In this document: positions 1 through 64,000 of the stretch, piece by piece
Position numbering within the stretch: the stretch's first letter is position 1
Layout: the number at the start of each line of letters is the position of its first letter
Assembly: GCA_965200205.1 (NCBI GenBank)
Contig: CBDAUI010000001.1
Span: 1,778,664-1,842,663, forward strand
Reading direction: 5' to 3'
Length of the DNA stretch: 64,000 bases
DNA from: Candidatus Poribacteria bacterium
Lineage (GTDB): Bacteria > Poribacteria > WGA-4E > WGA-3G
Notes under the pieces: model-generated
Told to the model about the DNA's origin: nothing
What the model saw: only the letters and a program-made list of their open reading frames with translations
Databases searched by the model: none
Program-made: the position numbers and the translations under genes

Positions 1-2048
1 CAACCTGCCCCCAAAATTTACCGAAATTGTCCCACGAAACCCATTCTTTTGCCCATGCAGTAGCGTCCGATGTCCATGCGATTGATTTTCCCAATCCGAA
101 ATTCCAACCCGAGAGAACCGTCTCATCTCTATGTGAACGGATGAAAACTTGTGCGACATCCTTTTCTGTTGTTGCTGTGTAACCGTGCAGTTGTGGTAGC
201 GTGCCAATACCCGACACAATCGGCATATCCGGAACCGTAATAACAGGTCGAAACAGCTCCTGAACGATGTAACTTTGTGTCTCGCGAACGGCTTCCATTA
301 GGACCGTCGGCAGTTCCTGTAGATTTTGAACCTCAACAAAATGTCCGTTGCTGGTCTCTACCAACTGCGTGAGAAGTTCTTTGTTTGTGTCGCCTATCGC
401 AATCGCCGTGATGCTGATACGTGCTGCGGCAATTCGTTCTGCTAACTCCAGAAAATCGGATGCCGCGTCATCGGATTTACCGTCCGATAAAAGAATAATG
501 TGCTTCCGTTTCGCATCATCTGCTTTAAGTATCTCGGAGGCTTTGTCAACCGCCTCCATCATCAACGTTGTTCCACCCGTCGGTTTAAGTTTTTGAACGC
601 CTTGAAGCAATACATTACGATCAGACGTAAGACGAGACATGTCGTCGGACGCTACTTCACCCGCGCTGAAACTGACAATTCCAGCAACGTCATCTTCTTC
701 AAGGTTTTCGATGCCGGCACGGATGCCAGCAATTGCAAGATCAATTTTACGTCGCTGTCCACCGACATAATTTGCCATACTACCGGACGTGTCTAACACA
801 AAAAGAACAGCAACGGTGTCTTTCTGTTCGCGCGGTGTCATCTCCACAGGGAGCACACGTTCCAATGCAGTATCCGTATAACCCCCCGGTCCGTATGCAC
901 GTTCGCCACCGATAACGACTAACCCGTGTCCGAGGTCACGGACATAGTTTTCAATGTTTCGCAACTGATCCGATGAGAGTATATCCGCGGAAACGTTGCT
1001 CAGAATCAGGACATCGCTGCGTTTGAGTTCAATGAGTTCAGTCGGCATCTCTGTAGGTGACTTAACTTCAACGTTAAAGCCGTTCTCTTCAAGGACAGTT
1101 TTCAGCGGTCCAACTTGTGCCATATCCGCTTCTACGTATAAGGCGCGCGGCTCGCCCTGAATCTTTACAACGCCGTATCCTCGGTTATTCTCAGGGATTT
1201 CATCGGTCGGCTCGAGTCTCAGTTCATATCTGTGGTTTCCCTCCTTTGTAACAGGTGGCACCTCTAAGGTCATGCGGCGTGTTCCGAAAGTCCACTCAAA
1301 TTCATCAATTGGCGCGCCTTCATGATAGAGCGTGGCATTTAACTGTGGGATGCTGCCGTCGGTTTCGATCACCGCGCCTATCTTAAAACGTTGTCCTTTA
1401 CGGACCTGTGTGGGTACCTGTAGCTGCACAACCCGAACAGCGTCCTTAAGCGTGTCAAGCGGGATCGTTAAGGTTTCGACATTACTGGCTGAGAGCAAGG
1501 GTAGGTAGTCTTCAAGAGATATACCGCCAGCGTTATGGATCCCGTCGCTAAACAACACGATCCGACGGTGGTAATCGTCTGGCAGCAGTGCGATGGCACG
1601 CTTAAGCGCAGTGATCACATCGGTACCGTCCCGTCGCATCGTCTGCTCAGAAATCGTTTCCAGTAGCATCGCCAAAGATTGATCCCGCTTCTCTCTAATC
1701 TCTGTGAGGATTGAGGTTTCCCTCGCGAAACCGATGACACCGAATCTATCGGTAGATCTCAGTTTAGCGACAGCGGCGTTTATCTGCTTAAGCACTTCCT
1801 CATGTTGCGACGGAGAGACGCTTTCGGATGTGTCAATGAGGAACACGACTGCAAGTCTCTGTTCTTTGTCTGTACGATGGAGATTTGCCAAAGCGAAGAT
1901 TGCGCACAGCAGCGCAGCACCTCTAAGGAAGAAGGTGACACTTTTTCGCCATTTCGTTGTACCGAGGTGTGTCCGGCGTTGCACGAGAATTAGTACAGGA
2001 ATAATGGCGAGCAGAATTAGGAAGAGGGGTGCTTGGAAATCAAACATT
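1..2048 (-). CDS. VWA domain protein with BatA-type N-terminal TM domain (two von Willebrand A domains). It is partial because the C-terminus lies beyond the window start, so the ORF track missed it.
   Basis: Reverse translation from ATG 2048 gives MFDFQAPLFLILLAIIPVLILVQRR (BatA-like N-terminal TM). It is followed by two VWA MIDAS motifs, LAVVFLIDTSESVS and VAVLFVLDTSGSM. The open frame runs to position 1. Confidence 0.75.
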
Positions 2049-2056
2049 TTGAGAGA

Positions 2057-3763
2057 TTATTGGTTGCGGAGTTCTTCAAAATATGCTTCCGCTGCCTTCG
2101 TCTCTGCAGCGTGTGACATATTGTAACGTTCACACAGTGCGATATATTCGTCAATCAGTGTGTGCCGCTTTTCGGGTGACAGCTCACCACCAGCGACGAG
2201 CATCGCCTTGTAAGCAGGGATAGCGGCTTTTTCGACGCGCGCCCGAATCTCTGATTTCTCGGCAAGTGCTAACGCTTGCTGGAAGCCATCGAAAATGGTC
2301 TGCGCACTCTCGGCATCCAAACCGACATCCTCCGGTGTTGGGAAACATCTCGGATGAAGACCTCTCGCTTCAGCGTTGTCATGGAGGAAGACGATATATT
2401 CTAAGATGGGTGGTGCCGCGGCTCCATAATGGAGATTCACAAATTCGTTTAAGAGTGCCTCCGCATCAAGCTGTGGATCCCAAATCAGATGTGAGATGAG
2501 ATAATTTCGTAGGTCGGAGAATTCGCCTGTTAACCCGTTGCCGTTTGCTTGCATGAACACACCTTTGGCGTTGTTGCGCAGGAAATAACGCACATTCGGT
2601 TGAATACTCCGTAGGTTCGGGAAGGGCAGATCATAGGAACGGAAATTGGTGTTGTAATTCCAGATCCAGATGTCGTCACAGATTTTTCCCCAAGCGTTGG
2701 TATCTTCGCAAAACGCTCGATTCTGCTCACAATCTGGGTTGTCAATGGCGTGGAGCGTACAACACTCAATACTACAGAGTTGGATCTGTACATTGTGTCG
2801 CGGCTTTATCGTTTTCGGCGGTTTTCGAGTATACCAATACGCCAACGTCCCGACCTTGACGTGCGGGTGTGCTTTCTCAATACGTTCGGCAACAGCGTTG
2901 ACGAAAGTTAATTGCGATCCCATCGGTGTACCTTCCGCCTCGTTAAGCGTTTCGCACGTCTCACATCGACAATATGCTGCTGTATCCGCTTGACTCACAC
3001 TGATGTTGGTATCTCTTGGACGCTCTGTGAGCTGTTGGATCGCGGCTTCCGCAGCGACCTCAATGACTTCGGGATTCGTCACACAGAGCTGCGGTCCACC
3101 GCCGTGGGTATTCGTATCCCGTTTGCCGTCTACGAATGCGTAATACTCGGGATGGCTTTCACCGTACGTCCCGTAAGGCACTAACGCATGGAATGAGTGA
3201 TTGATGAGCTGCTGCTGGGTCTTCCCACCGAGGTTCTCCGCATCTGTGACGGTGTTGACTTTCCGTTTTGCCGCGAACGCTGGGTTCTCTGAGTTCTCGC
3301 GATAATAACTCCAACGGAATGAAAACGGAGGCGAATAAATGTAACTTCCGCGCGGGATTTTCAGCGCAGACGCATCGGGAATATATGTGTGATCAGCCGT
3401 TAAAAATCGGATGCCAATGAGTTCTTCAAGGAACTGATAAACGGCATAGAGAACACCGCGCGGCATACCGCCTTGGATGAGGATCCGTCCGCTCTCAACC
3501 CTGATTTGGATGTCCTCATCCGCTAACGTCGGTAATCCTGAAATAGCGATCCGTCCGGTATGATTCGCATCGGCGCTCTGCTGTATCGTAACAAATGGTA
3601 ACGTTAATCCGGTCGCTTGATTGAACCACTTTTGGAATTCTTCTGCAGCATATTGTTCAGAAGCAGTTGCATCATCGGAGACAGTAACACGCCAATCCTT
3701 AATCGTTGAGATTGCTAAATCACCGCCAGTGGAGTGAAAGGTGAGTGTTTTTTGAGTGGACAT
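2057..3763 (-). CDS. Hypothetical protein, DUF4838-like; putative glycoside-hydrolase-like TIM-barrel.
   Basis: 568-aa ORF with a strong RBS (GGAGG) before ATG 3763. It is tightly linked to the flanking minus-strand genes. No diagnostic catalytic motif was recognised. Confidence 0.6.
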   Translation of the reverse strand: MSTQKTLTFHSTGGDLAISTIKDWRVTVSDDATASEQYAAEEFQKWFNQATGLTLPFVTIQQSADANHTGRIAISGLPTLADEDIQIRVESGRILIQGGMPRGVLYAVYQFLEELIGIRFLTADHTYIPDASALKIPRGSYIYSPPFSFRWSYYRENSENPAFAAKRKVNTVTDAENLGGKTQQQLINHSFHALVPYGTYGESHPEYYAFVDGKRDTNTHGGGPQLCVTNPEVIEVAAEAAIQQLTERPRDTNISVSQADTAAYCRCETCETLNEAEGTPMGSQLTFVNAVAERIEKAHPHVKVGTLAYWYTRKPPKTIKPRHNVQIQLCSIECCTLHAIDNPDCEQNRAFCEDTNAWGKICDDIWIWNYNTNFRSYDLPFPNLRSIQPNVRYFLRNNAKGVFMQANGNGLTGEFSDLRNYLISHLIWDPQLDAEALLNEFVNLHYGAAAPPILEYIVFLHDNAEARGLHPRCFPTPEDVGLDAESAQTIFDGFQQALALAEKSEIRARVEKAAIPAYKAMLVAGGELSPEKRHTLIDEYIALCERYNMSHAAETKAAEAYFEELRNQ

Positions 3764-3775
3764 AATGCCTCCTAA

Positions 3776-5038
3776 TTATTCGTTCGCAGTATCTTGTTCT
3801 ATTGCTTCCACATCTGCTTGATACTTCTGCTCGTTGAACAACACGATAAAAGCGACCGCAGCGATAACGGTTATAGTGATAGGCACCATAAAGATTTTTG
3901 CCCAGGCATGTCCACCCGCTGGGTCAGCGAAGTATTCATGCACGCGACCACTGACGATATGCCCGACGAGCATGCCAAACCCGTTCGTGACAAAGAGGAG
4001 TAGTGCCTGCGAACTTGCCCGAATATCCTGCGGACTCAATCTTTCCACAGCAATCATACCACCGACGAAGAAGAAAGAGTAGCAGATGCCGTGCAGTGTC
4101 TGTGCCCCGACGACTAACCATACCGGCTCTCCAATCGCGAAGATAGCGTATCGCACCGGCCACGCGAGGATACCGAGGAAAATAGTGAACCGCATACCGA
4201 ACCGCCGCAGACACGGAAACAGGAGAAGCATAAGCACAACTTCAGCAACCTGTCCGAGGCTCATCGCTAAGTTAGCACTACTCCCTGCTAACCCAACCCC
4301 GTGTTCTGCCTCCGTCAGAAAGAGATACGTCAAGTTGTAATAGAAAGGAAGTTCAATCGCGACAACGAAAGAGATAATCAGAAGTACCGCGAAATTGCGA
4401 TTCGAGACGAGGGAGAAGGCTTCAAGAAAGGCATACGGATTCTTCGCCTCTTTGCTCGGCGGCGTATTGGGTAATGTCAGGCAGTAGGCACCCATGATGA
4501 ACGAAAGCACAGCACCGAAGAGGAGACAGTCATCAACCTGTGGAAGCGTCGGTTCTCGCCCTTCCCAATATTGGAGGTACCAGCTCAATGCCCAGTTAAT
4601 CGCGATCCAGCCGAGTGTCCCGAAGACCCGAATATTTCCGAACTTATCGGATTGTCCCATGTGATGGAAAGCGATTGCGTTGGTTAGTGCAATCGTCGGC
4701 ATATAGAGGACAGCGTGTAGGAAGATCGATGCCCACATCATCGGGAACGAGGTCTGCTTCCACGCGACGAAGAGGCAGACACCACCGAGTAAGTGCGAGA
4801 TCGCTGCGAACACCTGTGCTGGCATCAAACGATCCGCGACCCATCCCGCGATGATCGGGGAAATGATGGAGCCGATGGCTGTCGTACCAAAGACATAACT
4901 AATCTGTGTGCCACTGAATCCGAGATTTTGCATGTGTCCAGCGATAAGCACTGCCCATGCACCCCATATCGCGAACTGTAGGAACATCATTCCGGAAAGC
5001 CGCACGAAGATTCCAAAATCTGTTCGTCTCTCTTCCAT
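3776..5038 (-). CDS. MFS transporter (about 12 TM, sugar/nucleoside:H+ symporter-like).
   Basis: 420 aa, 12 hydrophobic segments, with a GGAGG RBS upstream of ATG 5038. Confidence 0.8.
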   Translation of the reverse strand: MEERRTDFGIFVRLSGMMFLQFAIWGAWAVLIAGHMQNLGFSGTQISYVFGTTAIGSIISPIIAGWVADRLMPAQVFAAISHLLGGVCLFVAWKQTSFPMMWASIFLHAVLYMPTIALTNAIAFHHMGQSDKFGNIRVFGTLGWIAINWALSWYLQYWEGREPTLPQVDDCLLFGAVLSFIMGAYCLTLPNTPPSKEAKNPYAFLEAFSLVSNRNFAVLLIISFVVAIELPFYYNLTYLFLTEAEHGVGLAGSSANLAMSLGQVAEVVLMLLLFPCLRRFGMRFTIFLGILAWPVRYAIFAIGEPVWLVVGAQTLHGICYSFFFVGGMIAVERLSPQDIRASSQALLLFVTNGFGMLVGHIVSGRVHEYFADPAGGHAWAKIFMVPITITVIAAVAFIVLFNEQKYQADVEAIEQDTANE

Positions 5039-5321
5039 AGGAGACCTCCTTTTTTATCACAATTGCTGAGAAGGCGGGGTTCCAAACCCTGAAAAAATCC
5101 GCAGAAATACCCAAGCAAAAACACCCTAAGTAAATACCGCAAGCAAATACCCTGCAACAGTGTTGCATTATCTTTCGGTTTTACTATAGTTCAGTATCCT
5201 ATACCAACATGTTAGCAGAAGTCAAGGAAAAGTTGCAGAATTCACTCTGTTGACTACTGTCAGAAAATTTGATAACTTTTTGGGAAGCCGAGTGGTAAAA
5301 TTCTACCAATATCAGAAAAAA

Positions 5322-5350
5322 TTGCCAAGAAAAAGAATCTGTGATATGCT
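5322..5350 (+). promoter_or_regulatory. Candidate sigma70 promoter (TTGCCA, 17 nt, TGnTATGCT) for the GH2 gene.
   Basis: -35 TTGCCA at 5322-5327, a 17-nt spacer and an extended -10 TGaTATGCT at 5342-5350. The same TGnTAYGMT -10 style appears upstream of dnaA and at 26205-26213. Confidence 0.4.
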
Positions 5351-5505
5351 GGTATGGACAGTCAACTTTGGAAGCGAAGTTTTGGATTGCTATAACGCCA
5401 AAAACGCAGCTTGAAACGAAGTGGAAAGCAGTAAAAACGGAGACAACGCTAAAACTTCAAACAACACGAATCGAACCGCAAGGAAAATTTAAAATAAGGA
5501 AAAAC

Positions 5506-8214
5506 ATGAGAGGGAATAATACAGACATACCGCGCCCAGAATACCCGCGTCCAGATTTTCAACGCGGGACATCAGAAGGCATCGATTGGATCTGCCTCAA
5601 CGGTACATGGGAATTCGCATTCGATCCGGAAGACATCGGTGAACAGCATCAGTGGTTCGCTCCCGAAGAAACTGCCGATTCACCCTGGACAACACACATA
5701 CAGGTACCCTATCCTTGGGAAAGTCTTGCAGCATCGGGAGATGAAGAACAAGCGAGCAACGAAAACTACTTGAGCAAAAACGCCTACCTCAACCCAGAAG
5801 AGGTCACCTGCGGCGGTTTAGACCGTGAAGGCAATTACCGTGACGAACCGAGACACACAATCGGCTGGTATCGCAGAACCGTATCTATCCCCGAAAATTG
5901 GGGCGACAGACGCGTTATTCTGAAGTTCGGTGCTGTTGACTGGGAAGCAACAGTCTGGGTAAACGGCAAACAGGTCGGTAGGCACGAAAGCGGGTACCTC
6001 CCCTTTGAATTAGACATCACAGACGTACTTACGCCAAAAGAGCAGACAACTATCGTCGTTCGCGCTTACGACGCACAAGACCACGGCGAACAACTTGCAG
6101 GAAAACAGATCGGTTGGTACGTACGTACAAGCGGTATCTGGCAGACAGTCTACCTCGAACCGAGAAACATAACACATATCGCGCAGTGCCACATCACACC
6201 TGACATTGATAACGCTTCCGCCACGTTTGCTGTCCAAATAGATGGAGATGTAGAAAACACCGGCGTAACCCTGCACTGGACTTGCGATAAACTCAGCGGG
6301 TCGGTTCAGGTTTCCAGCGGTGAGACGCAGTGGACAGTCAACATTCCACCTGAACAACTCCGCTTATGGGATGTGGATACGCCAAACCTCTACGATGTCA
6401 CACTTGAACTCGTAACAGAAGCTACCGTTATTGACAGAATTTTTACATATTTTGGAATGCGGAAGGTTTCTATCGCAAAAGCTCCCGGTGGAGACTATCA
6501 GTACATCTACCTTAACAACCGCCCTGTCTACCTGCTCGGTGCACTCAATCAATCGTTTAACCCAGAAGGTGTGTACACATTCTTAACAGACGAAGCGATT
6601 CGTCAGGATGTTGAACGTGCGAAAGAATTCGGCTTCAACTTCCTCCGCCTTCATATCAAAGTCGATGAACCTCGTCTCTACTATTGGGCTGACAAGTTAG
6701 GGTTGCTCTTTATGTGCGACATCCCAAACTTCGGCAACTATACAGAAACAGCAAAATCACGTTTTGAGCAGACGCTTCGTGGCAACATCGCGCGCGATTA
6801 CAATCACCCCTCAATTATCTCTTGGTGCAACTTCAATGAAACGTGGGGCCTCGGCGGTAACGCATACAAGGAGATGACAGATCGGCAGGAGTGGGTTCGC
6901 GAGATGTATCACCTCGCGAAATCCTTAGATACAACCCGACTAATTGAAGACAACTCACCCTGTCTCTATGATCACGTCGAAACGGACATCAATTCCTGGC
7001 ATTTCTATATCAATGATTACGATCGCGCAAAAGAACATATCGCGAATGTTGTCGCAGAGACGTACCCAGGTTCAGGTTTCAATTACGCTGGCGACAACGT
7101 GCAAAGCGACGCACCGTTGATTAACAGCGAATACGGTGGTATCTCTGCAGGCGCGGGTGATAAAGATGTCTCATGGTGTTTTAAATATCTAACAAACGAA
7201 CTCCGACTTCATCCAAAAATCTGCGGCTACATCTACACCGAGTTGCAGGACATTGAGTGGGAACATAACGGGTTCATGAACTACGATCGGTCAGTGAAAG
7301 CGTTCGGATACGACTATCTCGACATCAATACGCTCGACTTCATCGCTATTGATTATCCACCCGGAACGACAGTCGCACCGAGGGACGAGATAAAAGCGGA
7401 CGTTTACGCCAGCCACTTCTCACACAAGACCATCACGGGAACAACGCTTCACTGGCAACTGGATACAATGTCAGCAACTGGAGAGGTTACACGTGCGAAT
7501 GTCTCTGGTCATGTCGATATTCCGTTCCCGCAATATCAGGTGGAACACGTTCACCAACTCGTACTGCAAATCCCTGATGTTCACCCCGCTGTCGGCACAC
7601 TCCATATGTGGGTAACGGATCAAACAGGAACCGTTGTCGCTCGTAATTTTATCAACTTTGAGCATTTCGTAGCACTCCCGCAACCGATTGAATCAGACGA
7701 TTCAGGAACGATACGCCTCAACTGGACACCTGAAAACATATCCGGCACCTCGTGGGACGAACCGACACACAATGATCACCTTTTCTCTGCAGTCGGGAGC
7801 GGTTATGTTGAATACGAGATTCCGTTACCAGAAGATCTCAGCACAGCAGATGTTGCAGAGACAGAACTCGTTTTTGAAGCGTCCAGCGCGTACGGGGGGG
7901 CTCGCCAGACGGAACCGGAGAAACACCCGTCCGACGTAACAATCTCGGTCAACGGCACTGAAATTGAGACTGTCCGGATTCCTGACTGTCCTGCGGATGC
8001 ACGGGGCGCGCTCTCTTATATTAATGGACACCCCGGCATCTATGGCTATCTTCACAATGTCAAGGTAGACCCATCAAACGCTCTGAACACGGCGACACTA
8101 ACAATCCGTTATGAAGTGAAAGCGGATGCTGAAGCGAAAGGTGGGTTCGCGCTCTACGGCGCACGCGTCGGTAGATATCCGACTGGACCACATCTGCTTA
8201 TTCGTCGAAAATAG
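5506..8214 (+). CDS. Glycoside hydrolase family 2 (beta-galactosidase/beta-mannosidase-like).
   Basis: N-terminal EYPRPDFQR is typical of GH2. A GH2 sugar-binding domain (VILKFGAVDWEATVWVNGKQVGRHESGYLPFELDIT) and a TIM-barrel with NFNETWG are present. Start is set at ATG 5506 (AAGGA RBS) rather than the ORF-track 5341. Confidence 0.8.
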   Translation: MRGNNTDIPRPEYPRPDFQRGTSEGIDWICLNGTWEFAFDPEDIGEQHQWFAPEETADSPWTTHIQVPYPWESLAASGDEEQASNENYLSKNAYLNPEEVTCGGLDREGNYRDEPRHTIGWYRRTVSIPENWGDRRVILKFGAVDWEATVWVNGKQVGRHESGYLPFELDITDVLTPKEQTTIVVRAYDAQDHGEQLAGKQIGWYVRTSGIWQTVYLEPRNITHIAQCHITPDIDNASATFAVQIDGDVENTGVTLHWTCDKLSGSVQVSSGETQWTVNIPPEQLRLWDVDTPNLYDVTLELVTEATVIDRIFTYFGMRKVSIAKAPGGDYQYIYLNNRPVYLLGALNQSFNPEGVYTFLTDEAIRQDVERAKEFGFNFLRLHIKVDEPRLYYWADKLGLLFMCDIPNFGNYTETAKSRFEQTLRGNIARDYNHPSIISWCNFNETWGLGGNAYKEMTDRQEWVREMYHLAKSLDTTRLIEDNSPCLYDHVETDINSWHFYINDYDRAKEHIANVVAETYPGSGFNYAGDNVQSDAPLINSEYGGISAGAGDKDVSWCFKYLTNELRLHPKICGYIYTELQDIEWEHNGFMNYDRSVKAFGYDYLDINTLDFIAIDYPPGTTVAPRDEIKADVYASHFSHKTITGTTLHWQLDTMSATGEVTRANVSGHVDIPFPQYQVEHVHQLVLQIPDVHPAVGTLHMWVTDQTGTVVARNFINFEHFVALPQPIESDDSGTIRLNWTPENISGTSWDEPTHNDHLFSAVGSGYVEYEIPLPEDLSTADVAETELVFEASSAYGGARQTEPEKHPSDVTISVNGTEIETVRIPDCPADARGALSYINGHPGIYGYLHNVKVDPSNALNTATLTIRYEVKADAEAKGGFALYGARVGRYPTGPHLLIRRK

Positions 8215-8345
8215 TTATCGGAAGAATGGTTGTCAGCACTCGGTTAAAGAGATTTCCTGTGGCAGTGACAGAAAGGGTAACCGCCACGAGACCTTAACCG
8301 TTTTTTAGCAAAATACCTAACCGAACCGCAAGGAAAATTTAAAAA

Positions 8346-9425
8346 ATGGCAAGTCCCGAATTTGTATTCACACGTCATCCAAACTTAGAAGTCTCTTGGC
8401 CCTTCGTGCACGAACAGATGGTGCACCGATTAGAAAAACTCGGTATAACACTTGTTCTCAACACCCATAGCCGAGACCCGATTCATGAACAGGTTGATCT
8501 CAGCGAAACTGTCGGCATCTCGCACTTCGGCGGAAACCTAACCGAAGCGTGTATCGCAGCAGCTCCAAAATTGAGAGTGCTCGGCGCGATGACCGATAAT
8601 TCTGGACACGGGATCCCGTATAAGGTGCTCCAAGAACGTGGTATTCCCGTTATTGAATCGACACGCGCTTGGTCGCAATCTGTGGCTGAGTGCGCCTTCG
8701 GTCTCGCGCTGTCTTCACTGCGCCGGACAGCCCAATGGCACTTGAAGATGGCAAACGGTGAGAAACTTTGGGATTGGGAGAACCCGATATGGGGAAACAA
8801 TAAACTTCCGGTTGCCCACCAATTCTGTGACGATCCGGACTTCGTGAACGGCGACCTCGGTACGAAACGGATAGGGGTCATCGGTCTCGGCCAGATCGGC
8901 GGGAAAATTGCAAAATGGTGCCGAGTTTTCGGTGCAACGGTAACAGGCTATGATCCGTTTGTTCCAGATGCCCGTCTTCAGGAATGGGATGTGCAGCGGG
9001 TTGATATGGATACGCTCGCTGGCAGTTCCGATATTGTGTTCGTGGCGGTTCCGCCGACACCCTCGGCGCGGCATCTGTTGAATCGAGAACGGATTTACCA
9101 TCTGCAGAAAGGGAGTTTGGTTGTCATCATCACGCGCGCGCATGCTGTTGATATGGAAGCGTTACGAGAACGGATCGTTAACGATGAACTCGCAGGCGCA
9201 TTCGATGTCTACGATAGCGAACCGGTACACGTTGATGACGAATTACGGAATCGGGATAATGTCGTCCACACACCGCACATCGCCGGTAGAACGAAAGACG
9301 CAAACCTACGCGTGTCAGACATGACAATAGACGATTTTGAACGGGTCCTGAAGGGTGAAGCACCCATTGGCGCGTTGACCCCGAAAGCAGTTGAAGTACG
9401 TACCTCACCGAACCCAAGAAAATAA
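8346..9425 (+). CDS. D-isomer-specific 2-hydroxyacid dehydrogenase family (phosphoglycerate dehydrogenase/hydroxypyruvate reductase-like).
   Basis: NAD-binding GVIGLGQIGGKIAKW...GYDP motif, with the catalytic R (ITRAHAVD), E (YDSEP) and H (HTPHIAG). Confidence 0.8.
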   Translation: MASPEFVFTRHPNLEVSWPFVHEQMVHRLEKLGITLVLNTHSRDPIHEQVDLSETVGISHFGGNLTEACIAAAPKLRVLGAMTDNSGHGIPYKVLQERGIPVIESTRAWSQSVAECAFGLALSSLRRTAQWHLKMANGEKLWDWENPIWGNNKLPVAHQFCDDPDFVNGDLGTKRIGVIGLGQIGGKIAKWCRVFGATVTGYDPFVPDARLQEWDVQRVDMDTLAGSSDIVFVAVPPTPSARHLLNRERIYHLQKGSLVVIITRAHAVDMEALRERIVNDELAGAFDVYDSEPVHVDDELRNRDNVVHTPHIAGRTKDANLRVSDMTIDDFERVLKGEAPIGALTPKAVEVRTSPNPRK

Positions 9426-9426
9426 A

Positions 9427-9520
9427 AGTAAACGGTCGTCAGTTATCGGTTGTCCGCTAAAAGCGGATTTGACTATCAGAACCCCTTAACTGACAACTGA
9501 CGACTGACAACTGATAACGA
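9427..9520. repeat. Heptamer tandem repeats (ACTGACR x4) with an inverted partner array and a small hairpin.
   Basis: ACTGACA ACTGACG ACTGACA ACTGATA at 9488-9515, inverted CGTCAGT TATCGGT TGTCCGC at 9436-9456, and hairpin CCGCTAAAAGCGG. Confidence 0.7.
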
Positions 9521-9526
9521 TAAAAA

Positions 9527-10627
9527 ATGACAACCGAAAAACCATATTCAAACCTCATTCGCTCGGACATCGCGGACATGGCGCCTTACACGCCTATCTT
9601 GCCGTTTAATGTGCTCAGCCAACGTTTGAACATAGCTCCCGAGGATATCATTAAACTTGACGCTAACGAGAACCCGTATGGACCCTCACCGCGCGTGTCT
9701 CAGGCATTGGCAAATGAAACCTATTACCACATATATCCAGATCCTGACAGTACGGCACTTCGCCATGCCTTGAGCGAGTATGTAGGGGTTGACGCAACCC
9801 ATATCGTTGCCGGACACGGCGCGGACGAGTTAATAGACCTCATCATTCGGTTATTCATTGCACCAGATGATGCTGTCATCAATTGCCCACCGACATTCGG
9901 GATGTACCGTTTCGACACGGAACTTAACGGCGGAAAAATAATTGACAGTGTACGAAACGCGGATTTTTCGTTAGATACCGAATCTATAATTTCGCTGGTA
10001 GACAACAATAGCACCATTAAACTTATTTTTCTTACAAGTCCTAACAATCCCGACGGTGCGACACTTGACGATGCATGCCTTCTGCAGCTCCTGCAGCTTC
10101 CATTAATTGTCGTTTTGGATGAAGCCTATATTGAATTTGCTGGTAGCAGTCGCGCGACCTGGGTCTCGGAACATGAGAACTTGATTGTGCTTCGGACGTT
10201 CAGCAAGTGGGCAGGATTGGCAGGGTTAAGGGTCGGATACGGGATTTTTCCACATTGGATCCTCTCACACCTGTTGAAGATTAAGCAGCCATACAATGTA
10301 AATGTTGCCGGAACAACTGCAGCGTTGGCTTCGCTGTCGGATGTGCATCACTTAAAAGGGAACGTGCGGAAAATTGTGGCAGAGCGCGAAAGACTTTATA
10401 CCGCTTTAGAGGCGTTTGACTTCTTGAAACCGTATCCCAGTGAGGCGAATTTTATTTTATCTCGTGTTATCGGAAAAGATGCGGCAGAATTGAAAGCAGC
10501 ATTAGCCAAACGCGGGATTCTCATCCGGTATTTCGATACGCAAGGCTTACGGGACCATGTGCGCATGAGTGTCGGCACACCGACGCAAACATCTGTGCTT
10601 TTAGAGGCACTGTCAAAGATAGAATAG
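9527..10627 (+). CDS. hisC: Histidinol-phosphate aminotransferase.
   Basis: Class II aminotransferase, with the PLP lysine motif FSKWAGLAGLRVGY typical of HisC. Confidence 0.8.
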   Translation: MTTEKPYSNLIRSDIADMAPYTPILPFNVLSQRLNIAPEDIIKLDANENPYGPSPRVSQALANETYYHIYPDPDSTALRHALSEYVGVDATHIVAGHGADELIDLIIRLFIAPDDAVINCPPTFGMYRFDTELNGGKIIDSVRNADFSLDTESIISLVDNNSTIKLIFLTSPNNPDGATLDDACLLQLLQLPLIVVLDEAYIEFAGSSRATWVSEHENLIVLRTFSKWAGLAGLRVGYGIFPHWILSHLLKIKQPYNVNVAGTTAALASLSDVHHLKGNVRKIVAERERLYTALEAFDFLKPYPSEANFILSRVIGKDAAELKAALAKRGILIRYFDTQGLRDHVRMSVGTPTQTSVLLEALSKIE

Positions 10628-10630
10628 CAG

Positions 10631-11881
10631 TTAGAAGGCCTGTTGGAACGGTTCCAAAACTTGTTCTAACGGACGCGGGTCTGGAAACCAGCCAACAATT
10701 TTTTGTAAGACTTCGTCGAGAAGGACATCTGGACAAGACGCGCCAGCCGTGAGAACAATATCAATAGGGTTTTTCTGGTCTGTCCCGTTTGGCTGAAAAA
10801 GCCAATCCTCTGTGGTTTTTACCTGTTTGGTCTCTAATTCGAGATGACGAATGCGGTTCGGACTCAGAAGTTCGTTTGCATCCCGAATAAAATAGGTGGG
10901 AAGGTGCTGCTGACAAAGGGCGACAAGATGGCTTGTATTTGAAGAATTATAGCCACCAACGACAACTGCTACATCGCCACCATCAGCAATAAGAGCGAGA
11001 GTTGCGTCTTGATTTTCTTTCGTCGCATAACAGAGCGTATCTCGCGTATCGGCGAAGTGCGCGGATAGTTGAGCCTCACCATAAGTCTCCTTGATAGTGT
11101 CGCGCAGCAAATTCGCGATCTCCTCTGTTTCTGTCGCGAGCATCGTTGTCTGGTTAACAACACCGATGCGTTTCAAGTGAATATCCGGATCAAACCCGTT
11201 CGAGAACCGATCTTTGAACTTTTCAAAGAAGAATGCGGCGCCCGCTTCACCAGAGATGACCTTTGCTAAATTCCGTGCCTCTGCAATATCGCGAACGACG
11301 ATAACGAGAGCACCCGCTTGCGCATGTGAAAAGGTTGCACGGGTTTCTTCGTGATAGTGCTTCCCGTGGATAACAACGGTATAGTCCTGCTTGCCGATCT
11401 CTTCACTCCGCCGCCAAACTTTTTCAACAAACGGACAGGTCGTGTTGTAAGAGGTCAGGATAACGCCTCGTTCTTTAAGGACCTGCTCTATCTCAAGTGT
11501 TGTACCGAAAGCGGGTACGATAACAACATCATCCGGAGTTAAAACATCAAAGGAGATTAATGATGTTCCCGTCGTATCCATTAAGAACTGTACGCCGCGC
11601 TGCCTGAGGTTTTCGTTAACCCGTGGATTGTGAATAATCTCTGACAACAAGAAGATACGTTTGTCAGGATTTTCTGCCAGCGCCTGATAGGCGATCTCAA
11701 TAGCGTTCTCTACCCCATAACAGAAACCGAAGTGACGCGCAATTTTGAATCGGACGGGCCCAAAGTCCAAGACGCTTGGAGAGAGGTCTCGCTTTCTCGT
11801 ATCTGTGTCTCGGCGTACTTGCTTAACAACTGAGATAATCGGGCTCTGATAAAAATGAGGCAGTTTAAATGTTCGAGGCAT
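10631..11881 (-). CDS. ispH: 4-hydroxy-3-methylbut-2-enyl diphosphate reductase (long form).
   Basis: GFCYGVENAIE, VIHGKHYHEE and ADGGDVAVVVGGYNSSNTSHL motifs. It is convergent with hisC. Confidence 0.85.
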   Translation of the reverse strand: MPRTFKLPHFYQSPIISVVKQVRRDTDTRKRDLSPSVLDFGPVRFKIARHFGFCYGVENAIEIAYQALAENPDKRIFLLSEIIHNPRVNENLRQRGVQFLMDTTGTSLISFDVLTPDDVVIVPAFGTTLEIEQVLKERGVILTSYNTTCPFVEKVWRRSEEIGKQDYTVVIHGKHYHEETRATFSHAQAGALVIVVRDIAEARNLAKVISGEAGAAFFFEKFKDRFSNGFDPDIHLKRIGVVNQTTMLATETEEIANLLRDTIKETYGEAQLSAHFADTRDTLCYATKENQDATLALIADGGDVAVVVGGYNSSNTSHLVALCQQHLPTYFIRDANELLSPNRIRHLELETKQVKTTEDWLFQPNGTDQKNPIDIVLTAGASCPDVLLDEVLQKIVGWFPDPRPLEQVLEPFQQAF

Positions 11882-11919
11882 TCGCGTTTTTTGTTCCGTG
11901 TTATACGTTGATGCACCTT

Positions 11920-12054
11920 TTAGGCGCTCAGAACTTTCCGACCTTTGGCGCGGCGGCGCGCAATGGTCTGTCTACCATGCCGTGTGGACATCCGTTTGCG
12001 GAAACCCATCTTATTTTTACGCTTCCGTCGATGCGGTTGATATGTGCGTTTCAT
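11920..12054 (-). CDS. rpmH: 50S ribosomal protein L34.
   Basis: Manual translation gives [44 protein letters not shown] (44 aa), a textbook L34. It sits divergent from dnaA, as is typical, and falls below the ORF-track length cutoff. Confidence 0.9.
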
Positions 12055-12350
12055 TATATTTTCCTTCCGTGTCAATGTAAATCAGGTACAAAGCAGGGGC
12101 AGTTATTCTGGATTCTGCCTTTGCAAAATAGATATTCTGTTCGTCAGAATGGGTATCATTTTTAGGTAATCCGTTAAAATAATACGCTATTTTTAGAGGT
12201 TTGTCAAATTTTTTGTCTCTTTACGACTTTTATCTTTTAAGAATAAAAAAAGGTTTCACAAAATTTCAATTTCAACTAAAATGTCTACGATAGAATTGTT
12301 GCATAAATGACACAATTTTGGAACTCACGAAAAATATTGCTCTAAAGATA

Positions 12351-12379
12351 TTGACATTTCTATAAAAAAATGATACGAT
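12351..12379 (+). promoter_or_regulatory. Candidate dnaA promoter (TTGACA, 17 nt, TGaTACGAT) in the AT-rich rpmH-dnaA spacer.
   Basis: TTGACA at 12351-12356, a 17-nt spacer, and TACGAT at 12374-12379 preceded by TG. Confidence 0.4.
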
Positions 12380-12527
12380 TTTATTTATACAATTTTCGCT
12401 TGATTGGTACAGTTTGAATTCATTTAACTTCAGATTCATCGCACTCTATTAAATCATTATAAAGCCTGCCTGAAAACCAGCACCAATGCTGAAGGCATAT
12501 CCACAATTTAGGTTAGGACCTACGCTC

Positions 12528-13931
12528 ATGCGGCATTCCCCGAACGAAATCTGGTCGGAAATACTCGAAGAACTCAAGGATACGGCACAACAGGATGTCT
12601 ATCTTCATCAAGCGGTTCCGCTATCCGTTACAGCTGAAACACTGAAGATAGCTGTCCCTTCCGCGTACACACGCACGCGAATTGAAGAACGGTTCCGCGC
12701 TGACATCCAGCGGGTATTAGCAACACTGATCGGTGCACAGTGTGCACTTACACTTATCATAGATGAATCTATGTCCCGTGGAACCCGTGGCGGCAGCGAT
12801 CCTTATGAAATAGATAGTGGAGATTTTCCGGAGCAAGCACTCGGTCAGAATGAAACATCAGTTATTACACCCCCTACCCCTCCACTCCCAAGAAATCAGA
12901 CTGGATTAAATCTGAACTATCGGTTTGATACATTCGTTGTTGATACGCCGAACCGGATTTGTCACGCGACGGCCTTAGCCGTTTCGGAAAATCCAGGACG
13001 CGATTATAACCCGCTCTTCATCTATGGCGGTGTCGGACTGGGAAAAACGCACCTTCTGCACGCAATCGGCAATAGGCTTTCAGCAACACAACCCGATAAG
13101 AAGGTCCTCTACGTTACCTCAGAGACTTTTATGAATGAGTATGTTGAGTCAATCGTTAACCGTGGATCAGCACAGGGGTTCCGTACAAAATATCGAACAG
13201 CAGATATGCTCTTGATTGACGACATACAATTCCTACAACGCAAGGAAGGGACGCAAGAAGAGTTCTTTAACACTTTTAACGAACTCCACATGAACTCAAA
13301 TCAAATCGTCATGACCAGCGACCGGACACCGAATAACCTCGAAAATCTTGAAGTACGCCTCAGATCCCGGTTTCAATCAGGGATGGTCGCCGAAATCGGT
13401 ATGCCACAGTATGAGATGCGTATCGCAATCCTGCGGCAAAAATGCCGAGACCAAGGCTTCGACAATGTTCCTGACGACGTACTCAGCTACGTCGCTGAGG
13501 TCGTTGAAACTAACATCCGAGAATTAGAGGGCACCCTCGTCCGAGTGGTCACTCAAGCAACAATACTCAGAGAAAATCTAACGCTGGATTTTGCCAGACA
13601 GGTCCTGAGTGATGTCGTTGTCCCATCACCGATGCGAGACAGAAGGGTCGCGACAGCGAAAGGTATACAAACCGTCGTCTCTGAATACTTCGGTATCGAA
13701 ATAGCAGACCTTGTCTCTATGAAACGGACAAAAGAATTAGTACAACCGCGTCAAATCGCTATGTACATGTGCCGAGAATTAACACAGATGTCGTATTCAA
13801 ATATCGCACAAGCATTTAATAGAGAAAATCATACCACTGTCATCCACGCTTGCAAACAGATAGAATCCATGATGGAAAAAAGTGATGAAGAACGCCAAAC
13901 AATTGTACTCTTACTTGACCAATTTCGATAG
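12528..13931 (+). CDS. dnaA: Chromosomal replication initiator protein DnaA.
   Basis: GVGLGKTHLLHAIGN (Walker A), LLIDDIQFL, and a C-terminal DnaA-box-binding domain. Start is placed at ATG 12528 (MRHSPNEIWSEILEEL), 42 nt inside the ORF-track start. Confidence 0.9.
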   Translation: MRHSPNEIWSEILEELKDTAQQDVYLHQAVPLSVTAETLKIAVPSAYTRTRIEERFRADIQRVLATLIGAQCALTLIIDESMSRGTRGGSDPYEIDSGDFPEQALGQNETSVITPPTPPLPRNQTGLNLNYRFDTFVVDTPNRICHATALAVSENPGRDYNPLFIYGGVGLGKTHLLHAIGNRLSATQPDKKVLYVTSETFMNEYVESIVNRGSAQGFRTKYRTADMLLIDDIQFLQRKEGTQEEFFNTFNELHMNSNQIVMTSDRTPNNLENLEVRLRSRFQSGMVAEIGMPQYEMRIAILRQKCRDQGFDNVPDDVLSYVAEVVETNIRELEGTLVRVVTQATILRENLTLDFARQVLSDVVVPSPMRDRRVATAKGIQTVVSEYFGIEIADLVSMKRTKELVQPRQIAMYMCRELTQMSYSNIAQAFNRENHTTVIHACKQIESMMEKSDEERQTIVLLLDQFR

Positions 13932-13989
13932 TCGAATCTTACATTTTTTTCGGCGATCTGTCCAATTTTTTAATTTCTACGCATCCAAA

Positions 13990-14260
13990 AACCTGTTGAT
14001 AACTTGTTGATAACCCTGTTAATATTGTGTTGATAACTTGTTGATAACTTGTTGATAACCTATGTACCTCACACTCCTGTTGATAACTTGTTGATAACTC
14101 TCTAATTTATCCACAAGTTATCAACAGGGTACTTGTCAATGGTGACAAGCGTTCAGGTGAGTTATCCACTTATCAACAGCCCCTACTACTACTACTAAGA
14201 ATTATATAAATTTATATAGTAATTAGTACAAACAGTAGGTCCGTTGATAAGTCAAAAAAA
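13990..14260. other. oriC: DnaA-box cluster followed by an AT-rich DNA-unwinding element.
   Basis: About 11 TGTTGATAA/TTATCAACA 9-mers (one mismatch to the TTATCCACA consensus) lie at 13993-14098. A perfect TTATCCACA sits at 14107-14115 and TTATCCACT at 14162-14170. The AT-rich ATTATATAAATTTATATAGTAATTAGTA lies at 14201-14230. The region is in the dnaA-recF gap. Confidence 0.85.
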
Positions 14261-14385
14261 TGAGTATCGAAAAATAGGCATTCAAGGGTAATAAAATAGA
14301 AACTTTCGAGAATATTGTTTCACAAATAATTTTAAGGGCAGTCCCGCCGGCGAAAAATATTTTCGATTTTCACATTACAAAACAG

Positions 14386-15621
14386 ATGTTATTAAATCAT
14401 ATCATCCTACGCAATTTTCGTAATTATATTGATTGTGAGGTAGACTTTCCACAGTCGGTTAACCTAATTGTCGGCGGGAATGCTCAAGGAAAAACCAGTC
14501 TGCTTGAAGCGATCTATTTTTTATGCACCGCCGAATCACATCGTGCGACGCATGATGCTGAATTAATTCGGCATCATGAGGCAGGGTTTTACCTAAAAGG
14601 GACACTCAGGAACGGCATCAACGAGGTCGTCTCGCTTGAAGCCATGAAACAAACACGCGGACAGTTCAAATTAAAAAAGAACGGCATTTTGCAGACAAAA
14701 CGTTCCGAGTGGATTGGGCAATTCAATGCCGTATTTTTCTCACCAGAGTCATTGACATTAGTCAAGGGTGGACCCTCAGAGCGACGGCGATTCTTAGACC
14801 TGTTAATCTCACAGATTAACAGCGAATATTTAAAAAATTTGCAAAAATACAACCTTGTTCTCAAGCAACGAAACGAATTGCTAAAGCAGATTCGCGCAAC
14901 GGCCGCCAGTATCACGCAGCTGGACGCTTGGAACAAATTGCTAATCATACATGGCACTGCGGTTATCATAAAACGACTGGAAATCTTCTGTCAATTGCAA
15001 GGTTACGCGACCGAAAACTACCTAAAACTTGCAGGTGCACAAGAAAACCTCGCGTTAACATATCGTTCGGCGGTGATGCCGGACGATATGTTAACACCCA
15101 ACTCGGAGACCGCTACCGTTAAGGTTGCTAAGCATTTTAATATATCACTGAATGCATCCCGCGAAGCAGATTTACAGAGAGGCACAACTTCAGTTGGTCC
15201 ACACCGAGACGATTTCCTAATTGAATTAGAAAGTGAAGCGAAGACGGATGTAGTTGGCACCCCTAACAAAAATAATGAAACTGATCCACAAGAAGCCAAA
15301 ACGTTTCGAGAAGGCGCACGGTCTTATGGTTCGCAAGGACAACAGCGTACAATTGCCTTAGCCCTAAAGTTAGCAGAATTAGAATTAATCCGACGCCTAA
15401 CAGGCAAGGATCCAATAGTCTTGCTGGACGACGTTACTTCAGAGTTAGACGATAGGCGGATAAAATATCTGTTAGAGGTCCTCCAAAATTTAAGTGCACA
15501 AACCTTTATTACGACGACAGACGCTGATCCGCTTGTTCACTATCTAAAGGAACCGAATGTCCTAACGGTAGAAAATGCTAACGTGAGTTACACCGTGGGA
15601 ACCCATAATGTGCCTGAGTAG
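14386..15621 (+). CDS. recF: DNA replication and repair protein RecF.
   Basis: LRNFRNY...VGGNAQGKTSLLEAI (Walker A) and LLDDVTSELD (RecF signature). It follows dnaA directly. Confidence 0.85.
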   Translation: MLLNHIILRNFRNYIDCEVDFPQSVNLIVGGNAQGKTSLLEAIYFLCTAESHRATHDAELIRHHEAGFYLKGTLRNGINEVVSLEAMKQTRGQFKLKKNGILQTKRSEWIGQFNAVFFSPESLTLVKGGPSERRRFLDLLISQINSEYLKNLQKYNLVLKQRNELLKQIRATAASITQLDAWNKLLIIHGTAVIIKRLEIFCQLQGYATENYLKLAGAQENLALTYRSAVMPDDMLTPNSETATVKVAKHFNISLNASREADLQRGTTSVGPHRDDFLIELESEAKTDVVGTPNKNNETDPQEAKTFREGARSYGSQGQQRTIALALKLAELELIRRLTGKDPIVLLDDVTSELDDRRIKYLLEVLQNLSAQTFITTTDADPLVHYLKEPNVLTVENANVSYTVGTHNVPE

Positions 15622-15647
15622 CAGCAAACTGGAGGCGGAGAAACAAA

Positions 15648-16151
15648 ATGCCTAAAACACAAAAACTACGCGATCTCCTTACGGAACTTGTGCGCACCCG
15701 TGACCTTGAGCCTAAAATGCTCGAACAGACAGTTTTTTCTTTGTGGCGAAAACTGCTCGGAACACCGATCGGTACAAAAACGATGCCGGTATCAATTTCA
15801 GGCGGTATTTTAAAAGTCTACACAGAATATCCGCCGTACAAACAAGAATTATCACTCCACAAAGAGAGGATCATAGCAAATTTGAACGCCGAATTAGGAC
15901 AACCTATTCTCACAGATATCCGGATAGATGTGCGTCCACCCCTAACATCAACATCCCATCACACAGCGGACGCGCCAACCAGAGCAGAACCACCAAAAAC
16001 GATCGCAAAAATATCTCCTGCTCGTACCGCCAACGCACCGATGCCCGAAACGTTAGAGCAGATTGATCAAATGGTTGCTGATGTAACGGATACCGACCTA
16101 AAAACCTCCCTGTCCCAATTATTTGTCTCCCAGAGCCGAAATAAGTCTTGA
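15648..16151 (+). CDS. DUF721 (DciA-like) protein.
   Basis: 167 aa in the canonical recF-gyrB position. The ...SLWRKLLG...ILKVYTEYPPYKQELSL...TDIRI pattern matches DUF721. Confidence 0.65.
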   Translation: MPKTQKLRDLLTELVRTRDLEPKMLEQTVFSLWRKLLGTPIGTKTMPVSISGGILKVYTEYPPYKQELSLHKERIIANLNAELGQPILTDIRIDVRPPLTSTSHHTADAPTRAEPPKTIAKISPARTANAPMPETLEQIDQMVADVTDTDLKTSLSQLFVSQSRNKS

Positions 16152-16409
16152 CAAAATTGTGAAAATAAGGTATTCTATTTATAGAAGGATAAGGTATTCT
16201 ATAGCAGTCCTGCGTTTACCTTATACCCTCAATTAGGACTTACGCATTTTTCGTGAGTGTCTACGTAATACGAGACGCTGGATGGCGGTACAAACCCTGA
16301 AGAAACACTTTCTTTCCATTGGATTTTAGCGTTTGCAAAAACCCTGCAGAGCGTGTAAGTTCTATCAACAATAATACCTGTCCTCATATTATATAACTAT
16401 ACAATTTAA

Positions 16410-18965
<2,556 letters not shown>

Positions 18966-19139
18966 TAGTTAATAGTTATCAGTTACAAGAGGTTTTCGAT
19001 AGTTCCAAAGTCTCTTAACTGACAACTATTTGTTGGTTGTTGGTAAGAAAGTCCTCTTAACTTATAACCATTAACTATTAACCAATCACCATTAACGCAG
19101 AAAAATCGTACTGATAACTGGTAACTTATAATTATTCAG
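18966..19139. repeat. Heptanucleotide tandem repeats (TAATAGT/CCATTAA type) plus a short copy of the ~110-bp repeat family.
   Basis: The repeat units are TAATAGT TAATAGT TATCAGT and CCATTAA CTATTAA CCAATCA CCATTAA. The 21-mer AGTTATCAGTTACAAGAGGTT at 18974-18994 is the exact reverse complement of 25175-25195. Confidence 0.7.
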
Positions 19140-21677
19140 ATGGAAAATATTTTAGAAACCAACATAGAAAATGAACTGAAAACATCATATCTCGCCTACG
19201 CGATGAGCGTGAACACCAATCGCGCGATACCGGATGTCCGAGACGGTCTCAAACCGGGAACCCGTCGAATCATCTATGCTATGGGAGAGATAAATCTCAC
19301 TTCAAATCGTCCGTACGATAAATGTGCAGCCGTTGTTGGCGAAGTCATGAAAAACTTCCACCCACACGGTGATGGTCCGATTTATGGTACGCTTGTCGGT
19401 TTAGCGCAACCCTTTAGCATACGCTACCCGCTCATCGACGGTCAAGGGAACTTCGGCAGTATTGATGATGACCCACCGGGCGCGATGCGCTATACAGAAT
19501 GCCGTTTGACCGCTATCGCCCAGGAGATGCTCACCGATATTGACAAGCAGGTTGTTGACTTTCAACCGAATTACAAGGAATCACTTGAAGAACCTACGGT
19601 TCTTCCGGGGCTGCTGCCTAACTTGCTCGTCAACGGTACGACAGGCATCGGTGTCGGCTACCTCACACGCATACCCCCTCACAACCTCAATGAAGTTGTT
19701 GATGCCCTGCTCTACAAACTCTCGGACCCAGACGCTAACTCAGAAAAATTGATGGAGCACATTACCGGTCCCGACTTTCCAACAGCCGGAATGATCGTCG
19801 GCACCAGGGGTATTAAAGAGATGTATACCACTGGCCGAGGGAGCATGACCGTCCGTGCCAAAGCGATCATAGAGAGAGTCTCTACAAGCAAAAGCGGATC
19901 CGAACAGGAACAGATTATCATCACTGAAATTCCGTATCAGGTAAAGAAAAATCAACTCTTGGAGCGGATGCATCAGTTGGTTGTTGATAAAACCGTCACT
20001 GGTATTAGAGATATCCGCGACGAGTCTGACAAAGAGATCCGCATCGTCATAATTCTCAAACGCGGCGAGATCGCTCAGGTTATCTTAAATCAGTTGTACA
20101 AGCACACACAGATGCAAACAAATTTTAGTGCGAACCTGCTCTGTCTCGTAGATGGGCTTCCGAAAGTACTAACACTTCAGGAAATTTTGTACTACTATCT
20201 TGAGCATCGACGCGATGTGATCCGCCGGCGCACACAATTTGAACTCGCCCGTGCTGAACGCAGAAACCATATCCTTGAGGGGTATCTCTTAGCACTTCAA
20301 AACCTTGAGGCGATCATAGAACTTGTTCAAACCGCTGAATCACCACAAGCAGCGGAAGAAGAGCTTCGAGAAACGTATCAACTCAGCGAGTTGCAGGCGC
20401 GGGAAATCTTAACGATGACGCTTCGTCAGTTAACCGGACTTGAACGCCAACGAATCCACGATGAATACACCGACATCTTAGACCGTATTGCCGAATACCG
20501 TGCTATCCTTGCCAATGAAACGTTGGTAACCGATATTATCCGGACGGAACTCGAAACCCTGAAAGAAAAATATGGTGATGAACGTCAAACCGAAATTACG
20601 GACGAAGTTAAAGAGTTTAAAGTAGAGGACCTCATTGCCGACGAAGATATGGTTGTCACGCTTTCTCACAGCGGCTATATCAAACGGTTACCTATGGACA
20701 CCTATCGGAAACAGCATCGCGGGGGTGTCGGTATTAAAGGTGCCGCGCCGAAAGATGGCGATTTCTTGGAGCATATCTTCGTTGCGACCGCCCATCAGAA
20801 CATCTTATTTTTCACAGACTTGGGCAAATGTTATACATTGAAGGTCCACCAAATCCCTGAAGCGAGTCGCCAATCCGCCGGGCGTGCCGTCGTTAATTTG
20901 CTAAAATTAGCAGCAAATGAGAACATCACTGCTTATGTTCCTGTGCGTCCTAAAACTGTTAACATAGAACCCGAAACTGATGCGGAGGCTGACGCTGGCG
21001 AATCCGTCGCGGACGAATTCGTTTTCATGGCAACCCAAAATGGGATCGTTAAAAAGACAGAACTCTCCAGATTTGAGAATACGTTATCAAGCGGTATCAT
21101 CGCAGTGAACCTTGACGATGGCGATAAACTCATTGGTGCCCAAGTAACAATAGGCACATCAGATGTTTTCCTCGTTACACACAACGGAACTGCTATTCGG
21201 TTCAGTGAGGAAAACGTTAGACCCCTTGGACGTAATACACGCGGTGTCCGCGGTATAGAACTCGGTGATGAGGACTTTGTTGCCCAAATGGTGATTGTTA
21301 ACAACGAAGCTGCTGATGCAGAAGAGAAAGCACAAGGCTCCGCGAATAGAAAGGATGACACCTTGCTGATTGTCACAGAGAACGGGTACGGTAAAAGGAC
21401 ATCTATCTCCGCGTATCGTTCACAGAGACGCGGTGGCAAAGGTATCATCGCTATCGGTAAATCTGCCCGAAACGGAGCCGTCGTCGCTGCAAAACGGGTC
21501 GCAGATACCGATGAACTCGTTCTTATTAGTTCAAACGGTTATGTTACCCGAATGGCTGTCAGCGACATCCGACGGATCGGGCGAAACACACAAGGCGTAC
21601 GCATCATGGCACTCCAATCGGATGAAAAACTTGTTGACGCTGCTAAAATCGAACTTTCGTCCTCTTTGGTCGAGTAA
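19140..21677 (+). CDS. gyrA: DNA gyrase subunit A.
   Basis: YAMSVNTNRAIPDVRDGLKPGTRR, the active-site Tyr region, and C-terminal beta-pinwheel repeats. Confidence 0.95.
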   Translation: MENILETNIENELKTSYLAYAMSVNTNRAIPDVRDGLKPGTRRIIYAMGEINLTSNRPYDKCAAVVGEVMKNFHPHGDGPIYGTLVGLAQPFSIRYPLIDGQGNFGSIDDDPPGAMRYTECRLTAIAQEMLTDIDKQVVDFQPNYKESLEEPTVLPGLLPNLLVNGTTGIGVGYLTRIPPHNLNEVVDALLYKLSDPDANSEKLMEHITGPDFPTAGMIVGTRGIKEMYTTGRGSMTVRAKAIIERVSTSKSGSEQEQIIITEIPYQVKKNQLLERMHQLVVDKTVTGIRDIRDESDKEIRIVIILKRGEIAQVILNQLYKHTQMQTNFSANLLCLVDGLPKVLTLQEILYYYLEHRRDVIRRRTQFELARAERRNHILEGYLLALQNLEAIIELVQTAESPQAAEEELRETYQLSELQAREILTMTLRQLTGLERQRIHDEYTDILDRIAEYRAILANETLVTDIIRTELETLKEKYGDERQTEITDEVKEFKVEDLIADEDMVVTLSHSGYIKRLPMDTYRKQHRGGVGIKGAAPKDGDFLEHIFVATAHQNILFFTDLGKCYTLKVHQIPEASRQSAGRAVVNLLKLAANENITAYVPVRPKTVNIEPETDAEADAGESVADEFVFMATQNGIVKKTELSRFENTLSSGIIAVNLDDGDKLIGAQVTIGTSDVFLVTHNGTAIRFSEENVRPLGRNTRGVRGIELGDEDFVAQMVIVNNEAADAEEKAQGSANRKDDTLLIVTENGYGKRTSISAYRSQRRGGKGIIAIGKSARNGAVVAAKRVADTDELVLISSNGYVTRMAVSDIRRIGRNTQGVRIMALQSDEKLVDAAKIELSSSLVE

Positions 21678-21719
21678 GGTTGTGCGGTTCGGAAACCGCA
21701 CCTACAAACGGAGAAACCG

Positions 21720-23228
21720 ATGAAATATTTTAGTATTTTCATTATCTTTGCTTTTATGATGGTTTCCAACGGTGTTTATGCGGATAAGGATGTGCGGTTG
21801 GAAACCGCACCGACAGGTGAAACACCCGAATTAGTACCGCTCACGGATGATAATACACAGTTAGATGCTGATATGGCGCGCGCAGTGGAAATCTATACCG
21901 ACCTGATGTGGGCCGCTTATTGCAGTACCCGTGACCCCAATAGTCATAAAAGCCAAAATGCTTACAATGCTTTAATCACAAAGTTAGAATCTGACGAGGC
22001 ATTCTTGACAGATAAAGTATTATCTAAGTCCGACATCAGTTTTATCTATGCGCAACGTGCCGAACTTAGATTTTCAGAATGGCAAAGTATTATTGGCGCG
22101 GAAGAAGATGCAAGAAAATCCGTTGAACTCGACCCCGAAAGTGTCAACGCAGCGTGGACGCTTGCAAAAATGTTAACGAACCGATATTATTCCAGATATT
22201 TTTCTAACCAAGAACGCAACAGAAAAAAAGAAGAGGAGATGTTTACTGCCTTAGAGCGTGTTGTCGAATTGGACGCTGATCACCATCAGGCGCATTATTA
22301 CCTCGGCAGTATGGCACGCGATCTCAATCGTCCCGAACTCGCGATTACGTCATTTAAGGCACTGACCCGTATTATGCCTTTTAGGGCGGAATACCATAAC
22401 GCACTCGGTGAACTTTACAAAGCACAGAACCGTTATGGAGAAGCATTGCATTCTTACGAAAGAGTGTTAACCATATCTCCAGACGATGTTGTCATGTTAA
22501 TTAATGCACACAGTGGTGTCGGTATCGCGTATCAGTCAGAAAACAATTTTGAAAAAGCTGAATACCATATCAAGCGTGCAGTCACCTTATTAGAGGAACA
22601 AGTCACGGCGATGCGCACGGATCGTAGGCGGAGTAGAGATCGGATTATATTAGCCCGAGAACTCCAAAACATACGCCATCAACTCGCACAGGTTTACCTG
22701 AGGTTCAATGTTCCTGAGAAAGCTATAGAGAATTTTCAAAAGATTTTGACCTTTGATGCCAACTATGTCCCCGCACTCACAGGTATCGGAATAGCCTATC
22801 AGATGCTCAACGATGTTCAACGATCAGAAGATTACTTGCTTAAAGCAATAGAATTATCGTCTGGAGAAAATGTGCCTGATGCCTACAACGCGTTAGGGTA
22901 TCTCTACGCCGAGCAGGGCATTAAATTGGATGAAGCGGAAAAACTCGTTCGCCGTGCACTTAAAAGCGTTCCAACATCCGGTGCGTATCTCGATAGCTTA
23001 GGACTTATCTACTTTAAAAAAGGGAAACTTGATGCTGCCATAGAAAATTTAGAGCAAGCAGCCCGTTACCTGCCCGATGAACCTGAAATTCTCAAACATC
23101 TTGCCGATGCCTACCTTAAAAAAGGCTTAGAACAAAAGGCACTGCAAACTTTGGAACATGCTGTCGATATTGAACCGGATAACGCCGAACTTCGCCAGAA
23201 ACTTGATACTATCAAGTCAAGCAAATAG
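21720..23228 (+). CDS. Secreted tetratricopeptide-repeat protein.
   Basis: Signal peptide MKYFSIFIIFAFMMVSNGVYA followed by multiple TPR-like repeats. Confidence 0.7.
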   Translation: MKYFSIFIIFAFMMVSNGVYADKDVRLETAPTGETPELVPLTDDNTQLDADMARAVEIYTDLMWAAYCSTRDPNSHKSQNAYNALITKLESDEAFLTDKVLSKSDISFIYAQRAELRFSEWQSIIGAEEDARKSVELDPESVNAAWTLAKMLTNRYYSRYFSNQERNRKKEEEMFTALERVVELDADHHQAHYYLGSMARDLNRPELAITSFKALTRIMPFRAEYHNALGELYKAQNRYGEALHSYERVLTISPDDVVMLINAHSGVGIAYQSENNFEKAEYHIKRAVTLLEEQVTAMRTDRRRSRDRIILARELQNIRHQLAQVYLRFNVPEKAIENFQKILTFDANYVPALTGIGIAYQMLNDVQRSEDYLLKAIELSSGENVPDAYNALGYLYAEQGIKLDEAEKLVRRALKSVPTSGAYLDSLGLIYFKKGKLDAAIENLEQAARYLPDEPEILKHLADAYLKKGLEQKALQTLEHAVDIEPDNAELRQKLDTIKSSK

Positions 23229-23348
23229 TTAATAGTTGTTGGTTATAAGTTATAAGTTAAGATATTGTGGTCCAAAATGTTGCTTTGGATTCCACAAGAT
23301 ACGCAATGCCACAAGAGGGTAACTAACAACTAACAACCAACAACTAAT
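23229..23348. repeat. Heptamer tandem repeats (TAGTTAA / AACAACT type) at both ends of the intergenic spacer.
   Basis: TAGTTAA TAGTTGT TGGTTAT AAGTTAT AAGTTAA ... GGTAACT AACAACT AACAACC AACAACT. Confidence 0.7.
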
Positions 23349-25064
23349 ATGAAAAATATAACGGTTTTTCTGTCCATCTTCATGCTACTGCTATCAGGAG
23401 GGTTACCGTGTCAAAGTTCGGAAGCACATCTTTGTGGAACACCACAGCTGTCTTTCATAAAAGAGGCACTTCGCGGCTCGACACAAATTTTTCCGGACGA
23501 GAACGTGCCGAGTCCGTTGGTTCCAAGTGCGCCGACATTACCGCTTGGAGCAGAGAGAACGTTTTTTGCCCCCGATTTTAGGAGTATGCAGCAATACACC
23601 GTCTCCGCTGTCCTCCGCGGGGTCGGCAATTTCTGTTACGTTTTCGTTGAAGCATCGGAATGGAACACGCGAGTTACCGCCGAAACAGTTCAGTCGATGG
23701 TGCACGCTTTTGATGCTGCAACGCCCGCGAATCCGCAACGCGGCATCTATCAGACGTTAACACAGTCTTTTGGGGCACCACCTGACATTGACGGAAACGG
23801 TAAAATTATTTTACTGCTACTTAATATTCGAGATGCTAACCCTATTGACCAGTATACGGCTGGTTTTTTCAATCCAGCGGACCAAAGTCGCGGTGTACTT
23901 AGGAACCCTGGATTTCGCCGTTTCCCAATTCGTAGTAACGAAGCAGATATGTTGTATGTGGACACACAGCCGCTTAATCCAAGTAGCGAGGCAGCTCACA
24001 ATGTCGTCGCGCACGAACTTCAACATCTTATCCACTGGGGACATGATCCGCACGAAGCCACTTGGGTCGATGAAGGCTGTGCAGGGTATGCCTCATTTCT
24101 CTGTGGTTATTCCGTTTTAGAGCATGTCGCAGCGTTTGAAAGAAACCCATCTATTTCACTCATCGCATGGCCTGAAACGGATACAGATGCCCTGCCCCAC
24201 TACGGTGCAACCTTTTTATGGATGCTGTACCTGCATGAGCGACACGGCGGTTTGCAAACATTGACCGAAATCGTCCAAAATCGAGGCACGTCGCTCAATG
24301 GCGTTGCGGATGTACTCGCATCAAATGGAAACACGACGCAGCAGATTTCTGAGATTTTCAATGATTGGAAACTCGCAAACTATCTATCTGATTATCGCAC
24401 CATAAGACTCTCTCTGGAACCGCGTCGGTGGCACCGTTCCTATCCAAGCGGCACACAGGATGGGGAGCTGCGTAATTTTTCGGCGGACTATATCGGATTT
24501 GAAGATGCTGGTGGATTGACACTCGGATTTTCAAGTCGGTCCCGCGAAAGCAGCACCGCACACGCAATTGAATTCCATAACACTGGTGATGTCCATAAAC
24601 GTGAGATCGTACTATCCACCGACGGATCGGGTTCTATTGTTTTACCGGATACTGTCAGAAACGTGATCCTAATTCCGAGTCTACAATCACAAGGAATCAA
24701 TGCCGAAACACGAAATACAGAGTATCAATATAACGCAACACGCGGCGCACACATCACTTTCGTTACTGCCGCGCTTCGGAATCCGGTGCATTCACAGTAC
24801 TGGGACATCGTTGCCGTGCCGAGTGAACCTCTCGTCGGTTTAGTACCATCTGTAACATTGATGCGCGTTGAGAACAACATTGAACGTCTCCATCAAGAAT
24901 CGCAAGCGATGTACCCAGTAACGCCAGATTCGCAAAACAACTATATGTATCGACTTTCATTTCGCCTTGATCCAGAAATAGCACCGGAATCCGTCACCTA
25001 TCAGATTTCACTGGATTCAAGAATTGTTTTGACCAAGAACGCGATTTCCGATATTAAAAGATAA
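23349..25064 (+). CDS. Secreted putative zinc metallopeptidase (HExxH).
   Basis: A signal peptide, an HELQH...WVDEG motif, and no close family recognised. Confidence 0.55.
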   Translation: MKNITVFLSIFMLLLSGGLPCQSSEAHLCGTPQLSFIKEALRGSTQIFPDENVPSPLVPSAPTLPLGAERTFFAPDFRSMQQYTVSAVLRGVGNFCYVFVEASEWNTRVTAETVQSMVHAFDAATPANPQRGIYQTLTQSFGAPPDIDGNGKIILLLLNIRDANPIDQYTAGFFNPADQSRGVLRNPGFRRFPIRSNEADMLYVDTQPLNPSSEAAHNVVAHELQHLIHWGHDPHEATWVDEGCAGYASFLCGYSVLEHVAAFERNPSISLIAWPETDTDALPHYGATFLWMLYLHERHGGLQTLTEIVQNRGTSLNGVADVLASNGNTTQQISEIFNDWKLANYLSDYRTIRLSLEPRRWHRSYPSGTQDGELRNFSADYIGFEDAGGLTLGFSSRSRESSTAHAIEFHNTGDVHKREIVLSTDGSGSIVLPDTVRNVILIPSLQSQGINAETRNTEYQYNATRGAHITFVTAALRNPVHSQYWDIVAVPSEPLVGLVPSVTLMRVENNIERLHQESQAMYPVTPDSQNNYMYRLSFRLDPEIAPESVTYQISLDSRIVLTKNAISDIKR

Positions 25065-25089
25065 GGCGCGCGTTCTTGGTCAAACAAGA

Positions 25090-25205
25090 TCGCTGGAATA
25101 GTTATCAGTTTTCAGTACGGTTTTTCTGCGAAAAACCTTTCAGTTATGAGAAAAAGACTTTGAATCTATCAAAAACCTCTTGTAACTGATAACTTTGACC
25201 GATAA
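25090..25205. repeat. ~110-bp MITE-like element with terminal inverted repeats and a central hairpin.
   Basis: TIR AGTTATCAGTT (25100-25110) pairs with AACTGATAACT (25185-25195). The central hairpin is GGTTTTTC-TGC-GAAAAACC at 25119-25137. Related copies are at 33826-33960 and 18974-19030. Confidence 0.7.
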
Positions 25206-25217
25206 AAAGGAGGAAAG

Positions 25218-26180
25218 ATGCAACCTACACTCTATGCAGGAACTATTGGACAAAGCGTCTGGCACAGTACTGACAACGGGGATACATGGCGGCGAGTCAG
25301 TAACGGACTCTTTCCTGAAGCCGACGTTCGCGCCATAGCCGTCAATCCGAGTGACGGAAATATTGTCTATGCGGGTACTGAAAACGGTGTTTTCCGAACA
25401 GACAACGCCGCTGAATCGTGGCACCGCCTTCCAAGTCCGATGGATGGACGAGAGGTATGGGCAATAGCGATTGATCCGAAGTCACCCGATACGATCTACA
25501 CCGGTACCTGTCCGTCCGCACTTTTTAAGTCCACTGATGGCGGCGAAAATTGGAAGCAACTTGAGGTCGCTTTGGCAGAGGAATGCGAAGGCGTTCCGAT
25601 TATCCCGCGCGTCACGACTTTTGTGGTCGATCCAGAAAATTCACAAACCCTCTACGCAGGGATTGAGATTGACGGGATGCGTCTGAGCACCGACGGTGGC
25701 GAAACATGGACAGAGCGGAGTGAAGGGCTTAGCAGTTTAGACATTCACGGTCTCTGTGTCGTTCCCGGTTCCCCGAAAACTATCGTTGCAGCCACGAATA
25801 ACGATGTCTGTATAACCACAGACATGGGGCAGCAGTGGACACCATTGAACGTCAAAGCACATTATCCGTGGCCCTATTGTCGCGCGGCATTCTTCCTTAA
25901 TGGCGATACCGGTAGAGTGTTCATTGGGGCAGGAAACGGACCCCCAGGTGACCAAGGAGGTATCTTCTTAACTGGTGATGTCGGAAAAACATGGAACCGC
26001 TCTGATATTGGCAGAACTGCCAACAGCACAATCTGGACATTTGCTCACAATCCGAAGGTCAACGACCTGATAATCGCTTGTAGTGTGAGCGGGCAACTCT
26101 ATCGAAGCACGGACGCAGGCAACTCATGGACGAAACTTGCACACGAATTTGGAGAAGTCCGAGCATTAGCTGTTGCATAG
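25218..26180 (+). CDS. BNR/Asp-box repeat protein (Ycf48/sialidase-like beta-propeller).
   Basis: Repeated S-x-D-x-G-x-T-W motifs (STDNGDTW, STDGGENW, STDGGETW, STDAGNSW). Confidence 0.75.
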   Translation: MQPTLYAGTIGQSVWHSTDNGDTWRRVSNGLFPEADVRAIAVNPSDGNIVYAGTENGVFRTDNAAESWHRLPSPMDGREVWAIAIDPKSPDTIYTGTCPSALFKSTDGGENWKQLEVALAEECEGVPIIPRVTTFVVDPENSQTLYAGIEIDGMRLSTDGGETWTERSEGLSSLDIHGLCVVPGSPKTIVAATNNDVCITTDMGQQWTPLNVKAHYPWPYCRAAFFLNGDTGRVFIGAGNGPPGDQGGIFLTGDVGKTWNRSDIGRTANSTIWTFAHNPKVNDLIIACSVSGQLYRSTDAGNSWTKLAHEFGEVRALAVA

Positions 26181-26342
26181 ATGTTGACTTATTTTTTGGG
26201 TTTGTGGTATGCTGTAGGTAATTCAGCTTCCAAAATACAGTACGCAATGGTAAAATTCTCGGATTTCGCCTATACTGAATGAAAATTTCTAAACCGCGTG
26301 TAGGAAGCTTAAGCCTGTTTTGTTCCAAGACGCACGATATTT

Positions 26343-26373
26343 GTCCCGTCACTCATGACGGAAAGACTTTTTA
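26343..26373 (+). terminator. Rho-independent terminator (stem CCGTCA/TGACGG, then TTTTT).
   Basis: Hairpin at 26345-26360 followed by a T5 run. It lies about 160 nt downstream of the BNR gene and downstream of a candidate promoter at 26184. Confidence 0.5.
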
Positions 26374-26463
26374 GAGCATTTAGCATAAAACTTGCACAAA
26401 TTTTCCGAAAATAGAAAATTTGGTTTTTCAAGTTAGGTCCAAATTTATAGGAGGCACACTTCA

Positions 26464-27243
26464 GTGATACGTTTTTTTGCGATTCTTTTCATACCGCTCT
26501 TCTGCTTGACAATTGTGGGTTGTATTGACGGAAGCGAAGTCAACATCACCACACCACCAGAGATTGACAAAGCAAAACGCGTTGTCGTTACCCCGTTTTA
26601 TACTGAGGCAAATGCGGCAGAGGAAGTAAACAAATTAGGTACAAGAATCAGCGTTAACCTCGGAGAGCGTTTAAAACTTATATTGAAAGACGCTGAGTGG
26701 ATTTACGATATTTCAAACAAGGTTAAACCCGTTGACGATAAACTCTCCGAACTCGGATTAACACTCGAGCAAATTTATGAAGACCCCGCTTTGGCGGCGA
26801 AACTTGGACAAGCACTCAACGCGGACTTGGTAATCATCGGGATGGTTGAGAAACCGAGCTTAGATCGGCGGGATTACAATCAGCATCTTATGAAGCAAGG
26901 CAGCCAGAGCGGAATTTCAGGGACATCCACCTATATCCGGACGCGCCTTATCGCCATCGGTCGTACCCGAGTCAAAGTTGTTAACGCAAGCTCCGGTGAA
27001 CTTGTCTATAACAACCGAATCCAGTCGTACCTGAAATATTGGTACGCCTATCAGACCCAAATGAGCGAGATGCAGATTTATAAAACCGAGGAAGATAGAT
27101 ACGCCGATTTAGGGAAATATCTCCCGCTCAGGATCGCTTATGTGCTCCATCCGACTGGATTAAGATTGGAAGAAGAAGAGCAGATTCTACTTAAACCGGA
27201 TATTGAGTTAAAGGGCACTGGCGGTATCGTCGAATTTAATTAA
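26464..27243 (+). CDS. Hypothetical lipoprotein.
   Basis: GTG start with an AGGAGG RBS. Lipobox LTIVGC. 259 aa. Confidence 0.65.
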   Translation: MIRFFAILFIPLFCLTIVGCIDGSEVNITTPPEIDKAKRVVVTPFYTEANAAEEVNKLGTRISVNLGERLKLILKDAEWIYDISNKVKPVDDKLSELGLTLEQIYEDPALAAKLGQALNADLVIIGMVEKPSLDRRDYNQHLMKQGSQSGISGTSTYIRTRLIAIGRTRVKVVNASSGELVYNNRIQSYLKYWYAYQTQMSEMQIYKTEEDRYADLGKYLPLRIAYVLHPTGLRLEEEEQILLKPDIELKGTGGIVEFN

Positions 27244-27286
27244 GACTCGCAGGTGCAGCTGTAACTCAGCTGTCACATAGCAGTAG

Positions 27287-27320
27287 ATAGGCGTGGTTCC
27301 TAACCGCGCCTATTTTTATG
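27287..27320 (+). terminator. Rho-independent terminator shared by a convergent gene pair.
   Basis: ATAGGCGTGG-TTCCTAA-CCGCGCCTAT (10-bp stem with one G-U pair) followed by TTTTTAT. Confidence 0.6.
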
Positions 27321-27792
27321 ATGTCGGTGAGGAATTCGAGAAGTACTTTTCAAGTTGATGCGTATATACTTTTCCGTGCGCCAACAGATCGCAAGAAATA
27401 TTGTAAAGTTCAGCAGGCGTAAGTTCTTGATACGGATTGATAATGCTTTCATAGTACGCTAAAGCCTTCGTGAAAAAATTGAGTGTCTCTTTATCAATAA
27501 CACTGTTTTGATGTAAGGTCAAAAAACTATGATGCTTCTGCTGATGCGGAGTCTGCCCCTTAAATTCGATGATAACGTTATTAATATCCACAGCACGCTG
27601 AATAATCATAAGAAAACAGCTTTTCACGTAAGAGTGCGTGATCCTGTCGCCATTGATGTATGCTTCCTGACTCTCTGGCAGCCCATTACGCAATTGCTCA
27701 AAACATTCGTTCATAGATTCCAGCTTCGCTTTCACAGGGTTGAACCTTCGAGATGCTGATTTTTTTGAAGCCCTCTTGTTTTTCTTTTCCAT
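27316..27792 (-). CDS. Hypothetical protein.
   Basis: 158-aa ORF with a basic N-terminus. No confident domain was found. Confidence 0.5.
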   Translation of the reverse strand: MEKKNKRASKKSASRRFNPVKAKLESMNECFEQLRNGLPESQEAYINGDRITHSYVKSCFLMIIQRAVDINNVIIEFKGQTPHQQKHHSFLTLHQNSVIDKETLNFFTKALAYYESIINPYQELTPAELYNISCDLLAHGKVYTHQLEKYFSNSSPTS

Positions 27793-28002
27793 TGTGTGTT
27801 CCTTTCTTTGGTTAACTTTTGTTTTTATGTGTATCCTACTCTTTTAGACGTTGTTAATCCCAAAAAGTTGTAATTTGCTTTTTTTTAGGTATCTACTTTT
27901 ATTTTTTGATCACTTTACGTTTATTCCCAGATAGATAATCGTGTGCGGATTTTTGAAGGAAGCGGGGTATGTTTTCAACAAATAAGGAAATGAGGTCAAC
28001 AG

Positions 28003-28983
28003 ATGGTAGCAATTATTAGAACAGGGGACGGCGGACCGGAGGTGCTGCAGTTAAGTGAAGTCCCGTCGCCGCAACCTACAGCAACACAACTTTTGGTGGA
28101 TGTCCATGCCACTGCACTAAATCGTGCAGACCTGATCCAACGGCGAGGCGGCTATCCACCGCCACCGGGTGATTCTGAGATACTCGGTTTAGAAATTGCG
28201 GGTACTGTTGCAGCAGTCGGACCCGCTGTAGAAGGCATATCTGAAGGCGATCGCGTCTTTGGACTCGTCGGTGGTGGTGGTTACGCAGCACAAGCGGTCA
28301 TCGACTACCGTATGGCGATGCCTATACCCGACGGGTGGAGTTTTGAAGAAGCCGCTGCGGTTCCCGAAGTATTCTTCACTGCAAACGAAAACATTTTCAC
28401 GCTCGGAAAATTAACAGCAGGTGAGACAATTCTAATTCACGCTGGTGGCAGCGGTGTTGGCACTGCCGGTATCCAAATTTCTCATCATGCCGGTGCTAAC
28501 GTCTTCGTCACTGCTGGCACACCGGAAAAGATTCATAAATGCAAAACACTCGGCGCAATAGAAGGTATCAACTACAAAATAACCGACTTCGTCGCTGAAA
28601 TTGCGCATTCAACAGATGGAGAAGGCGTTGATGTCGTCTTAGATTTTATCGGCGCGCCCTACCTTGAACAGAATCTTTCCATACTCAAAACAAAAGGCAG
28701 GCTATTGCAAGTCGGATTGATCGGGGGCGCGACCACAGAAATCGATCTCGGCGCGCTGATGCGTAAGCGGCTTAAGATTATCGGTTCAGTCATGCGACCC
28801 CAGTCTATTGACGAAAAGATCGCTATCACGCACCGTTTCGTTGACAGATGGTTACCGGAATTAAAGCGCGGTGCACTCCAACCTGTCATTGATACCGTTT
28901 TTCCATTAGCAGAAGCACAACAAGCACATGCATATATGGAAGCGAACCGAAATTTTGGTAAAATTCTTTTGAAAGTGAGATAG
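28003..28983 (+). CDS. NADPH:quinone oxidoreductase (zinc-type ADH/MDR family).
   Basis: MVAIIRTGDGGPEVLQLSEVP N-terminus and a GGSGVG NAD(P) motif. Confidence 0.8.
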   Translation: MVAIIRTGDGGPEVLQLSEVPSPQPTATQLLVDVHATALNRADLIQRRGGYPPPPGDSEILGLEIAGTVAAVGPAVEGISEGDRVFGLVGGGGYAAQAVIDYRMAMPIPDGWSFEEAAAVPEVFFTANENIFTLGKLTAGETILIHAGGSGVGTAGIQISHHAGANVFVTAGTPEKIHKCKTLGAIEGINYKITDFVAEIAHSTDGEGVDVVLDFIGAPYLEQNLSILKTKGRLLQVGLIGGATTEIDLGALMRKRLKIIGSVMRPQSIDEKIAITHRFVDRWLPELKRGALQPVIDTVFPLAEAQQAHAYMEANRNFGKILLKVR

Positions 28984-29087
28984 CAAAAAAGACGAAGAAA
29001 CACTACGTTACAAAACACTTATATAGTTATGAGAAATGGTTTCAATTATCAGTTTTCAGTTGATCGAAATTACCTAAATAAATAAAA

Positions 29088-32000
29088 ATGCAATTATTCT
29101 TAAAACAGAAACAGCGGCACAAAAAATCGCGGATTGGTCTCATACTAATTGTCTCCGCTTTCTTTTTTCTCATATCGACTTTCAGAGCGTCTGCACGCGT
29201 TACCCAAGTCACATCAACCGACGGTATCACGGTTCAGTTTACATTAGCTAACCTGACTGTTTCTGAAGTTACCCGCGACAATGTTCGCTACCACGAAGTA
29301 CGCTATGCCGACTCCCGTTTCACAAGTGAACCCGGCAATCCGAAGGTTCCGGTCACACGTCTTCTGCTCGGTATACCGGTGACAGCTGACATCGATGGAA
29401 TTGACGTTTCCGCTGCACCGTCTGAAACGCGCAACGGTGTCCGTTTAGTGCCTGTCCCGATTTACGATGTGCAACAAAGAAACACCCCAGCAAAAACCCT
29501 TGAAGAACATCGGTTAGAAACCGATACTAGGCAAAAACACTTACAACACGCGGCATCACAACGTTGGGAAGAGAGGGGAAGGGCATATCAATCAAATGGT
29601 GGAAATGCGTCGTATCCGGGGTTGCCGCTTGCGCGCGTCGTCCGGGAAGGTTATATTCGGAGTCAGCGTGTCATCGCCTTAGCATTATATCCTGTGCAGT
29701 ATTTCCCGAAAACTCGGCAGTTACGCTTATATTCACGTTTCACTGTGAACATCCGTTTTTCTTACGGCAGTCAGCCATCAGCCATCGGTCTCCATCAGCA
29801 AGGAGAGGTTTTTGATAATCCGAGCACCTTTTCGCTGACTGCTGATAGCCGACAGCCGACAACCGAACCTGAGGTTTTTGAGCAAGCATTCTCTCGTCAA
29901 CTCCTCAATGCTGAACAAGCAGCGCATTTTCGGGCAGCGCGAAGAAACATCCCAGCAAAAACACCTCTGGTACCAGCAGCACCGCCGCTCTTGTCGAATG
30001 TAAGCAATACCACACGCTATAAATTGTTCGTTGAAGAGACCGGTGTCTATGCTATAACTGCAGCATCGCTCGCGCGCGACTGGGGGATAGACCTCATAGG
30101 TGCCAATCCTGCGAGGCTTCGGCTCACACACGGAGCCAGAGACGTACCGATCTATGTCAGCGGTGCAGCGGACAAAAGATTTGACCCAGAGGATGCTATC
30201 TTTTTCTTGGGACATAAACCGAAAAATCGGTATAGCCGTTGGAACATCTATTGGCTCACAGTTGACAAGAGTCAACGCATTTTGGATCGCGTGCCGCAGG
30301 TCACTGCAAACCCGACGGATCCAACGGCAACACAAGTTCCAACTTTCCGATCTAAAGTCCATTTTGAAGAAGATCACCTGACAAATAACCTCGAATTCGC
30401 CTATACAGATGGCGATAAACACGACTGGTTTACCTCGTTCGACTTCTGGTACTGGGACGGCATCAAAAACGGTGGTGACGGGGCTGAAATGCGTCTTGCG
30501 TTTCCGCTCTATGATGTCGCAAAAAGCTTTGACCCGTCACATATCTCTGTTGATTTACAGGGCGGCACACCGGTCGAACACAAAATTTTAGTTGCTATCA
30601 ACGGTGTCCGAATTGATGTCGCCGAGTGGGACTCGCAGGATTCGATCACCGTCGAGCGGACTTTGCGTACATGGGATACCTTTAAGAACAGAAGTGAAAG
30701 CGGCGAACAGAATGTTTTATCGCTTGCCCGCGTAGATTATAATGTTGATGAGGACACGACTCGGTATCCGTATCATGTCTATCTCAACCGTTTTTCTGTT
30801 GAGTATACCCGACTTTTCCGCGCTGTTGCTGACGAGTTATGGTTCAGATCGCCTGGTAGGGGCGAGGTCACCTCGCCCCTACAATCACGCACACAGCCCC
30901 CCGGCGGACGTAAACTCCAATACAGAATTGAGGCGTTCCGAGACCCAGGTGTCCACATCTTTGAAACAGATGGCACATACCTCACGGCTCAGATGCGCGG
31001 TGTTACCGTAGAACCGGATCCCGCCCGTTCAGATTTATACAATGCGCTGTTTCAGACGCTTGATACCCGAAGTGCACAGTTTATTGCGGTTTCTGATACG
31101 GCACTAAGGCAACCTCAGCGTGTCGAAGTCGTTGCGCCATCAGATTTGGCAACAGCAACGCACGGTGTCGATTATTTGGTTGTGACACACCCGAAATTCC
31201 TGCTTGCAGCGGAACGGCTATCAGCATGGCGTGCCACACCTGGTGGCGGCGGATACCGAACAAAGGTTGTCACAACTGACGATATTTATAACACCTACGG
31301 TGATGGAGCCGTCAGCCCGAAAGCGATCAAGAGTTTTCTAACACACGCCTATCAATCCTGGGCACCACCTGCACTGAGTTACGTTGTCCTCCTCGGCGAC
31401 GGCACCTTTGATTTTCGTGGTATTGATACGGAAATCCACGCCGAGCCGCCTGAACTTGACGGGTATATCCCGACGCACTACATCCGAACCGATTCCTTCG
31501 GACGTACAGCGTCAGATCACTGGTATGCGACCGTCTCCGGACACGACGAATTCACAGATTTTTATATCGGTAGACTCAGCGTCGAAACCGTTAACGAAGC
31601 CGAGGCTGTTGTCAGTAAAATCTTGGCTTACGAACAGGCACCACCAAACGACGACTGGCGCAGAAGGATCATCTCTGTTGCTGACGACGAAGTTAGCAAT
31701 TCTGGGGATTTTATATTTAAGAAGAGCCTCGACGAGATCGCGAAGGACCACACCCGATTGGGATACGAGACCGTCGAAATTTTCCTTGAGGATATTACGG
31801 ATGAGGTCGAGGCGAGACCTGATGATTTTGATGTACATCCCCAACGCCTCGCGAAAGACATGATCATTGAAGCACTCGGAGAGGGGGCTGTCCTCGCACA
31901 GTACGCCGGACACGGCGGGAATACTGTCTGGGCACACGAAATCATTTTTGACAATGTATCTGTTGATCAGGTGGAGGAAACTGACAAGGTTCCTTTTATG

Positions 32001-35000
32001 TTAGTCCTGAGTTGTTACAACGGTTATTTTGATAAACCGGGTGAACCGAGCATGGCAGAAAAGTTGTTGCGCAAAGAGAGAGGCGGGATCATCGGCATGT
32101 TGAGCGCCACACGCCTCACTTACGCCAGCGGGAACGACGCACTCAACCGTATCATCTTTGATATGCTCTTTAAACGGAACGTCCGACAACTCGGCCCTTT
32201 GAGCTTCGACTCAAAAACCGAACTTTTGATCACGGAAGGGACTGGACAGATTGATGTCATGTTAGAGTACACGCTATTTGGGGATCCGGCTCTACAGATG
32301 GCTATCGCTGATGGCGAGGTTCAACCTGCTATTGAGACGAAGACGGTCGCACCAGGGGATACACTCCGAATAGCACCCGGACATGTTCTGGATGCCGATT
32401 ATGACACAGTCAGTCAGAAGAAAAAATTTGTAAAAAATACCGATTTTGATGGAACGCTCACTGTCAAGGCTGTATTTCCCGGTAAGACAGCCGTTTCTCA
32501 AGGGGTCGCCGGGCCAGTTGAATACTACACAGGTGATGTTGTCTTGACGAAGACGCTTTCTATTAGCCGTGGGGCATATCCGACTGTTACTTTCACCGTT
32601 CCACAAAACATCGCCAGTGGCGACGCGCACGTTGAATATTACGCGCAGAGCAACACAACAGTCGCTGTTGGTGGCGATGGGTTTACTGTCAATGTCCCTA
32701 AAATTCTTGACATCCAACCCGAATTGGTCGGGGGTTTGACCGAGAACGCGACTCCGACATCTTCTTCAAAGGCACGCGTTCTCGGTCAAAAATTTCGTAT
32801 CTCTGTTCAGATTTCGGATGATAGTAGGAGCGAGGTGACCTCGCCCCTACTGGTGGTTTTGGAATGGCGGAATTTAGCGACGCGCGAGTGGGAAACTGTA
32901 CGCCTCGTTCAAGGCAGCGAGGACGGCTGGTGGACAACACCTGAACCGTTAGATGCACCTACAGACGGCTCCGCTATCCGATACGATATTCAGGTCACAG
33001 ATGCCGACGGCAATATCACCGTAAGCGATAGATTGCAATATTATCCTTATGCCTATCCGAACCTCTCTGTTGTACAGGTGCAGAGGACTGATATGATTCG
33101 TTACGGCTACAATGCTGAGCGAAAGCAGTGGTTCCTTGCAACAGATGTTCAGGTAGAAGGAGACCCTGTAGGGAATCCAGTCGAAATTAGTTTTTTTAAC
33201 GGCAATCCGGATGTTGACGAGGACATGCTTGTTGATAGCGGTGCTGTGCTTCTCGGCAGTGCACAGATACAACCCAGTGACTGGCTACAACGCACGCCGT
33301 TGATTAATTCAGGAGAGGCACCTGATGGGAAACGAGAAGAAACACCCTATCGAAAACACTATGAACCCGATCCGTTGAACGTCTTACCGATTGCGACGGC
33401 AACTTTGAACTTAACGGACCCGTTGCGTCCCGGTATACACGACATCTTTGTTTATATTGATGCAACGGAAACGGAATCGGAGCGTCCGGGTGAAGTCGTT
33501 GAAAACGACGAAGAAGATAATATCGCCTACCGGCGTATTTCTGTTGATGTCGGTGCAGTTGATGCTGCCGCTTCAGGTCAAATTATCAGTTTGGACGGAA
33601 ATTGCGTCGTTACAGTGCCATCCGGTGCGTTTCAGGATGTGGCAGTCCTTGCAGTCCGTTCTTTAGATGCGCAGCGGTTTGCTGCTATTGGATCGGAAAA
33701 CGCAGGGGGCGTACCTTCTAACCGAGATTCATTACCGATTTCCCTAAACACAATTACAGGTGTTGACGAGAACGGGCAGCCCAAGCGCGCACCGCTACCC
33801 GGTACTTCCACTTATGGGTACGAATTATCAGTAGTTAACAGTACTCAGTACGATTTTTCTGCGAAAAATCTTTCAGTTGACAGTGACAAGAGGTCTTTGG
33901 AATATCATAGCACCTCTTTAACTCAGAACCGAAAGCGCAGCGTACTGACAACTGAGAACCAGTACGCCATTGATCTGAATTTCGATTATGGAACCCTGAG
34001 AACGCAGCTTGCCGAAGAGGTGTTAGGAAGTTCGGAAGAGGCGGTTTCCGGTGGTTTAGATGTTACAGGTACACTTGACACGGCAGTTGCCGCGCGGGCA
34101 CGTGAGATGGGGGTCTACATGTTTAATTCGACACTCGGATATTGGACGCGACTTCCTTCTCAATATCTAACCGATGCTGCCGGAACACTGAGACGACGGA
34201 TACATATAACAGATATAAATGCGAAGAATGTCGGCGGTGGACAACTCCGAAATGTCCGCATCCAACCTGAAGGCGCGCGAGTCGGAAAATACGTTCTCTT
34301 TTTCACAGGACCCCGCACATACCGCGTCTTCCACGCACCTTTTGTGGACGGTGTAGACAATCCAGGAAATCCTGGCGAATTAGAAATTATTTCGCCAGTA
34401 GAGCAACTCGCAAGTTTCAGTATAGACTATCCGAACTGGACACACGGATTCGCCCTTGATATGGAACAGGATTTTGAACAACCCTTCGTATTCGGTGATG
34501 TCTGGACGTTTAACGTAACTGCGATCAGCCAAACACTGGAAGGCGGACTGAATATTGAAGGTCCCTTACAACAAGAATTACGCTGGTCCCCTGCCGGTTT
34601 CAGAGATACCAATCGGGGTACTGGCACTATCAGTTATATTGAACTCCATCGGTTAGAAACCGATGCTAGTGCAACTATGCCTGAAGATCAATGGATTGTC
34701 TTTTTCCTTACAGACACCGAATTTCAGATTGAAGGCAAGAGAACTGGGGTCTTACGTTCCGCATCTGATGGTACGCCGCTCCGTGGGACAGTCGGTCAGC
34801 CGTTCTTCTATGAACCCTACGGGTTACGGCTTCAACTAACACATGGCGAAAATCCGTTTGCACCAGGCGACAGATTCCGCTTTGAAACCCGACCTGTCGG
34901 GACGATTCGAGCGACTACCGATAGACTCGGACCGATCACACTCGTTTACAGCGACGACACCGTGCCACCAGATATCCAACTCACTATCGGTAACCAGCAG

Positions 35001-35594
35001 CATTTCGTTCCGGGTGATGCAACAGACCCTGAACCCCTTATCGGCGCAACATTAACCGATCCGAGTGGACTCGATTATCTCACCCGACCCCTATTGTTAG
35101 AACTTGGAAGGGTGTCCGGTGAATCCGAGCGCATCGCGCCAGAGGCGTATCAACTGACGCACCACCCCGGCTCGAATCAACTCGTTTTGACATATCCATC
35201 ACCAGAACTTGAACCCCGTGAGTACGAACTTCGGCTGACGGCAAGCGATGTACACGGGAACACCGACACAAAACGCATTACGTTCCGGGTTCACGACAAC
35301 CTGCAGCTGCTCTCATTTCTGAACTATCCGAACCCGTTTTCGCGTAAAACGACGCTCACATGTGAATTAACGGCACCGGCGGATTCGCTCATGGTAAAAA
35401 TCTATACGTTAAGCGGACGGATGATTCGGGAACTCTCTATCCCGGCGACTCCCGGGTTCTTGATGGTAGAGTGGGATGGCAGAGATGCGGATGGTGTTGA
35501 GGTCGCAAACGGCGTTTATTACGCTAAACTCCAGATTAAACGTGAAGGTGAAAAAGATATTACTGAGATACTCAAAATGATGAAATTGCGTTAA
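29088..35594 (+). CDS. Giant secreted peptidase C25 (gingipain-like cysteine protease) family protein with a C-terminal Por_Secre_tail/FlgD-Ig-like sorting domain.
   Basis: A signal peptide is present. A C25 N-terminal region is recognised (VDYLVVTHPKFL...WR...VVTTDDIYNTYGDG...YVVLLGDG). The catalytic His (QYAGHGGNTVWAHEIIFD) and Cys (FMLVLSCYNGYFD) match the gingipain pattern. The C-terminus reads LSFLNYPNPFSRKTTL...KIYTLSGRMIREL...WDGRDADGVEVANGVYYAKL. Confidence 0.8.
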   Translation: MQLFLKQKQRHKKSRIGLILIVSAFFFLISTFRASARVTQVTSTDGITVQFTLANLTVSEVTRDNVRYHEVRYADSRFTSEPGNPKVPVTRLLLGIPVTADIDGIDVSAAPSETRNGVRLVPVPIYDVQQRNTPAKTLEEHRLETDTRQKHLQHAASQRWEERGRAYQSNGGNASYPGLPLARVVREGYIRSQRVIALALYPVQYFPKTRQLRLYSRFTVNIRFSYGSQPSAIGLHQQGEVFDNPSTFSLTADSRQPTTEPEVFEQAFSRQLLNAEQAAHFRAARRNIPAKTPLVPAAPPLLSNVSNTTRYKLFVEETGVYAITAASLARDWGIDLIGANPARLRLTHGARDVPIYVSGAADKRFDPEDAIFFLGHKPKNRYSRWNIYWLTVDKSQRILDRVPQVTANPTDPTATQVPTFRSKVHFEEDHLTNNLEFAYTDGDKHDWFTSFDFWYWDGIKNGGDGAEMRLAFPLYDVAKSFDPSHISVDLQGGTPVEHKILVAINGVRIDVAEWDSQDSITVERTLRTWDTFKNRSESGEQNVLSLARVDYNVDEDTTRYPYHVYLNRFSVEYTRLFRAVADELWFRSPGRGEVTSPLQSRTQPPGGRKLQYRIEAFRDPGVHIFETDGTYLTAQMRGVTVEPDPARSDLYNALFQTLDTRSAQFIAVSDTALRQPQRVEVVAPSDLATATHGVDYLVVTHPKFLLAAERLSAWRATPGGGGYRTKVVTTDDIYNTYGDGAVSPKAIKSFLTHAYQSWAPPALSYVVLLGDGTFDFRGIDTEIHAEPPELDGYIPTHYIRTDSFGRTASDHWYATVSGHDEFTDFYIGRLSVETVNEAEAVVSKILAYEQAPPNDDWRRRIISVADDEVSNSGDFIFKKSLDEIAKDHTRLGYETVEIFLEDITDEVEARPDDFDVHPQRLAKDMIIEALGEGAVLAQYAGHGGNTVWAHEIIFDNVSVDQVEETDKVPFMLVLSCYNGYFDKPGEPSMAEKLLRKERGGIIGMLSATRLTYASGNDALNRIIFDMLFKRNVRQLGPLSFDSKTELLITEGTGQIDVMLEYTLFGDPALQMAIADGEVQPAIETKTVAPGDTLRIAPGHVLDADYDTVSQKKKFVKNTDFDGTLTVKAVFPGKTAVSQGVAGPVEYYTGDVVLTKTLSISRGAYPTVTFTVPQNIASGDAHVEYYAQSNTTVAVGGDGFTVNVPKILDIQPELVGGLTENATPTSSSKARVLGQKFRISVQISDDSRSEVTSPLLVVLEWRNLATREWETVRLVQGSEDGWWTTPEPLDAPTDGSAIRYDIQVTDADGNITVSDRLQYYPYAYPNLSVVQVQRTDMIRYGYNAERKQWFLATDVQVEGDPVGNPVEISFFNGNPDVDEDMLVDSGAVLLGSAQIQPSDWLQRTPLINSGEAPDGKREETPYRKHYEPDPLNVLPIATATLNLTDPLRPGIHDIFVYIDATETESERPGEVVENDEEDNIAYRRISVDVGAVDAAASGQIISLDGNCVVTVPSGAFQDVAVLAVRSLDAQRFAAIGSENAGGVPSNRDSLPISLNTITGVDENGQPKRAPLPGTSTYGYELSVVNSTQYDFSAKNLSVDSDKRSLEYHSTSLTQNRKRSVLTTENQYAIDLNFDYGTLRTQLAEEVLGSSEEAVSGGLDVTGTLDTAVAARAREMGVYMFNSTLGYWTRLPSQYLTDAAGTLRRRIHITDINAKNVGGGQLRNVRIQPEGARVGKYVLFFTGPRTYRVFHAPFVDGVDNPGNPGELEIISPVEQLASFSIDYPNWTHGFALDMEQDFEQPFVFGDVWTFNVTAISQTLEGGLNIEGPLQQELRWSPAGFRDTNRGTGTISYIELHRLETDASATMPEDQWIVFFLTDTEFQIEGKRTGVLRSASDGTPLRGTVGQPFFYEPYGLRLQLTHGENPFAPGDRFRFETRPVGTIRATTDRLGPITLVYSDDTVPPDIQLTIGNQQHFVPGDATDPEPLIGATLTDPSGLDYLTRPLLLELGRVSGESERIAPEAYQLTHHPGSNQLVLTYPSPELEPREYELRLTASDVHGNTDTKRITFRVHDNLQLLSFLNYPNPFSRKTTLTCELTAPADSLMVKIYTLSGRMIRELSIPATPGFLMVEWDGRDADGVEVANGVYYAKLQIKREGEKDITEILKMMKLR
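30856..30882. repeat. 27-nt palindromic REP-like element, in-frame inside the C25 CDS.
   Basis: GTAGGGGCGAGGTCACCTCGCCCCTAC. It encodes GRGEVTSPL. Confidence 0.8.
32824..32850. repeat. 27-nt palindromic REP-like element (inverted copy), in-frame inside the C25 CDS.
   Basis: GTAGGAGCGAGGTGACCTCGCCCCTAC. It encodes SRSEVTSPL. Confidence 0.8.
33826..33960. repeat. Intragenic, in-frame copy of the ~110-bp MITE-like element inside the C25 CDS.
   Basis: CAGTACGATTTTTCTGCGAAAAATCTTTCAGTT matches 25114-25146, with a G-C to A-T compensatory change in the hairpin stem. Confidence 0.7.
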
Positions 35595-35666
35595 GGGCTA
35601 TCGGCTGACGGCTATTTTGCTGACGGCTGATGGCTGAGAGCCAACAGCTATATTCTGAAGGTTTCT
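35595..35666. repeat. Heptamer tandem repeats (GGCTGAC-type).
   Basis: GGCTATC GGCTGAC GGCTATT TTGCTGAC GGCTGAT GGCTGAG. Confidence 0.7.
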
Positions 35667-36674
35667 ATGAAGAAAGGTATCATCTCCTTTATTTTTTCTA
35701 TAATGATGCTATGTGGGACTATCCAATCTGTGGATGCGAAATACACGGCGGACTTCCTGACGCTTGGTGTCGGTGCGCGCGCACTCGCTATGGGTGGCGC
35801 AGGAACAGCGTTAAGCGATAACGCTTACGCGGCTTATTGGAATCCCGCTGGGTTGGGGCAGCTGACCCGATATGAGGTCAGTTTCATGCATTCCACACTC
35901 AACGGACAGGATGCTTACGATTTTGTGAGTTACGTCCACCCACTGAAGAATCGTGGCGCGATCGGTGTCAGCTGGCTACGTGTCGGTGTTAACGATATTC
36001 CAATCACCAGCCTGCCAGTCGTGAGCCGTCCTGTCGGACCGACGAATCGTCCACAAGTGATCGGGACTTTCAACAATACAGACAACGCATTCCTACTCTC
36101 ATCTGGCTGGACAATCCCTTCCTTCAGTGGTGTCGATTTCCATCTCGGTGGTACGCTTAAGCTGCTTTATATGAGCGGCTATCGGACCACAAACGCCATC
36201 GGCGGTGGTGCTGACATCGGTTTCGTTGCAACCACTGCTGTAGAGAAACCGCATCAACTGACGCTCGGATTACAAGCGAGCGACGCTTTTCGGACAAAAA
36301 TTTATTGGAACACGCCGCCGCCATCAGCAGATATGACATCGCACACCGAGACAATATCGCCGAATCTGAAAATCGGCATTGCAACGACGCATGCCCTCGC
36401 TATTTTCCGTAGCACACTCATCTTGGCTTTGGATACCTATATCAAGGAGGGTGTTGAATTGCATGGCGGTGCCGAATGGACACTCTTCGATCTGCTTTCG
36501 CTGCGTATCGGCTTTGATGAGCGCAAGGGGATTGAAAGCGTTCGGCGTTTGACGGCAGGTGCCGGATTGAACCTACGATTCGTTACGGGTGCCGGAGCCG
36601 GATTAGACTACGCGTTTGCGAACCACCCAGCATTGGGCGGCAGCCATCGCATGTCTCTTAGGATTAGGTTTTAG
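35667..36674 (+). CDS. Outer-membrane beta-barrel protein, PorV/PorQ-family-like.
   Basis: Signal peptide. The N-terminal LTLGVGARALAMGGAGTALSDNAYAAYWNPAGLG motif is as in PorV/PorQ-family proteins. The C-terminus ends in an aromatic residue (...SLRIRF). Confidence 0.5.
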   Translation: MKKGIISFIFSIMMLCGTIQSVDAKYTADFLTLGVGARALAMGGAGTALSDNAYAAYWNPAGLGQLTRYEVSFMHSTLNGQDAYDFVSYVHPLKNRGAIGVSWLRVGVNDIPITSLPVVSRPVGPTNRPQVIGTFNNTDNAFLLSSGWTIPSFSGVDFHLGGTLKLLYMSGYRTTNAIGGGADIGFVATTAVEKPHQLTLGLQASDAFRTKIYWNTPPPSADMTSHTETISPNLKIGIATTHALAIFRSTLILALDTYIKEGVELHGGAEWTLFDLLSLRIGFDERKGIESVRRLTAGAGLNLRFVTGAGAGLDYAFANHPALGGSHRMSLRIRF

Positions 36675-36775
36675 TAGTCATCGGCTATCGACTTTCAGCA
36701 AGAAAGAGTCGTTTTATACGCTGGTTCTCCTCTTTGCTGACTGCTAACGGCTGACGGCTATCTGACTGATTGCTT
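36675..36775. repeat. Heptamer tandem repeats/MITE-like element (TGCTGAC/GGCTGAC-type), related to 61124-61242.
   Basis: TGCTGAC TGCTAAC GGCTGAC GGCTATC. It also shares CATCGGCT...CTTTCAG...AGAGT with the element at 61139-61175. Confidence 0.65.
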
Positions 36776-38951
36776 GTTCCCAATCCCAGACAAGGATAGT
36801 TCCGTCTTGTCCCGTGCTAACGAACGTCTTTCCATCCTCTGAAAAGACTAACGCCTCTACCATTGCTGTGTGTCCATGAAGTGTATTTATCTTTTCGCCA
36901 GTTTTCAAATCGAATAATTCGATTCCGCCGTTTCTAAGTCCTGCAAGAAGAACGCTGTCATCAGGAGAAAACGCTAACGATGTGGCACCGCGTGGTCCAT
37001 CTTTAAGCCGAGGTTGCTTACTGCTGCCCAACAAACGAATTTTTTGGCTACTTCCGACAGCGAGCAACGTACCGTTTGAAGAGAATGCAAGTGCTCTGAT
37101 AATATCACTATATGTGACAGTAAAATTACCGGGTCCGCCTTTCACAGCCTCTTCCATATCCTGTCCTGCAAGAAAAGGAGCTAACGCGACTCCGGTTTCA
37201 GCATCCCACATCTGTACCTTTCCACCCATGTTTCCACTGATAAGTTTCTTTCCGTCAGGCGAAAACACCAAAGCACTGATAGAAGGTGTAATATGGCGAG
37301 GCATCAAGCCTGGTGGGAATTCAAAATCACCGTTTCCATCGGCATTGTTTGGATTTTCTGGAACATTCTCTTCATCTATAAGCGAGATGTTAACGCTGTT
37401 CCCTGTCTCCGTATTCCATACATAAATTTTACCCGAGCTATCAAACGCAACTGTTTTTCCATCAGGCGAGAAAGTTATACTGTTGTTGCCCGGATTCATT
37501 ACACCATCTGTATTATTTAAGTTTGCCAACTCACGCCCTGTCTTTGTCTCCGTCAACTGAATTCGTTGACTTCCCATTCGAGAGGAGAGGGTTGCACCTG
37601 AGCCGCCTGCCTCAAAAAACATAGTGGCTTTCGCGCCGGCACTTGCGAGTTTTGTTCCATCGGGTGAAAGTGCTGAACTTTGCAATAAATCACCATGTAC
37701 AGCATCTTCGGAAGCGGTTTGTTGCGATGTGTTCAGGTCCCAAAAGTCAATGATGCCGTTAAAGGCGACACTTACGAGCGCGGAACTTTCTTCACTGAAG
37801 GATACCATTTTGATCCACTTCGTATGTTCTGTAATGCTAATAGGTAACAATCCTCCAGTTTCAGTATTCCAGAATTTGATTGTTCCATCCGTGCTGCCAC
37901 TTGCAAGCCTGCTGCCATCGGGTGAAAACGATAGGGCAATAACCCCATTTAGATGTCCGGTGAATGTTGCGATTAATTCACCCGTGCCGGCATCCCATAG
38001 ATGCACTGTTCCATCCGTGCTCCCACTCGCGAGTCGTTTGCCGTCGGAAGAGAAGGCTAATGCATTTATCCATCCTGTGTGTTTTTGTAGGATAGCCAAT
38101 TCTTCGTTCGTGTCAGTATCCCACAATCGTACCGTTTTATCTTTACTTCCACTTGCGAGTCGCTTGCCATCAGGCGAAAATTCCAAGACCAATACGTGAA
38201 CACCCTCGTCTGGGAGGAAAAACGGTTGATCGTGATTATCCTCTTGAATTGCCAACTTGCGCTCTACTGGGGGTAAAATTCCTCCGTGACCCTCAAGCGT
38301 AGACAATTTTTTACCAGTTGTTATATCCCACAATTCGATCTTCCCGACCTGACCTCCAACGGCAAATTTGTCGTGCGTGAGTGCATAAGGTTCAGGGCTG
38401 GTTCGCCGCGTCACCTTTTCCCAAGAACGGTCTTCAATATTTTTCGCATCTCCTTTTCCAGTTTCAACATCTAATCTACCGATTACGTCTGCCCAGCCTT
38501 CTAAAGTGACAAGTGCTTTTCCGTCTTCAGAGAATTGCAGTGCTGATGCCGAGCGATGACCATCAGTAAGTGATACTTTCTGACCGGTGGCTGTTTCCCA
38601 CAACTGAAGTCCGCCGCCACGAAACGAGAATTTTCCGCCGCCACTTGCGATAAATCTGCCATCGGGTGAAAATGCGATGGCTTGAGATCGCCCCGGTAAC
38701 AGGTCAATCTCTTTGCCCGTATTTAGGTCGTAAATCCATATACCGATGCTGGTTCCGACAGCGATTTGTGTGCCGTCTGGTGAGAATTGAATGGCATTAA
38801 TCCCGCCTTTTCCGAATCTTGCTTTCGCTGCTTTCGGCAGTTCCCATTTTGTATAATTTTCGGTTGTTTCGTCTATTTGTGCTTTGGCGGCGAATACAAC
38901 CGATCCGATTAGGAGTGCACATATCAGTAGAACTCTATAAAACCTATTCAT
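36744..38951 (-). CDS. Secreted WD40 repeat beta-propeller protein (paralog of the C-terminal part of the ECF-WD40 fusion).
   Basis: Signal peptide MNRFYRVLLICALLIGSVVFAAKAQ. Many WD40 repeats (FSPDG...ASGS...WD). About 85% nucleotide identity to stretches of 39094-41250. Confidence 0.8.
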   Translation of the reverse strand: MNRFYRVLLICALLIGSVVFAAKAQIDETTENYTKWELPKAAKARFGKGGINAIQFSPDGTQIAVGTSIGIWIYDLNTGKEIDLLPGRSQAIAFSPDGRFIASGGGKFSFRGGGLQLWETATGQKVSLTDGHRSASALQFSEDGKALVTLEGWADVIGRLDVETGKGDAKNIEDRSWEKVTRRTSPEPYALTHDKFAVGGQVGKIELWDITTGKKLSTLEGHGGILPPVERKLAIQEDNHDQPFFLPDEGVHVLVLEFSPDGKRLASGSKDKTVRLWDTDTNEELAILQKHTGWINALAFSSDGKRLASGSTDGTVHLWDAGTGELIATFTGHLNGVIALSFSPDGSRLASGSTDGTIKFWNTETGGLLPISITEHTKWIKMVSFSEESSALVSVAFNGIIDFWDLNTSQQTASEDAVHGDLLQSSALSPDGTKLASAGAKATMFFEAGGSGATLSSRMGSQRIQLTETKTGRELANLNNTDGVMNPGNNSITFSPDGKTVAFDSSGKIYVWNTETGNSVNISLIDEENVPENPNNADGNGDFEFPPGLMPRHITPSISALVFSPDGKKLISGNMGGKVQMWDAETGVALAPFLAGQDMEEAVKGGPGNFTVTYSDIIRALAFSSNGTLLAVGSSQKIRLLGSSKQPRLKDGPRGATSLAFSPDDSVLLAGLRNGGIELFDLKTGEKINTLHGHTAMVEALVFSEDGKTFVSTGQDGTILVWDWEQAISQIAVSR

Positions 38952-39064
38952 TTTTCCTCCATTTGTCTACGGTTTATGTAATAAATACGCAATCAATCAG
39001 TATAACTTCTGTTCAATTATACACCATTAGAATGGAGGATTGCCAAGTAGATAAGGTCTGTTTT

Positions 39065-39091
39065 GTAGGGGCTGGGTCACCCAGCCCCTAC
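39065..39091. repeat. 27-nt palindromic REP-like element (intergenic variant).
   Basis: GTAGGGGCTGGGTCACCCAGCCCCTAC. Compensatory GAGG/CCTC to TGGG/CCCA changes relative to the intragenic copies preserve the dyad. Confidence 0.75.
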
Positions 39092-39093
39092 TT

Positions 39094-42000
39094 TCACTGT
39101 TTTTCGGTGCTATGCAAACCTTTCAGGGTTTTACTCCAATCCCAGACAAGGATGGTTCCGTCTTGTCCCGTGCTGACGAGCGTTTTGCCATCGGGTGAAA
39201 AGACTAACGTCTCTACTATTGAGGTGTGTCCGTTGAGCGTACTTATTTTTTCACCAGTAGCCATATCAAATAGTTCGATGCTACCGTTTCTAAGTCCTGC
39301 GAGAAGAACGGTGTCATCAGGCGAAAACACTAAAGATTTAGCGCCACGTGGAACATCTTTAAGTTGAGGCTGCTTGCTGCCACCTAACAGACGGATTTTT
39401 CGTTCGCTTCCGACAGCGATTCGCCTGCTATCTGAAGGAAACGCAAACGTCGTAATAGGATCCCGATACCCAACGCCTTCCTTTCCAGCGAAGAAGGGTG
39501 CTAATTCAACCCCGGTTTCAGCATCCCACATCTGAACCTTTCCACCCATAGTTCCGCTGACAAGTTTTTTCCCGTCCGGTGAGAATGCTAAAGCACTAAT
39601 TTGAGGCATTTGATGGGGCATCACGTCTGGCAGCGGTGCCAAGTCGCCTTTTCCATTAGCGTTATGTTCATCTAAGATGGATACGTCAAGACGGGTGCCA
39701 GTCTCAGTGTTCCATAAATGCATTTTACCTAAACCGCCGAAGGCGACTGTTTTCCTATCAGGTGAAAAAACCATGCATGGGTACGGATTAATTCCAACGT
39801 TTACCTCATTTAATGTTGCTAATTCGTTTCCGGTACTGACATCCGTTAGACGAACTTGAGGATCCGGCATCCAAGAAGATATCATATTCCCTAGACCTGC
39901 ATCAAGGAGCATAGTCGCTTGTGCACCGACACTTGCGAGTTTTGTTCCGTCCGGTGAAAATGCTAAAGTTGGTAAAAAATCTCGATGTCCAGTATTTTGC
40001 GAACCGGTTTTCTGTGATGTTTTCAGATCCCAAAAAGTAACGATCCCATTAAATGCGACGCTTGCGAGTGTGGAACTATCTTTAAAGAAGGAAACAGCCT
40101 TCACCCACTCGGTATGCTCTGTAATATTGATCGGTAGCAAATTCCCGTTTTCCGTGTTCCAGAACTTTATTTTTCCATCAGCACTTGCACTCGCGAGTGT
40201 TTTACCATCCGGTGAAAACGATAGTGCAGAGATGCTGTTTAGATGTCCGTTGAGCGTCGTGATCAGTTCGCCTGTTTCAGTATCCCATAAATTCACTGTT
40301 TTGTCGGTGCTTCCACTTGCGAGTTTTTTCCCGTTCGGAGAGAACGCTAATGTGTTTGTCCACCCGGTGTGTTTTCCAAGAGTAGCCAATTCTTCGTTAG
40401 TATCGGTATCCCATAATCGTACCGTTTTATCTTTACTTCCGCTTGCGAGTTTTGTTCCGTCCGGCGAAAACTCAAGGACTAAAACGTGGTTGCTGCCTTG
40501 TAGTAAAAGTGGTATCTCTTCCCTAATGATAACAGGTGGAGCAACTTTCTTCTTCATCTGTAAAGGCCGAGGTCCCTTCACTTGAACTTTCTCATCTTTA
40601 TCCGCCTCAATTGTACGCGCCTTCAAATCTTTATCTGCTTCTACTATAAAAGAAGGCAGTAGTGGTGATGCCTCAATATTCTTTATTTTCGCTTTGAGGG
40701 TAGATATTTTTTTACCCGTCATTGTGTCCCATAGTTCTATTTTCCCATCTTTTCCGCCAACTGCAAATTTGTCGTGTGTAAGTGCATAGGGTTCAGGCAT
40801 AGATCTCGATTTTATCATTTCCCAAGACCGTTCCTTTATATTTTTCACATCCGCTTTTCCTGTTTCAACATCTAATCTACCAATCGAGTCTCCCTGATTT
40901 CCTAAAGTGACAAGCGTTTTCCCATCTTCAGAGAATTGCAATACTGATGCAGGAGGCGTACCGTCAGTAAGTTCCACTTTCTGACCCGTAGCAATCTCCC
41001 ACAATTGAAACCCCGCGTGAAATGTATATCTACCACCACCACTTGCGATGAATCGTCCATCAGGCGAAAAAGCGATGGATTGGCACATACCAGGGAACAT
41101 CGTAATCTCTTTTCCCGTTTTTAGGTCGTATAGCCACACACCGATATTACTACCGACAGCAATTTGTGTGCCATCTGGCGAGAATTGAAGCGCGTTGATA
41201 CCACCTTTTCCGAGCCTCGCTTTCGCCTCTTTAGGGAGCTCCCATTTTGTGTAATCGTCGGTAAGTTCATCAGCGTGTGCTTCCGCAACGAGTGCTGGTG
41301 CATCCTCGGGAAGTTGTTCCGATTTGCTGCTTCTACCCGGTATGTTGGTGCTTCCGATCTGTGTTCGCGTATCCGGTTTAGACGCAACGTTCAGCACGAT
41401 AGGTGTTTCGATCAGTTCAATTGTCATCTCTGACGCGGCATCGAGGCTATACAGCTTCTGGAAACGGAGTGCATGTTGCTGGTTTCCGATGCCCAGCATC
41501 AGCAATAGCACTGCAACCGTGGAAGCGGCGATTGCCCACGGCATAAAGGGTTTAGCACCGGAGGGTGCGGCGGGTTTAATGCGGGCGACCTCTCGCATAA
41601 TATTCTCTGTGAGGTTTGGCGTGATCTGGAAGTTTTCTAAAGCCTCACGAATCATCGGCTCCTCTTTCTTCAAGTGCTGCTGCGCACGGCGGAGGCGACT
41701 CTTGATTGTGTTTTTCGATACGCCCAAAAACGTGCCAATCTCCGTGCAGGACATCTCGGCGAAGTAGTGAAGCGTGATAACGGTGCGTTCGCTGTCCTGT
41801 AATTTTTCAAGCAGCTTCTTAACGACATCCCGTTGGGCTTCTGCGGTTGTGCGTTCATTTTCCGCAGCGACGTATCCAGAATATGTCGCCTTTTGTCGCT
41901 GCTCGTTGTCTGTTTCCTCAAGCTCCTCAAGAGGTTGCGTCCACAACCGCTTTTTACGGAGCCAAGAGCTGCAACGGTTCGCCGCGATGACATAGAGCCA

Positions 42001-42213
42001 ACTTGCGAACCGCTGAGGCTTCTTGAGTGTGGAAAGCCGCTTATATGCGTTCAGAAAAGTGTCCTGTGTGATCTCCTCAGCGATATGGAAATCCCCGATT
42101 TTACGCCATGCGAGGGCGTGCACCTGTTTCTGATATTTTCTCACCAGCACAGAAAAGGCATCATCGTCGCCTTCAAGGACGCGTTGGATGAGGTCAGCAT
42201 CGTCGTTTTTCAT
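39094..42213 (-). CDS. ECF-type sigma-70 factor fused through one TM helix to a large WD40 beta-propeller domain (ECF sigma with WD40 C-terminal extension).
   Basis: The N-terminus has sigma70 region 2 (LIQRVLEGDDDAFSVLVRKYQKQVHALAWRKIGD...EEITQDTFLNAY) and region 4 (ERTVITLHYFAEMSCTEIGTFLGVSKNTIKSRLRRA). A TM helix (AIAASTVAVLLLMLGIG) and WD40 repeats follow. GGAGG RBS. Confidence 0.8.
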   Translation of the reverse strand: MKNDDADLIQRVLEGDDDAFSVLVRKYQKQVHALAWRKIGDFHIAEEITQDTFLNAYKRLSTLKKPQRFASWLYVIAANRCSSWLRKKRLWTQPLEELEETDNEQRQKATYSGYVAAENERTTAEAQRDVVKKLLEKLQDSERTVITLHYFAEMSCTEIGTFLGVSKNTIKSRLRRAQQHLKKEEPMIREALENFQITPNLTENIMREVARIKPAAPSGAKPFMPWAIAASTVAVLLLMLGIGNQQHALRFQKLYSLDAASEMTIELIETPIVLNVASKPDTRTQIGSTNIPGRSSKSEQLPEDAPALVAEAHADELTDDYTKWELPKEAKARLGKGGINALQFSPDGTQIAVGSNIGVWLYDLKTGKEITMFPGMCQSIAFSPDGRFIASGGGRYTFHAGFQLWEIATGQKVELTDGTPPASVLQFSEDGKTLVTLGNQGDSIGRLDVETGKADVKNIKERSWEMIKSRSMPEPYALTHDKFAVGGKDGKIELWDTMTGKKISTLKAKIKNIEASPLLPSFIVEADKDLKARTIEADKDEKVQVKGPRPLQMKKKVAPPVIIREEIPLLLQGSNHVLVLEFSPDGTKLASGSKDKTVRLWDTDTNEELATLGKHTGWTNTLAFSPNGKKLASGSTDKTVNLWDTETGELITTLNGHLNSISALSFSPDGKTLASASADGKIKFWNTENGNLLPINITEHTEWVKAVSFFKDSSTLASVAFNGIVTFWDLKTSQKTGSQNTGHRDFLPTLAFSPDGTKLASVGAQATMLLDAGLGNMISSWMPDPQVRLTDVSTGNELATLNEVNVGINPYPCMVFSPDRKTVAFGGLGKMHLWNTETGTRLDVSILDEHNANGKGDLAPLPDVMPHQMPQISALAFSPDGKKLVSGTMGGKVQMWDAETGVELAPFFAGKEGVGYRDPITTFAFPSDSRRIAVGSERKIRLLGGSKQPQLKDVPRGAKSLVFSPDDTVLLAGLRNGSIELFDMATGEKISTLNGHTSIVETLVFSPDGKTLVSTGQDGTILVWDWSKTLKGLHSTEKQ

Positions 42214-42284
42214 GAGTCGCCTCCAAAAATGAATAGTTAACGTGAGCTTGATAAATACTTAAGGCAGACACATTTGCTCTTAAA

Positions 42285-42340
42285 GTCCCCCAACCCCCCT
42301 GATAAGGGGGGACATGGGGGGTTGGGGGATTTAGGGGGTT
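42285..42340. promoter_or_regulatory. G/C-tract palindrome with G-quadruplex potential in the promoter region of the ECF-WD40 gene.
   Basis: CCCCCAACCCCCC at 42287-42299 and its exact reverse complement GGGGGGTTGGGGG at 42316-42328, plus GGGGGG and GGGGG tracts. Confidence 0.5.
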
Positions 42341-42524
42341 GTATTCCTAAAAATAGTTGCTTTTTCAGAGAGTATATTGTTTTTTGCTCAATGTGCGTCC
42401 ACCTTGAAAACCTCTAATATTTTTTCAAACTGGTGTTAGTTACGTAATTGTGCGTTCAGATCTGGTGACGCTACTTAGGTGCGGAACGGGTGCATAATTC
42501 TGCAAAAAACGCTACCCCCTTCTT

Positions 42525-43643
42525 CTATTCCTCCCTGTTTTTTCGCAGCAGCACTGGGGACGTGAGGTCCCATAGGCGAACTGTTCCGTCTTCACTTCCA
42601 CTTACGAGCGTTACACCATCCGGACTAAAAGCGACACTCTTGACAGGTGCCGTGTGTCCTGTAAGTGTCGAGATGTGCGTACCTGTGGCAATATTCCAGA
42701 GTTGAATTGTCTTGTCCTCACCACCACTTGCGAGGGTTAATCCATCCAAACTAAAGGCGACACTCCACACGGTGGATGTGTGTCCCGTAAAAATTTTCAG
42801 TTGCTGTCCTGTAGTTGTATCCCAAATTCGGATTGTCTTGTCCCAACTTCCACTTGCGAGTGTCCGTCCGTCTGGACTGAAAGCGACACTAAAGACCCAA
42901 TTCGTGTGCCCTGTAAGTGTTCTCAGTTTCTCGCCGGTAGCAATATCCCACAAACGGACGATGTTTCCTGCATTGCCACTCGCTAACGTTTTTCTGCCCT
43001 TACTGAAGGCAACACTAAAGATATTTTCTGTCTCCTCAGTCAGTGCTTTCAGTCGTTTACCTGTTTCTACATCCCATAGATAAAGATTGCCGTCCTCACT
43101 GCCACTCGCAAGTATCTTGCTATCAGTGCTGAATGCGACGGTATTGACCCAATGTAAAGCGTTCGGCGCATTTTCCCGCATGTATCTGAGTTGCGCACCT
43201 GTGGCAGCGTCCCAAAGGCAAATAACCTCACTTGCATTGATCGCCCCTGCGATCATCCGTCCATCAGGACTAAACGCTATGCTGTTGATGTCCGCAGTGA
43301 AGTCCCCCTGAAAAACCACCCAGAAATTTTCCTCCCTCTCTATCTCCCGTCCTGTGACAGCATCCCAGAGTCCAACGGTATTGTTCTTGTCACTTGCGAC
43401 GATTGAACCATCCGGACTGAAAGCGACACTGTGGACACCTCTCTTAACGGCTAAATCAATAGTGATGTGAGACAAATCTTGCGGGGTTGTTGTTTTCATA
43501 ATAGGTTTTTCTTTTTCTGGCACATCTTCAGATTCCACCGGCACCGTAAAGATAAAAAGTATTATGATCCCTGTAAGGATGATCCCCGAAAAGTGATTTT
43601 TGCTGATGGAGACTGATTGCTGATGGTTGTAAATCACGGACAT
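42525..43643 (-). CDS. Membrane-anchored WD40 repeat protein.
   Basis: N-terminal TM (IILTGIIILFIFTV) followed by 7 WD40 repeats (LTGHT..V.SVAFSPDG..LASGS.D.T..LWD). Confidence 0.8.
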   Translation of the reverse strand: MSVIYNHQQSVSISKNHFSGIILTGIIILFIFTVPVESEDVPEKEKPIMKTTTPQDLSHITIDLAVKRGVHSVAFSPDGSIVASDKNNTVGLWDAVTGREIEREENFWVVFQGDFTADINSIAFSPDGRMIAGAINASEVICLWDAATGAQLRYMRENAPNALHWVNTVAFSTDSKILASGSEDGNLYLWDVETGKRLKALTEETENIFSVAFSKGRKTLASGNAGNIVRLWDIATGEKLRTLTGHTNWVFSVAFSPDGRTLASGSWDKTIRIWDTTTGQQLKIFTGHTSTVWSVAFSLDGLTLASGGEDKTIQLWNIATGTHISTLTGHTAPVKSVAFSPDGVTLVSGSEDGTVRLWDLTSPVLLRKNREE

Positions 43644-44821
43644 ACAAACTTACCCAGAATTTTCCGAACCGATGCCCCAGTCGCTGAAGGCAGGTTCCCA
43701 GCGTTGCCGTGGAGGGCCTCATTCGCTAAAATCGTGAACGCGATTGCCTCTTTCGCATCCGCTGAGATGCCAGAGGTGTCTACCGGTTCAACCACTGTAT
43801 TCGGCAATTGTTCACCGAGTCGTCGCATGATTGTCTGATTGTGGACACCGCCGCCGCTCACGTAAAGCGTATTTATCGGGTTCTGTCCCGTTATGAATCG
43901 TTCGATGTAGTCGGTAATCGTTTGAACTGTCAACTCGGTCAGTGTCGCGATGCAGTCGTTATCTGAAAGTTTGTGCTTACGGCAGGTCTCCAAGCACGCC
44001 ATCGCATAAGTGCGTCCAAACATCTCACGTCCAGTCGTTTTCGGTGGAGACTGGTGGAAAAACGGGTGTTTTAACCATTCGTTGATGATGGGTTGGTATG
44101 GCGTGCCTTGTACGGCGCGTTTACCTGCTTTATCGTAATGCTCTGAGCCTTGTGTGATTTCTCTGACAACAGCGTCGATGCACATGTTGCCGGGACCCGT
44201 ATCCGCAGCAGAGACAGACGCAAACGTTCCGTTTGCAGGTAGCACCGTGAGATTCGCAATCCCACCGATATTCAAGAGTCCGACTGTTTTCGTACTGTTG
44301 CGGAACAGCAAATAATCCGGATATGATACCAACGGCGCGCCTTGTCCGCCTGCTGCCATATCGGCGACGCGGAAATCTGCTATCGTGGGAATCCCCGTTT
44401 CGTGTGCAATGACTGCAGGTTCACCCACCTGCAATGTTGACGGATAGCGCGAGGTGTTCGCGTCTTTGGGGAGGTGGTGAATCGTTTGTCCGTGTGAGCC
44501 GATGAGGTCAATATCACTGGCATGCATTCCGCTTTTTTTTACGATATGTTTCACCGCTTCCGCGAAAAGGTGTCCGATATAGAAATTCATCTCGCAGATG
44601 TCGTCAACGCGACCCGTATCGGGTTGACAGAGCGCAAGGATACGTTGTGGCACACCGGATGGAAACGGAAAAGTCTCAAAAGCGATAAGGTCTACTTCGG
44701 TCTCTAAACCGTTTCCCGTGATTTCCACGATGGCAGCATCAATACCGTCAACTGAAGTGCCAGACATTAACCCGATAACGATTTTTTTATTTTTCTTGAG
44801 AAGTTCAAAAAAGTTTTTCAT
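43634..44821 (-). CDS. anmK: Anhydro-N-acetylmuramic acid kinase.
   Basis: MKNFFELLKKNKKIVIGLMSGTSVDGIDAAIVEI N-terminus typical of AnmK. Start set at ATG 44821 rather than the ORF-track 44992. Confidence 0.8.
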   Translation of the reverse strand: MKNFFELLKKNKKIVIGLMSGTSVDGIDAAIVEITGNGLETEVDLIAFETFPFPSGVPQRILALCQPDTGRVDDICEMNFYIGHLFAEAVKHIVKKSGMHASDIDLIGSHGQTIHHLPKDANTSRYPSTLQVGEPAVIAHETGIPTIADFRVADMAAGGQGAPLVSYPDYLLFRNSTKTVGLLNIGGIANLTVLPANGTFASVSAADTGPGNMCIDAVVREITQGSEHYDKAGKRAVQGTPYQPIINEWLKHPFFHQSPPKTTGREMFGRTYAMACLETCRKHKLSDNDCIATLTELTVQTITDYIERFITGQNPINTLYVSGGGVHNQTIMRRLGEQLPNTVVEPVDTSGISADAKEAIAFTILANEALHGNAGNLPSATGASVRKILGKFVCP

Positions 44822-44825
44822 TTTT

Positions 44826-46025
44826 TTATTCGTAAACGTGATACTGTATTGTGCGGTCTTGCCACTCTTGAAGTTCTTGCCTCCACCGTGCTTGGATTGC
44901 CTCCGCTGAATTCCGATTCGATAATGCCTCTCGCAGCCATCTGTTTCCTGCCAATCTATCAAAATGTGACGCTGAGAAAGCGAAATGGTCACTGTATTCA
45001 GCCGTTAGTGTGGATAGCATCTGAATGGTTGTCTCTATCGGACGGAGACGTTCTCTATCGGTAATATGGATAGCGACACCGTGGCAGGTCTGTTTCGCGT
45101 ATTTTGTGGTCTCAGACGCAGGGGCAGGTGTAAAGACAACAGAACGGAACCGAACCCCCGGCAGTTGGCAGTCGTTGAGTTGTTCTGCCCATTTTTCGCC
45201 GTTACACCAAGGCGCACCGATATATTCAAACGGCTTTGTCGTTCCACGGCCTTCACTCATATTTGTCCCTTCAAACAGGCATAAACCCGGATAGAGCGTC
45301 GCTGTTGTTAGGGTAGGCATGTTCGGTGAAGGTGGCACCCACGGCAATCCGGTATCATCGAACCACATCGCTCGCTTATATTCGGGCATCCACGCAACTT
45401 TCAGCTGACAGGACGGCACGCGTTCCGCTTTTAATAGCGTCGCCAATTCCCCGATTGTCAACCCGTAGCGGATCGGTATCTGATGTATTCCAACAAACGA
45501 TTCGGATCCACCTTCCAATACCGGTCCCTCTATAGAATTACACGTAATCGGATTAGGTCGGTCAGCGACAATGAACGCAACCCCGCAGTCCGCGGCTGCT
45601 TCCATCGCGTACAGCATCGTGGAAATATAGGTATAGTAACGCGCGCCAACATCTTGCATATCGTAGACCAGTAGATCTATGCCTTCAAGCTGCTGTGCTG
45701 TTGGGCGCATGGATTGACCGTATAAACTGAAAACGGGAACATTTAATGGGTTTTCGTCTCGTAGAGGAGAAGTTACCTCGCCGCTACTATTGATAGCGAT
45801 ACCATCTTGGACTGCACCCCAGAGTCCATGCTCTGGCGTGAAAATCGCGGAGAGGCGGCACTCCGGTACTTCTGCGAGAAGTCGATAGTTGTTTTGTAAG
45901 GTTGCATCGACACCGGTATGATTTGTAATAAGTCCGATGGATTTCCCTTGAAGCCAGTCACGTTTCTCAGTGCGTAAGACGCTCAATCCTAATTCGAGTG
46001 TTTGAGAATTTGTTGTAGTAGACAT
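44826..46025 (-). CDS. DUF1343 family protein (exo-beta-N-acetylmuramidase NamZ-like).
   Basis: N-terminal ...GKSIGLITNHTGVD... pattern of DUF1343. It is operonic with anmK and contains a degenerate copy of the palindromic element that encodes GEVTSPL. Confidence 0.65.
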   Translation of the reverse strand: MSTTTNSQTLELGLSVLRTEKRDWLQGKSIGLITNHTGVDATLQNNYRLLAEVPECRLSAIFTPEHGLWGAVQDGIAINSSGEVTSPLRDENPLNVPVFSLYGQSMRPTAQQLEGIDLLVYDMQDVGARYYTYISTMLYAMEAAADCGVAFIVADRPNPITCNSIEGPVLEGGSESFVGIHQIPIRYGLTIGELATLLKAERVPSCQLKVAWMPEYKRAMWFDDTGLPWVPPSPNMPTLTTATLYPGLCLFEGTNMSEGRGTTKPFEYIGAPWCNGEKWAEQLNDCQLPGVRFRSVVFTPAPASETTKYAKQTCHGVAIHITDRERLRPIETTIQMLSTLTAEYSDHFAFSASHFDRLAGNRWLREALSNRNSAEAIQARWRQELQEWQDRTIQYHVYE

Positions 46026-46166
46026 AACTATATTATACAGTCGTCTGGAGATTTATATCGGTTGGACGTTGCGTTTTTCAGCGTTTTTCTTCCATTTTCA
46101 AAACTTTGGATGCATAGGTTATATGTGGTTTTAGAGGTGCCTCTTCACCCCGTAGGGGTGTTATGT

Positions 46167-47201
46167 CTATAGAAACAAAACGTTGTGGAACATTCTCCGA
46201 AATTCGATGATACCGCGCCGGTCAGCATCCGGATGTACCCGGTTTGTCAGTAGGATAGCCGCGAGTTTTCTTTTCAGGCATATCCGTATTGAGGTACCGG
46301 TGAATCCTGTATGATAGAGGCACCCATCATCTGTTACGATCCAACCGATACAGCGGCGTTCTCCTTTCACTGGAACGACTCGACGCATTCTGTTGAGGCT
46401 CTCCGGACGCAATAGCGAGTTTCCGCCGTTATCCATCAACGCTTTACAGAACTTTCCGAGGTCTGTTGATGTCGAAAAGAGTCCCGCATTTCCTGAGATT
46501 CCGCCGAGGAAATGGGCATTTTCGTCGTGTACCTGTCCGATAATCACGCCTTCACGCCAGTCGTAGCGTTCGTAGTTAACCATGCGACGTTCAAAACTGT
46601 TAGAATCCTCCGTCGCTGCGCAGTTCTTATGCCATTCCTGCGGCGGATTGAAACGTGTCCACGCCATATCGAGCGGTGCGAAAATCCGTTCTTCTGATAG
46701 TTGGTCAAGCGGCTGTTCTGTTACCCTTTCAAGCAGTTTACCGAGTACGATATATCCTAAGCAGCTATACACCGTCTTCTCTCCGGGCTGAGATTCCAAA
46801 TCGATCTGCCCGAGATAGGAGATGACGTTCTCAGGCGATCCTGCGCGTAGATAGAGCGGTAGCCATGCCGGGAGTCCAGAGGTATGTGTCAACAGATGTG
46901 TGAGTGTTACGTCTTTCTGTCGAAATTCTGGCAAATATTCCGCTACAGGTCTATTCAGTGAGAGTTCGCCGCTTTCAACGAGTTGCATGCAAAGTGTTCC
47001 GACAACAATAGGTTTTGTCAGCGATGCTAAATCAAAGAGTGTCATACGCAGCATCGGAAGCCGTTTCGGTTTTACACATCGGAAGCCGAACGCTTCGTGG
47101 TAAAGCACCTTTTCGCCGGTAAGAATGTATGCAACCGCTCCGGGGAAAACCTTTTCCGAGATGCTATTTTGAATAAGTGTTGAAATTGTATCTTTTAGCA
47201 A
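46167..47201 (-). CDS. Serine hydrolase, beta-lactamase/AmpH-like (penicillin-binding-protein-related).
   Basis: SxxK motif ASLTKPIV and overall class C beta-lactamase-like composition. Confidence 0.7.
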   Translation of the reverse strand: MLKDTISTLIQNSISEKVFPGAVAYILTGEKVLYHEAFGFRCVKPKRLPMLRMTLFDLASLTKPIVVGTLCMQLVESGELSLNRPVAEYLPEFRQKDVTLTHLLTHTSGLPAWLPLYLRAGSPENVISYLGQIDLESQPGEKTVYSCLGYIVLGKLLERVTEQPLDQLSEERIFAPLDMAWTRFNPPQEWHKNCAATEDSNSFERRMVNYERYDWREGVIIGQVHDENAHFLGGISGNAGLFSTSTDLGKFCKALMDNGGNSLLRPESLNRMRRVVPVKGERRCIGWIVTDDGCLYHTGFTGTSIRICLKRKLAAILLTNRVHPDADRRGIIEFRRMFHNVLFL

Positions 47202-47345
47202 TAGGAACCCCTCACAGGTTAACAGGAATTTTTAACTATGGACTAAAATTTTGGTTGACTCAGATGCTACTTATATGATACACTATTTCTCGTATTTTTG
47301 TTAGCGTTTTTTGATAAATGCGCGCCACTGTTCAGGGAATCAATC

Positions 47346-47711
47346 ATGCAATCACTTCCAAAAGAACTTCAAGAGATAACAACAACCGAAAAGCCGTGGG
47401 GGCACTTTATACAGTATGTATTGAATCAACCAGTTACAGTCAAAATTTTAGAGATTCGGGCAGGCGAACAGGTGAGTTATCAGTATCACCACCACCGAAG
47501 CGAATTATGGATCCCACTTGATGAGGGTGCCTGTTTAAAACTTAATGGCACTATTCAACGTCCTGAGCCGATGGAACCTGTGTTTATCCCACAAGGCGCG
47601 AAACATCAACTTATCGGTGAATCGAAAGACTACCGAATACTCGAAATCGCTTTTGGAAACTTTGACGAAGAAGATATCGTCCGTCTTTCAGACAAATATG
47701 GAAGAGTTTAA
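47346..47711 (+). CDS. Cupin domain protein (type II phosphomannose isomerase-like).
   Basis: WGHF...ILEIRAGEQVSYQYHHHRSELWIPLDG...IPQGAKHQL cupin motifs. Start at ATG 47346. Confidence 0.65.
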   Translation: MQSLPKELQEITTTEKPWGHFIQYVLNQPVTVKILEIRAGEQVSYQYHHHRSELWIPLDEGACLKLNGTIQRPEPMEPVFIPQGAKHQLIGESKDYRILEIAFGNFDEEDIVRLSDKYGRV

Positions 47712-47728
47712 AAAAGAGGAGGAGGTTG

Positions 47729-49156
47729 TTGGATAGGGAACTTAATCTATTCATCGATGGTCGGACACCAGATTCAGTTCTGGAGTCGGCATCCGTTACA
47801 GCGGAAGAGCAGAAAGTTGATACCGATTTACAAGAGATTCACGCCGGCTTTCAAGATGAGAGGTCTGTATCGCTTCCTGAATTAGAATCGACACTGCGTG
47901 CTTGGACCCGTAGCCATCTCCAAGACGAGGATATTGATAACGTTGGAACGTTGGCAGCCCGCGCGCGTGAGGAATTTTCGGTGCTGGTCACCATCGGTAT
48001 AGGTGGTTCTGACCTGAGTGCTCGTGTCTTTCACGATTCTTTCAATCATCCGTACCATAACCTATTATCGCCTGAAGAACGTGGCGGCGCGCCGGAAGTT
48101 TATTTCACCGGTGATACTTTCGATCCACGCAAGCTCATCGGCTTGATTGAGATGCTCAAGGCGCGGAACCTCCTTCAGAAGACGCTTTTCAACGTTATCA
48201 GCAAATCCGGCACAACGACCGAGACGATGGCGACGTTGATGGTCATCCATGAAGTGCTTGGTGATGTCAACTGGCGGCGACAGGTCCTCGCGACAACCGG
48301 TCTAACTACCGACAGTGTGCTGTTTCGAATGCATACGCAATCCCCCTTTTACGGTGGTACACTGCTTCCTGTTCGAGAGGGTGTCGGTGGACGCTTCTCA
48401 GCCTTTTCGCCTGTGGGCCTGTTCTTCCTGGCGATGACAGCCGGAAAAGGCGAAACGCCAAAGACGCGCATCCGCACCGCAGTGGAGGGTGTACAGCAAG
48501 CGCACGAAGATTTTTTTTCTGATCGTGAATATCAAGACAAGGTCGCCTATCAACTCGCGCAGTGGATTCATCTCGCGGAAGAGGGCGAAAGTCCCAAACA
48601 CCGAAGCAAAAACACCGTTGTTTTCTATAACTATGCCGACAATAGCTGCCTCGGTGAGTGGTTCGTTCAACTCTGTACGGAGTCTGTTCAAGAGCGCGGT
48701 GTCGGTCCTAACGTCATAAACGCCAAGGGACCTACAAGTAACCACTCAATCCTCAACGGTATCATCGCCGGTCCGAGGGATAAAGTTGTACTTTTTATCC
48801 ATTGGGAAGACCTAGGTCCCGATTTAGTTCTGCCAACAGATACGGAAATGGATAAGAAGTTGACAGATATTGAAGGGCTATCCATGACACACATGCAGAC
48901 CGCTTCCTATCGTGGTACTGCCTTAGATTTTAGCGATAAAGGTGTATTCAACGCAACGTTGGCACTCCCGAAGCGAGATGTTCAGTCTGTTTGCCGATTG
49001 ATGCGGACGTTAATGGATACTATCGCCGTGAAAGGCAGACTCCAAGGGTTACATCTTGACAACAGTGACGGAACTGAGTTAACATATCTCCAAGACGGTG
49101 TTGAAGGCTATAAACGGAATTTCCGATCTTTTGCGATGGCACCAGAGCACGCATAG
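47729..49156 (+). CDS. pgi: Glucose-6-phosphate isomerase.
   Basis: GIGGSDL, ISKSGTTTET and GGRFSAFSPVGL PGI signatures. Probable TTG start at 47726 or 47729, after a GAGGAGG RBS. Confidence 0.75.
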   Translation: MDRELNLFIDGRTPDSVLESASVTAEEQKVDTDLQEIHAGFQDERSVSLPELESTLRAWTRSHLQDEDIDNVGTLAARAREEFSVLVTIGIGGSDLSARVFHDSFNHPYHNLLSPEERGGAPEVYFTGDTFDPRKLIGLIEMLKARNLLQKTLFNVISKSGTTTETMATLMVIHEVLGDVNWRRQVLATTGLTTDSVLFRMHTQSPFYGGTLLPVREGVGGRFSAFSPVGLFFLAMTAGKGETPKTRIRTAVEGVQQAHEDFFSDREYQDKVAYQLAQWIHLAEEGESPKHRSKNTVVFYNYADNSCLGEWFVQLCTESVQERGVGPNVINAKGPTSNHSILNGIIAGPRDKVVLFIHWEDLGPDLVLPTDTEMDKKLTDIEGLSMTHMQTASYRGTALDFSDKGVFNATLALPKRDVQSVCRLMRTLMDTIAVKGRLQGLHLDNSDGTELTYLQDGVEGYKRNFRSFAMAPEHA

Positions 49157-49164
49157 CAGAAGGT

Positions 49165-51222
49165 ATGCCGCGAATGAAGAATAGACTCTCCGCTCTCCAG
49201 TTTCAGGATAAAATATTTCTTGCTTACGGTCTCGTGTTCCTTGTTATGTTTGGGGCTATTTTGGGGAGCACCAGTTTTTTGATCCATCTCGCTTTTAAGA
49301 GGGAAATTGATTCCTACGTCGAGACGCGGCAGGCACAGATCTCAAACAATTACCAAGCATTCCTTAACAAGGTTCAGAAGGATGTTCACGCTGCAGCTGC
49401 TGATGAGAGATTGCACCGCGCCGTTGAGATGGAGCCGCACTTTCCTTATCAGCCAATATCGGAGTTTGATCTATTCGAGTATGGTACGCCGGACGGAAAA
49501 CTTCTATACCCTGACTTGCAGACTGGGAGAAACGCGCCTGTATACCGTTCGTTAGAGAACCAAGAGGCACATATAAAGTTCAAACGGGACGATCTCGGTC
49601 AACAGTTTGTGGTTCAAATAACGGCAGTCGGCGAATGGGGGTTTGTTACAGGCGGCTATAACTTACAAACATGGCTGGAGGAGAAAGAGACCATCATCCA
49701 GTCGGATGAGCATCCGGTTTTCCTTGTCCGAGAACCACCGATGCCTGAACCGACGGTCTTTGGTTCCGAATCAGGCGAGATGACAGCAGAGGATTGGCTA
49801 CCGTTGAACAACGCGGCGCGACGTGTACCTTTTGATGGTTGGCTTCAATCGTTCTCTGGGACGCAACCCCAACAAAAAGTCGTTATACCGGGATCAAAAG
49901 ATGCTGATGGGGGTCCTTTTACGGCTTCCCTGATAAAACCGTTCAACTCAGCCTTCGCAACGACCCGTGAGGCAGCACCTGTCGGATTGATTGTCGCCTA
50001 TTCACACGCACGCCAGATGGGGTGGCAACGGCAGCTGATATTCACACTGCTTTTAAGTGGTACCGGAGGGTTGGTGTTGGTTTACCTCATTAGTTATATC
50101 GTCAGTCGCAGCATGGCGCGTCCGATCGCAGTGCTACGCGAGGGTGTCAGTCAAATTGCTGCTGGGAACCTTAATCATCGTGTTAACATTGAATCTGGCA
50201 GTGAGATGGTGCAACTGGCGAACGGTTTCAACCGGATGGCGCGAGACCTGAAACGCGGTTTAGACGCGCGTATGGCAGCAGAACGTGCAGCGACATGGCG
50301 GGATGTCGCACGGCAGGTGGCGCACGAGATCAAAAATCCGCTCTTTCCGATTCGGCTGTCCGTTGAAAACTTGCAACAGGCGAAATCTCAACCTGAAGTT
50401 TTTGAGAACATATTTAGTGAATGTACCGACACTGTCATTGAGGAAGTTGATCGTATCGGGAAATTGATAGATGAATTCCATCAATTCGCACGGATGCCGA
50501 GAGCGCAGCGGAAACCAAACCATTTAAATGATATTATACAGTCTGTTCTGACGTTATATACGGCAGGTTGGGTGCCAGATTCCGATCAAGTTGATGCTGA
50601 CACAGCAGCAGATTCAGAACACGAGAAGGATTCTACCGAAAGTATTTGGCTGGAAAATATTTCTAAGATTAAAGTCGAAACCGAATTCGGAAAGATTCCG
50701 AAACTGTTGCTTGATCCAGAGCAGATCACACAGGCGCTCGGTAACCTTCTAAAGAATGCGATTGAAGCGATGCCGGATGGCGGAACGCTTAAGGTAACAA
50801 CCTATTTTACACCAAGTGAACCCTACGGAAACTCTGAAGACCTACAAAACGGCGAAAAGAAAGAACAAAAAGATGAAGACACGGAACCCAACGGCATCGT
50901 TTCACTCGAAATCGAAGATACCGGTTACGGTATGTCGGATGAAACTATCGCGAACCTCTTTGTCCCTTATTACACTACGAAGTCCGAGACAGAAGGGACG
51001 GGACTCGGTATACCCATTGTGAGAAGAATCGTTGAAGAACATGGTGCCGAAATCGAATTTGAGAGTACCGAAGATGTCGGCACAACAGTCCGTATCTATT
51101 TTCCATATAACCGAAATGAACGCGCCGAAGAGTTAACCTTAGGACCGGAAGGATTAATACCGCTCACAGGTCTGACTCCGAAACTGGAGACGCAAGATCG
51201 GTCGGTAGACCCGCCAGAGTAA
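49165..51222 (+). CDS. Sensor histidine kinase (TM, HAMP, HisKA, HATPase_c).
   Basis: A HAMP domain (AVLREGVSQIAAGNLNHRV), an H-box (VAHEIKNPL), and G1/G2 boxes in the C-terminal part. Confidence 0.8.
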   Translation: MPRMKNRLSALQFQDKIFLAYGLVFLVMFGAILGSTSFLIHLAFKREIDSYVETRQAQISNNYQAFLNKVQKDVHAAAADERLHRAVEMEPHFPYQPISEFDLFEYGTPDGKLLYPDLQTGRNAPVYRSLENQEAHIKFKRDDLGQQFVVQITAVGEWGFVTGGYNLQTWLEEKETIIQSDEHPVFLVREPPMPEPTVFGSESGEMTAEDWLPLNNAARRVPFDGWLQSFSGTQPQQKVVIPGSKDADGGPFTASLIKPFNSAFATTREAAPVGLIVAYSHARQMGWQRQLIFTLLLSGTGGLVLVYLISYIVSRSMARPIAVLREGVSQIAAGNLNHRVNIESGSEMVQLANGFNRMARDLKRGLDARMAAERAATWRDVARQVAHEIKNPLFPIRLSVENLQQAKSQPEVFENIFSECTDTVIEEVDRIGKLIDEFHQFARMPRAQRKPNHLNDIIQSVLTLYTAGWVPDSDQVDADTAADSEHEKDSTESIWLENISKIKVETEFGKIPKLLLDPEQITQALGNLLKNAIEAMPDGGTLKVTTYFTPSEPYGNSEDLQNGEKKEQKDEDTEPNGIVSLEIEDTGYGMSDETIANLFVPYYTTKSETEGTGLGIPIVRRIVEEHGAEIEFESTEDVGTTVRIYFPYNRNERAEELTLGPEGLIPLTGLTPKLETQDRSVDPPE

Positions 51223-51253
51223 AACCGAAACATACTGTGATAGGACAAATGAA

Positions 51254-52681
51254 ATGGAAACTTTTCTGATTGTAGACGATGAAAAAAATACGCTTAAGAT
51301 GTTATCCCAAGGTCTCGAAATGCGGGGGTATCAAACCTTGACCGCTGCAAGCGGTGAGGAAGCTTTGCAACAAGCGGTGAAATCCGATGTTGATCTTGTT
51401 CTCTTGGATATCCGTATGGAGAATGGTATGGACGGTGTCCAGACACTCGTCAAGCTCCGGGAACGCTACCCGGAATTGAACGTTGTGATGATGTCAGCGC
51501 AGCAAGATATCGAGATCGCCGTTAAGACGATGGAACTCGGGGCAAAACGGTACATCACGAAGCCGATCGGTATTGATAAGATTTTATCGAGTGTCCAACC
51601 GTTTTTGGAGATATCGCGTTTATCGCAAGAGAACGAGATACTGAAGTCTCAAATTATCCCTGTTGATGAGATGGTGGGCGAAAGTGCCGCTATCAAGCAC
51701 CTCCGTTCACAGATTGATCGGGTCGCCGGTAGCAAACTCGGGGTCCTCATCTCTGGCGAGAACGGTACCGGCAAGCAGCTTGTCGCTAACGCTATTCATC
51801 AAAAGAGCAAACGCGCAGCGAAAACCTTTATTCCACTCAATTGCGCCGCTTTGCCTGATGAACTTATTGAAAGCGAACTCTTCGGACATGAGCGCGGCGC
51901 ATTCACAGGCGCGGATTCCCGAAGGCAGGGACGTTTTGAACTTGCAGACGGTGGAACCCTTTTTCTTGATGAGATCGGCGATATGAGCTTAAAGGCGCAA
52001 GCAAAAGTACTTCGCGTTATTGAGACCGGGGAAGTCGAACGGCTCGGTGGTAATCAGATTCGGGAGGTAGATGTACGGATTATCGCTGCGACTAACAAAA
52101 ATCTGCCAGAAGAAATTGAAAACGGACGGTTTCGACGGGATCTCTTCTATCGGTTGAATGTCGTACCTATTGCGGTGCCACCGCTTCGCGAACGAGCGGG
52201 AGATATTCCGGCGTTAGTCAAGTACTTCGCCGAGCGTCTACAACTCAATATGGGATCCACCCCGAAGGCTATTGATCCAGGGGCTTACACCGTGTTTCAA
52301 AGTTACCATTGGCCCGGAAACATCCGCGAGTTAAAGAATATCGTTGAACGGCTCCTTATTATGGTGAGCCGAGATGTTGTGATGGCACCCGATGTTGCAG
52401 AGGCTTTGGCATTGGTGCCACAAGTGCCTTCCGCACCTAACTTTACGGGCGATGCTACGGATTATCAAGGATCGCAGTCTCTGCCGAGTGTGGCACTTTA
52501 CAAACCAGGAACCCCGTTGAGCCAGATGATGGATACTGCTGAAGCGCAGTGTATTCTCACGGCTTTAGAAGAATTTAACTGGAATATCCGGCGGACCGCC
52601 GAGGCGTTAGAGGTCGAGCGGAGCAACTTGTACAAAAAAATGAACAAGTACGGTATTTCACGACCGAGTTCCGAAGACTAA
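51254..52681 (+). CDS. Sigma-54-dependent response regulator (NtrC/PilR family: REC, AAA+, HTH).
   Basis: REC domain (LIVDDE...D), [15 protein letters not shown], the GAFTGA motif (ERGAFTGA) and a C-terminal Fis-type HTH. Confidence 0.85.
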
Positions 52682-52726
52682 ACTTATGGTAGGAGAGGTT
52701 TCTAACCCCGATAGAATGGACGAACG

Positions 52727-53161
52727 ATGCTTAGAAAAAACATCAATGAAAACGGCGGGATGACTCGCCTTCAACTGCTAATTCTTCTTGTCTTAATGGC
52801 TGTGGTTGGGGCACTCTCTTTTCCACCGTGGCTGGAGTATCGTAAAGTCGGGACAGCGGATGTCGATGTCGAAACAATTGCCGTTGCTATCAAAAAATAC
52901 CATAGACATACCGGCGGTTATCCGACGCGTTTGGACGCACTGGTGACGGATCCTGGTGTCGACGGGTGGCGCGGGAATTATCTCGAATCTATTCCTGAAA
53001 CACCGTGGGGCGGCAGGTACGTCCTTCTTCAAGACAGGTATAAAGTTGGGATCGCGAAAGATCACCGGCGCGTCCCCGAAAAATATCGAGTCGGCGGCGT
53101 TGCGGAGATCAGTCGAGTCTATCATGTTGACCCACAACTCGGCGAGAAATATTGGTGGTAA
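52727..53161 (+). CDS. GspG-like pseudopilin (prepilin-type N-terminus with Gln at +5).
   Basis: Leader MLRKNINENGG followed by MTRLQLLILLVLMAV, and a T2SS-G-like body (AIKKYHRHTGGYPTRLDAL). Confidence 0.6.
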   Translation: MLRKNINENGGMTRLQLLILLVLMAVVGALSFPPWLEYRKVGTADVDVETIAVAIKKYHRHTGGYPTRLDALVTDPGVDGWRGNYLESIPETPWGGRYVLLQDRYKVGIAKDHRRVPEKYRVGGVAEISRVYHVDPQLGEKYWW

Positions 53162-53970
53162 CCTCCGTGCTTGATATCTGGATACCGATATTCATCTTCC
53201 TGTTTGGCTTAGCAATCGGTAGTTTTCTTAATGTCTGCATCTACCGTATTCCTCATCCAGACGTATCCATCCATTCTCCGCGTCGCTCTTTTTGTCCCGA
53301 ATGCAACGAAACGATAAGTGCTTATGACAACATCCCAGTTTTGAGTTATCTGTTCTTACGTGGAAAATGCCGGTATTGCAACGCGTCAATTTCCGTGCTT
53401 TATCCGTTGGTTGAGCTTGCCACGGCGGGGTTGTTCCTCGTGATGTACTACCGTTTTGGACTCACCCTCGAATTTCTGCTTGCACTTGTGTTCGTTGCGG
53501 TATTAGTGCCAATTTTTGTCATCGATGCACAGCACTACATCATCCCAAATGTTCTCATTGTCACTGGACTCATTCTCGGTTTCGGTATTGTTTGTGCGAT
53601 CGCGTATCAACGCAGTGATGTCTGGTATCTGCTCATCCGTATCATCGGTGCTGTTGCGGGTGGGTTAGTGTTGTGGCTGGTTGCTGTTATCGGGAGCGCG
53701 GTCTTACGCAAAAAAGCGATGGGTGGCGGAGACATAAAATTGATGGCACTCATCGGATTGTTCCTCGGTGCCTGGCCCGAACTCGCGATGGTGATAGGCT
53801 TTTCTGCCTTCAGTGGCGCGATTGTCGGAACGACTCTCATCGTCTCCGGCGTGAAAAGCCGCGAGAGTCCTATTCCTTATGGTCCGTTTCTTGCTGGTGC
53901 TGCGGTGCTTGTCCTCTTATGGGGAGATAATCTCTGGCGTTTGTACTTGCAATCGGTTGGGTGGAATTAA
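53152..53970 (+). CDS. Prepilin peptidase (A24 family).
   Basis: Zn-finger CxxC...CxxC (CPECNE...CRYCN) and GGGDIKL catalytic region. It overlaps the pseudopilin gene by 10 nt. Confidence 0.8.
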   Translation: MVVTSVLDIWIPIFIFLFGLAIGSFLNVCIYRIPHPDVSIHSPRRSFCPECNETISAYDNIPVLSYLFLRGKCRYCNASISVLYPLVELATAGLFLVMYYRFGLTLEFLLALVFVAVLVPIFVIDAQHYIIPNVLIVTGLILGFGIVCAIAYQRSDVWYLLIRIIGAVAGGLVLWLVAVIGSAVLRKKAMGGGDIKLMALIGLFLGAWPELAMVIGFSAFSGAIVGTTLIVSGVKSRESPIPYGPFLAGAAVLVLLWGDNLWRLYLQSVGWN

Positions 53971-54021
53971 TGGTAGGAGGGATTTGTAATCCCGATCAGG
54001 TACTAATGCAATGGAGGTAAT

Positions 54022-56733
54022 ATGAAAACCTATTACATAATCACTTGCCTACTGATCTTAGTCTTGAGTCAACAGATTGCGTCCGCACAACAACCCTTGG
54101 CACAACAAGCGTTCACTGTCTTTGAGCAACACTGCCTCGACTGCCACGGTGAATTCGGATCATACAGCGATGTGCTTACAATTAAGCATAAAGACTTAAT
54201 CGAAGATCGCTCCGTCATCCCGGGTCAACCCGATGCCTCCGAACTCTATCTACGTCTGCTCGGCGATACAGACACAGGTTCACAAATGCCGTTGGGACAA
54301 GATTCCCTCAATCCCGAAGCAATCGCCGTGATCCGCCGCTGGATTGAAGCAGGTGCCCCAGATTGGGAGGCAATTCCCAAACCAAAACGTAATTTTATCA
54401 CCACCGAGACGATGCTCCAAACTATCCATACCCATGTGATCTCTCTCACTGCCTTTGACCGCTCCTTCGCACGCTATTTCACATTGACACATCTTTACAA
54501 CGCTGGCGCAAGCGATGACAACCTCCGCGCTTATCGGAATGCGTTATCAAAATTGGTTAACAGCCTCTCTTGGGGTGCTGAGGTTATTAAGCCGACACCC
54601 ATTGACCGAGAAGAAACAATCTTTTACATTGACCTGCGTCACTACGAATGGGACATCAAAAGCGATAAGTGGTATAAGATTGAACAGGCGTATCCCTACG
54701 GTGTGCAATTAAACTCGTCAACATACACAACGCTATGCAAGGAAACGGACTGCGATCTGCCATTCATCCGTGCCGATTGGTTCATCGCCACCGCTTCACT
54801 CCCGCCGCTCTATCATGAGATTCTTGATCTTCCAAAAACAGATAAGGAGTTGGAGACTCGACTTGAGGTGGATGTCGCCGAAAACATAAAAAATGCCCCA
54901 GGGGTTCGCGTCTGGCGTGCAGGTTTTAATGAGTCCGGTGTGTCAGTCAACAACCGCATCGTGGAACGCCACAAATCCCGATATGGGGCATATTGGAAAT
55001 CCTACGACTTCGCAGGAAATGTAGGCACACAAAATATCTTCACACATCCGCTCAATTTCACGTACGACGGTGGCGAGATAATCTTCAACCTTCCCAACGG
55101 ATTGCAGGCGTACTATCTGTCCACTGCAACAGGTGAACGACTTGATGAGGCACCGATTAACATTGTGTCAGACGCTGGATCGCGGGACCCTGTTGTCCGT
55201 AATGGACTCTCCTGCATGGGCTGCCACACAGAAGGGATGAAAATCTTTGAAGATCAGGTGCGTTCGGTTATTGAACAGAGTCGTAATCCCTTTTATGACA
55301 AGGCGCAAGCGTTGCGTCTCTATACCGAGAAATCGGAAATGGATAGCCTTGTCCGCGAGGATATTGCGCGGTATCGGCAGGCAATTAAGGCTGCTGGCGG
55401 AGTCTTCGGTGGTAGCGAACCTATACAGCAGTTAGTTAAGCAGTTTGAAGGACCACTGGATGCATCGCACGCTGCAGCGGAGGTGGGATTGGAAACTGAT
55501 GATTTTCTGAAAGAGATTCGTGAAAATAGGACGCTGCAGAATGCGGGATTGTTGGTCTTGGGTGTTGAGAAAGGAACTGTTAAACGGGATGCTTGGGAGT
55601 CGCAATTTGGGGCAGTGGTTTCTGTGCTGCAATCAGGAGTTGATAAATCTGAACGTGTTGTGCCAGGCGAAGTGCCACACCTGATTGAAGAACTGGTTGT
55701 TCTGCCCAAATACAAGACTCAAGTGAAACCTAATTATCCGAAGGAGGCTCAGCAAGCACAAAAGGAAGGCACAGTTGTTTTACAAGCAACTGTTGATGTG
55801 AACGGAATGCCACAGGACATTGTATCATCTACAAATCTTGGATTCGGGCTTGAGGAGGCAGCAATTGAGGCATTAAAGAAAACCACTTTTCATCCAGCAA
55901 CCCAAGGTGGTAAACCGATTCGTCTTGAGAATGTTCAAATTCCATACGAATTTCAATTATTTGATTTAAAGCCGTCAAACATTGAGAATACAGACATGGT
56001 CTTGATTCCAGCGGGCGCATTTCAGATGGGAAGTAACGATGGTGAGGACAATGAGCGTCCAGTGCATACTATCTACCTTGATGCTTTTTATATTGACAAG
56101 TATGAGGTGACAAACGCTCAGTATAAAAAGTTTGTTGATGCAAATCCAGAGTGGCGAAAAGATCGCATCCCTGCCAAATATCACACTAGCTACTACCTAT
56201 ATGATTGGAATAGGAATGATTATCCACCGGGGAAAGGCAACCACCCTGTTACTCACGTGAGTTGGTACGCGGCAATGGCATACTCGAAATGGGCAGGAAA
56301 GCGTTTACCGACAGAAGCAGAATGGGAAAAGGCAGCGCGTGGTGGTTTGTCTGGCAAGGAGTATCCGTGGGGTAATTCGATGGATTCTAGCATGGCAGGC
56401 TATAACAGTAGTATTAACACAACTCCTGTCGGCAGCTATCCTGCGAATGGATATGGCCTCTATGATATGTCCGGGAATGTCTTTGAGTGGTGCCTTGATG
56501 AATATAATTGGGACTTTTATTTAACTTCTCCATATCGTAATCCGGTTTCTGGTGTAAATAGTATCGCATACATTGTAAATAATTTTACGAACGTTAAAAC
56601 TTCCCGCGTCAATCGTGGTGGTTCTTTGGTACTATCCGTTCAATTCGCACGAATCGCCGCCCGCAACGGCAATGTGCCAGCCACTTCTTACGGTCTCAAT
56701 GGTTTTCGTTGTGTAAGCGCAGTAACCCCTTAG
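54022..56733 (+). CDS. Multidomain secreted protein: heme-c (PSCyt1-like, CxxCH), a TonB C-terminal-like domain, and a C-terminal formylglycine-generating-enzyme (FGE-sulfatase/SUMF1) domain.
   Basis: Signal peptide. CLDCHG heme motif. TonB_C-like PNYPKEAQQAQKEGTVVLQATVDVNG. FGE domain (MVLIPAGAFQMGS...RPVHTIYLDAFYIDKYEVTNAQY...HPVTHVSWYAAMAYSKWAGKRLPTEAEWE...YPWGN...GLYDMSGNVFEWC). Confidence 0.75.
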   Translation: MKTYYIITCLLILVLSQQIASAQQPLAQQAFTVFEQHCLDCHGEFGSYSDVLTIKHKDLIEDRSVIPGQPDASELYLRLLGDTDTGSQMPLGQDSLNPEAIAVIRRWIEAGAPDWEAIPKPKRNFITTETMLQTIHTHVISLTAFDRSFARYFTLTHLYNAGASDDNLRAYRNALSKLVNSLSWGAEVIKPTPIDREETIFYIDLRHYEWDIKSDKWYKIEQAYPYGVQLNSSTYTTLCKETDCDLPFIRADWFIATASLPPLYHEILDLPKTDKELETRLEVDVAENIKNAPGVRVWRAGFNESGVSVNNRIVERHKSRYGAYWKSYDFAGNVGTQNIFTHPLNFTYDGGEIIFNLPNGLQAYYLSTATGERLDEAPINIVSDAGSRDPVVRNGLSCMGCHTEGMKIFEDQVRSVIEQSRNPFYDKAQALRLYTEKSEMDSLVREDIARYRQAIKAAGGVFGGSEPIQQLVKQFEGPLDASHAAAEVGLETDDFLKEIRENRTLQNAGLLVLGVEKGTVKRDAWESQFGAVVSVLQSGVDKSERVVPGEVPHLIEELVVLPKYKTQVKPNYPKEAQQAQKEGTVVLQATVDVNGMPQDIVSSTNLGFGLEEAAIEALKKTTFHPATQGGKPIRLENVQIPYEFQLFDLKPSNIENTDMVLIPAGAFQMGSNDGEDNERPVHTIYLDAFYIDKYEVTNAQYKKFVDANPEWRKDRIPAKYHTSYYLYDWNRNDYPPGKGNHPVTHVSWYAAMAYSKWAGKRLPTEAEWEKAARGGLSGKEYPWGNSMDSSMAGYNSSINTTPVGSYPANGYGLYDMSGNVFEWCLDEYNWDFYLTSPYRNPVSGVNSIAYIVNNFTNVKTSRVNRGGSLVLSVQFARIAARNGNVPATSYGLNGFRCVSAVTP

Positions 56734-56758
56734 ATATTTACCTCTTAACAGAAAGATG

Positions 56759-57724
56759 TTATATGTTTCTTAATTCCTCATCGTACCAAAATCTATGAGG
56801 TTCCGGTTCATCTATTACGTGTTCATCCGTTTTGTAACTTATCCATTCAGTCTCAAAGATACCGTTTTCTGGTGGCCACTTTTTCAGTCTCACAAACGGG
56901 ACAGATGGAAGAAACTTAATGGAAAATTTGTGGGTAGGATCTGGGGGTAGGATGCCAATAACAAATACGCTGGCACCGAAAATACTGAATAGCAAGATCG
57001 CTGAAATGCTACGCCTACATGATTCTAATTTCCCATTTTCTTGATTATATAGAAAAAAGACTGAGTTTTCCAGATCTGTTATCGAATCAAGATTTTCCAT
57101 TGAGTTGCTAAATGGTACAACTGCGATCTTCTGATCACCTGTCAACAAAAACTCTGCATCAATTGTGTCTAAGAGCACATCAGCCAAGGGATGCTCACAT
57201 GTCATTACTAAAATTGCAGGACAGTCATATCCAGACATTTGGTTTGTTTTCTCATCTACTTTATCAAATAACTTATTGGTTATCCCGGAGTACCATCCAC
57301 CGGAACGATTCCGAGGAGGTTCGTTTTTCAGACCTGATTTACGAGCTACGGATTCAGCATCAAGGCAGGTAACTTCAGCTACAAATTCGGCATTGCCTTT
57401 TTGGCACCGAAAATCCACACCACCTTTTTTTGAATCCTCTTCTACTTGAATATTGTCACTGTGATTTCTAAGAAAGTAAAATGCAACCGCCTCAGCCCTC
57501 GCGCTGGCAGGTTGCCTGTTTAAAAGGTCATAATATGATTTAACACGTGTTGGATGCTCATCCTGTAAGAAATGTCTATAGTTATCAACAAGGTCATCCA
57601 ATTTTATTTCCGTTTGTGCACGTTTACATAAATCAACCACGGCTCCCACTATGGCATCCACCTGCTTTTCTTTAACTTCCACTATGGCTTCGACCTGTTT
57701 TTCATCTATTGGAAACATAATCAT
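56759..57724 (-). CDS. Hypothetical protein with a C-terminal TM segment, in an AT-rich islet.
   Basis: 321-aa ORF. No recognisable domain. Confidence 0.5.
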   Translation of the reverse strand: MIMFPIDEKQVEAIVEVKEKQVDAIVGAVVDLCKRAQTEIKLDDLVDNYRHFLQDEHPTRVKSYYDLLNRQPASARAEAVAFYFLRNHSDNIQVEEDSKKGGVDFRCQKGNAEFVAEVTCLDAESVARKSGLKNEPPRNRSGGWYSGITNKLFDKVDEKTNQMSGYDCPAILVMTCEHPLADVLLDTIDAEFLLTGDQKIAVVPFSNSMENLDSITDLENSVFFLYNQENGKLESCRRSISAILLFSIFGASVFVIGILPPDPTHKFSIKFLPSVPFVRLKKWPPENGIFETEWISYKTDEHVIDEPEPHRFWYDEELRNI

Positions 57725-58168
57725 TTCCTCTTAGGTTATGGATAAAAGTATTGCTCGACTGCTAATTTGTACGGTTAAGTGCCACTGGGAATTCACTTCT
57801 GTAAACATCTTATTTTTCTCCCAACTTGCTACCTATGTGATTTTAGACGCACAAACACCATTTTTTAGTGAAAAGCGGGCATTTTTGCGTAAAATTTGGC
57901 GTGTTTCCTACCATTTTCGGCACGAAGAGACACAGGCTAACGGTTTCCTATGCTACAAGGTGGCAACTTGAGTTATTTTTAATAGAAACAGTTACGAATA
58001 GGGTTTTGGGCAAAGTTCTCGTATCTCTATGGAATTTTATTATATTTTAAAAAACTGCTCATTTCAAGTTATTTTTTCGGAATCATCATGTGAAATCCGG
58101 TTGACATCCTTGATCGGAATCTGTTATCATTTTGATACCAAAGGAAGTTATTTTTTAGAGCAAAGCGG

Positions 58169-59812
58169 ATGAACACGTCAAACCGGTCCCAGTACAAAAA
58201 TACACGACCTCCAGTTCCGGATTCAAATGATGCTGGTTTCTATAACAATCGCGGCGAAGTTTACTTGCGCGAAGGCAAGGTTGACAAGGCTATCAATGAC
58301 TTTAACATCGCAGTAAAGTTACAACCTGAACTTGCCGTGGCTTATAACAATCGTGGCAATGCTTACCTCCTCAAAGGCGATCTTGACAAGGCGATTGCAG
58401 ACTATAGCCAATCAATAAAACACGCTCCTAAAGATGCTATGTCCTATAGCAACCGTAGTGTTGCTTATCTGCGAAAAGGTGAATTTGACAAGACGATTGA
58501 AGATGCGAGCGAGGCGATAGCATTAGATGAAAAATGTTCAAATGCTTACTACAACCGTGCAGAAGCTTGGTTGCATCTAAAAGAATGGGATAAGGCGAAA
58601 ACCGATCTGACAACTTCTAAGAAATTAGGCATGGATATTGTCGCAACGTTTCATAACGCTTACAGGGACGTTGCAACGTTTGAACGTAGAAATAGTGTTA
58701 AACTGCCGAAAGACATCGTCGCAGTGTTGAGGCAATATCCAGTCAACAGTTTTACGACAACGCAGAGAGTCTTGACTGCTGATGGTGAAACACAAGAATC
58801 TTATGCGGTGTTGGAATTACTGGAGAAATTCCGCAATGCTGGCAAACCGCTGAACGAGTATCTCCGCGGGCAGTCTTCACGTGGTATCACAACAGGATGC
58901 AACGAAGCGTTTATCGTAGGGCGTACCACGCGGGATGCACTCATCGCGGAATATCCTTCATCTGCTGATGTTTTGAAGCCGTTTCTGATGGCGCGCGACA
59001 TCCAACGCTGGCGTGTGAAACCGACAGACGAGTCGCGGAGAGAACCGCAGGACAAGTGGCTGATCTTTACGCATAGAGGCGTAGACATCAACACTTATCC
59101 AGCAATCAAAAAACACTTGAAAAAATACCGTGACACGCTGGAAAAGAGATCAGGGAAGCAAGAATGGTATGAACTCCAAACGGCTCCAACGGATACAGCT
59201 CGGTTCACGCAACCGAAGTGTCTCTATGCAGATCTGGCGAGTGAAACTGCGTTTGCTTTTGATGATGAAGGCTACTATGTAGGCAGCCCTGCATCTCTGC
59301 TACCCACGAGTGAACTCTGGCTTCTCGGTGTGCTGAATACCAGAGCGGTTTCATGGTTCTACGCGCGGACGGCTCCACAGGTCCGGGGACCTTTTTTAAA
59401 ATTCGTGCCGCGGTATGTCGCGCAAATTCCGATCCCCGACATGAAATCGGAACAGAAGGCACTCATCCATAAAATTGTTGAATATATCCTTTATCTCAAG
59501 AAACAGCCTACGGTAAACAGTAGGGATTTAAAATACGCCCGTGACCGCGTGATGGTTGGATATTTTAATCGAATCATTGATGGCATGGTTTATGAGGCTT
59601 ATCTGTCGGACGAGCTTCATAAAGGCGACAAACACTTTTTTCAACCGTTATTAGATGAACAGTTACCGCGGCTTGAAGAGATTCAAGGCGATAAGATGTC
59701 TGCGTTCCGGGACATCTTTGAGCACTTGCATGAAAGAACACATCCTATCCGGATAAATCTATTCTTTTTGGATAGTATAAAACCTATCCGTATCATTGAA
59801 AGTAAGGCATGA
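58169..59812 (+). CDS. TPR repeat protein fused to a TaqI_C/type IIG-like target-recognition-domain-like C-terminus. No methyltransferase motifs.
   Basis: N-terminal TPRs (AYNNRGNAYLLKGDLDKAIADY etc.). The C-terminus carries GITTGCNEAFIV, WYELQ and PKCLYADLASETAFAFDDEGYYVGSP motifs typical of type IIG/BREX-PglX TRDs. Confidence 0.6.
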   Translation: MNTSNRSQYKNTRPPVPDSNDAGFYNNRGEVYLREGKVDKAINDFNIAVKLQPELAVAYNNRGNAYLLKGDLDKAIADYSQSIKHAPKDAMSYSNRSVAYLRKGEFDKTIEDASEAIALDEKCSNAYYNRAEAWLHLKEWDKAKTDLTTSKKLGMDIVATFHNAYRDVATFERRNSVKLPKDIVAVLRQYPVNSFTTTQRVLTADGETQESYAVLELLEKFRNAGKPLNEYLRGQSSRGITTGCNEAFIVGRTTRDALIAEYPSSADVLKPFLMARDIQRWRVKPTDESRREPQDKWLIFTHRGVDINTYPAIKKHLKKYRDTLEKRSGKQEWYELQTAPTDTARFTQPKCLYADLASETAFAFDDEGYYVGSPASLLPTSELWLLGVLNTRAVSWFYARTAPQVRGPFLKFVPRYVAQIPIPDMKSEQKALIHKIVEYILYLKKQPTVNSRDLKYARDRVMVGYFNRIIDGMVYEAYLSDELHKGDKHFFQPLLDEQLPRLEEIQGDKMSAFRDIFEHLHERTHPIRINLFFLDSIKPIRIIESKA

Positions 59813-60483
59813 GAATTACCAAAATTGAGATTAAAAATTTTAGAGCTTTTTACGGGGCATATCAGATTGACCTGCACAGGGCGGGAAAAAATTTGCTTGT
59901 TTACGGCGAAAATGGCAGTGGAAAAACTTCACTATATCAGGCGTTGAAAAGATTCCTTGAATCTAGCGAGGGAGGTCACCAATTTAAACCCTACCAAAAC
60001 ATCTTTAACTCGGATGACGGATATATCAAATTGAACCTCCGAGCTGATGCACAGTCAAAACAAGGCACTTATGAATGGTCTGAAACTGTTAAGGACCAGA
60101 CAAATGAGGAACTTCTGATTGAGGCATCAAGATCAAAAGGTTTCCTGGATTATCTTGATGCAAACGACTACAAAGCCTGCGCAATTTACCTGCGTACCGC
60201 TTTTGAAGCGGCAATCAAGCAATATTGTGAGAAAAAGGATCTCGCCATTAAATATCGTGAGAATCCGAAGGACTTGAAAAGTGAAGACTTCTGGGTGCCT
60301 ATAAAAATGGAGAGGGATGGAACGGGTCCTCTGCTTTTAGATCTAAGGATTGTTGATCAAATTGAACAGGCTCGGAAATTTATCCTAAACGAACTTAGTC
60401 ATGCGACCTTTGTGAACATCTACAGAAAAGAACTCGAGGATGCCATTGAAGCGGTGGAACGTCTTAAAATTGCATTACAATAG
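59809..60483 (+). CDS. Truncated P-loop ATPase (SMC/RecF-like N-terminal domain only).
   Basis: MRITKIEIKNFRAFYGAYQIDL...VYGENGSGKTSLYQAL. There is no Walker B or ABC signature. It shares an ATGA start/stop overlap with the upstream gene. Confidence 0.55.
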   Translation: MRITKIEIKNFRAFYGAYQIDLHRAGKNLLVYGENGSGKTSLYQALKRFLESSEGGHQFKPYQNIFNSDDGYIKLNLRADAQSKQGTYEWSETVKDQTNEELLIEASRSKGFLDYLDANDYKACAIYLRTAFEAAIKQYCEKKDLAIKYRENPKDLKSEDFWVPIKMERDGTGPLLLDLRIVDQIEQARKFILNELSHATFVNIYRKELEDAIEAVERLKIALQ

Positions 60484-60553
60484 GGCAAAGCCGCACCTTG
60501 CAATTAACGGCACAATACGGTATAATTCAATTCCATAAGGAGGATCTGACATA

Positions 60554-61123
60554 ATGGATGTTAAAGACGCGATTCTTACACGACGTACGATTTTTAAGTT
60601 CAAACCAGAGCCCGTCCCGAACGATGTTATCGAACAGGTTTTCAGTTATGGGATATGGGCACCCAATCACCATGTCACGGAGCCTTGGCGGTTTACTGTG
60701 ATTGGCAAGGAGACAAAACTAATCCTTGCAGACCGCTACCGCGAAATCAAGATGGAGGATACCCCCGACCACGTTGATGCCGAGAATCTCGCCAAAATCG
60801 GTGAACTCGCTTACCAGAAATTCATGTCTAAACCGACAATCATCGCTGTTTCATGCCTACAAGAAGGCGACGAACAACGCCAACGCGAAGACTATGCCGC
60901 TGCGTGTTGTGCGATGCAGAACGTCCAACTCGCCGCATGGGATGCCGGAGTCGGTATGCAGTGGAGCACAGGCAGAATCACAATGGAAGAGCAGACCTAC
61001 CAGTTGTTAGGAATTGACTCCTCGCAAGAATATATCATCGGTTTCTTCTATACGGGTTACCCTGCTGAAGTCAACGAACCGAAACGGCAACCCGCCGGTG
61101 AGTTTATCCGATGGGTAGCGTAA
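60554..61123 (+). CDS. Nitroreductase family protein.
   Basis: ILTRRTIFKFKPEPVPNDVIEQVF...APNHHVTEPWRF is a nitroreductase N-terminus. Confidence 0.8.
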   Translation: MDVKDAILTRRTIFKFKPEPVPNDVIEQVFSYGIWAPNHHVTEPWRFTVIGKETKLILADRYREIKMEDTPDHVDAENLAKIGELAYQKFMSKPTIIAVSCLQEGDEQRQREDYAAACCAMQNVQLAAWDAGVGMQWSTGRITMEEQTYQLLGIDSSQEYIIGFFYTGYPAEVNEPKRQPAGEFIRWVA

Positions 61124-61242
61124 AAGCCGTCAGCAATCAGCCATCGGCTTTCAGAAAAGAGTTGTTTGTAGCAAGCGAGAATTAACTTACCACATGCACT
61201 ACTGATGGCTGACGGTTTCCGACTGCTGAGGGCTGATTGCCA
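61124..61242. repeat. MITE-like element with imperfect terminal inverted repeats (GCCGTCAGC / GCTGACGG heptamer type).
   Basis: AAAGCCGTCAGCAATCAGCCATCGGCTTTCAG ... CTGATGGCTGACGG...GGGCTGATTGCC. It is related to 36675-36775. Confidence 0.6.
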
Positions 61243-62079
61243 TTAAACTGATAGTTGATATGCCATTTTGGCGTTTTGCCAGAAGAATTTTGCCTTGACT
61301 GCATCGCCTTTCGCACTGAAATAGTCGTCCACGATCTGTTGCACGACTTTATACGGCGCGAAACGTTCCGATACAGGCCAATTGCTCCCGTAGATGAGCC
61401 TATCCTCGCCAAACGCGTCCCATAGGACATCAATCGTTGGCGTGTAATAGGCAACATCCGTCGGTGCTGGCGTTTGTCCTGTATGTTCCGCCAATCCGGA
61501 AACTTTACAGTAGATGTTCGGATAGCGTGCCACTTCGTTAATAGCAGAAACCCATGCCGGATCCGGCGGCGCTTCTGATATATGGGCACCAGCAATGTGG
61601 TTGATAACAATACGCATCTCCGGCGTATGTTCGACGAGTGTCGGTAAAAGTGATAACGCATCAGGGTTAATCAGTAGATCTAAGGTGAGTTCTTTGGCTG
61701 CCAGTTTTTCGATGTTTGCCATGAAATTCGTGTCGCCGATGGCGCGTAGGTGTCCACTACCGAGGCGTATCCCGCGAAAAAGCGGATTCGCTGCAAATCG
61801 GTTCAAGTGTTTTTCAAAATCCGCGTCGTCGGGTTCTAAATGTCCAACGAACCCGACAATAAACGGTTCATCTGCGGCGAGATCGAGAATCCACTGGTTA
61901 TCTTCAAGCCACTTGCTCGCCTCAACGACAACCGTACCTGTCGCGCCTTCAGGGACTGCAAGTACTTTATAGTCGTCCGGCATCACCCGTCGGTAGAGCA
62001 CCTCGTCATTAGGGTTCGGCCACGGGACACCTTCTGGGCGCGTGGGATCGTAGAAATGCGTATGTGTATCTATAATCAT
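61243..62079 (-). CDS. Amidohydrolase-2 family metal-dependent hydrolase.
   Basis: MIIDTHTHFYDP N-terminus (HxH metal site). GGGAGA RBS before ATG 62079. The ORF-track start at 62166 is likely too long. Confidence 0.75.
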   Translation of the reverse strand: MIIDTHTHFYDPTRPEGVPWPNPNDEVLYRRVMPDDYKVLAVPEGATGTVVVEASKWLEDNQWILDLAADEPFIVGFVGHLEPDDADFEKHLNRFAANPLFRGIRLGSGHLRAIGDTNFMANIEKLAAKELTLDLLINPDALSLLPTLVEHTPEMRIVINHIAGAHISEAPPDPAWVSAINEVARYPNIYCKVSGLAEHTGQTPAPTDVAYYTPTIDVLWDAFGEDRLIYGSNWPVSERFAPYKVVQQIVDDYFSAKGDAVKAKFFWQNAKMAYQLSV

Positions 62080-62883
62080 AAATATCTCCCTATACTGTTT
62101 ATTTTTTCTTTGCTGGTCGGCTGCGGTTCTCCTGATTCGGTACAGCAACAGAAACGTGAACTTCAACGTGATGCGTTAAAACTGCAGATGGGACAGGCAC
62201 TCAACCCAACGGATGCAGAAGGGCATCTTCAGCTCGGAAAAATCTATCGTGAATTGGGTGAGTATGAGAAAGCGATAGAATCTTTTCAACACGCCATCGC
62301 ACTTGATGTGGAACATGAGCATGCATATAACAACCTCGGTTTGGTTTATATGGATACCCGTCTGTTTATACTCGCGATTGAGATGTTCCAAGTTGCGTTG
62401 GAGTTATCACCCGAAAATCCGGCGTTCCTGAACAATCTCGGCTACGCATACAATATGACCGACCAGTTTGAAGAGGCACTCGCCGCTTACCGCAGTGCCA
62501 TTGAAGCAGATCCGACTTTTATTGATGCCTACTACAACCTCGCTGATACCTATCTCAACCGCGAGATGTATCAGGAGGCTGTCCAATACTACGAATCCGC
62601 ACTCGAAATGGAGGACGGTGATGCCGACGCGGATATCTATTTTAACGCCGGACTCGCTTATGAGAAAAACGGGCAATTCCTGCCTGCTATCCAAGCCTAT
62701 GAAAAAGGGTTATCGCTTGACGACAGCGATGCAGAGGCGTATTACCGACTCGCACAGACGTATAAGAAAAACGGCGATCTGCTTATGATGCGTCGCTATC
62801 TGGAGACGTTTCTGGATCGGGCGCAGGGACTTCCGCATCTTGAAGAAGAGGTACGCGAGGCGGAGCAGCTGTTTGACAGGTAG
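62068..62883 (+). CDS. TPR repeat lipoprotein.
   Basis: Lipobox LLVGC and multiple TPRs (AYNNLGLVYMD, AYYNLADTYLN). Start is uncertain: 62062 or 62068. Its 5' end overlaps the divergent amidohydrolase start. Confidence 0.6.
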   Translation: MYNHKYLPILFIFSLLVGCGSPDSVQQQKRELQRDALKLQMGQALNPTDAEGHLQLGKIYRELGEYEKAIESFQHAIALDVEHEHAYNNLGLVYMDTRLFILAIEMFQVALELSPENPAFLNNLGYAYNMTDQFEEALAAYRSAIEADPTFIDAYYNLADTYLNREMYQEAVQYYESALEMEDGDADADIYFNAGLAYEKNGQFLPAIQAYEKGLSLDDSDAEAYYRLAQTYKKNGDLLMMRRYLETFLDRAQGLPHLEEEVREAEQLFDR

Positions 62884-63990
62884 CGTGCTTTTTTAGTATC
62901 AGTAGAAATTCTGATTTCATCCCGTCCGGATTTTTATTTTTCCGCGCACCGAAGAGTTTCCGCGTCTTAATTCTATCCTCATAGACCTTTTCAAACGTCC
63001 ATCCGCGTTCCGTAAAATACTCCGCTAAAATCCGCCATATTTCGACCGTTATGCCGTCAATCCGAGGGTTACCAACAAAGATACAGGCTGCGGCATTCGG
63101 TTTCAGTTGACCCATCGCGTTTTCGAGGGCATTGACCGTGTGACAGAAATAGGAATCAAGTCGTTTGCAAAGGTCGGCACGGGTGAGCGTTTCCCGGACT
63201 TTATTCAACGTTTCGGTCTCAACGATCCGATCTGCCTTCCGATACGGGATTTCAAGCCGCGATAATTCCCGGACCTCTTCCTCGGTGTGCCCTAACCAGA
63301 AAAGTTCCATCTTCGTGGAACGGATATACTCCTGCGCTTGGAGGTAGGGTGGCGATGTTATGAGCGCGTCGCATTCTCTCGGTACAGTGATATAGGACGA
63401 ATCCACACCGCCTTGCCACTGTATGTCAGGCGTGTGCTCGTTGTAATGCTGCGGTAGGTGCGGTTTCCTAACCGCACACACGAAGTCGTTGAGCCTTCTT
63501 AACGTCTTTAGTGAGACACTATGAACCATCTCATCTAATTGTTCTCTCCAATTTGTCTTAAGCAGTTCCGCTATAGCGTTCAACTTACGTTTGGATCTCG
63601 CAAGTTTAGGTGTCCTGTCCTCTGTGTTGGAGAAACGTTTACTCGCCTTCAACAACGCAGCCTTAATGATGGAAGAAAAAACATCGTTGTCCGTGTTATG
63701 GATGAATCCCCAGTAATATGATAAGACCTCTAACATTTCGGGTGCGTACCAGTAATCGACGTTTGACCAAGCCGGTGTAAACCGGTGGTTGCTTTCTCGC
63801 ATTGCTGCCAAGCGTCTGAACAAATCCGCTTCCTTCAACGGTTTTTTCCCGCTATAAATTTTCAGCGGCATAATATGGTTCAGAAGTAGATTGAGATCGA
63901 AGAGAATGGCATTGCGTTTGCACAAGTAAGCCTCAACACCTACTGTCCCTGATCCTGCAAACGGATCTATAATCCAATCCGCTTCCTTTG
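62783..63990 (-). CDS. SAM-dependent amino-methyltransferase (DNA MTase-like). It is partial because the N-terminus lies beyond the window end.
   Basis: The open frame continues to the window edge. Motif I IDPFAGSGT at about 63945-63970 and motif IV DALITSPPY. The C-terminal tail reads through antisense of the convergent TPR gene. Confidence 0.55.
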
Positions 63991-64000
63991 TATAGGTGTT

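Follow-up and report, generated by a model that had tools for sequence, protein, structure and literature searches.

A 27-nt palindrome, very probably a double-foot GTAG REP, lies in frame in two protein genes of a Candidatus Poribacteria bacterium

Double-foot GTAG REPs were defined by Quentin, Siguier, Chandler and Fichant (2018, PMC6006769) as the partners of RAYT (TnpA_REP) subclass 2.4, a subclass with a patchy distribution across many phyla. They reported in-frame insertions in genes, the RAYT gene itself included, and noted that the double-foot form could arise from a REP dimer by loss of its central part. Table S1 of that paper contains, in a REPtron, the 27-mer GTAGGGGCGGGGTTACCCCGCCCCTAC, which is nearly identical to the palindrome described here. 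Among the REP criteria given there are a fully paired basal stem of 7-20 bp with at least three G/C in its first four bases and a loop of 2-5 nt. Di Nocera, De Gregorio and Rocco (2013, PMC3733652) found GTAG/CGTC REPs wholly within ORFs and in frame; these intragenic REPs add short peptides, such as VGAGLPA in Pseudomonas putida, and some genes were struck twice. They also found REPs that abut stop codons. The same paper mentions Rickettsia palindromic elements (RPE). The REPIN has been proposed as the form that is mobilised by RAYTs (Bertels and Rainey 2011, PMC3116915). Thus, the element type is not new and in-frame REPs in genes have already been published.

The window analysed here is a 64-kb stretch of DNA from a Candidatus Poribacteria bacterium in which a 27-nt palindrome recurs in unrelated genes. 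The explanation that we favour, and which is very probably correct, is that this 27-mer is a double-foot GTAG REP (repetitive extragenic palindrome), a non-autonomous element whose cognate enzymes are the REP-associated tyrosine transposases (RAYT) of subclass 2.4 and which has inserted at protein loops that tolerate it. The features are given below, the REPs being named according to this probable assignment.

29088 to 35594, plus strand: host gene 1, a C25-family cysteine peptidase of 2168 aa with Propeptide_C25, Peptidase_C25 and FlgD_ig domains
30856 to 30882, no strand assigned: intact double-foot REP GTAGGGGCGAGGTCACCTCGCCCCTAC, GAGG/CCTC subfamily, centre C, site 1 of the C25 gene, translates as RGEVTSPL
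32824 to 32850, no strand assigned: double-foot REP GTAGGAGCGAGGTGACCTCGCCCCTAC, one arm mismatch, centre G, site 2 of the C25 gene, translates as RSEVTSPL
39065 to 39091, no strand assigned: intact intergenic double-foot REP GTAGGGGCTGGGTCACCCAGCCCCTAC, TGGG/CCCA subfamily
39094 to 42213, minus strand: WD40-repeat gene, whose orthologues at related loci also have sigma-70 domains
44826 to 46025, minus strand: host gene 2, exo-beta-N-acetylmuramidase NamZ (DUF1343), with a REP-derived insert between the PEHG and SLYG motifs
45761 to 45787, minus strand: decayed REP in NamZ, GTAGCGGCGAGGTAACTTCTCCTCTAC, translates as SSGEVTSPL, arms unpaired

Anatomy and distribution of the palindrome

A sequence-only reading of the window had reported palindromes at 30856, 32824, 39065 and 45761 and all four were found there, three of them intact and one decayed, against 0 expected in 64 kb. 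When the 27-mer was used as the query, 30856-30882 matched with 0 mismatches and 32824-32850 with 2 on the plus strand or 1 on the minus strand, and there was no match in shuffled sequence. The outer pattern GTAGGGG-N13-CCCCTAC additionally recovered 39065-39091, with 0 matches in shuffles. The three intact window copies follow the 27-nt pattern GTAGGGGC-NN-GGTNACC-NN-GCCCCTAC. The copy at 32824-32850 had been described as the inverted form of the first; the copy is present, but the supposed inversion is merely an unpaired centre base, G for C, together with an arm mismatch (G6 to A).

All three intact copies begin with GTAG, as expected of a 5' GT[AG]G foot, and close with CTAC, as expected of a C[TC]AC 3' foot, so that the unit is symmetric. 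Between the feet, the arms GGGCGAGG/CCTCGCCC form an 8-bp GC-rich stem, GGGCNNGG, with a 3-nt loop. With the feet included, the intact copies fold into hairpins of 12-13 bp with RNA energies of -25.1 (30856-30882), -20.0 and -25.8 kcal/mol (z = -5 to -7); as DNA the energies are about -15 kcal/mol, compared to about -25 kcal/mol as RNA. The decayed copy at 45761-45787 reaches -10 kcal/mol (z = -1.8). Three other element types were considered and rejected. The copies are not a CRISPR array because the distances between them are about 2 kb, 6 kb and 7 kb, they occur both in genes and in spacers, and other loci are mostly single-copy. They are single 27-nt hairpins and not REP doublets with a spacer, which excludes a REPIN. 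An element with terminal inverted repeats around an internal region and a target-site duplication does not fit either, since the whole unit is one hairpin and no duplication was found at the four junctions resolved at the DNA level.

The palindrome is widespread, with more than 119 copies in more than ten phyla, and several Poribacteria genomes each supplied loci. In the 119 palindrome loci, where the GTAG foot was imposed by the search pattern, flanks are unrelated and pairing ends at GTAG/CTAC, and therefore the repeat is exactly 27 nt; complementarity of the flanking base pairs, seen in 29-37 of 120 copies, is close to the chance level. Of 123 copies, about 97 are outside open frames of at least 200 codons, with no recurrent neighbouring gene. 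There is thus an extragenic bias in the wider set, yet of the four window copies three are inside genes. Classic single-foot GTAGGGGC REPs are also found at these loci, as are REP dimers in inverted orientation; L018 and L040 contain true doublets of related REPs, and in L028, L032 and L089 the palindrome is partly tandem-duplicated, which shows local slippage at these hairpins.

At the two stem positions that the search pattern did not constrain (pairs 9-19 and 10-18), 118 of 120 copies have Watson-Crick pairs, and 3 and 4 pair types, respectively, are represented. At least seven stem variants occur among the loci, the subfamilies differing by complementary changes. It had been claimed that the change from GAGG/CCTC to TGGG/CCCA in the window is a local compensatory change showing selection on the hairpin. 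This does not hold because these are two of several widespread subfamilies and the coding copies decay. The covariance is real, but since coding copies lose their pairing it does not reflect maintenance by the host. Of the four differences between the NamZ copy and the consensus, three are synonymous third-position changes in the arms and one is R-to-S. The hairpin is thus lost from coding copies, in NamZ for the most part without a change of residue, so the host does not maintain it, and palindromy is kept by whatever propagates the element.

These data bear on the alternative that the hairpin is a host-selected signal, such as an mRNA 3'-end stabiliser, a translation pause or a protein-binding site, in which case the coding copies would be retained for that role. 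In its favour, the hairpins have very high stability, palindromy is near perfect over 120 copies, and the intergenic copy at 39065-39091 is 2 nt past the stop codon of the minus-strand ORF 39094-42213, with the next gene 114 nt from its end. Liang et al. (2015), a paper among the references of PMC6006769, reportedly found that REPs just past stop codons in E. coli affect translation. However, no terminator-like T run follows this copy, the palindrome has no Rfam family, and flanks and neighbouring genes are unrelated between loci. Coding copies keep the peptide and lose the pairing: the arm changes in NamZ are synonymous in three cases, and the site 2 copies of L122, L209 and L210 are eroded. 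The element is missing from the majority of orthologues, which are conserved in other respects. Secondary mRNA effects of some intergenic copies may exist but would leave the origin unexplained. We therefore consider a host signal to be very improbable as the explanation.

Filled and empty sites in orthologous genes

In ORF 29088-35594 the two copies share a phase and read G-R-G-E-V-T-S-P-L-Q and S-R-S-E-V-T-S-P-L-L, and the minus-strand NamZ ORF reads S-S-G-E-V-T-S-P-L-R. Translation thus bears out the claim of in-frame GEVTSPL-type peptides in the C25 ORF, and translation and folding together confirm that the decayed NamZ copy still encodes GEVTSPL although its arms are unpaired. Both C25-gene copies are outside the Pfam domains, in indel-rich linkers. 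The earlier suggestion that symmetry is what keeps either orientation in frame is incorrect, as any 27-nt insert keeps the frame and what decides is the phase: whichever strand is read, TAG falls in frame in one of the three phases. Read in another phase the same DNA gives VGAGLPSPY or ETGSPSPY.

At site 1 the element is absent in 60 of 60 orthologues in the alignment and in 119 of 119 in a motif scan, and is found solely in the window gene among 120 orthologues; the orthologous DNA of L120 and L121 is ACCGAAGATAATACT. Site 1 has been struck twice independently; the two elements lie within about 10 nt of each other and differ in both subfamily and phase. At site 2 the element is present, intact or decayed, in 6 of the 120 orthologues, namely, the window gene and five relatives. 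Its boundaries are identical in a perfect copy in L121 and in decayed copies in L122, L209 and L210, while L120, L206 and L211 lack it, and the carriers are dispersed over the gene tree. The site 2 peptide diverges fast (RSEVTSPL, RDGVTQPL, TESGTQPL and RGGGTQSL). Other C25 orthologues have KGEVTSPLQ or VGAGLPSPY at different positions, and palindromic DNA was confirmed in the L121, L206 and L211 orthologues. L210 and P0132 share the NamZ insert with the window, whereas L211, a Poribacteria orthologue, and 23 homologues that are more distant do not have it. The spacer in L120 that is syntenic with the 39065 copy lacks this copy and contains a different GTAG REP.

Site 1, site 2, the NamZ site, the 39065 spacer and further sites in orthologues are thus filled in some genomes and empty in others. 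Because orthologues lack the element at sites 1 and 2 and others carry it elsewhere, the insertions are lineage-specific and not an ancestral motif. The proposal of a mobile REP-like palindrome that enters unrelated genes in frame and gives the same GEVTSPL peptide is supported by this presence and absence. Neither of the outcomes that had been named as refuting it was observed: copies also occur beyond the window, and orthologues do not have the nine codons without the DNA symmetry. The alternative that GEVTSPL is an ancestral or convergently selected peptide, for example a protein repeat module, with the palindrome incidental, might be suggested by its occurrence three times in two window proteins. 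The comparison refutes it: more than 100 Poribacteria orthologues have no element at site 1 and the majority have none at site 2, palindromic DNA accompanies the peptide wherever it is present, the same DNA is found between genes and in the other phase, and the site 2 peptide diverges quickly. This alternative is almost certainly wrong.

Insertion junctions and the link to RAYT

The insertions had been described as nine codons long, and they are not clean additions of that size: the net gain is +4, +5 or +6 codons with target codons replaced. Among six coding insertions none is a clean 27-nt addition, target DNA being replaced or bases added, and there is no target duplication, including at the four junctions that were resolved at the DNA level. 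In two independent events, window site 1 and L206 compared to its sister L207, exactly 15 nt were replaced by 30 nt consisting of the element, one 5' base and a 3' AA. The other coding events are net +12, +18, +18 and +36 nt. The ancestral sequence at site 2 has short matches to the right arm (TCGC..CT.CG).

The 64-kb window has no gene for a Y1 transposase, and in the 119 random palindrome loci none was found except for a truncated remnant in L024. This Poribacteria remnant belongs to a different RAYT clade, with an HYH motif and resembling subclass 2.8, and its own REPs are of the GTAGT-plus-hairpin type. In other genomes RAYT genes are found between GTAGGGGC...GCCCCTAC palindromes, in a REPtron layout in L215 and L212. 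L215 has a subclass-2.4-type RAYT (NHFH, WQ and YIVNNP) with the perfect palindrome GTAGGGGCGTACGGCCGTACGCCCCTAC on both sides, a Leptolinea plasmid RAYT has GTAGGGGC-foot REPs on its flanks, and the RAYT gene of L216 has an in-frame double-foot REP within it.

The mechanism that we propose for the double-foot REP is as follows. The element consists of a GTAG foot, the 8-bp stem, the 3-nt loop and a CTAC foot, and since the feet are symmetric either DNA strand presents the same GTAG-plus-hairpin substrate. RAYT/TnpA_REP (HUH/Y1) proteins bind the hairpin in single-strand DNA and cut and rejoin beside the GTAG foot. The element would then spread within the genome, most copies settling between genes, often just past stop codons. 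A rare landing in coding DNA would survive only if TAG is out of frame and the loop is tolerant, and the C25 linkers and the NamZ loop offer both. GEVTSPL would be the by-product of one reading phase, and the hairpin inside a gene, no longer maintained, erodes. Transposition of REPs by a RAYT is not known to have been demonstrated in vivo; we infer that a RAYT mobilised the copies in this genome and, likewise, the exact insertion chemistry.

The untidy junctions are not predicted by the precise peel-and-paste chemistry of IS200/IS605-type enzymes. They raise the question whether the palindrome, instead of being cut and pasted by a RAYT, is propagated through templated repair, template switching or gene conversion, an existing hairpin copy serving as filler or donor at a break or stalled fork and overwriting a stretch of target. 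The two 15 nt to 30 nt replacements of the same make-up, the varied sizes of the other events with no target duplication, the right-arm matches at site 2, the partial tandem duplications and the absence of a RAYT from the window would all fit this. Against it, coding DNA shows only in-frame tolerated outcomes and the messy junctions may be due to later trimming under selection, while the abrupt end of the repeat at 27 nt, the conservation of the GTAG/CTAC feet in different phyla and the REPtron layout (PMC6006769) point to recognition by a specific enzyme. As a general account of the spread it is improbable. It is slightly less doubtful, though still unlikely, that double-foot REPs may enter by a route other than precise RAYT transposition, for which repair or template switching that overwrites about 10-15 nt at preferred spots is a candidate. 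The repeated 15 nt to 30 nt outcome in place of a clean +27 nt, the double use of site 1, the scattered carriers of site 2 in the gene tree, and a dead gene of another clade as the sole trace found of a RAYT in a Poribacteria genome are all compatible with such a route. If so, REPs in this lineage would spread independently of any living transposase cognate to them.

Significance and comparison with known systems

The locus is a well-controlled case of a selfish DNA hairpin giving proteins extra residues: because one large gene has 120 orthologues for comparison, sites without the element can be viewed next to recent insertions and to older ones that are eroding. In this set the peptide is a tolerated by-product and the hairpin in the gene is not maintained. 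For annotation, recurring peptides such as GEVTSPL, VGAxxPxPY, VGATGRS and DRPVAPTG are best taken as footprints of REPs, and not as motifs, when they occur in proteins of Poribacteria, Chloroflexota, Cyanobacteria and Planctomycetota. Of all these observations, the untidiness of the junctions and the reuse of sites are the sole ones that could bear on how REPs move.

Like the palindrome described here, RPEs are palindromic repeats found in frame in unrelated protein genes, where they add a tolerated peptide segment. However, RPEs are roughly four to five times longer and unrelated in sequence, and they are not known to occur outside Rickettsia, to possess a GTAG foot or to be linked to a RAYT. 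REPINs (PMC3116915) are likewise symmetric hairpin units with a REP on each strand, but they have two separate inverted REPs and a spacer whereas in the window element two REPs share one hairpin. In the REPs of PMC3733652, too, subfamilies differ by complementary stem changes; there GTAG is an unpaired tag at one end, whereas in the window element it pairs with the 3' CTAC and the unit is fully symmetric. None of the window sequences is in the supplementary files of that paper.

The closest system is the double-foot REP of PMC6006769. The window differs from it in having no cognate RAYT and in the unclean junctions of its coding insertions, and a Poribacteria host and the GAGG/CCTC and TGGG/CCCA stem variants are absent from its table. 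The likeness extends to the 5' GTAG, the 3' CTAC, the GC-rich stem starting with GGGC, the 3-nt loop and the length of 27-28 nt, and to the REPtron layout in L215 and the in-frame copy in the L216 RAYT. The Table S1 sequence itself differs from the window copies solely at two covarying stem positions and the centre base.

Copies of the palindrome in the window

The 27-nt palindrome is present four times in the window, and all four sequences were confirmed at the positions where the sequence-only reading had placed them.

Copies of the palindrome in the window
30856-30882: site 1 copy, GTAGGGGCGAGGTCACCTCGCCCCTAC, in the C25 ORF, intact
32824-32850: site 2 copy, GTAGGAGCGAGGTGACCTCGCCCCTAC, in the C25 ORF, in the same phase as site 1
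39065-39091: intergenic copy, GTAGGGGCTGGGTCACCCAGCCCCTAC, starting 2 nt past the stop codon of the minus-strand gene 39094-42213
45761-45787: eroded copy, GTAGAGGAGAAGTTACCTCGCCGCTAC, inside the minus-strand NamZ/DUF1343 gene

A search of the window with up to 3 mismatches, or with only the outer 7 + 7 bases, recovered these copies and there were none in 100 shuffles. By Pfam, the ORF with sites 1 and 2 (29088-35594, plus strand, 2168 codons) codes for a C25 peptidase that includes propeptide and FlgD_ig domains, and both REPs are outside its Pfam domains. As had been claimed, the two copies are in frame in this ORF; they share one phase and give GRGEVTSPLQ and SRSEVTSPLL, respectively. The intact copies form hairpins of 12-13 bp with RNA energies of -25.1, -20.0, and -25.8 kcal/mol (z -5 to -7). 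The copy in the NamZ gene was described as encoding GEVTSPL with arms that are unpaired, and this was borne out by its peptide, SSGEVTSPLR, and by an RNA energy of -10 kcal/mol (z = -1.8). Its peptide differs from the subfamily consensus at one residue (R to S), and three more changes, at third positions of the right arm, are synonymous; this indicates that the hairpin is not maintained by the host. Neither an Rfam scan nor a terminator scan gave a match for the element.

The window also has a second, single-foot GTAG REP family, GTAGGTGCGGTTTCCKAACCGCAC, and a degenerate symmetric relative, ATAGGCGTGGTTCCTAACCGCGCCTAT (21682-21705, minus strand; 63454-63477, plus strand; and 27287-27313). In L120, the locus of the closest syntenic relative, the spacer syntenic to the copy at 39065 is occupied by a related copy, GTAGGTTCGGTTTCCCAACCGAAC. 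The spacer at 39065 and that of L120 gave no alignment and a clean empty intergenic site was not obtained. The minus-strand genes at 36744-38951 and 39094-42213 are neighbouring large WD40-repeat genes, and the orthologue of the latter in related loci has additional sigma-70 region 2 and region 4 domains, an unusual sigma-factor/WD40 fusion.

Distribution and stem variation across genomes

Scanning one genome per species for GTAGGNGCNNGGTNACCNNGCNCCTAC gave at least 119 matching stretches, while about 1 chance match is expected by arithmetic from the 20 specified bases and the collection size. Thus, the element is not unique to the window. Hosts among the matches listed are Poribacteria, Anaerolineae and other Chloroflexota, Cyanobacteria (Calothrix, Coleofasciculus, Planktothrix), Planctomycetota, Brocadiaceae, Desulfobaccales, Nitrospira, Omnitrophota, Zixibacteria, Fibrobacteria, Ignavibacteria, Spirochaetia, and others. 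Among these same matches the flanks are unrelated between loci, the dyad boundary is exactly GTAG/CTAC, about four fifths of the copies fall outside long open frames, and the stems belong to GGGG/CCCC, GAGG/CCTC, TGGG/CCCA, TTGG/CCAA, GCGG/CCGC, and AGGG/CCCT subfamilies. In the covariation check that had been proposed, the two stem positions left free by the pattern were Watson-Crick in 118 of the 120 copies listed. The paired GAGG/CCTC to TGGG/CCCA substitutions in the intergenic copy had been read as selection on the hairpin, and this did not hold: both are widespread subfamilies, so the substitutions in the window are not a local compensatory event, and the NamZ hairpin erodes.

The same loci have 28-nt relatives such as GTAGGGGCGACCGGCCGGTCGCCCCTAC and ordinary single-foot REPs (GTAG plus a GGGC...GCCC hairpin), some of them as inverted dimers. 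Partial tandem duplications of the palindrome were seen in L028 (1147-1236), L032 (4951-5003), L089 (4907-4950), and L039 (6944-6978), which are mostly cyanobacterial loci, for example GTAGGGGCTTGGTAACCAAGC four times ahead of a complete copy, a pattern suggestive of replication slippage at the hairpin. Viral contigs gave one match only and therefore the element is not phage-borne. The plasmid collection had zero exact copies and only single-foot GTAGGGGC REPs in one Vescimonas replicon. These REPs, such as GTAGGGGCGGGGTTCTACCCCGCCC (L208, 2960-3060; Vescimonas fastidiosa NZ_AP023416.1), are in about 19 places on the 861-kb replicon. As Vescimonas is a Firmicute of the human gut, the range of the GTAGGGGC foot family includes that phylum. 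ORFs lying no more than 2 kb from a palindrome in the 119 loci listed were compared all-against-all by BLAST and gave no recurrent neighbour gene, the best family being in 6 loci. The adjacent-gene hypothesis, including four-helix-bundle or GxxExxY genes as candidates, was therefore dropped.

Insertions in C25 and NamZ genes

The C25 gene was compared with 120 full-length or near-full-length relatives of 58-86% identity, besides its own 100% entry, and all those with a source name are from Candidatus Poribacteria. At site 1, all 60 aligned orthologues have RSP-TEDNT-SRTQ as against RSP-GRGEVTSPLQ-SRTQ in the window, and when all 120 were scanned for the motif, the site 1 peptide turned up in the window only. 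At site 2 most orthologues lack the insert and read SDE-KEESLL-VVLEW; the element-derived segment is common to the window and only the proteins P0003, P0018, P0015, P0007, and P0008. The P0003 locus, L121, has a perfect GTAGGGGCGAGGTAACCTCGCCCCTAC with the same boundaries as in the window, the DNA is eroded in L122, L209, and L210, and the peptide drifts fast among the carriers. The ancestral DNA is kept in L120 (the closest orthologue, 86% identity), L206, and L211. In a neighbour-joining tree the site 2 carriers are scattered among orthologues with the ancestral sequence, and this needs inter-lineage recombination or repeated hits. Other C25 relatives have inserts elsewhere, and palindromic DNA was confirmed for those in L206 and L211.

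Inserts at other positions in C25 proteins
Near residue 1460: KGEVTSPLQ, P0031
Near residue 1610: GEVTSPLQ, P0092, P0094, and P0095
Near residue 1406: VGAGLPSPY (the other open phase), P0025
Near residue 1539: SGWVTQPL and RDSVTQPL, P0011 and P0012

The NamZ insert is common to the window, L210, and P0132, and is missing in the Poribacteria orthologue in L211 and in 23 more distant homologues. These sequence comparisons, with their empty orthologue sites, argue that the inserts are lineage-specific and exclude an ancestral peptide motif. Being lineage-specific at site 1, site 2, and NamZ, they bear out the proposal that a mobile palindrome is seeding one peptide into unrelated proteins; the finding is real and the main interpretation of the sequence-only reading is right.

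In L122 (6346-6400), the region coding for the N-terminal part of P0018 has two additional, opposed GTAG hairpins, GTAGGGGTTCGGTTTCCGAACC and GTAGGGGTCAGGTTACCTGACCC, and thus some C25 orthologues hold at least three REP insertions. The alignment gap at site 2 in P0046 (L207, 4730-4860; SAVSSRAALTARQVGKEGSDEVTPLADSREPRAESQE) is 34 residues longer than in most orthologues, and this stretch with SDEVTPL is possibly a much-altered REP remnant plus further insertions. L120 has an extra RRXRR-domain (PF14239) gene between the C25 and UPF0164 genes (16643-17665), whereas the window has none at that position; this difference may be a mobile gene indel.

At site 1, CCT(ACCGAAGATAATACT)TCA is changed to CCT(G + 27-mer + AA)TCA and, in L206 relative to its sister L207, GAT(GCAACAGGAACTGAC)GCG is changed to GAT(AATAAGGGCGAGGTTACCTCGCCCCTACAA)GCG, 15 nt being swapped for 30 in each case. 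The net gain is 12 nt at site 2, 18 nt in NamZ relative to L211, 36 nt for the L211 event as judged from the protein alignment only, and 18 nt for an event at site 1 in L122. This L122 copy is of the TGGG/CCCA type, sits in the other phase, and is at most about 10 nt away from site 1 of the window, a case of site reuse. None of the events compared is a clean 27-nt coding insertion and no target duplication is visible at the coding insertions compared. The untidy junctions may be due to later trimming because genes retain only in-frame, tolerated outcomes, but they still depart from what precise single-strand transposition predicts. A replacement-type route of entry for these REPs, in place of precise transposition, is unlikely in our judgement.

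RAYT association and relation to known REPs

The window lacks any Y1 transposase gene, and it is therefore from other genomes that we infer that a subclass-2.4 RAYT would mobilise the window copies. Three loci independently confirmed the link between these REPs and RAYTs: the RAYT in L215 (NHFH, WQ, YIVNNP) lies between two perfect copies of the palindrome GTAGGGGCGTACGGCCGTACGCCCCTAC, one 60 nt upstream and the other 97 nt downstream, that on the Leptolinea plasmid in L212 (NHFH, WQ, YIINNP) is surrounded by GTAGGGGC-foot REPs, and the L216 RAYT has an in-frame GTAGGGGCAACCGGCTGGTTGCCCCTAC between its HUH and Y motifs. VGATGRS and DRPVAPTG-like peptides are in many of the 120 relatives listed for this RAYT. 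RAYTs near the palindromes were searched for in six-frame translations with an HMM from 34 RAYTs, a motif regex, and an E. coli RayT query, and in the loci listed only a truncated gene was found, in L024, a Poribacteria chromosome. Its clade has the HYH motif and YIHYNP, matching subclass 2.8 of PMC6006769, and a reconstructed full-length member gave a Pfam Y1_Tnp match; it has 9 close but fragmentary relatives and 534 that were confirmed in metagenome contigs, and 80 loci of these were retained. Because its flanking REPs are GTAGT-plus-hairpin and not of the GTAGGGGC type, the clade was rejected as the cognate enzyme. In L123 (2950-3150), an ocean-metagenome (TARA) contig, a RAYT pseudogene is broken by two short inserts. 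About 26-33 nt of the gene itself is repeated directly on the two sides of each insert, and one insert contains the hairpin GGCGAGGTTTCCCAACCTCGCC, translated as AGEVSQP; these look like duplication-plus-insert events rather than transposition.

A literature search with the raw element sequence gave only unrelated primer matches. Di Nocera et al. 2013 (PMC3733652) described a GTAG-tagged REP superfamily, with subfamilies that have complementary stem changes, REPs abutting stop codons, and in-frame REPs in ORFs giving characteristic peptides. Quentin et al. 2018 (PMC6006769) defined the double-foot REP by 5' GT[AG]G and 3' C[TC]AC and assigned such REPs to TnpA_REP (RAYT) subclass 2.4, which has the motifs NH[IFV]H, WQ, and YIxNNP, is patchy over multiple phyla, consistent with horizontal transfer, and often has REPs inserted in frame in its own RAYT genes. 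In Table S1 of that paper GTAGGGGC occurs 105 times, and GTAGGGGCGGGGTTACCCCGCCCCTAC and GTAGGGGCGACCGGCCGGTCGCCCCTAC are entered as double-foot REPs in REPtrons. The literature therefore settles what the element is, and it belongs to a class known from earlier work. In-frame REP insertion is likewise already described, and new here are the host lineage and, for one locus, a detailed natural history.

Follow-up and report, generated by a model that had tools for sequence, protein, structure and literature searches.

How does a palindromic repeat that otherwise lies between genes come to be read in frame inside the gene of a conserved secretion protein? The question arises from a stretch of 64,000 nucleotides of a Candidatus Poribacteria contig (the window), for which an initial annotation had described a MITE-like element of ~110 bp, present once in a spacer and once inside a C25 peptidase gene. 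Selfish repeats within genes have been described before, in other bacteria (PMC3184786, PMC3733652). We analysed the copies in the window, their relatives in other genomes and the orthologs of the host gene.

Copies of the repeat in the window

The argument refers to the following features.

18966-19139, minus strand: copy C, filling the whole gyrB-gyrA spacer
18965-19016, minus strand: right/central part of copy C, with other 7-nt arrays between it and the left arm
19096-19137, minus strand: left arm and half hairpin of copy C
25100-25194, plus strand: copy A, a complete intergenic element of 95 nt, with ORF 23349-25064 on one side and the BNR/sortilin-like ORF 25218-26180 on the other
25119-25137, plus strand: hairpin of copy A, GGTTTTTC-TGC-GAAAAACC
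29088-35594, plus strand: host ORF of 2168 aa with Propeptide_C25, Peptidase_C25 and a T9SS-type C-terminal domain
33825-33965, plus strand: copy B, repeat-derived, 47 codons within the host ORF
33846-33876, plus strand: hairpin module of copy B, the frame CAGTACG...CTTTCAG around GATTTTTC-TGC-GAAAAATC
33852-33859 and 33863-33870, plus strand: stem arms of the copy B hairpin
33886-33922, plus strand: central stem-loop module of copy B, ACAAGAGG...CCTCTTTAAC
33931-33945, plus strand: right-arm module of copy B, GAAAGCGCAGCGTAC (11 copies in 11 sources)
35667-36674: PorV/PorQ-family gene after the host ORF

A 34-nt core (TCAGTACGRTTTTTCTGCGAAAAAYCTTTCAGTT) was found exactly twice in the window, at 25112-25145 and 33845-33878, where shuffled sequences lead one to expect none. 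Copies A and B thus share the hairpin element, as had been proposed. Copy A matched intergenic copies in other Poribacteria genomes without gaps at 84-88% over ~100 nt. Its 11-nt ends (AGTTATCAGTT / AACTGATAACT) are inverted and pair in the predicted fold; they had been taken for terminal inverted repeats but turned out to be arrays of 7-nt repeats, not transposon ends.

Copy B proved slightly longer than the 33826-33960 and ~45 residues first assigned to it. It constitutes the entire linker of aa 1580-1626 (LSVVNSTQYDFSAKNLSVDSDKRSLEYHSTSLTQNRKRSVLTTENQY) of the C25/PorU-like ORF. The frame used contains no stop codon, and each of the other five contains 1-5. The peptide stretches encoded include NLSVDSDK and SLEYHSTSLTQNR. 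The fold predicted for the whole of copy B is an extended, imperfect hairpin (z = -4.3 on the plus strand and -5.75 on the minus strand), in which the right-arm module GAAAGCGCAGCGTAC, the reverse complement of an 'empty' frame GTACG-CTGCG-CTTTC, pairs with the left arm. Its hairpin module is the commonest variant of the family (60 occurrences in the fetched loci), and copies A and C carry a module, AAGAGACTTTGGAAYTATC..CCTCTTGTAAC, to which its central stem-loop is related. Outside the 34-nt core, which is the family majority sequence, copy B is just 70-79% like its best relatives. The identity of the core despite this divergence could mean that the hairpin is kept inside the gene for some further reason.

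A third, hairpin-less copy had been placed at 18974-19030 on account of a shared 21-mer in inverted orientation. The shared word exists and is inverted; the exact word common to copies A and C measures 23 nt and lies at 18974-18996 on the minus strand and at 25172-25194. Copy C, however, occupies the full spacer and retains half of the hairpin: the left half (CAGTACGATTTTTCTGCG) is kept at 19096-19113, and the right half is replaced by ~70 nt of other 7-nt repeats (fold z = -4.2). Twelve period-7 arrays were present in the window, with inverted arrays at 23230-23349 and 18963-19080. Across the whole window, no Rfam family matched at the gathering score.

The host ORF is predicted to encode a PorU-like C25 sortase of the T9SS, beside a PorV-family gene. 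Because of the T9SS C-terminal domain, the protein is probably exported. The view that the repeat is tolerated in a surface protein holds in that copy B lies in frame in a predicted secreted protein, but the host is a PorU-like sortase and not a generic surface protease.

A modular repeat family of Poribacteria

We scanned ~185,000 species genomes with the pattern TACGNTTTTTCNNNGAAAAANCTTT; the following counts are lower bounds. The pattern matched at least 117 stretches; among the matches listed, at least 113 came from ~29 Poribacteria genomes. The other four (L049, L066, L085 and L117) belonged to other phyla, lacked the family flanks and were set aside as chance matches. Among the matches listed, the family is found almost only in Poribacteria. 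It is dense there, with about one hairpin module per 10-20 kb by rough extrapolation from an unbiased sample. The element is indeed a structured repeat, as initially described, and it is non-coding and present in many copies. We found nothing relevant in the literature on Poribacteria repeats, and the family and its recurrent landing site appear to be undescribed so far. Five family copies were also recovered in a scan of viral contigs; at least two of them belong to a contig of a Poribacteria MAG that doubles as a viral entry, so that a phage vector is not indicated.

The assumption of one fixed unit of ~110 bp had to be abandoned. Instead, the element is assembled as a mosaic from smaller modules, each of which varies on its own and which nest in one another: inverted 7-nt arrays of variable repeat number, (AGTTNTC)n / (GANAACT)n, a constant frame CAGTACG...CTTTCAG enclosing a small hairpin, and a central AAGAG...CTCTT stem-loop. 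The hairpin is always bordered by (AGTTNTC)n at one flank and by inverted arrays at the opposite flank, and inverted 7-bp tandem arrays forming hairpins were also present in ~110 family loci.

Among the matches listed, the habit of the family is near-exclusively intergenic. Of the ~123 copies from the scan and the window together, copy B alone sits in a real long ORF. Two further candidates (L011 and L104) were rejected as in-ORF copies, the element falling within the opening ~30-40 codons of a stretch without stops and thus most likely upstream of the true start. Intergenic contexts were of all kinds (co-directional, 42 antisense and 32 sense; 12 divergent; 7 convergent), and those of the listed copies revealed no bias of hairpin orientation or towards gene 3' ends. 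Of 114 intergenic copies, 85 had at least one frame that stays open across 96 nt, mostly in forward orientation. Copies within one genome were 10-15% diverged, with A-type units of ~100 nt at several loci in each; the copies compared included none that were near-identical and hence recent.

The G-C to A-T exchange between the hairpins of copies A and B had been noted as compensatory. This was confirmed, and the exchange recurs family-wide: among the family copies in the matches listed, the N5/N21 pair was A..T in 89 cases and G..C in 34, with 0 mismatches. The lengths of the T/A runs were paired as well (4/4 in 8 cases, 5/5 in 129, 6/6 in 6 and 7/7 in 4). Whole stems were interchangeable in one frame (GAATCG/CGATTC, AGAACG/CGTTCT, GGAACG/CGTTCC and GTTGC/GCAAC), which is also occupied by the empty form CTGCG. 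The change between copies A and B is truly compensatory, as this covariation demonstrates. Matched exchanges, run lengths and swapped stems would reflect the biology of the element itself, as DNA or RNA, and not the protein, and the covariation offers a handle on whether the hairpins act as DNA or as RNA. The mismatches that bear on this were 2 G..T versus 0 A..C, too small a sample to decide.

Two functions of the hairpin were considered and rejected. An intrinsic terminator does not fit a weak stem (-5.5 to -7.5 kcal/mol) that is followed by no U-run and has neither orientation nor 3'-end bias. A dimeric protein-binding site as the source of the symmetry was judged unlikely, because length and sequence of the arms vary freely while the arms stay complementary.

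The sortase linker across orthologs

We compared 115 full-length Poribacteria orthologs of the host protein, from more than 115 found (mean identity 71%). The linker, flanked by the conserved motifs YGYEL and IDLNFD, varied from 16 to 47 aa and fell into 58 clusters, and its flanks were highly conserved. The region of the insert is thus hypervariable and not conserved in homologs. All 115 proteins keep one ORF across the site, with every linker length in frame. Among eight orthologs read at the DNA level, seven carried other repeat modules in the linker; a ninth site was cleanly empty. The following sites illustrate the range.

L118: an inverted element of this family, whose hairpin (6/6 variant) sits on the opposite arm
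L119 and L121: 7-nt arrays and the central module
L120: a 36-nt GTAG palindrome
L122: module AACTCTCACTGCGAGGCAAAC
L124: an element whose ends, GGAATAG...CTATTAAA, are typical of the family, beside retained KLASPVA
L125: a clean empty site, ACGGAA/TCTGAA (the slash marks the junction), where L120 has the GTAG palindrome

The same linker has been occupied independently, by differing modules and in both orientations, in other lineages. Copy B had been described as an in-frame insertion. The frame is indeed intact and free of stops, but the ortholog alignment indicates that copy B is no simple insertion and takes the place of an ancestral linker of ~17 aa, at a site on which several types of repeat have landed recurrently. 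The spacers flanking the host gene differ in repeat content among orthologs, too. Since orthologous sites differ in this way, turnover is ongoing on an evolutionary scale; we infer movement of the element from such differences only. The suggestion that the element might still be mobile is supported to this extent, but no transposase partner was identified, and no target-site duplication was visible at copies A and B or at the in-ORF elements of orthologs.

The linker of this conserved single-copy secretion gene represents an unusually clear natural experiment: at least four kinds of repeat module have reached it independently, in both orientations, across more than 100 orthologs. It is useful for studying how non-coding repeats turn into coding sequence, and its variation for strain typing of uncultured sponge symbionts. 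For annotators and assemblers, it is a warning that repeat-derived peptides in Poribacteria genomes are real.

Origin of copy B and comparison with known repeats

We consider it probable, with good confidence, that copy B is a member of an abundant modular palindromic family that mainly fills spacers and here occupies a permissive sortase linker in frame. Translated in the sole stop-free frame, it would give a hydrophilic, probably disordered spacer. In an AlphaFold model of aa 1380-1830, the copy B peptide (model residues 206-247) had a pLDDT below 50 and lay between two predicted strands; in a model that is poor overall (mean pLDDT 49.7) and unsuited to fold searches, this hints at a disordered, permissive loop. 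Tolerance of inserts at the site is supported by its hypervariability among the 115 orthologs. The linker would be a structurally permissive site at which selection filters arrivals only for reading frame and absence of stops, in which case the copy B peptide itself needs no function. Arrival may have occurred by copying between 7-nt arrays, through recombination or replication template switching, or alternatively by a hairpin-dependent enzyme that leaves no duplication. Both routes would seem more likely than a classical cut-and-paste transposase. We regard it as rather unlikely that the ~25-32-nt hairpin module moves on its own, as a 'very small' element directed to 7-nt arrays by a hairpin-dependent mechanism so far undescribed for the phylum, with the sortase linker as a landing pad that diversifies an exposed part of the T9SS in sponge symbionts.

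The strongest alternative, though a doubtful one, is growth in place. No mobile unit would be involved; the 7-nt microsatellite of the linker would expand, shrink and acquire modules through slippage, template switching at quasi-palindromes and gene conversion with other arrays as donors, and compensation would be a mutational by-product of palindrome correction and not of structural selection. Such growth would account for the YGY(E/Q)L codons (TATGGTTAYGAA / TATGGTTATCAG) that run seamlessly into the 7-nt array in L118, for the replacement of the ancestral linker by copy B and for the absent target duplication; matched T/A runs and the empty frame are as expected from arm-to-arm templated correction. 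However, A-type units are 84-88% conserved across species whose C25 proteins are just 71-82% identical, which argues for constraint or re-seeding over local drift. Moreover, unrelated stems share one frame, and the clean insertion of a GTAG palindrome at the same linker indicates that discrete units do arrive.

A classical MITE, that is, a fixed non-autonomous transposon of ~100 nt with terminal inverted repeats, moved into the C25 gene by cut-and-paste through a DDE transposase encoded elsewhere, is improbable. The paired inverted ends of copy A, the recurrence of whole A-type units in many genomes at several loci each, and orthologous sites that are either filled or empty would fit it. But the ends are arrays of variable number with no defined termini, the modules vary and nest, and the divergence within genomes gives no sign of a recent burst. 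The MITE-like character first proposed also implied target-site duplications. None was visible at copies A and B or at the in-ORF elements of L118 and L124 beyond the family's own motifs; the sole repeat flanking copy B, GTACG, is one of these motifs and also belongs to the codons of the conserved YGYE. No transposase adjoins copy A, B or C within the window, and no insertion sequence sharing the ends of the element was seen among the loci examined. With neither a duplication nor a transposase partner found, classical MITE status is unproven. The bacterial MITEs Nezha, Correia and ERIC are likewise small and have inverted ends; their predicted folds are stable, their copies many and dispersed, and some are fused in frame to ORFs (PMC3184786). 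The Poribacteria element differs from them in its variable array ends, in the lack of a visible duplication and in that no matching insertion sequence was seen.

We also think it unlikely that the linker is an adaptive hypervariable region, exposed on the sortase, under diversifying selection for recognition by phage, host or predator and recruiting repeats as a source of new peptides. The number of linker types against highly conserved flanks, the repeat modules carried by further variable segments of the same protein and its probable export, predicted from the C-terminal domain, agree with such selection. Relaxed constraint explains the variation equally well, however, the quality of the structure model is too low for exposure to be read from it, and the modules also occur inside genes of cytoplasmic enzymes (NamZ and a PGI-like ORF). 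An artefact, with copy B mis-assembled or acting as a spacer between two genes or within a pseudogene, is extremely improbable: repeats are classic sites of mis-assembly, but the ORF is continuous and copy B open in that frame only, all 115 orthologs have one in-frame ORF across the site at many linker lengths, and independent assemblies carry repeat modules at the same place.

The reading as a spacer-filling family in a permissive linker has a close analogy in the Rickettsia palindromic elements (RPE; Ogata et al. 2000), which the accounts cited here portray as non-coding palindromic repeats of 100-150 nt. They occupy spacers but also lie in frame within genes of conserved proteins, to which they contribute a short peptide while leaving the protein intact (PMC3184786, PMC3733652). 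As far as these accounts go, the Poribacteria repeat shares the two locations, intergenic and in frame in a conserved protein gene. It differs in its construction, 7-nt tandem arrays in which small hairpin modules are nested, and in the re-occupation of one linker by differing modules across more than 100 orthologs. Rickettsia belongs to an unrelated phylum and no sequence relation is expected; this is analogy, not membership.

The STRR of cyanobacteria are tandem 7-bp repeats (PMC2670836). Both they and the Poribacteria repeats form inverted arrays, and hence hairpins, in spacers between co-transcribed genes. The units of STRR are CCCCAGT and similar, whereas ours are AGTTNTC-like. The small dispersed repeats (SDRs) of Nostoc, from the 2008 work of Elhai et al., are reportedly very small modules nested in larger repeats and present or absent at orthologous positions; our ~15-30-nt modules resemble them in both respects. 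The host of the present family is Candidatus Poribacteria, in contrast to the cyanobacterial hosts of STRR and SDRs.

REP/BIME and the intragenic GTAG REPs (Di Nocera et al. 2013; PMC3733652) are also mosaics of short palindromes that alternate in orientation in spacers, and some of their copies, too, sit within genes, where they code for 10-30 residues. Unlike REPs, the Poribacteria element is not biased to gene 3' ends, and no RAYT partner was identified for it. GTAG/CGTC REPs are G+C-rich palindromes of 20-40 nt that carry one of these tags; the hairpin of copy B, with its 8-bp A/T-rich stem, bears neither. True GTAG-tagged palindromes were present elsewhere inside the host gene, at 30856 and 32824.

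Copies of the element in the window and the gene that carries one

The window contains just two occurrences of a 34-nt core, TCAGTACGRTTTTTCTGCGAAAAAYCTTTCAGTT (25112-25145 and 33845-33878); the count expected under dinucleotide-preserving shuffles of the window was 0. The two occurrences belong to two of three copies of a repeat element, termed A, B and C.

25100-25194: copy A, intergenic; 11-nt inverted ends and hairpin GGTTTTTC-TGC-GAAAAACC
33825-33965: copy B, within the C25 ORF; hairpin GATTTTTC-TGC-GAAAAATC
18966-19139, minus strand: copy C, the entire gyrB-gyrA spacer; CAGTACGATTTTTCTGCG is retained at 19096-19113 and the 3' half of the hairpin is swapped for other 7-nt repeats
29088-35594, plus strand: C25 ORF (2168 aa), uninterrupted across copy B

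The initial annotation had reported the inverted ends and hairpin of copy A and the insertion of copy B without a frame break, and both are present. It had also described copy C as a short, hairpin-less derivative sharing a 21-mer; the inverted exact sharing with copy A was found (a 23-mer), but copy C spans its whole spacer and keeps part of the hairpin. The observation is real, and richer than described. The region 12486-21677 looks like a chromosomal replication origin: dnaA (12486-13931) is followed by about 10 DnaA-box-like 9-mers (TGTTGATAA / TTATCCACA) and an 11-nt tandem repeat at 13990-14180, by an AT-rich stretch (14195-14235), and then by recF-like, dciA, gyrB and gyrA genes.

The C25 ORF carries Propeptide_C25, Peptidase_C25 and T9SS-type C-terminal domains. 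The protein is PorU-like: among NCBIfam models it scores highest against the type IX secretion sortase PorU, its 394.8 bits lying below the cut-off of 420; the downstream gene encodes a PorV/PorQ-family protein above its cut-off, and the pair spans 29088-36674. More than 115 full-length orthologs (58-86% identity) were found, all from Candidatus Poribacteria wherever the source was named. In eight of eight orthologous loci fetched, a zinc alcohol dehydrogenase gene precedes the C25 gene, usually followed by a PorV-like gene. Two large paralogous WD40-repeat genes (36744-43643, minus strand; 735 and 1039 aa) share blocks of 74-80% identical DNA and are adjoined by a third WD40-like ORF. Eukaryote-like repeat proteins such as WD40 are typical of Poribacteria.

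A modular repeat family with a covarying hairpin

We scanned ~185,000 species genomes with TACGNTTTTTCNNNGAAAAANCTTT, a pattern in which the loop and both compensating positions could vary. The scan yielded at least 117 stretches, at least 113 of them from ~29 Poribacteria genomes. Four of the matches listed (Sagittula, Paralachnospira, Aggregatilineaceae and Phocaeicola) were without family flanks and were rejected. In family copies among the matches listed, the hairpin is held in a constant frame, CAGTACG...CTTTCAG. The hairpin comes after (AGTTNTC)n and is itself followed by further 7-nt repeats, the central stem-loop AAGAG...CTCTT and those 7-nt repeats in inverted form. Since heptamer arrays thus flank the hairpin and are inverted at the far side, the ends previously read as terminal inverted repeats are the outermost units of these arrays.

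Among the matches listed, the free hairpin positions were A..T in 89 and G..C in 34, and A..C and T..T occurred only in chance matches outside the family. In bystander copies of the same loci, T-run and A-run lengths were equal (4/4 eight times, 6/6 six times, 7/7 four times); unequal pairs were few, and G..T was seen twice. The frame can also hold other self-complementary stems (GAATCG-GGTA-CGATTC, AGAACG-GGTA-CGTTCT, GGAACG-AATA-CGTTCC, GTTGC-TAC-GCAAC) or be empty (CTGCG). The compensatory change noticed earlier in copy B is thus genuine, and a single case of family-wide covariation. Either selection for DNA or RNA structure or arm-to-arm templated correction of quasi-palindromes could account for it. 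Whole-element folds were better than those of shuffled sequences (copy B, z=-4.3 and -5.75; copy A, z=-2.8 and -3.2; copy C, z=-4.2). In the lowest-energy fold of copy B, the small hairpin does not form; the left frame pairs with GAAAGCGCAGCGTAC, the right-arm module, which reverse-complements the empty frame.

The elements are mosaics in which the small modules GTTTGCCTCGCAGTGAGAG, GAAAGCGCAGCGTAC and GGTGTTTTTGCTTGGGTGTTTC recur; module presence by position differs among clearly orthologous elements (e.g. L033/L036/L041 and L017/L040, stretches from the scan). For one module of ~16-19 nt, CTCTCACTGCGAGGC(A) in either orientation, elements that are otherwise orthologous between Poribacteria genomes differ in whether and where they carry it (L033/L036/L041; L017/L040; L107/L008/L050), and this variable placement suggests that the module moves on its own. 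A-type units are conserved as wholes: copy A matches intergenic copies of other genomes at 84-88% over ~100 nt without gaps, while in some of these genomes the C25 protein is only 71-82% identical to the query, which would point to constraint or continual re-seeding.

Family elements usually occupy an entire spacer, and copy B is the only one in a real long ORF among the ~123 copies listed (scan and window). Where a listed copy has a gene on each side, the two genes are co-directional in 74 cases (copy antisense in 42, sense in 32), divergent in 12 and convergent in 7, a distribution unlike that of terminators. The window holds 12 period-7 arrays, nearly all within spacers. The spacer between a TPR gene and the ORF at 23349-25064 contains a long hairpin of inverted GTTATAA / AACTAAC arrays (23230-23349), without the hairpin module.

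Repeat-derived segments in the C25 gene

Copy B forms the linker of the C25 protein (aa 1580-1626). We aligned this segment, bounded by YGYE(L/I) and (I/V)DL(N/S)FD, in 116 orthologs. While the protein averages 71% identity per residue in the ortholog alignment, the linker is hypervariable (16-47 aa; 58 clusters at ~60% identity among 115 proteins), so that the ortholog comparison proposed in the initial annotation found the insert region not conserved. At 47 aa, the linker in the window is the longest of the set and unique. Linker content was read in the DNA of eight orthologs (L118-L125).

Linker content in the orthologous loci
L118 (P0010, 82% identity): 7-nt arrays, central stem-loop and hairpin module GGTTTTTTC-TCC-GAAAAAACC, on the other arm and in opposite orientation
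L119, L121: (CAGTTNC)n, CAGCAAGAAACC.CTTTAACTG and inverted units
L120: 36-nt insertion with a GTAG palindrome, at the exact point where L125 is empty (ACGGAA|TCTGAA)
L122: AACTCTCACTGCGAGGCAAAC
L123 (read less closely than the others): short 7-nt-type units CAGCCAT/CAACCAT and inverted CTGATGG
L124: complete element, bounded as usual by GGAATAG...CTATTAAA, adjoining retained ancestral KLASPVA

In the window lineage no remnant of the ancestral ~17-aa linker is left, which indicates that copy B replaced it and was not simply inserted. Target-site duplications, a further proposed check, were not visible at copy B or the ortholog linker sites examined. Only the frame in use is open across copy B, the other five having 1-5 stops each; the forward orientation of the family is naturally stop-poor (at least one frame stays open for 96 nt in 85 of the 114 intergenic copies listed). 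In an AlphaFold model of aa 1380-1830, which was poor (mean pLDDT 49.7), the copy B peptide corresponds exactly to a segment of pLDDT <50 between two predicted strands, weakly suggesting a disordered spacer.

Other repeats also lie in the gene and elsewhere in the window.

~29765-29870: heptamer-plus-central-module element, in frame near the C25 N-terminus (aa 232-256, a hypervariable segment); TCAGCCA units, reverse complement of the central module, AGCCGAC units
30856-30882, 32824-32850, 39065-39091, 45761-45787: GTAG-tagged REP-like palindromes GTAGGGGCGAGGTCACCTCGCCCCTAC
29475-29500, 29940-29965, 33335-33360, 5100-5125, 48591-48616: GAAACACCCAAGCAAAAACACC-like module
Three copies in the C25 gene: GAAACACCC..AAAAACACC module

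Two GTAG palindromes are in frame in the C25 ORF (30856, GRGEVTSPL; 32824, SRSEVTSPL); of the others, one is intergenic and one is a diverged copy within a NamZ gene. Six orthologs show the GEVTSP signature, at five different sites, and L120 and L125 form a clean filled/empty pair for the palindrome. The GAAACACCCAAGCAAAAACACC-like module (34 matches from 23 sources) is in frame three times in the C25 ORF, giving RNTPAKT-type peptides missing from most orthologs, and is also found in a spacer, next to a 13-nt tandem repeat, and in a PGI-like ORF, once each. As both signatures are sporadic and differ in position between orthologs, repeat insertion into the C25 gene must have happened many times. 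The spacers on both sides of the gene likewise carry different elements in different genomes.

Known repeat systems and copies on viral contigs

The phenomenon is of a known kind: palindromic repeats that lie in frame within conserved genes include Rickettsia RPE, enterobacterial repeat units, pneumococcal repeats and GTAG/CGTC REPs (PMC3184786, PMC3733652), and in filamentous cyanobacteria heptanucleotide arrays form hairpins between co-transcribed genes (PMC2670836). The Poribacteria element works like these systems, yet it can be filed under none, because it lacks the target duplication of a MITE and the tag of a REP, its host is not a cyanobacterium, and it has no match in Rfam. Our literature search found no description of these repeats in Poribacteria. 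Small nested mobile repeats have reportedly been seen in Nostoc.

Five family copies (L126-L130) were located on IMG/VR contigs classed as viral, two of them on one 78,675-bp contig with Poribacteria MAG contig PYJC01000177.1 as its candidate counterpart; these copies may reflect prophage regions or misclassification.

Follow-up and report, generated by a model that had tools for sequence, protein, structure and literature searches.

The window analysed here, a 64-kb stretch of DNA from Candidatus Poribacteria, a sponge-symbiont-type bacterium, contains three intact minus-strand open reading frames (ORFs) that run in the same direction, exactly where an initial annotation of this DNA had placed them. 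They are referred to as Genes A, B and C and are listed here with their associated features.

36744..38951, minus strand: Gene B, secreted 735-aa WD40 double-propeller paralogue without sigma, transmembrane (TM) or stalk parts
38880..38951, minus strand: predicted signal peptide of Gene B, MNRFYRVLLICALLIGSVVFAAKA, followed by Q (hydrophobic aa 1-27; cleavage site assigned heuristically)
39016..39046, minus strand: conserved sigma70-like promoter of Gene B (TTGGCA, 19-nt spacer, TATAAT)
39065..39091, unstranded: 27-nt palindromic element with perfect 13-bp arms, directly past the Gene A stop codon
39094..42213, minus strand: Gene A, 1039-aa membrane-tethered ECF sigma factor with WD40 double propeller (intact ORF, homologues)
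39097..41253, minus strand: extracytoplasmic WD40 domain of Gene A, 14 blades in two seven-bladed propellers (Pfam, AF2, Foldseek)
40495..40680, minus strand: Lys-rich disordered 62-aa insert separating blade 4 from blade 5, about aa 512-573 (pLDDT <50)
41254..41478, minus strand: periplasmic stalk with conservation as far as about aa 287, then a variable linker whose last residues are ALVAEA before HADE (alignment)
41479..41550, minus strand: single TM helix, aa 222-245 (Kyte-Doolittle 19-residue maximum 2.06)
41551..41658, minus strand: conserved juxtamembrane segment beginning EPMIREALENFQITPNLTENIMREVARIKP, aa 186-221 (alignment of paralogues)
41659..42213, minus strand: cytoplasmic ECF sigma core (sigma2 and sigma4), aa 1-185 (profile matches)
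42236..42438, minus strand: lineage-specific 203-bp insertion in the Gene A 5' UTR, carrying a G-tract hairpin (locus comparison)
42464..42501, minus strand: conserved ECF-type promoter, TGCACCC-N17-CGTCAC (motif before 40 of 48 family genes)
42525..43643, minus strand: Gene C, exported 7-blade WD40 protein of 372 aa (7 WD40 stretches)

Gene A is a genuine single polypeptide in which a cytoplasmic sigma2-sigma4 core is followed by a juxtamembrane helix, a TM helix, a stalk and an extracytoplasmic propeller. The one-chain layout originally read from this ORF, a cytoplasmic ECF sigma factor joined through a single TM helix to an extracytoplasmic WD40 sensor, is upheld by the domain calls and the TM segment. 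Profiles for Sigma70_r2 (aa 23-89, 55 bits), Sigma70_r4 (aa 134-183, 45.5 bits) and WD40 repeats (Pfam, 261 bits) all match the 1039-aa protein, the TIGR02937 sigma70-ECF model gives 98.7 bits (cutoff 42.9), and the solved structure closest to the sigma core is B. subtilis SigW (5wuq, 91.7 bits). The 36-aa juxtamembrane segment is almost invariant among aligned paralogues and has zero matches in Pfam. None of the anti-sigma families searched matched this stretch between sigma4 and the TM helix, whose length leaves no room for a class I anti-sigma domain. Among paralogues, P225 of the TM helix never varies, and W226, S231 and G241 hardly do; the invariant proline and small or hydroxyl residues lie in the cytoplasmic half of the helix. 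The extracytoplasmic side of the propeller is indicated by its homologue in Gene B, which bears a signal peptide. The AxA-like motif at the end of the linker aligns with the signal-peptide cleavage region of both Gene B and L027_11281, a sigma-less relative made up of nothing but juxtamembrane helix, TM helix and WD40 domain, which begins exactly at the conserved Met of the juxtamembrane segment. The AF2 model of the N-terminal module is poor (pLDDT 53.6).

The sensor had been described as a single propeller of about 750 aa. Instead, it is a double propeller of two times seven blades, interrupted by the disordered insert. Its AF2 model has 55 beta strands at a mean pLDDT of 67, the top Foldseek matches are 2ymu and the two-propeller protein 1nr0, and phmmer aligns the domain with 2ymu at 663 bits. 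The Lys-rich insert region varies among homologues, and the frameshift in the L001 orthologue falls there.

The family to which Gene A belongs has 283 representatives at E<=1e-30, and named matches to Gene A are all from Poribacteria. The nearest 150 representatives all have the Poribacteria-type juxtamembrane, TM and stalk module, and exactly one TM segment at aa 200-250 was found in 119 of 150 family representatives. Across Poribacteria, a cassette of promoter, sigma core, TM helix and stalk is fused to more than 10 types of extracytoplasmic domain, among them WD40, BNR/sortilin-like, LRR, CarboxypepD_reg, Big_5, trypsin with TPR, Laminin_G_3, redoxin, Reg_prop and PD40. Identity of the sigma core is barely higher within a sensor class (55-66%) than between classes (54-57%). 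Judged from these comparisons, Gene A belongs to a large Poribacteria family in which one cassette carries many outside sensors.

Upstream of Gene A lies a sequence that we predict to be its own ECF-type promoter, with a -35 block TGCACCC at 42494-42488, a 17-nt spacer and a -10 block CGTCAC at 42470-42465. This is the sole match to TGCACCC-N17-CGTCAC within the window. Of 48 family genes, 40 are preceded by the same motif at a constant distance; the -35 and -10 blocks do not change from gene to gene, but the spacer does. Among the paralogues that have this motif in common, region 2.4 and the recognition helix of sigma4 are nearly invariant too. No promoter target other than family genes was found in the window or in 618 kb of Poribacteria loci, a combined 682 kb in which the surroundings of family genes are strongly over-represented. 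Ten looser matches elsewhere in the 618 kb have no extended context and look like chance occurrences. Thus, the ECF promoter that the initial annotation had anticipated is present before the sigma gene itself, whereas the searched loci hold no convincing cognate site at a non-family target gene.

The palindromes reported between the genes were confirmed at 39065-39091 and 42283-42332, but the intergenic regions are not made up of palindromes only, as had been claimed, since they also contain the conserved ECF-type and sigma70-like promoters, and the palindromes are lineage-specific insertions. The element past the Gene A stop codon folds at -25.8 kcal/mol, is absent from orthologous intergenic regions and has related copies at 30856-30882 and 32824-32850. 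The palindrome at 42283-42332, built of G/C tracts, folds into a hairpin at -33.6 kcal/mol, is single-copy in all sequence compared and belongs to the 203-bp insertion, which is absent from loci L002, L003 and L005. Because this insertion places a strong hairpin between promoter and start codon, it could impair Gene A expression.

Gene B is, as first described, a downstream secreted paralogue without a sigma domain, with a signal-peptide-like N-terminus and 61% amino-acid identity to the WD40 part of Gene A across about 730 aa. The accompanying claim of a recent duplication with about 85% nucleotide identity does not hold. BLASTN gives 70-75%, and a codon alignment gives 70.4% overall, 52% at third positions and 81% in the best 150-nt window. 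Orthologues of B are 77-85% identical in seven loci and present in at least seven species. To judge from these values, the A/B duplication is old. The B clade is nested inside sigma-fused clades in the tree, and in the alignment the B signal peptide falls on the TM helix and AxA motif of relatives that have the sigma fusion. Gene B evidently descends from a tandem sigma-WD40 copy in which the sigma core and stalk were lost while a TM-derived signal peptide stayed. No ECF motif was found before B in a scan of the window. Its sigma70-like promoter, conserved between A and B in L003, L006, L009, L012 and L013, was missed by the promoter scan because the spacer limit of that scan was 18 nt.

Gene C was also correctly recognised as a third 7-blade WD40 protein upstream, with 7 WD40 matches and a hydrophobic N-terminal segment; in L001, its orthologue begins with a classic signal peptide. 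In the window, L011 and L017, Gene C starts before AnmK has ended, with a 10-nt overlap at the AnmK stop codon, and we therefore assign it to a NamZ-AnmK operon (peptidoglycan recycling) and not to the sigma unit.

Our preferred reading combines a membrane-bound ECF sigma factor, a family promoter, proteolytic release, the origin of B by loss and an operon membership of C that is separate from A, and we give it as a whole a probability of about 0.6. Its core is regulated proteolysis that would release an autoregulated sigma factor. The sigma factor would be inactive while tethered, and perturbation of the propeller or ligand binding would lead to cleavage in the stalk, after which the TM helix would be cut within the membrane. 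The released sigma factor could then bind core RNA polymerase and switch on the family promoter, including that of Gene A itself, plus a further regulon. The layout of Gene A would be consistent with an ancestral fusion of sigma and anti-sigma genes. Site-1 or site-2 protease genes were not found in the 64-kb window.

Could the long ORF be spurious, with a sigma gene and a WD40 gene run together by a frameshift or a misassembly? In L001/L025 and L002, gene calling breaks the orthologue of Gene A into two ORFs, and splits also affect related family genes in L018 and L032. However, these splits occur at differing positions, always within the WD40 part or the sigma core and never at the sigma-TM-WD40 junction. 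Moreover, intact homologous ORFs of full length number at least 35, spread over 28 independent Poribacteria loci from short-read and long-read metagenome-assembled genomes and a single-cell genome, and a public protein (P0286) on a 3.5-Mb contig is identical to the 1039-aa product. The fusion is thus not an assembly artefact, and the comparative data already refute that explanation, to which we assign next to no probability. The frameshift-split orthologues nevertheless mean that Gene A may be dispensable in some lineages. It is also improbable that the three genes form the self-contained module first proposed, in which C as anchored WD40 protein, A as sensor-sigma and B as soluble competitor or co-receptor act jointly. 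All three are extracytoplasmic WD40 proteins on one strand, C-A adjacency recurs in eight loci and A-B adjacency in at least seven, and B could share the ligand of A because their sensors are 61% identical. Yet B is missing from about half of the syntenic loci (absent from L004, L005, L008, L010, L015 and L031, and replaced by a transposase in L002) and has its own sigma70-like promoter without the ECF motif. C is translationally coupled to AnmK and absent from eight loci (L006, L007, L009, L010, L012, L015, L027 and L031), and family members elsewhere stand alone or in sigma-only arrays (L019, L026, L032).

Two other explanations accept the fused protein. The full-length sigma factor might be active while tethered, recruiting core RNA polymerase to membrane-near promoters without proteolysis, as ToxR/CadC-type membrane-bound transcription factors do, with the propeller modulating it by conformation or oligomerisation. 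The lack of a detectable anti-sigma domain from sigma4 to the TM helix, the flexible 36-aa tether and the lack of a conserved protease partner at the locus would all suit this arrangement. We nevertheless regard it as unlikely, since the literature searched documents no membrane-tethered active sigma factor, the sole characterised fused system, IutY, requires proteolysis (PMC8999054), and the strongly conserved stalk and TM helix, with invariant Pro and small residues, are more in keeping with a substrate for processing than with a passive anchor. Alternatively, the cassette could be mainly an expression and export device, in which the exported repeat domain is the real effector and the sigma factor has no separate regulon but only self-amplifies, every cleavage freeing one sigma factor and so yielding more family protein. 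We know of no precedent for such a design, and this counts against it. The exported domains are of eukaryote-like repeat types, for which a role in host interaction has been discussed in sponge symbionts (PMC8163846), the motif lies only upstream of family genes in the DNA examined, and motif and recognition helices are common to paralogues. This pattern would favour a device, but the DNA searched is biased as described above, and we consider this explanation very unlikely.

Known systems resemble Gene A in part. The planctomycetal ECF01-Gob of Jogler et al. 2012 reportedly bears a TM helix ahead of its WD40 repeats. Gene A has in common with ECF01-Gob (Jogler et al. 2012) and ECF57 (Casas-Pastor et al. 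2021) an ECF core, a long WD40-like C-terminal extension and multiple paralogues per genome. The planctomycetal precedent named at the outset does exist, in ECF57 with its WD40-like C-terminal extensions (PMC8999054), at a mean of 5.3 copies per planctomycetal genome (PMC7826278), and in reported ECF sigma factors with WD40 domains (PMC8567305). Unlike these planctomycetal factors, however, the Gene A family belongs to Poribacteria and has its own juxtamembrane, TM and stalk module, and the two-cysteine feature proposed for ECF57 is half present, with C81 invariant and the sigma4 Cys variable. The Gene A sigma clade also bears many non-WD40 extensions, and since one sigma clade carries many extension types, the rule that each ECF group has one extension type (PMC7826278) is contradicted.

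IutY of Pseudomonas putida (ECF243) is likewise a single chain that runs from an N-terminal ECF sigma factor through one TM helix to a C-terminal domain in the periplasm, and its release by proteolysis through Prc and RseP (PMC8999054) is the template by analogy for the mechanism proposed here. Unlike Gene A, IutY has a recognisable FecR-type anti-sigma part, a TonB-dependent receptor partner and iron signalling; profile searches detected no FecR or anti-sigma family in Gene A, whose sensor is a WD40 double propeller. SigW-RsiW of Bacillus subtilis offers a similar single-pass membrane partner logic and the nearest solved sigma structure. NCBIfam SigW models are the best-scoring equivalogs for Gene A, yet stay below cutoff (107.8 versus 209 bits), and SigW and RsiW are two proteins, with a full cytoplasmic anti-sigma domain in RsiW. 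Actinobacterial ECF48, ECF52 and ECF53 (e.g. SCO4117) also have TM-containing, extracytoplasmic C-terminal extensions, and their activation by proteolysis has been predicted (PMC8999054). Searches of Gene A detected neither the zinc-finger anti-sigma-like part that these extensions contain nor their carbohydrate-binding or proline-rich regions. The best match to the sensor in both sequence and fold (Foldseek E 3.6e-38) is the 14-repeat double propeller 2ymu of Nostoc punctiforme, which stands alone without a sigma or membrane module, whereas the Gene A sensor adds the 62-aa disordered insert and degenerate blades. New here are the conserved ECF-type promoter, the multi-sensor cassette and the descent of B from a sigma-fused copy.

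Three open reading frames lie co-directionally on the minus strand, with exactly the coordinates that the initial annotation had assigned to them:

36744-38951, minus strand: gene B, encoding a 735-aa WD40 protein with a hydrophobic N-terminus
39094-42213, minus strand: gene A, a 1039-aa ORF
42525-43643, minus strand: gene C, encoding a 372-aa WD40 protein with a hydrophobic N-terminus

The sigma region 2, region 4 and WD40 repeats that had been read by eye in A were all recovered above cutoff by HMM search, with Sigma70_r2 at aa 23-89 (55.1 bits; Pfam cutoff 24), Sigma70_r4 at aa 134-183 (45.5 bits; cutoff 24.1), Sigma70_ECF at 35.4 bits (cutoff 21.1) and WD40 at 261 bits. The NCBIfam ECF superfamily model TIGR02937 was also passed (98.7 bits; cutoff 42.9). 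No specific NCBIfam equivalog was passed, the highest being SigW (107.8 vs 209), and TIGR02989, which represents a Rhodopirellula/Verrucomicrobium family, scored 70.4 bits against a cutoff of 124.55. The first 185 residues match r2 and r4 families only, with no sigma1 or sigma3 regions, and the SigW alignment covers aa 9-184, giving a compact core of about 180 aa. By its domains, its compact core and a bipartite promoter of the CGT type, A belongs to the ECF (group 4) sigma-70 factors. Every one of 46 aligned paralogues keeps C81 in sigma2; A also has C155 in sigma4, a residue substituted in paralogues such as P0023 and a 610-aa protein of locus L001.

A frameshift or misassembly near 41.5 kb had been raised as a possible source of the joined sigma and WD40 genes. 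This artefact is excluded by at least 35 intact sigma-TM-WD40 ORFs across 28 loci and by an identical 1039-aa protein in public data (P0286), which is encoded on a 3.5-Mb contig. A scan of species-representative genomes yielded 36 loci, 35 of them from Poribacteria, drawn from short-read MAGs, long-read chromosomes and the WGA-3G single-cell genome; all named homologues of A are from Candidatus Poribacteria. Most intact homologues are 965-1036 aa long, and two are about 1250 aa. Orthologues are split in L001/L025, L002, L018 and L032, at sites that differ from one another and never fall at the sigma-TM-WD40 junction. Comparative sequence evidence therefore indicates that the fusion is real and ancestral. 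The splits themselves are frameshifts in several long-read MAG chromosomes (L001 11479-11578; L002 11326-11469; L018 12463-12972; L032 9763-12704) and may be either real pseudogenes or consensus errors. That in L001 lies in a variable Lys-rich loop, where a short out-of-frame duplication leaves GHTHGM readable in two frames.

Conservation among the 46 paralogues runs past sigma4 into a juxtamembrane segment, a TM helix and a stalk. The juxtamembrane segment is 36 aa long, with the conserved sequence EEPMIREALxNFQITPNLTENIMREI, and is all that separates sigma4 from the TM helix in A. Within the helix, which at aa 222-245 is the sole hydrophobic segment of A, P225 is invariant and W226, S231 and G241 are nearly so. 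The conserved periplasmic stalk ends at about aa 287 and is followed by a variable linker, with an AxA-like sequence (ALVAEA|HADE) immediately before the propeller. The predicted topology, in which the sigma domain is cytoplasmic and the WD40 domain outside, agrees with the initial annotation, since there is a single TM helix, the flanking charge read from the sequence is more positive on the N-terminal side, and a signal peptide precedes the 61%-identical WD40 domain of B. No anti-sigma family was matched (Pfam, E<=10) in aa 186-320 of A or at the N-terminus of L027_11281, a sigma-less relative. An AlphaFold2 run on the N-terminal 330 aa, aimed at a possible cis anti-sigma packing of the juxtamembrane helix against sigma2/sigma4, gave a mean pLDDT of 53.6 and left the TM helix and stalk unmodelled, from a shallow alignment of 60-90% identity.

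The extracytoplasmic part had been described as one propeller of about 750 aa, and instead is best modelled as two seven-bladed propellers. Fourteen FSPDG-type blades can be counted by eye, and the AlphaFold2 model (45 homologues; mean pLDDT 67, pTM 0.50, thus of moderate confidence) contains 55 strands, which fits 14 four-stranded blades, and a disordered 62-aa insert between blades 4 and 5. The top Foldseek matches are 2ymu, a 14-repeat WD40 protein of Nostoc that is also the top sequence match to this part of A, and two-propeller proteins such as Aip1 (1nr0).

When the 250 nt upstream of 48 sigma-module genes were lined up, a conserved bipartite element emerged, tTgCAGAATTATGCACCCGtTtcAc.ccTaagtaGCGTCAC, in which a -35 block, TGCACCC, and a -10 block, CGTCAC, change little or not at all, on either side of a 17-nt spacer whose sequence varies. 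The element is present in 40 of the 48 upstream regions, at a fixed distance of 53-55 or 74-77 nt from the ATG; among the other eight, most have a degraded form of it or lie before the second gene of a tandem pair. Region 2.4 and the sigma4 recognition helix hardly vary among the 46 aligned paralogues, so every copy in the family probably reads the same promoter. We interpret TGCACCC-N17-CGTCAC as a putative ECF-type autoregulatory promoter, which the sigma domain of A would recognize. A cognate site had been anticipated upstream of both A and its target genes. The former was found, at 42464-42501, as the sole match by PWM and regex within the 64-kb window; no convincing target outside the family appeared either there or in 618 kb of Poribacteria loci, where the same searches returned family genes and about ten chance-like matches elsewhere. 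A regulon search of metagenome contigs with the 14-base promoter pattern, which is too short for that database, returned 120 loci from gut, soil and similar sources, all chance matches and none with a sigma module or the extended motif. A less likely reading is that the cassette has family genes as its sole targets.

The 5' UTR of A is interrupted by one further feature:

42236-42438, upstream of A: a 203-bp insertion that splits the promoter from the ribosome-binding site

This insertion is missing in L002, L003 and L005 and includes a G-tract hairpin of -33.6 kcal/mol. GTAAC / GTTAAC border it, and no second copy turned up in any sequence examined. Because L008 carries an unrelated insertion at the same place, the position may be a hotspot. 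Rfam and tRNA scans of the 64-kb window gave no matches.

An exhaustive search with aa 1-250 of A against representatives of 50%-identity clusters returned 283 representatives at E<=1e-30. The best 150 of these (all E<=1.6e-54; up to 1377 aa long) are all of the Poribacteria module type, mostly aligned over about aa 1-245, with some lower-ranked or truncated examples reaching only about aa 150-217, and in 119 of them a single TM segment is predicted at aa 200-250. Their C-terminal domains are diverse. WD40 accounts for about 40 of 134 and BNR/sortilin/YCF48-like propellers for about 46 of 134; smaller classes comprise LRR arrays, CarboxypepD_reg, Big_5, Trypsin_2 + TPR, Laminin_G_3, AhpC/redoxin, Reg_prop and PD40/DPPIV_N, and several have no Pfam match. 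Sigma cores are hardly more alike inside a sensor class (55-66% identity) than across classes (54-57%), and the nearest sigma-core neighbour shares the sensor class in only 67 of 102 cases. Family genes stand in tandem, as many as five in a row, in L019, L026 and L032. [quoted passage not shown]

Two observations touch on this family. In six loci (L001 7530-8129; L018 3217-3858; L022 813-1454; L024 4497-5120; L029 2584-3198; L030 1026-1667), a few kb ahead of the family genes, there is a short soluble ECF sigma of 199-213 aa that shares about 28-31% identity with the module; this recurrence could be due to chance or could reflect a second regulator of the shared promoter. The window also encodes, at 25218-26180 on the plus strand, a stand-alone 320-aa Sortilin-Vps10/BNR propeller, a domain type that corresponds to the largest non-WD40 sensor class.

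Paralogue B had been viewed as a recent duplicate with about 85% nucleotide identity. We found 70.4% identity over 712 aligned codons, with 52% at third positions and no 150-nt window above 81%, which rules out a recent duplication. Orthologues of B that are 77-85% identical occur in L001, L003, L006, L009, L012 and L013, with one at 65% in L016; the gene is missing from L004, L005, L008, L010, L015 and L031, and is replaced by a transposase in L002 and by a second full sigma-WD40 gene in L007. In a neighbour-joining tree of the WD40 parts, which without bootstrap is indicative only, the B clade falls inside the sigma-fused clade of this locus, with L027_11281 as its sister. The latter protein begins at the conserved juxtamembrane Met and keeps the TM helix, has neither sigma core nor stalk, and runs directly into ...SVEA|QTGE...WD40; the signal peptide of B aligns with its TM helix and AxA motif. 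These relationships form a series from sigma-helix-TM-stalk-WD40 through helix-TM-WD40 to signal peptide-WD40, and indicate that B descended from a sigma-fused form via a helix-TM-WD40 intermediate. A protein of the L027 type looks like a stand-alone single-pass anti-sigma factor, and its helix-TM-sensor layout supports two ideas, that a sigma gene and an anti-sigma gene were once fused and that the juxtamembrane helix, which matches no anti-sigma family, inhibits in cis. Sigma-less helix-TM-WD40 double-propeller genes are located at L027 11281-13482, at L017 12187-14715, and near 7875 in L034 and L036.

B also has a promoter of its own:

39046-39016, minus strand: TTGGCA-N19-TATAAT, a sigma70-like promoter kept in five orthologous intergenic regions

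The AnmK gene and C share 10 nt, the stop of the first overlapping the start of the second, here and in L011 and L017, and C is absent from several loci that have A. Both facts argue that C belongs to the transcription unit of NamZ and AnmK, annotated by their domains as peptidoglycan-recycling enzymes, and not to that of A. Consequently, the three-gene signalling module proposed by the initial annotation is not upheld, as C sits in another unit and B, with its own promoter, is missing in many loci. That C is a WD40 protein with a hydrophobic N-terminus was borne out; its supposed TM anchoring is uncertain, because the L001 orthologue has a plain signal peptide.

Other features of the window are as follows:

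12486-21677, plus strand: replication-origin-type cluster of dnaA, a recF-like SMC_N gene, dciA, gyrB and gyrA
29088-35594, plus strand: gingipain-like C25 protein of 2168 aa with Propeptide_C25, Peptidase_C25 and C-terminal FlgD_ig
35667-36674, plus strand: UPF0164/PorV-like outer-membrane protein, following the C25 gene
49165-52681, plus strand: HAMP histidine kinase and sigma54-dependent response regulator
54022-56733, plus strand: TonB_C + FGE-sulfatase fusion of 903 aa
58169-60483, plus strand: TPR + TaqI_C specificity-domain protein, then an AAA_15/AAA_23 ATPase

The C25 and PorV-like genes are convergent to the sigma-WD40 locus and syntenic in L001-L017, L027 and L031; by sequence this pair hints at a T9SS-like cargo and shuttle in Poribacteria. 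A 27-nt palindromic element, GTAGGGGCGAGGT-N-ACCTCGCCCCTAC, occurs twice in-frame in the Peptidase_C25 ORF (30856-30882 and 32824-32850), where it encodes ...GRGEVTSPLQ... and ...SRSEVTSPLL... and where the orthologues of L005, L008 and L031 have gaps; a variant follows the stop of A at 39065-39091. The 27-nt element resembles the Rickettsia palindromic elements, a kind of small mobile palindrome that inserts itself into genes. In the origin-type cluster, dnaN is absent between dnaA and recF, and local GC falls to 0.42 at 12-16 kb. The TPR/TaqI_C and AAA_15/AAA_23 genes may be a defence-like pair.

The comparisons establish the logic of architecture and topology, the conserved promoter, the modularity of the family and the descent of B. 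In the mechanism that we consider most likely, tethering would keep the sigma factor of A inactive, a signal sensed by the propeller would cause the conserved stalk to be cut first and the TM helix next, and the freed sigma would act at its own promoter, those of its paralogues and a further regulon. No protease gene linked to the A locus was found in the 64-kb window or the compared loci, and alternatively the sigma domain may be active while still tethered. More broadly, a portable cassette of about 1 kb, comprising promoter, ECF core, TM helix and stalk, might have been joined by recombination to dozens of different exported domains, among which 'eukaryote-like' WD40, LRR, TPR or BNR repeats are numerous. 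With a common promoter and a common DNA specificity, the copies would then form a cross-activating sensor array through which many extracellular cues, some possibly from the host, feed one transcriptional programme, a reading to which we assign a probability of about one in four. If it is true, sponge symbionts would use many of their repeat proteins as receptors and not as secreted effectors.

The family constitutes a clean natural experiment, in which one conserved core and promoter are joined to more than ten unrelated extracytoplasmic domains, and it is an exception to the published rule by which each type of extension marks a separate ECF group. The family provides a concrete and testable promoter motif, and its sigma-fused, anti-sigma-like and secreted forms are natural intermediates that show how sensors and secreted proteins turn into one another. 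In sponge symbiosis, the abundant WD40 and LRR proteins of Poribacteria may be signal receptors with a direct connection to transcription; for synthetic biology, the family suggests a transmembrane switch that is modular and made of one protein.

To our knowledge, ECFs with membrane-spanning fused sensors have been predicted in several phyla and almost none has been studied. The planctomycetal ECF01-Gob reportedly has a WD40 C-terminal extension, and we know of no characterization so far of either this group or ECF57. The latter, also planctomycetal, has a WD40-like C-terminal extension and a conserved cysteine in each of sigma2 and sigma4 (PMC8999054). The WD40 extension is common to these groups and A, and the cysteine feature would be half present in A's family, where C81 is invariant and the sigma4 cysteine variable, if the positions are equivalent; the phylum differs (Planctomycetes versus Poribacteria), as does the juxtamembrane-TM-stalk module. 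The only characterized fused system is IutY (ECF243), which works through proteolysis by Prc and RseP (PMC8999054). Like IutY, A has a single TM helix and a predicted extracytoplasmic C-terminal domain; unlike IutY, which has a recognisable FecR-type anti-sigma domain, A has none before its TM helix by Pfam at E<=10. Our literature search found no papers linking Poribacteria, sigma factors and WD40, and NCBI annotates the homologues as 'sigma-70 family RNA polymerase sigma factor' or 'WD40 repeat domain-containing protein'. Taken alone, A is another WD40-extended ECF whose architecture is unsurprising to a specialist. What is new, and surprising, lies at the level of the family, a modular set in which one sigma core and one shared promoter serve many swapped sensors, together with natural sigma-less derivatives.
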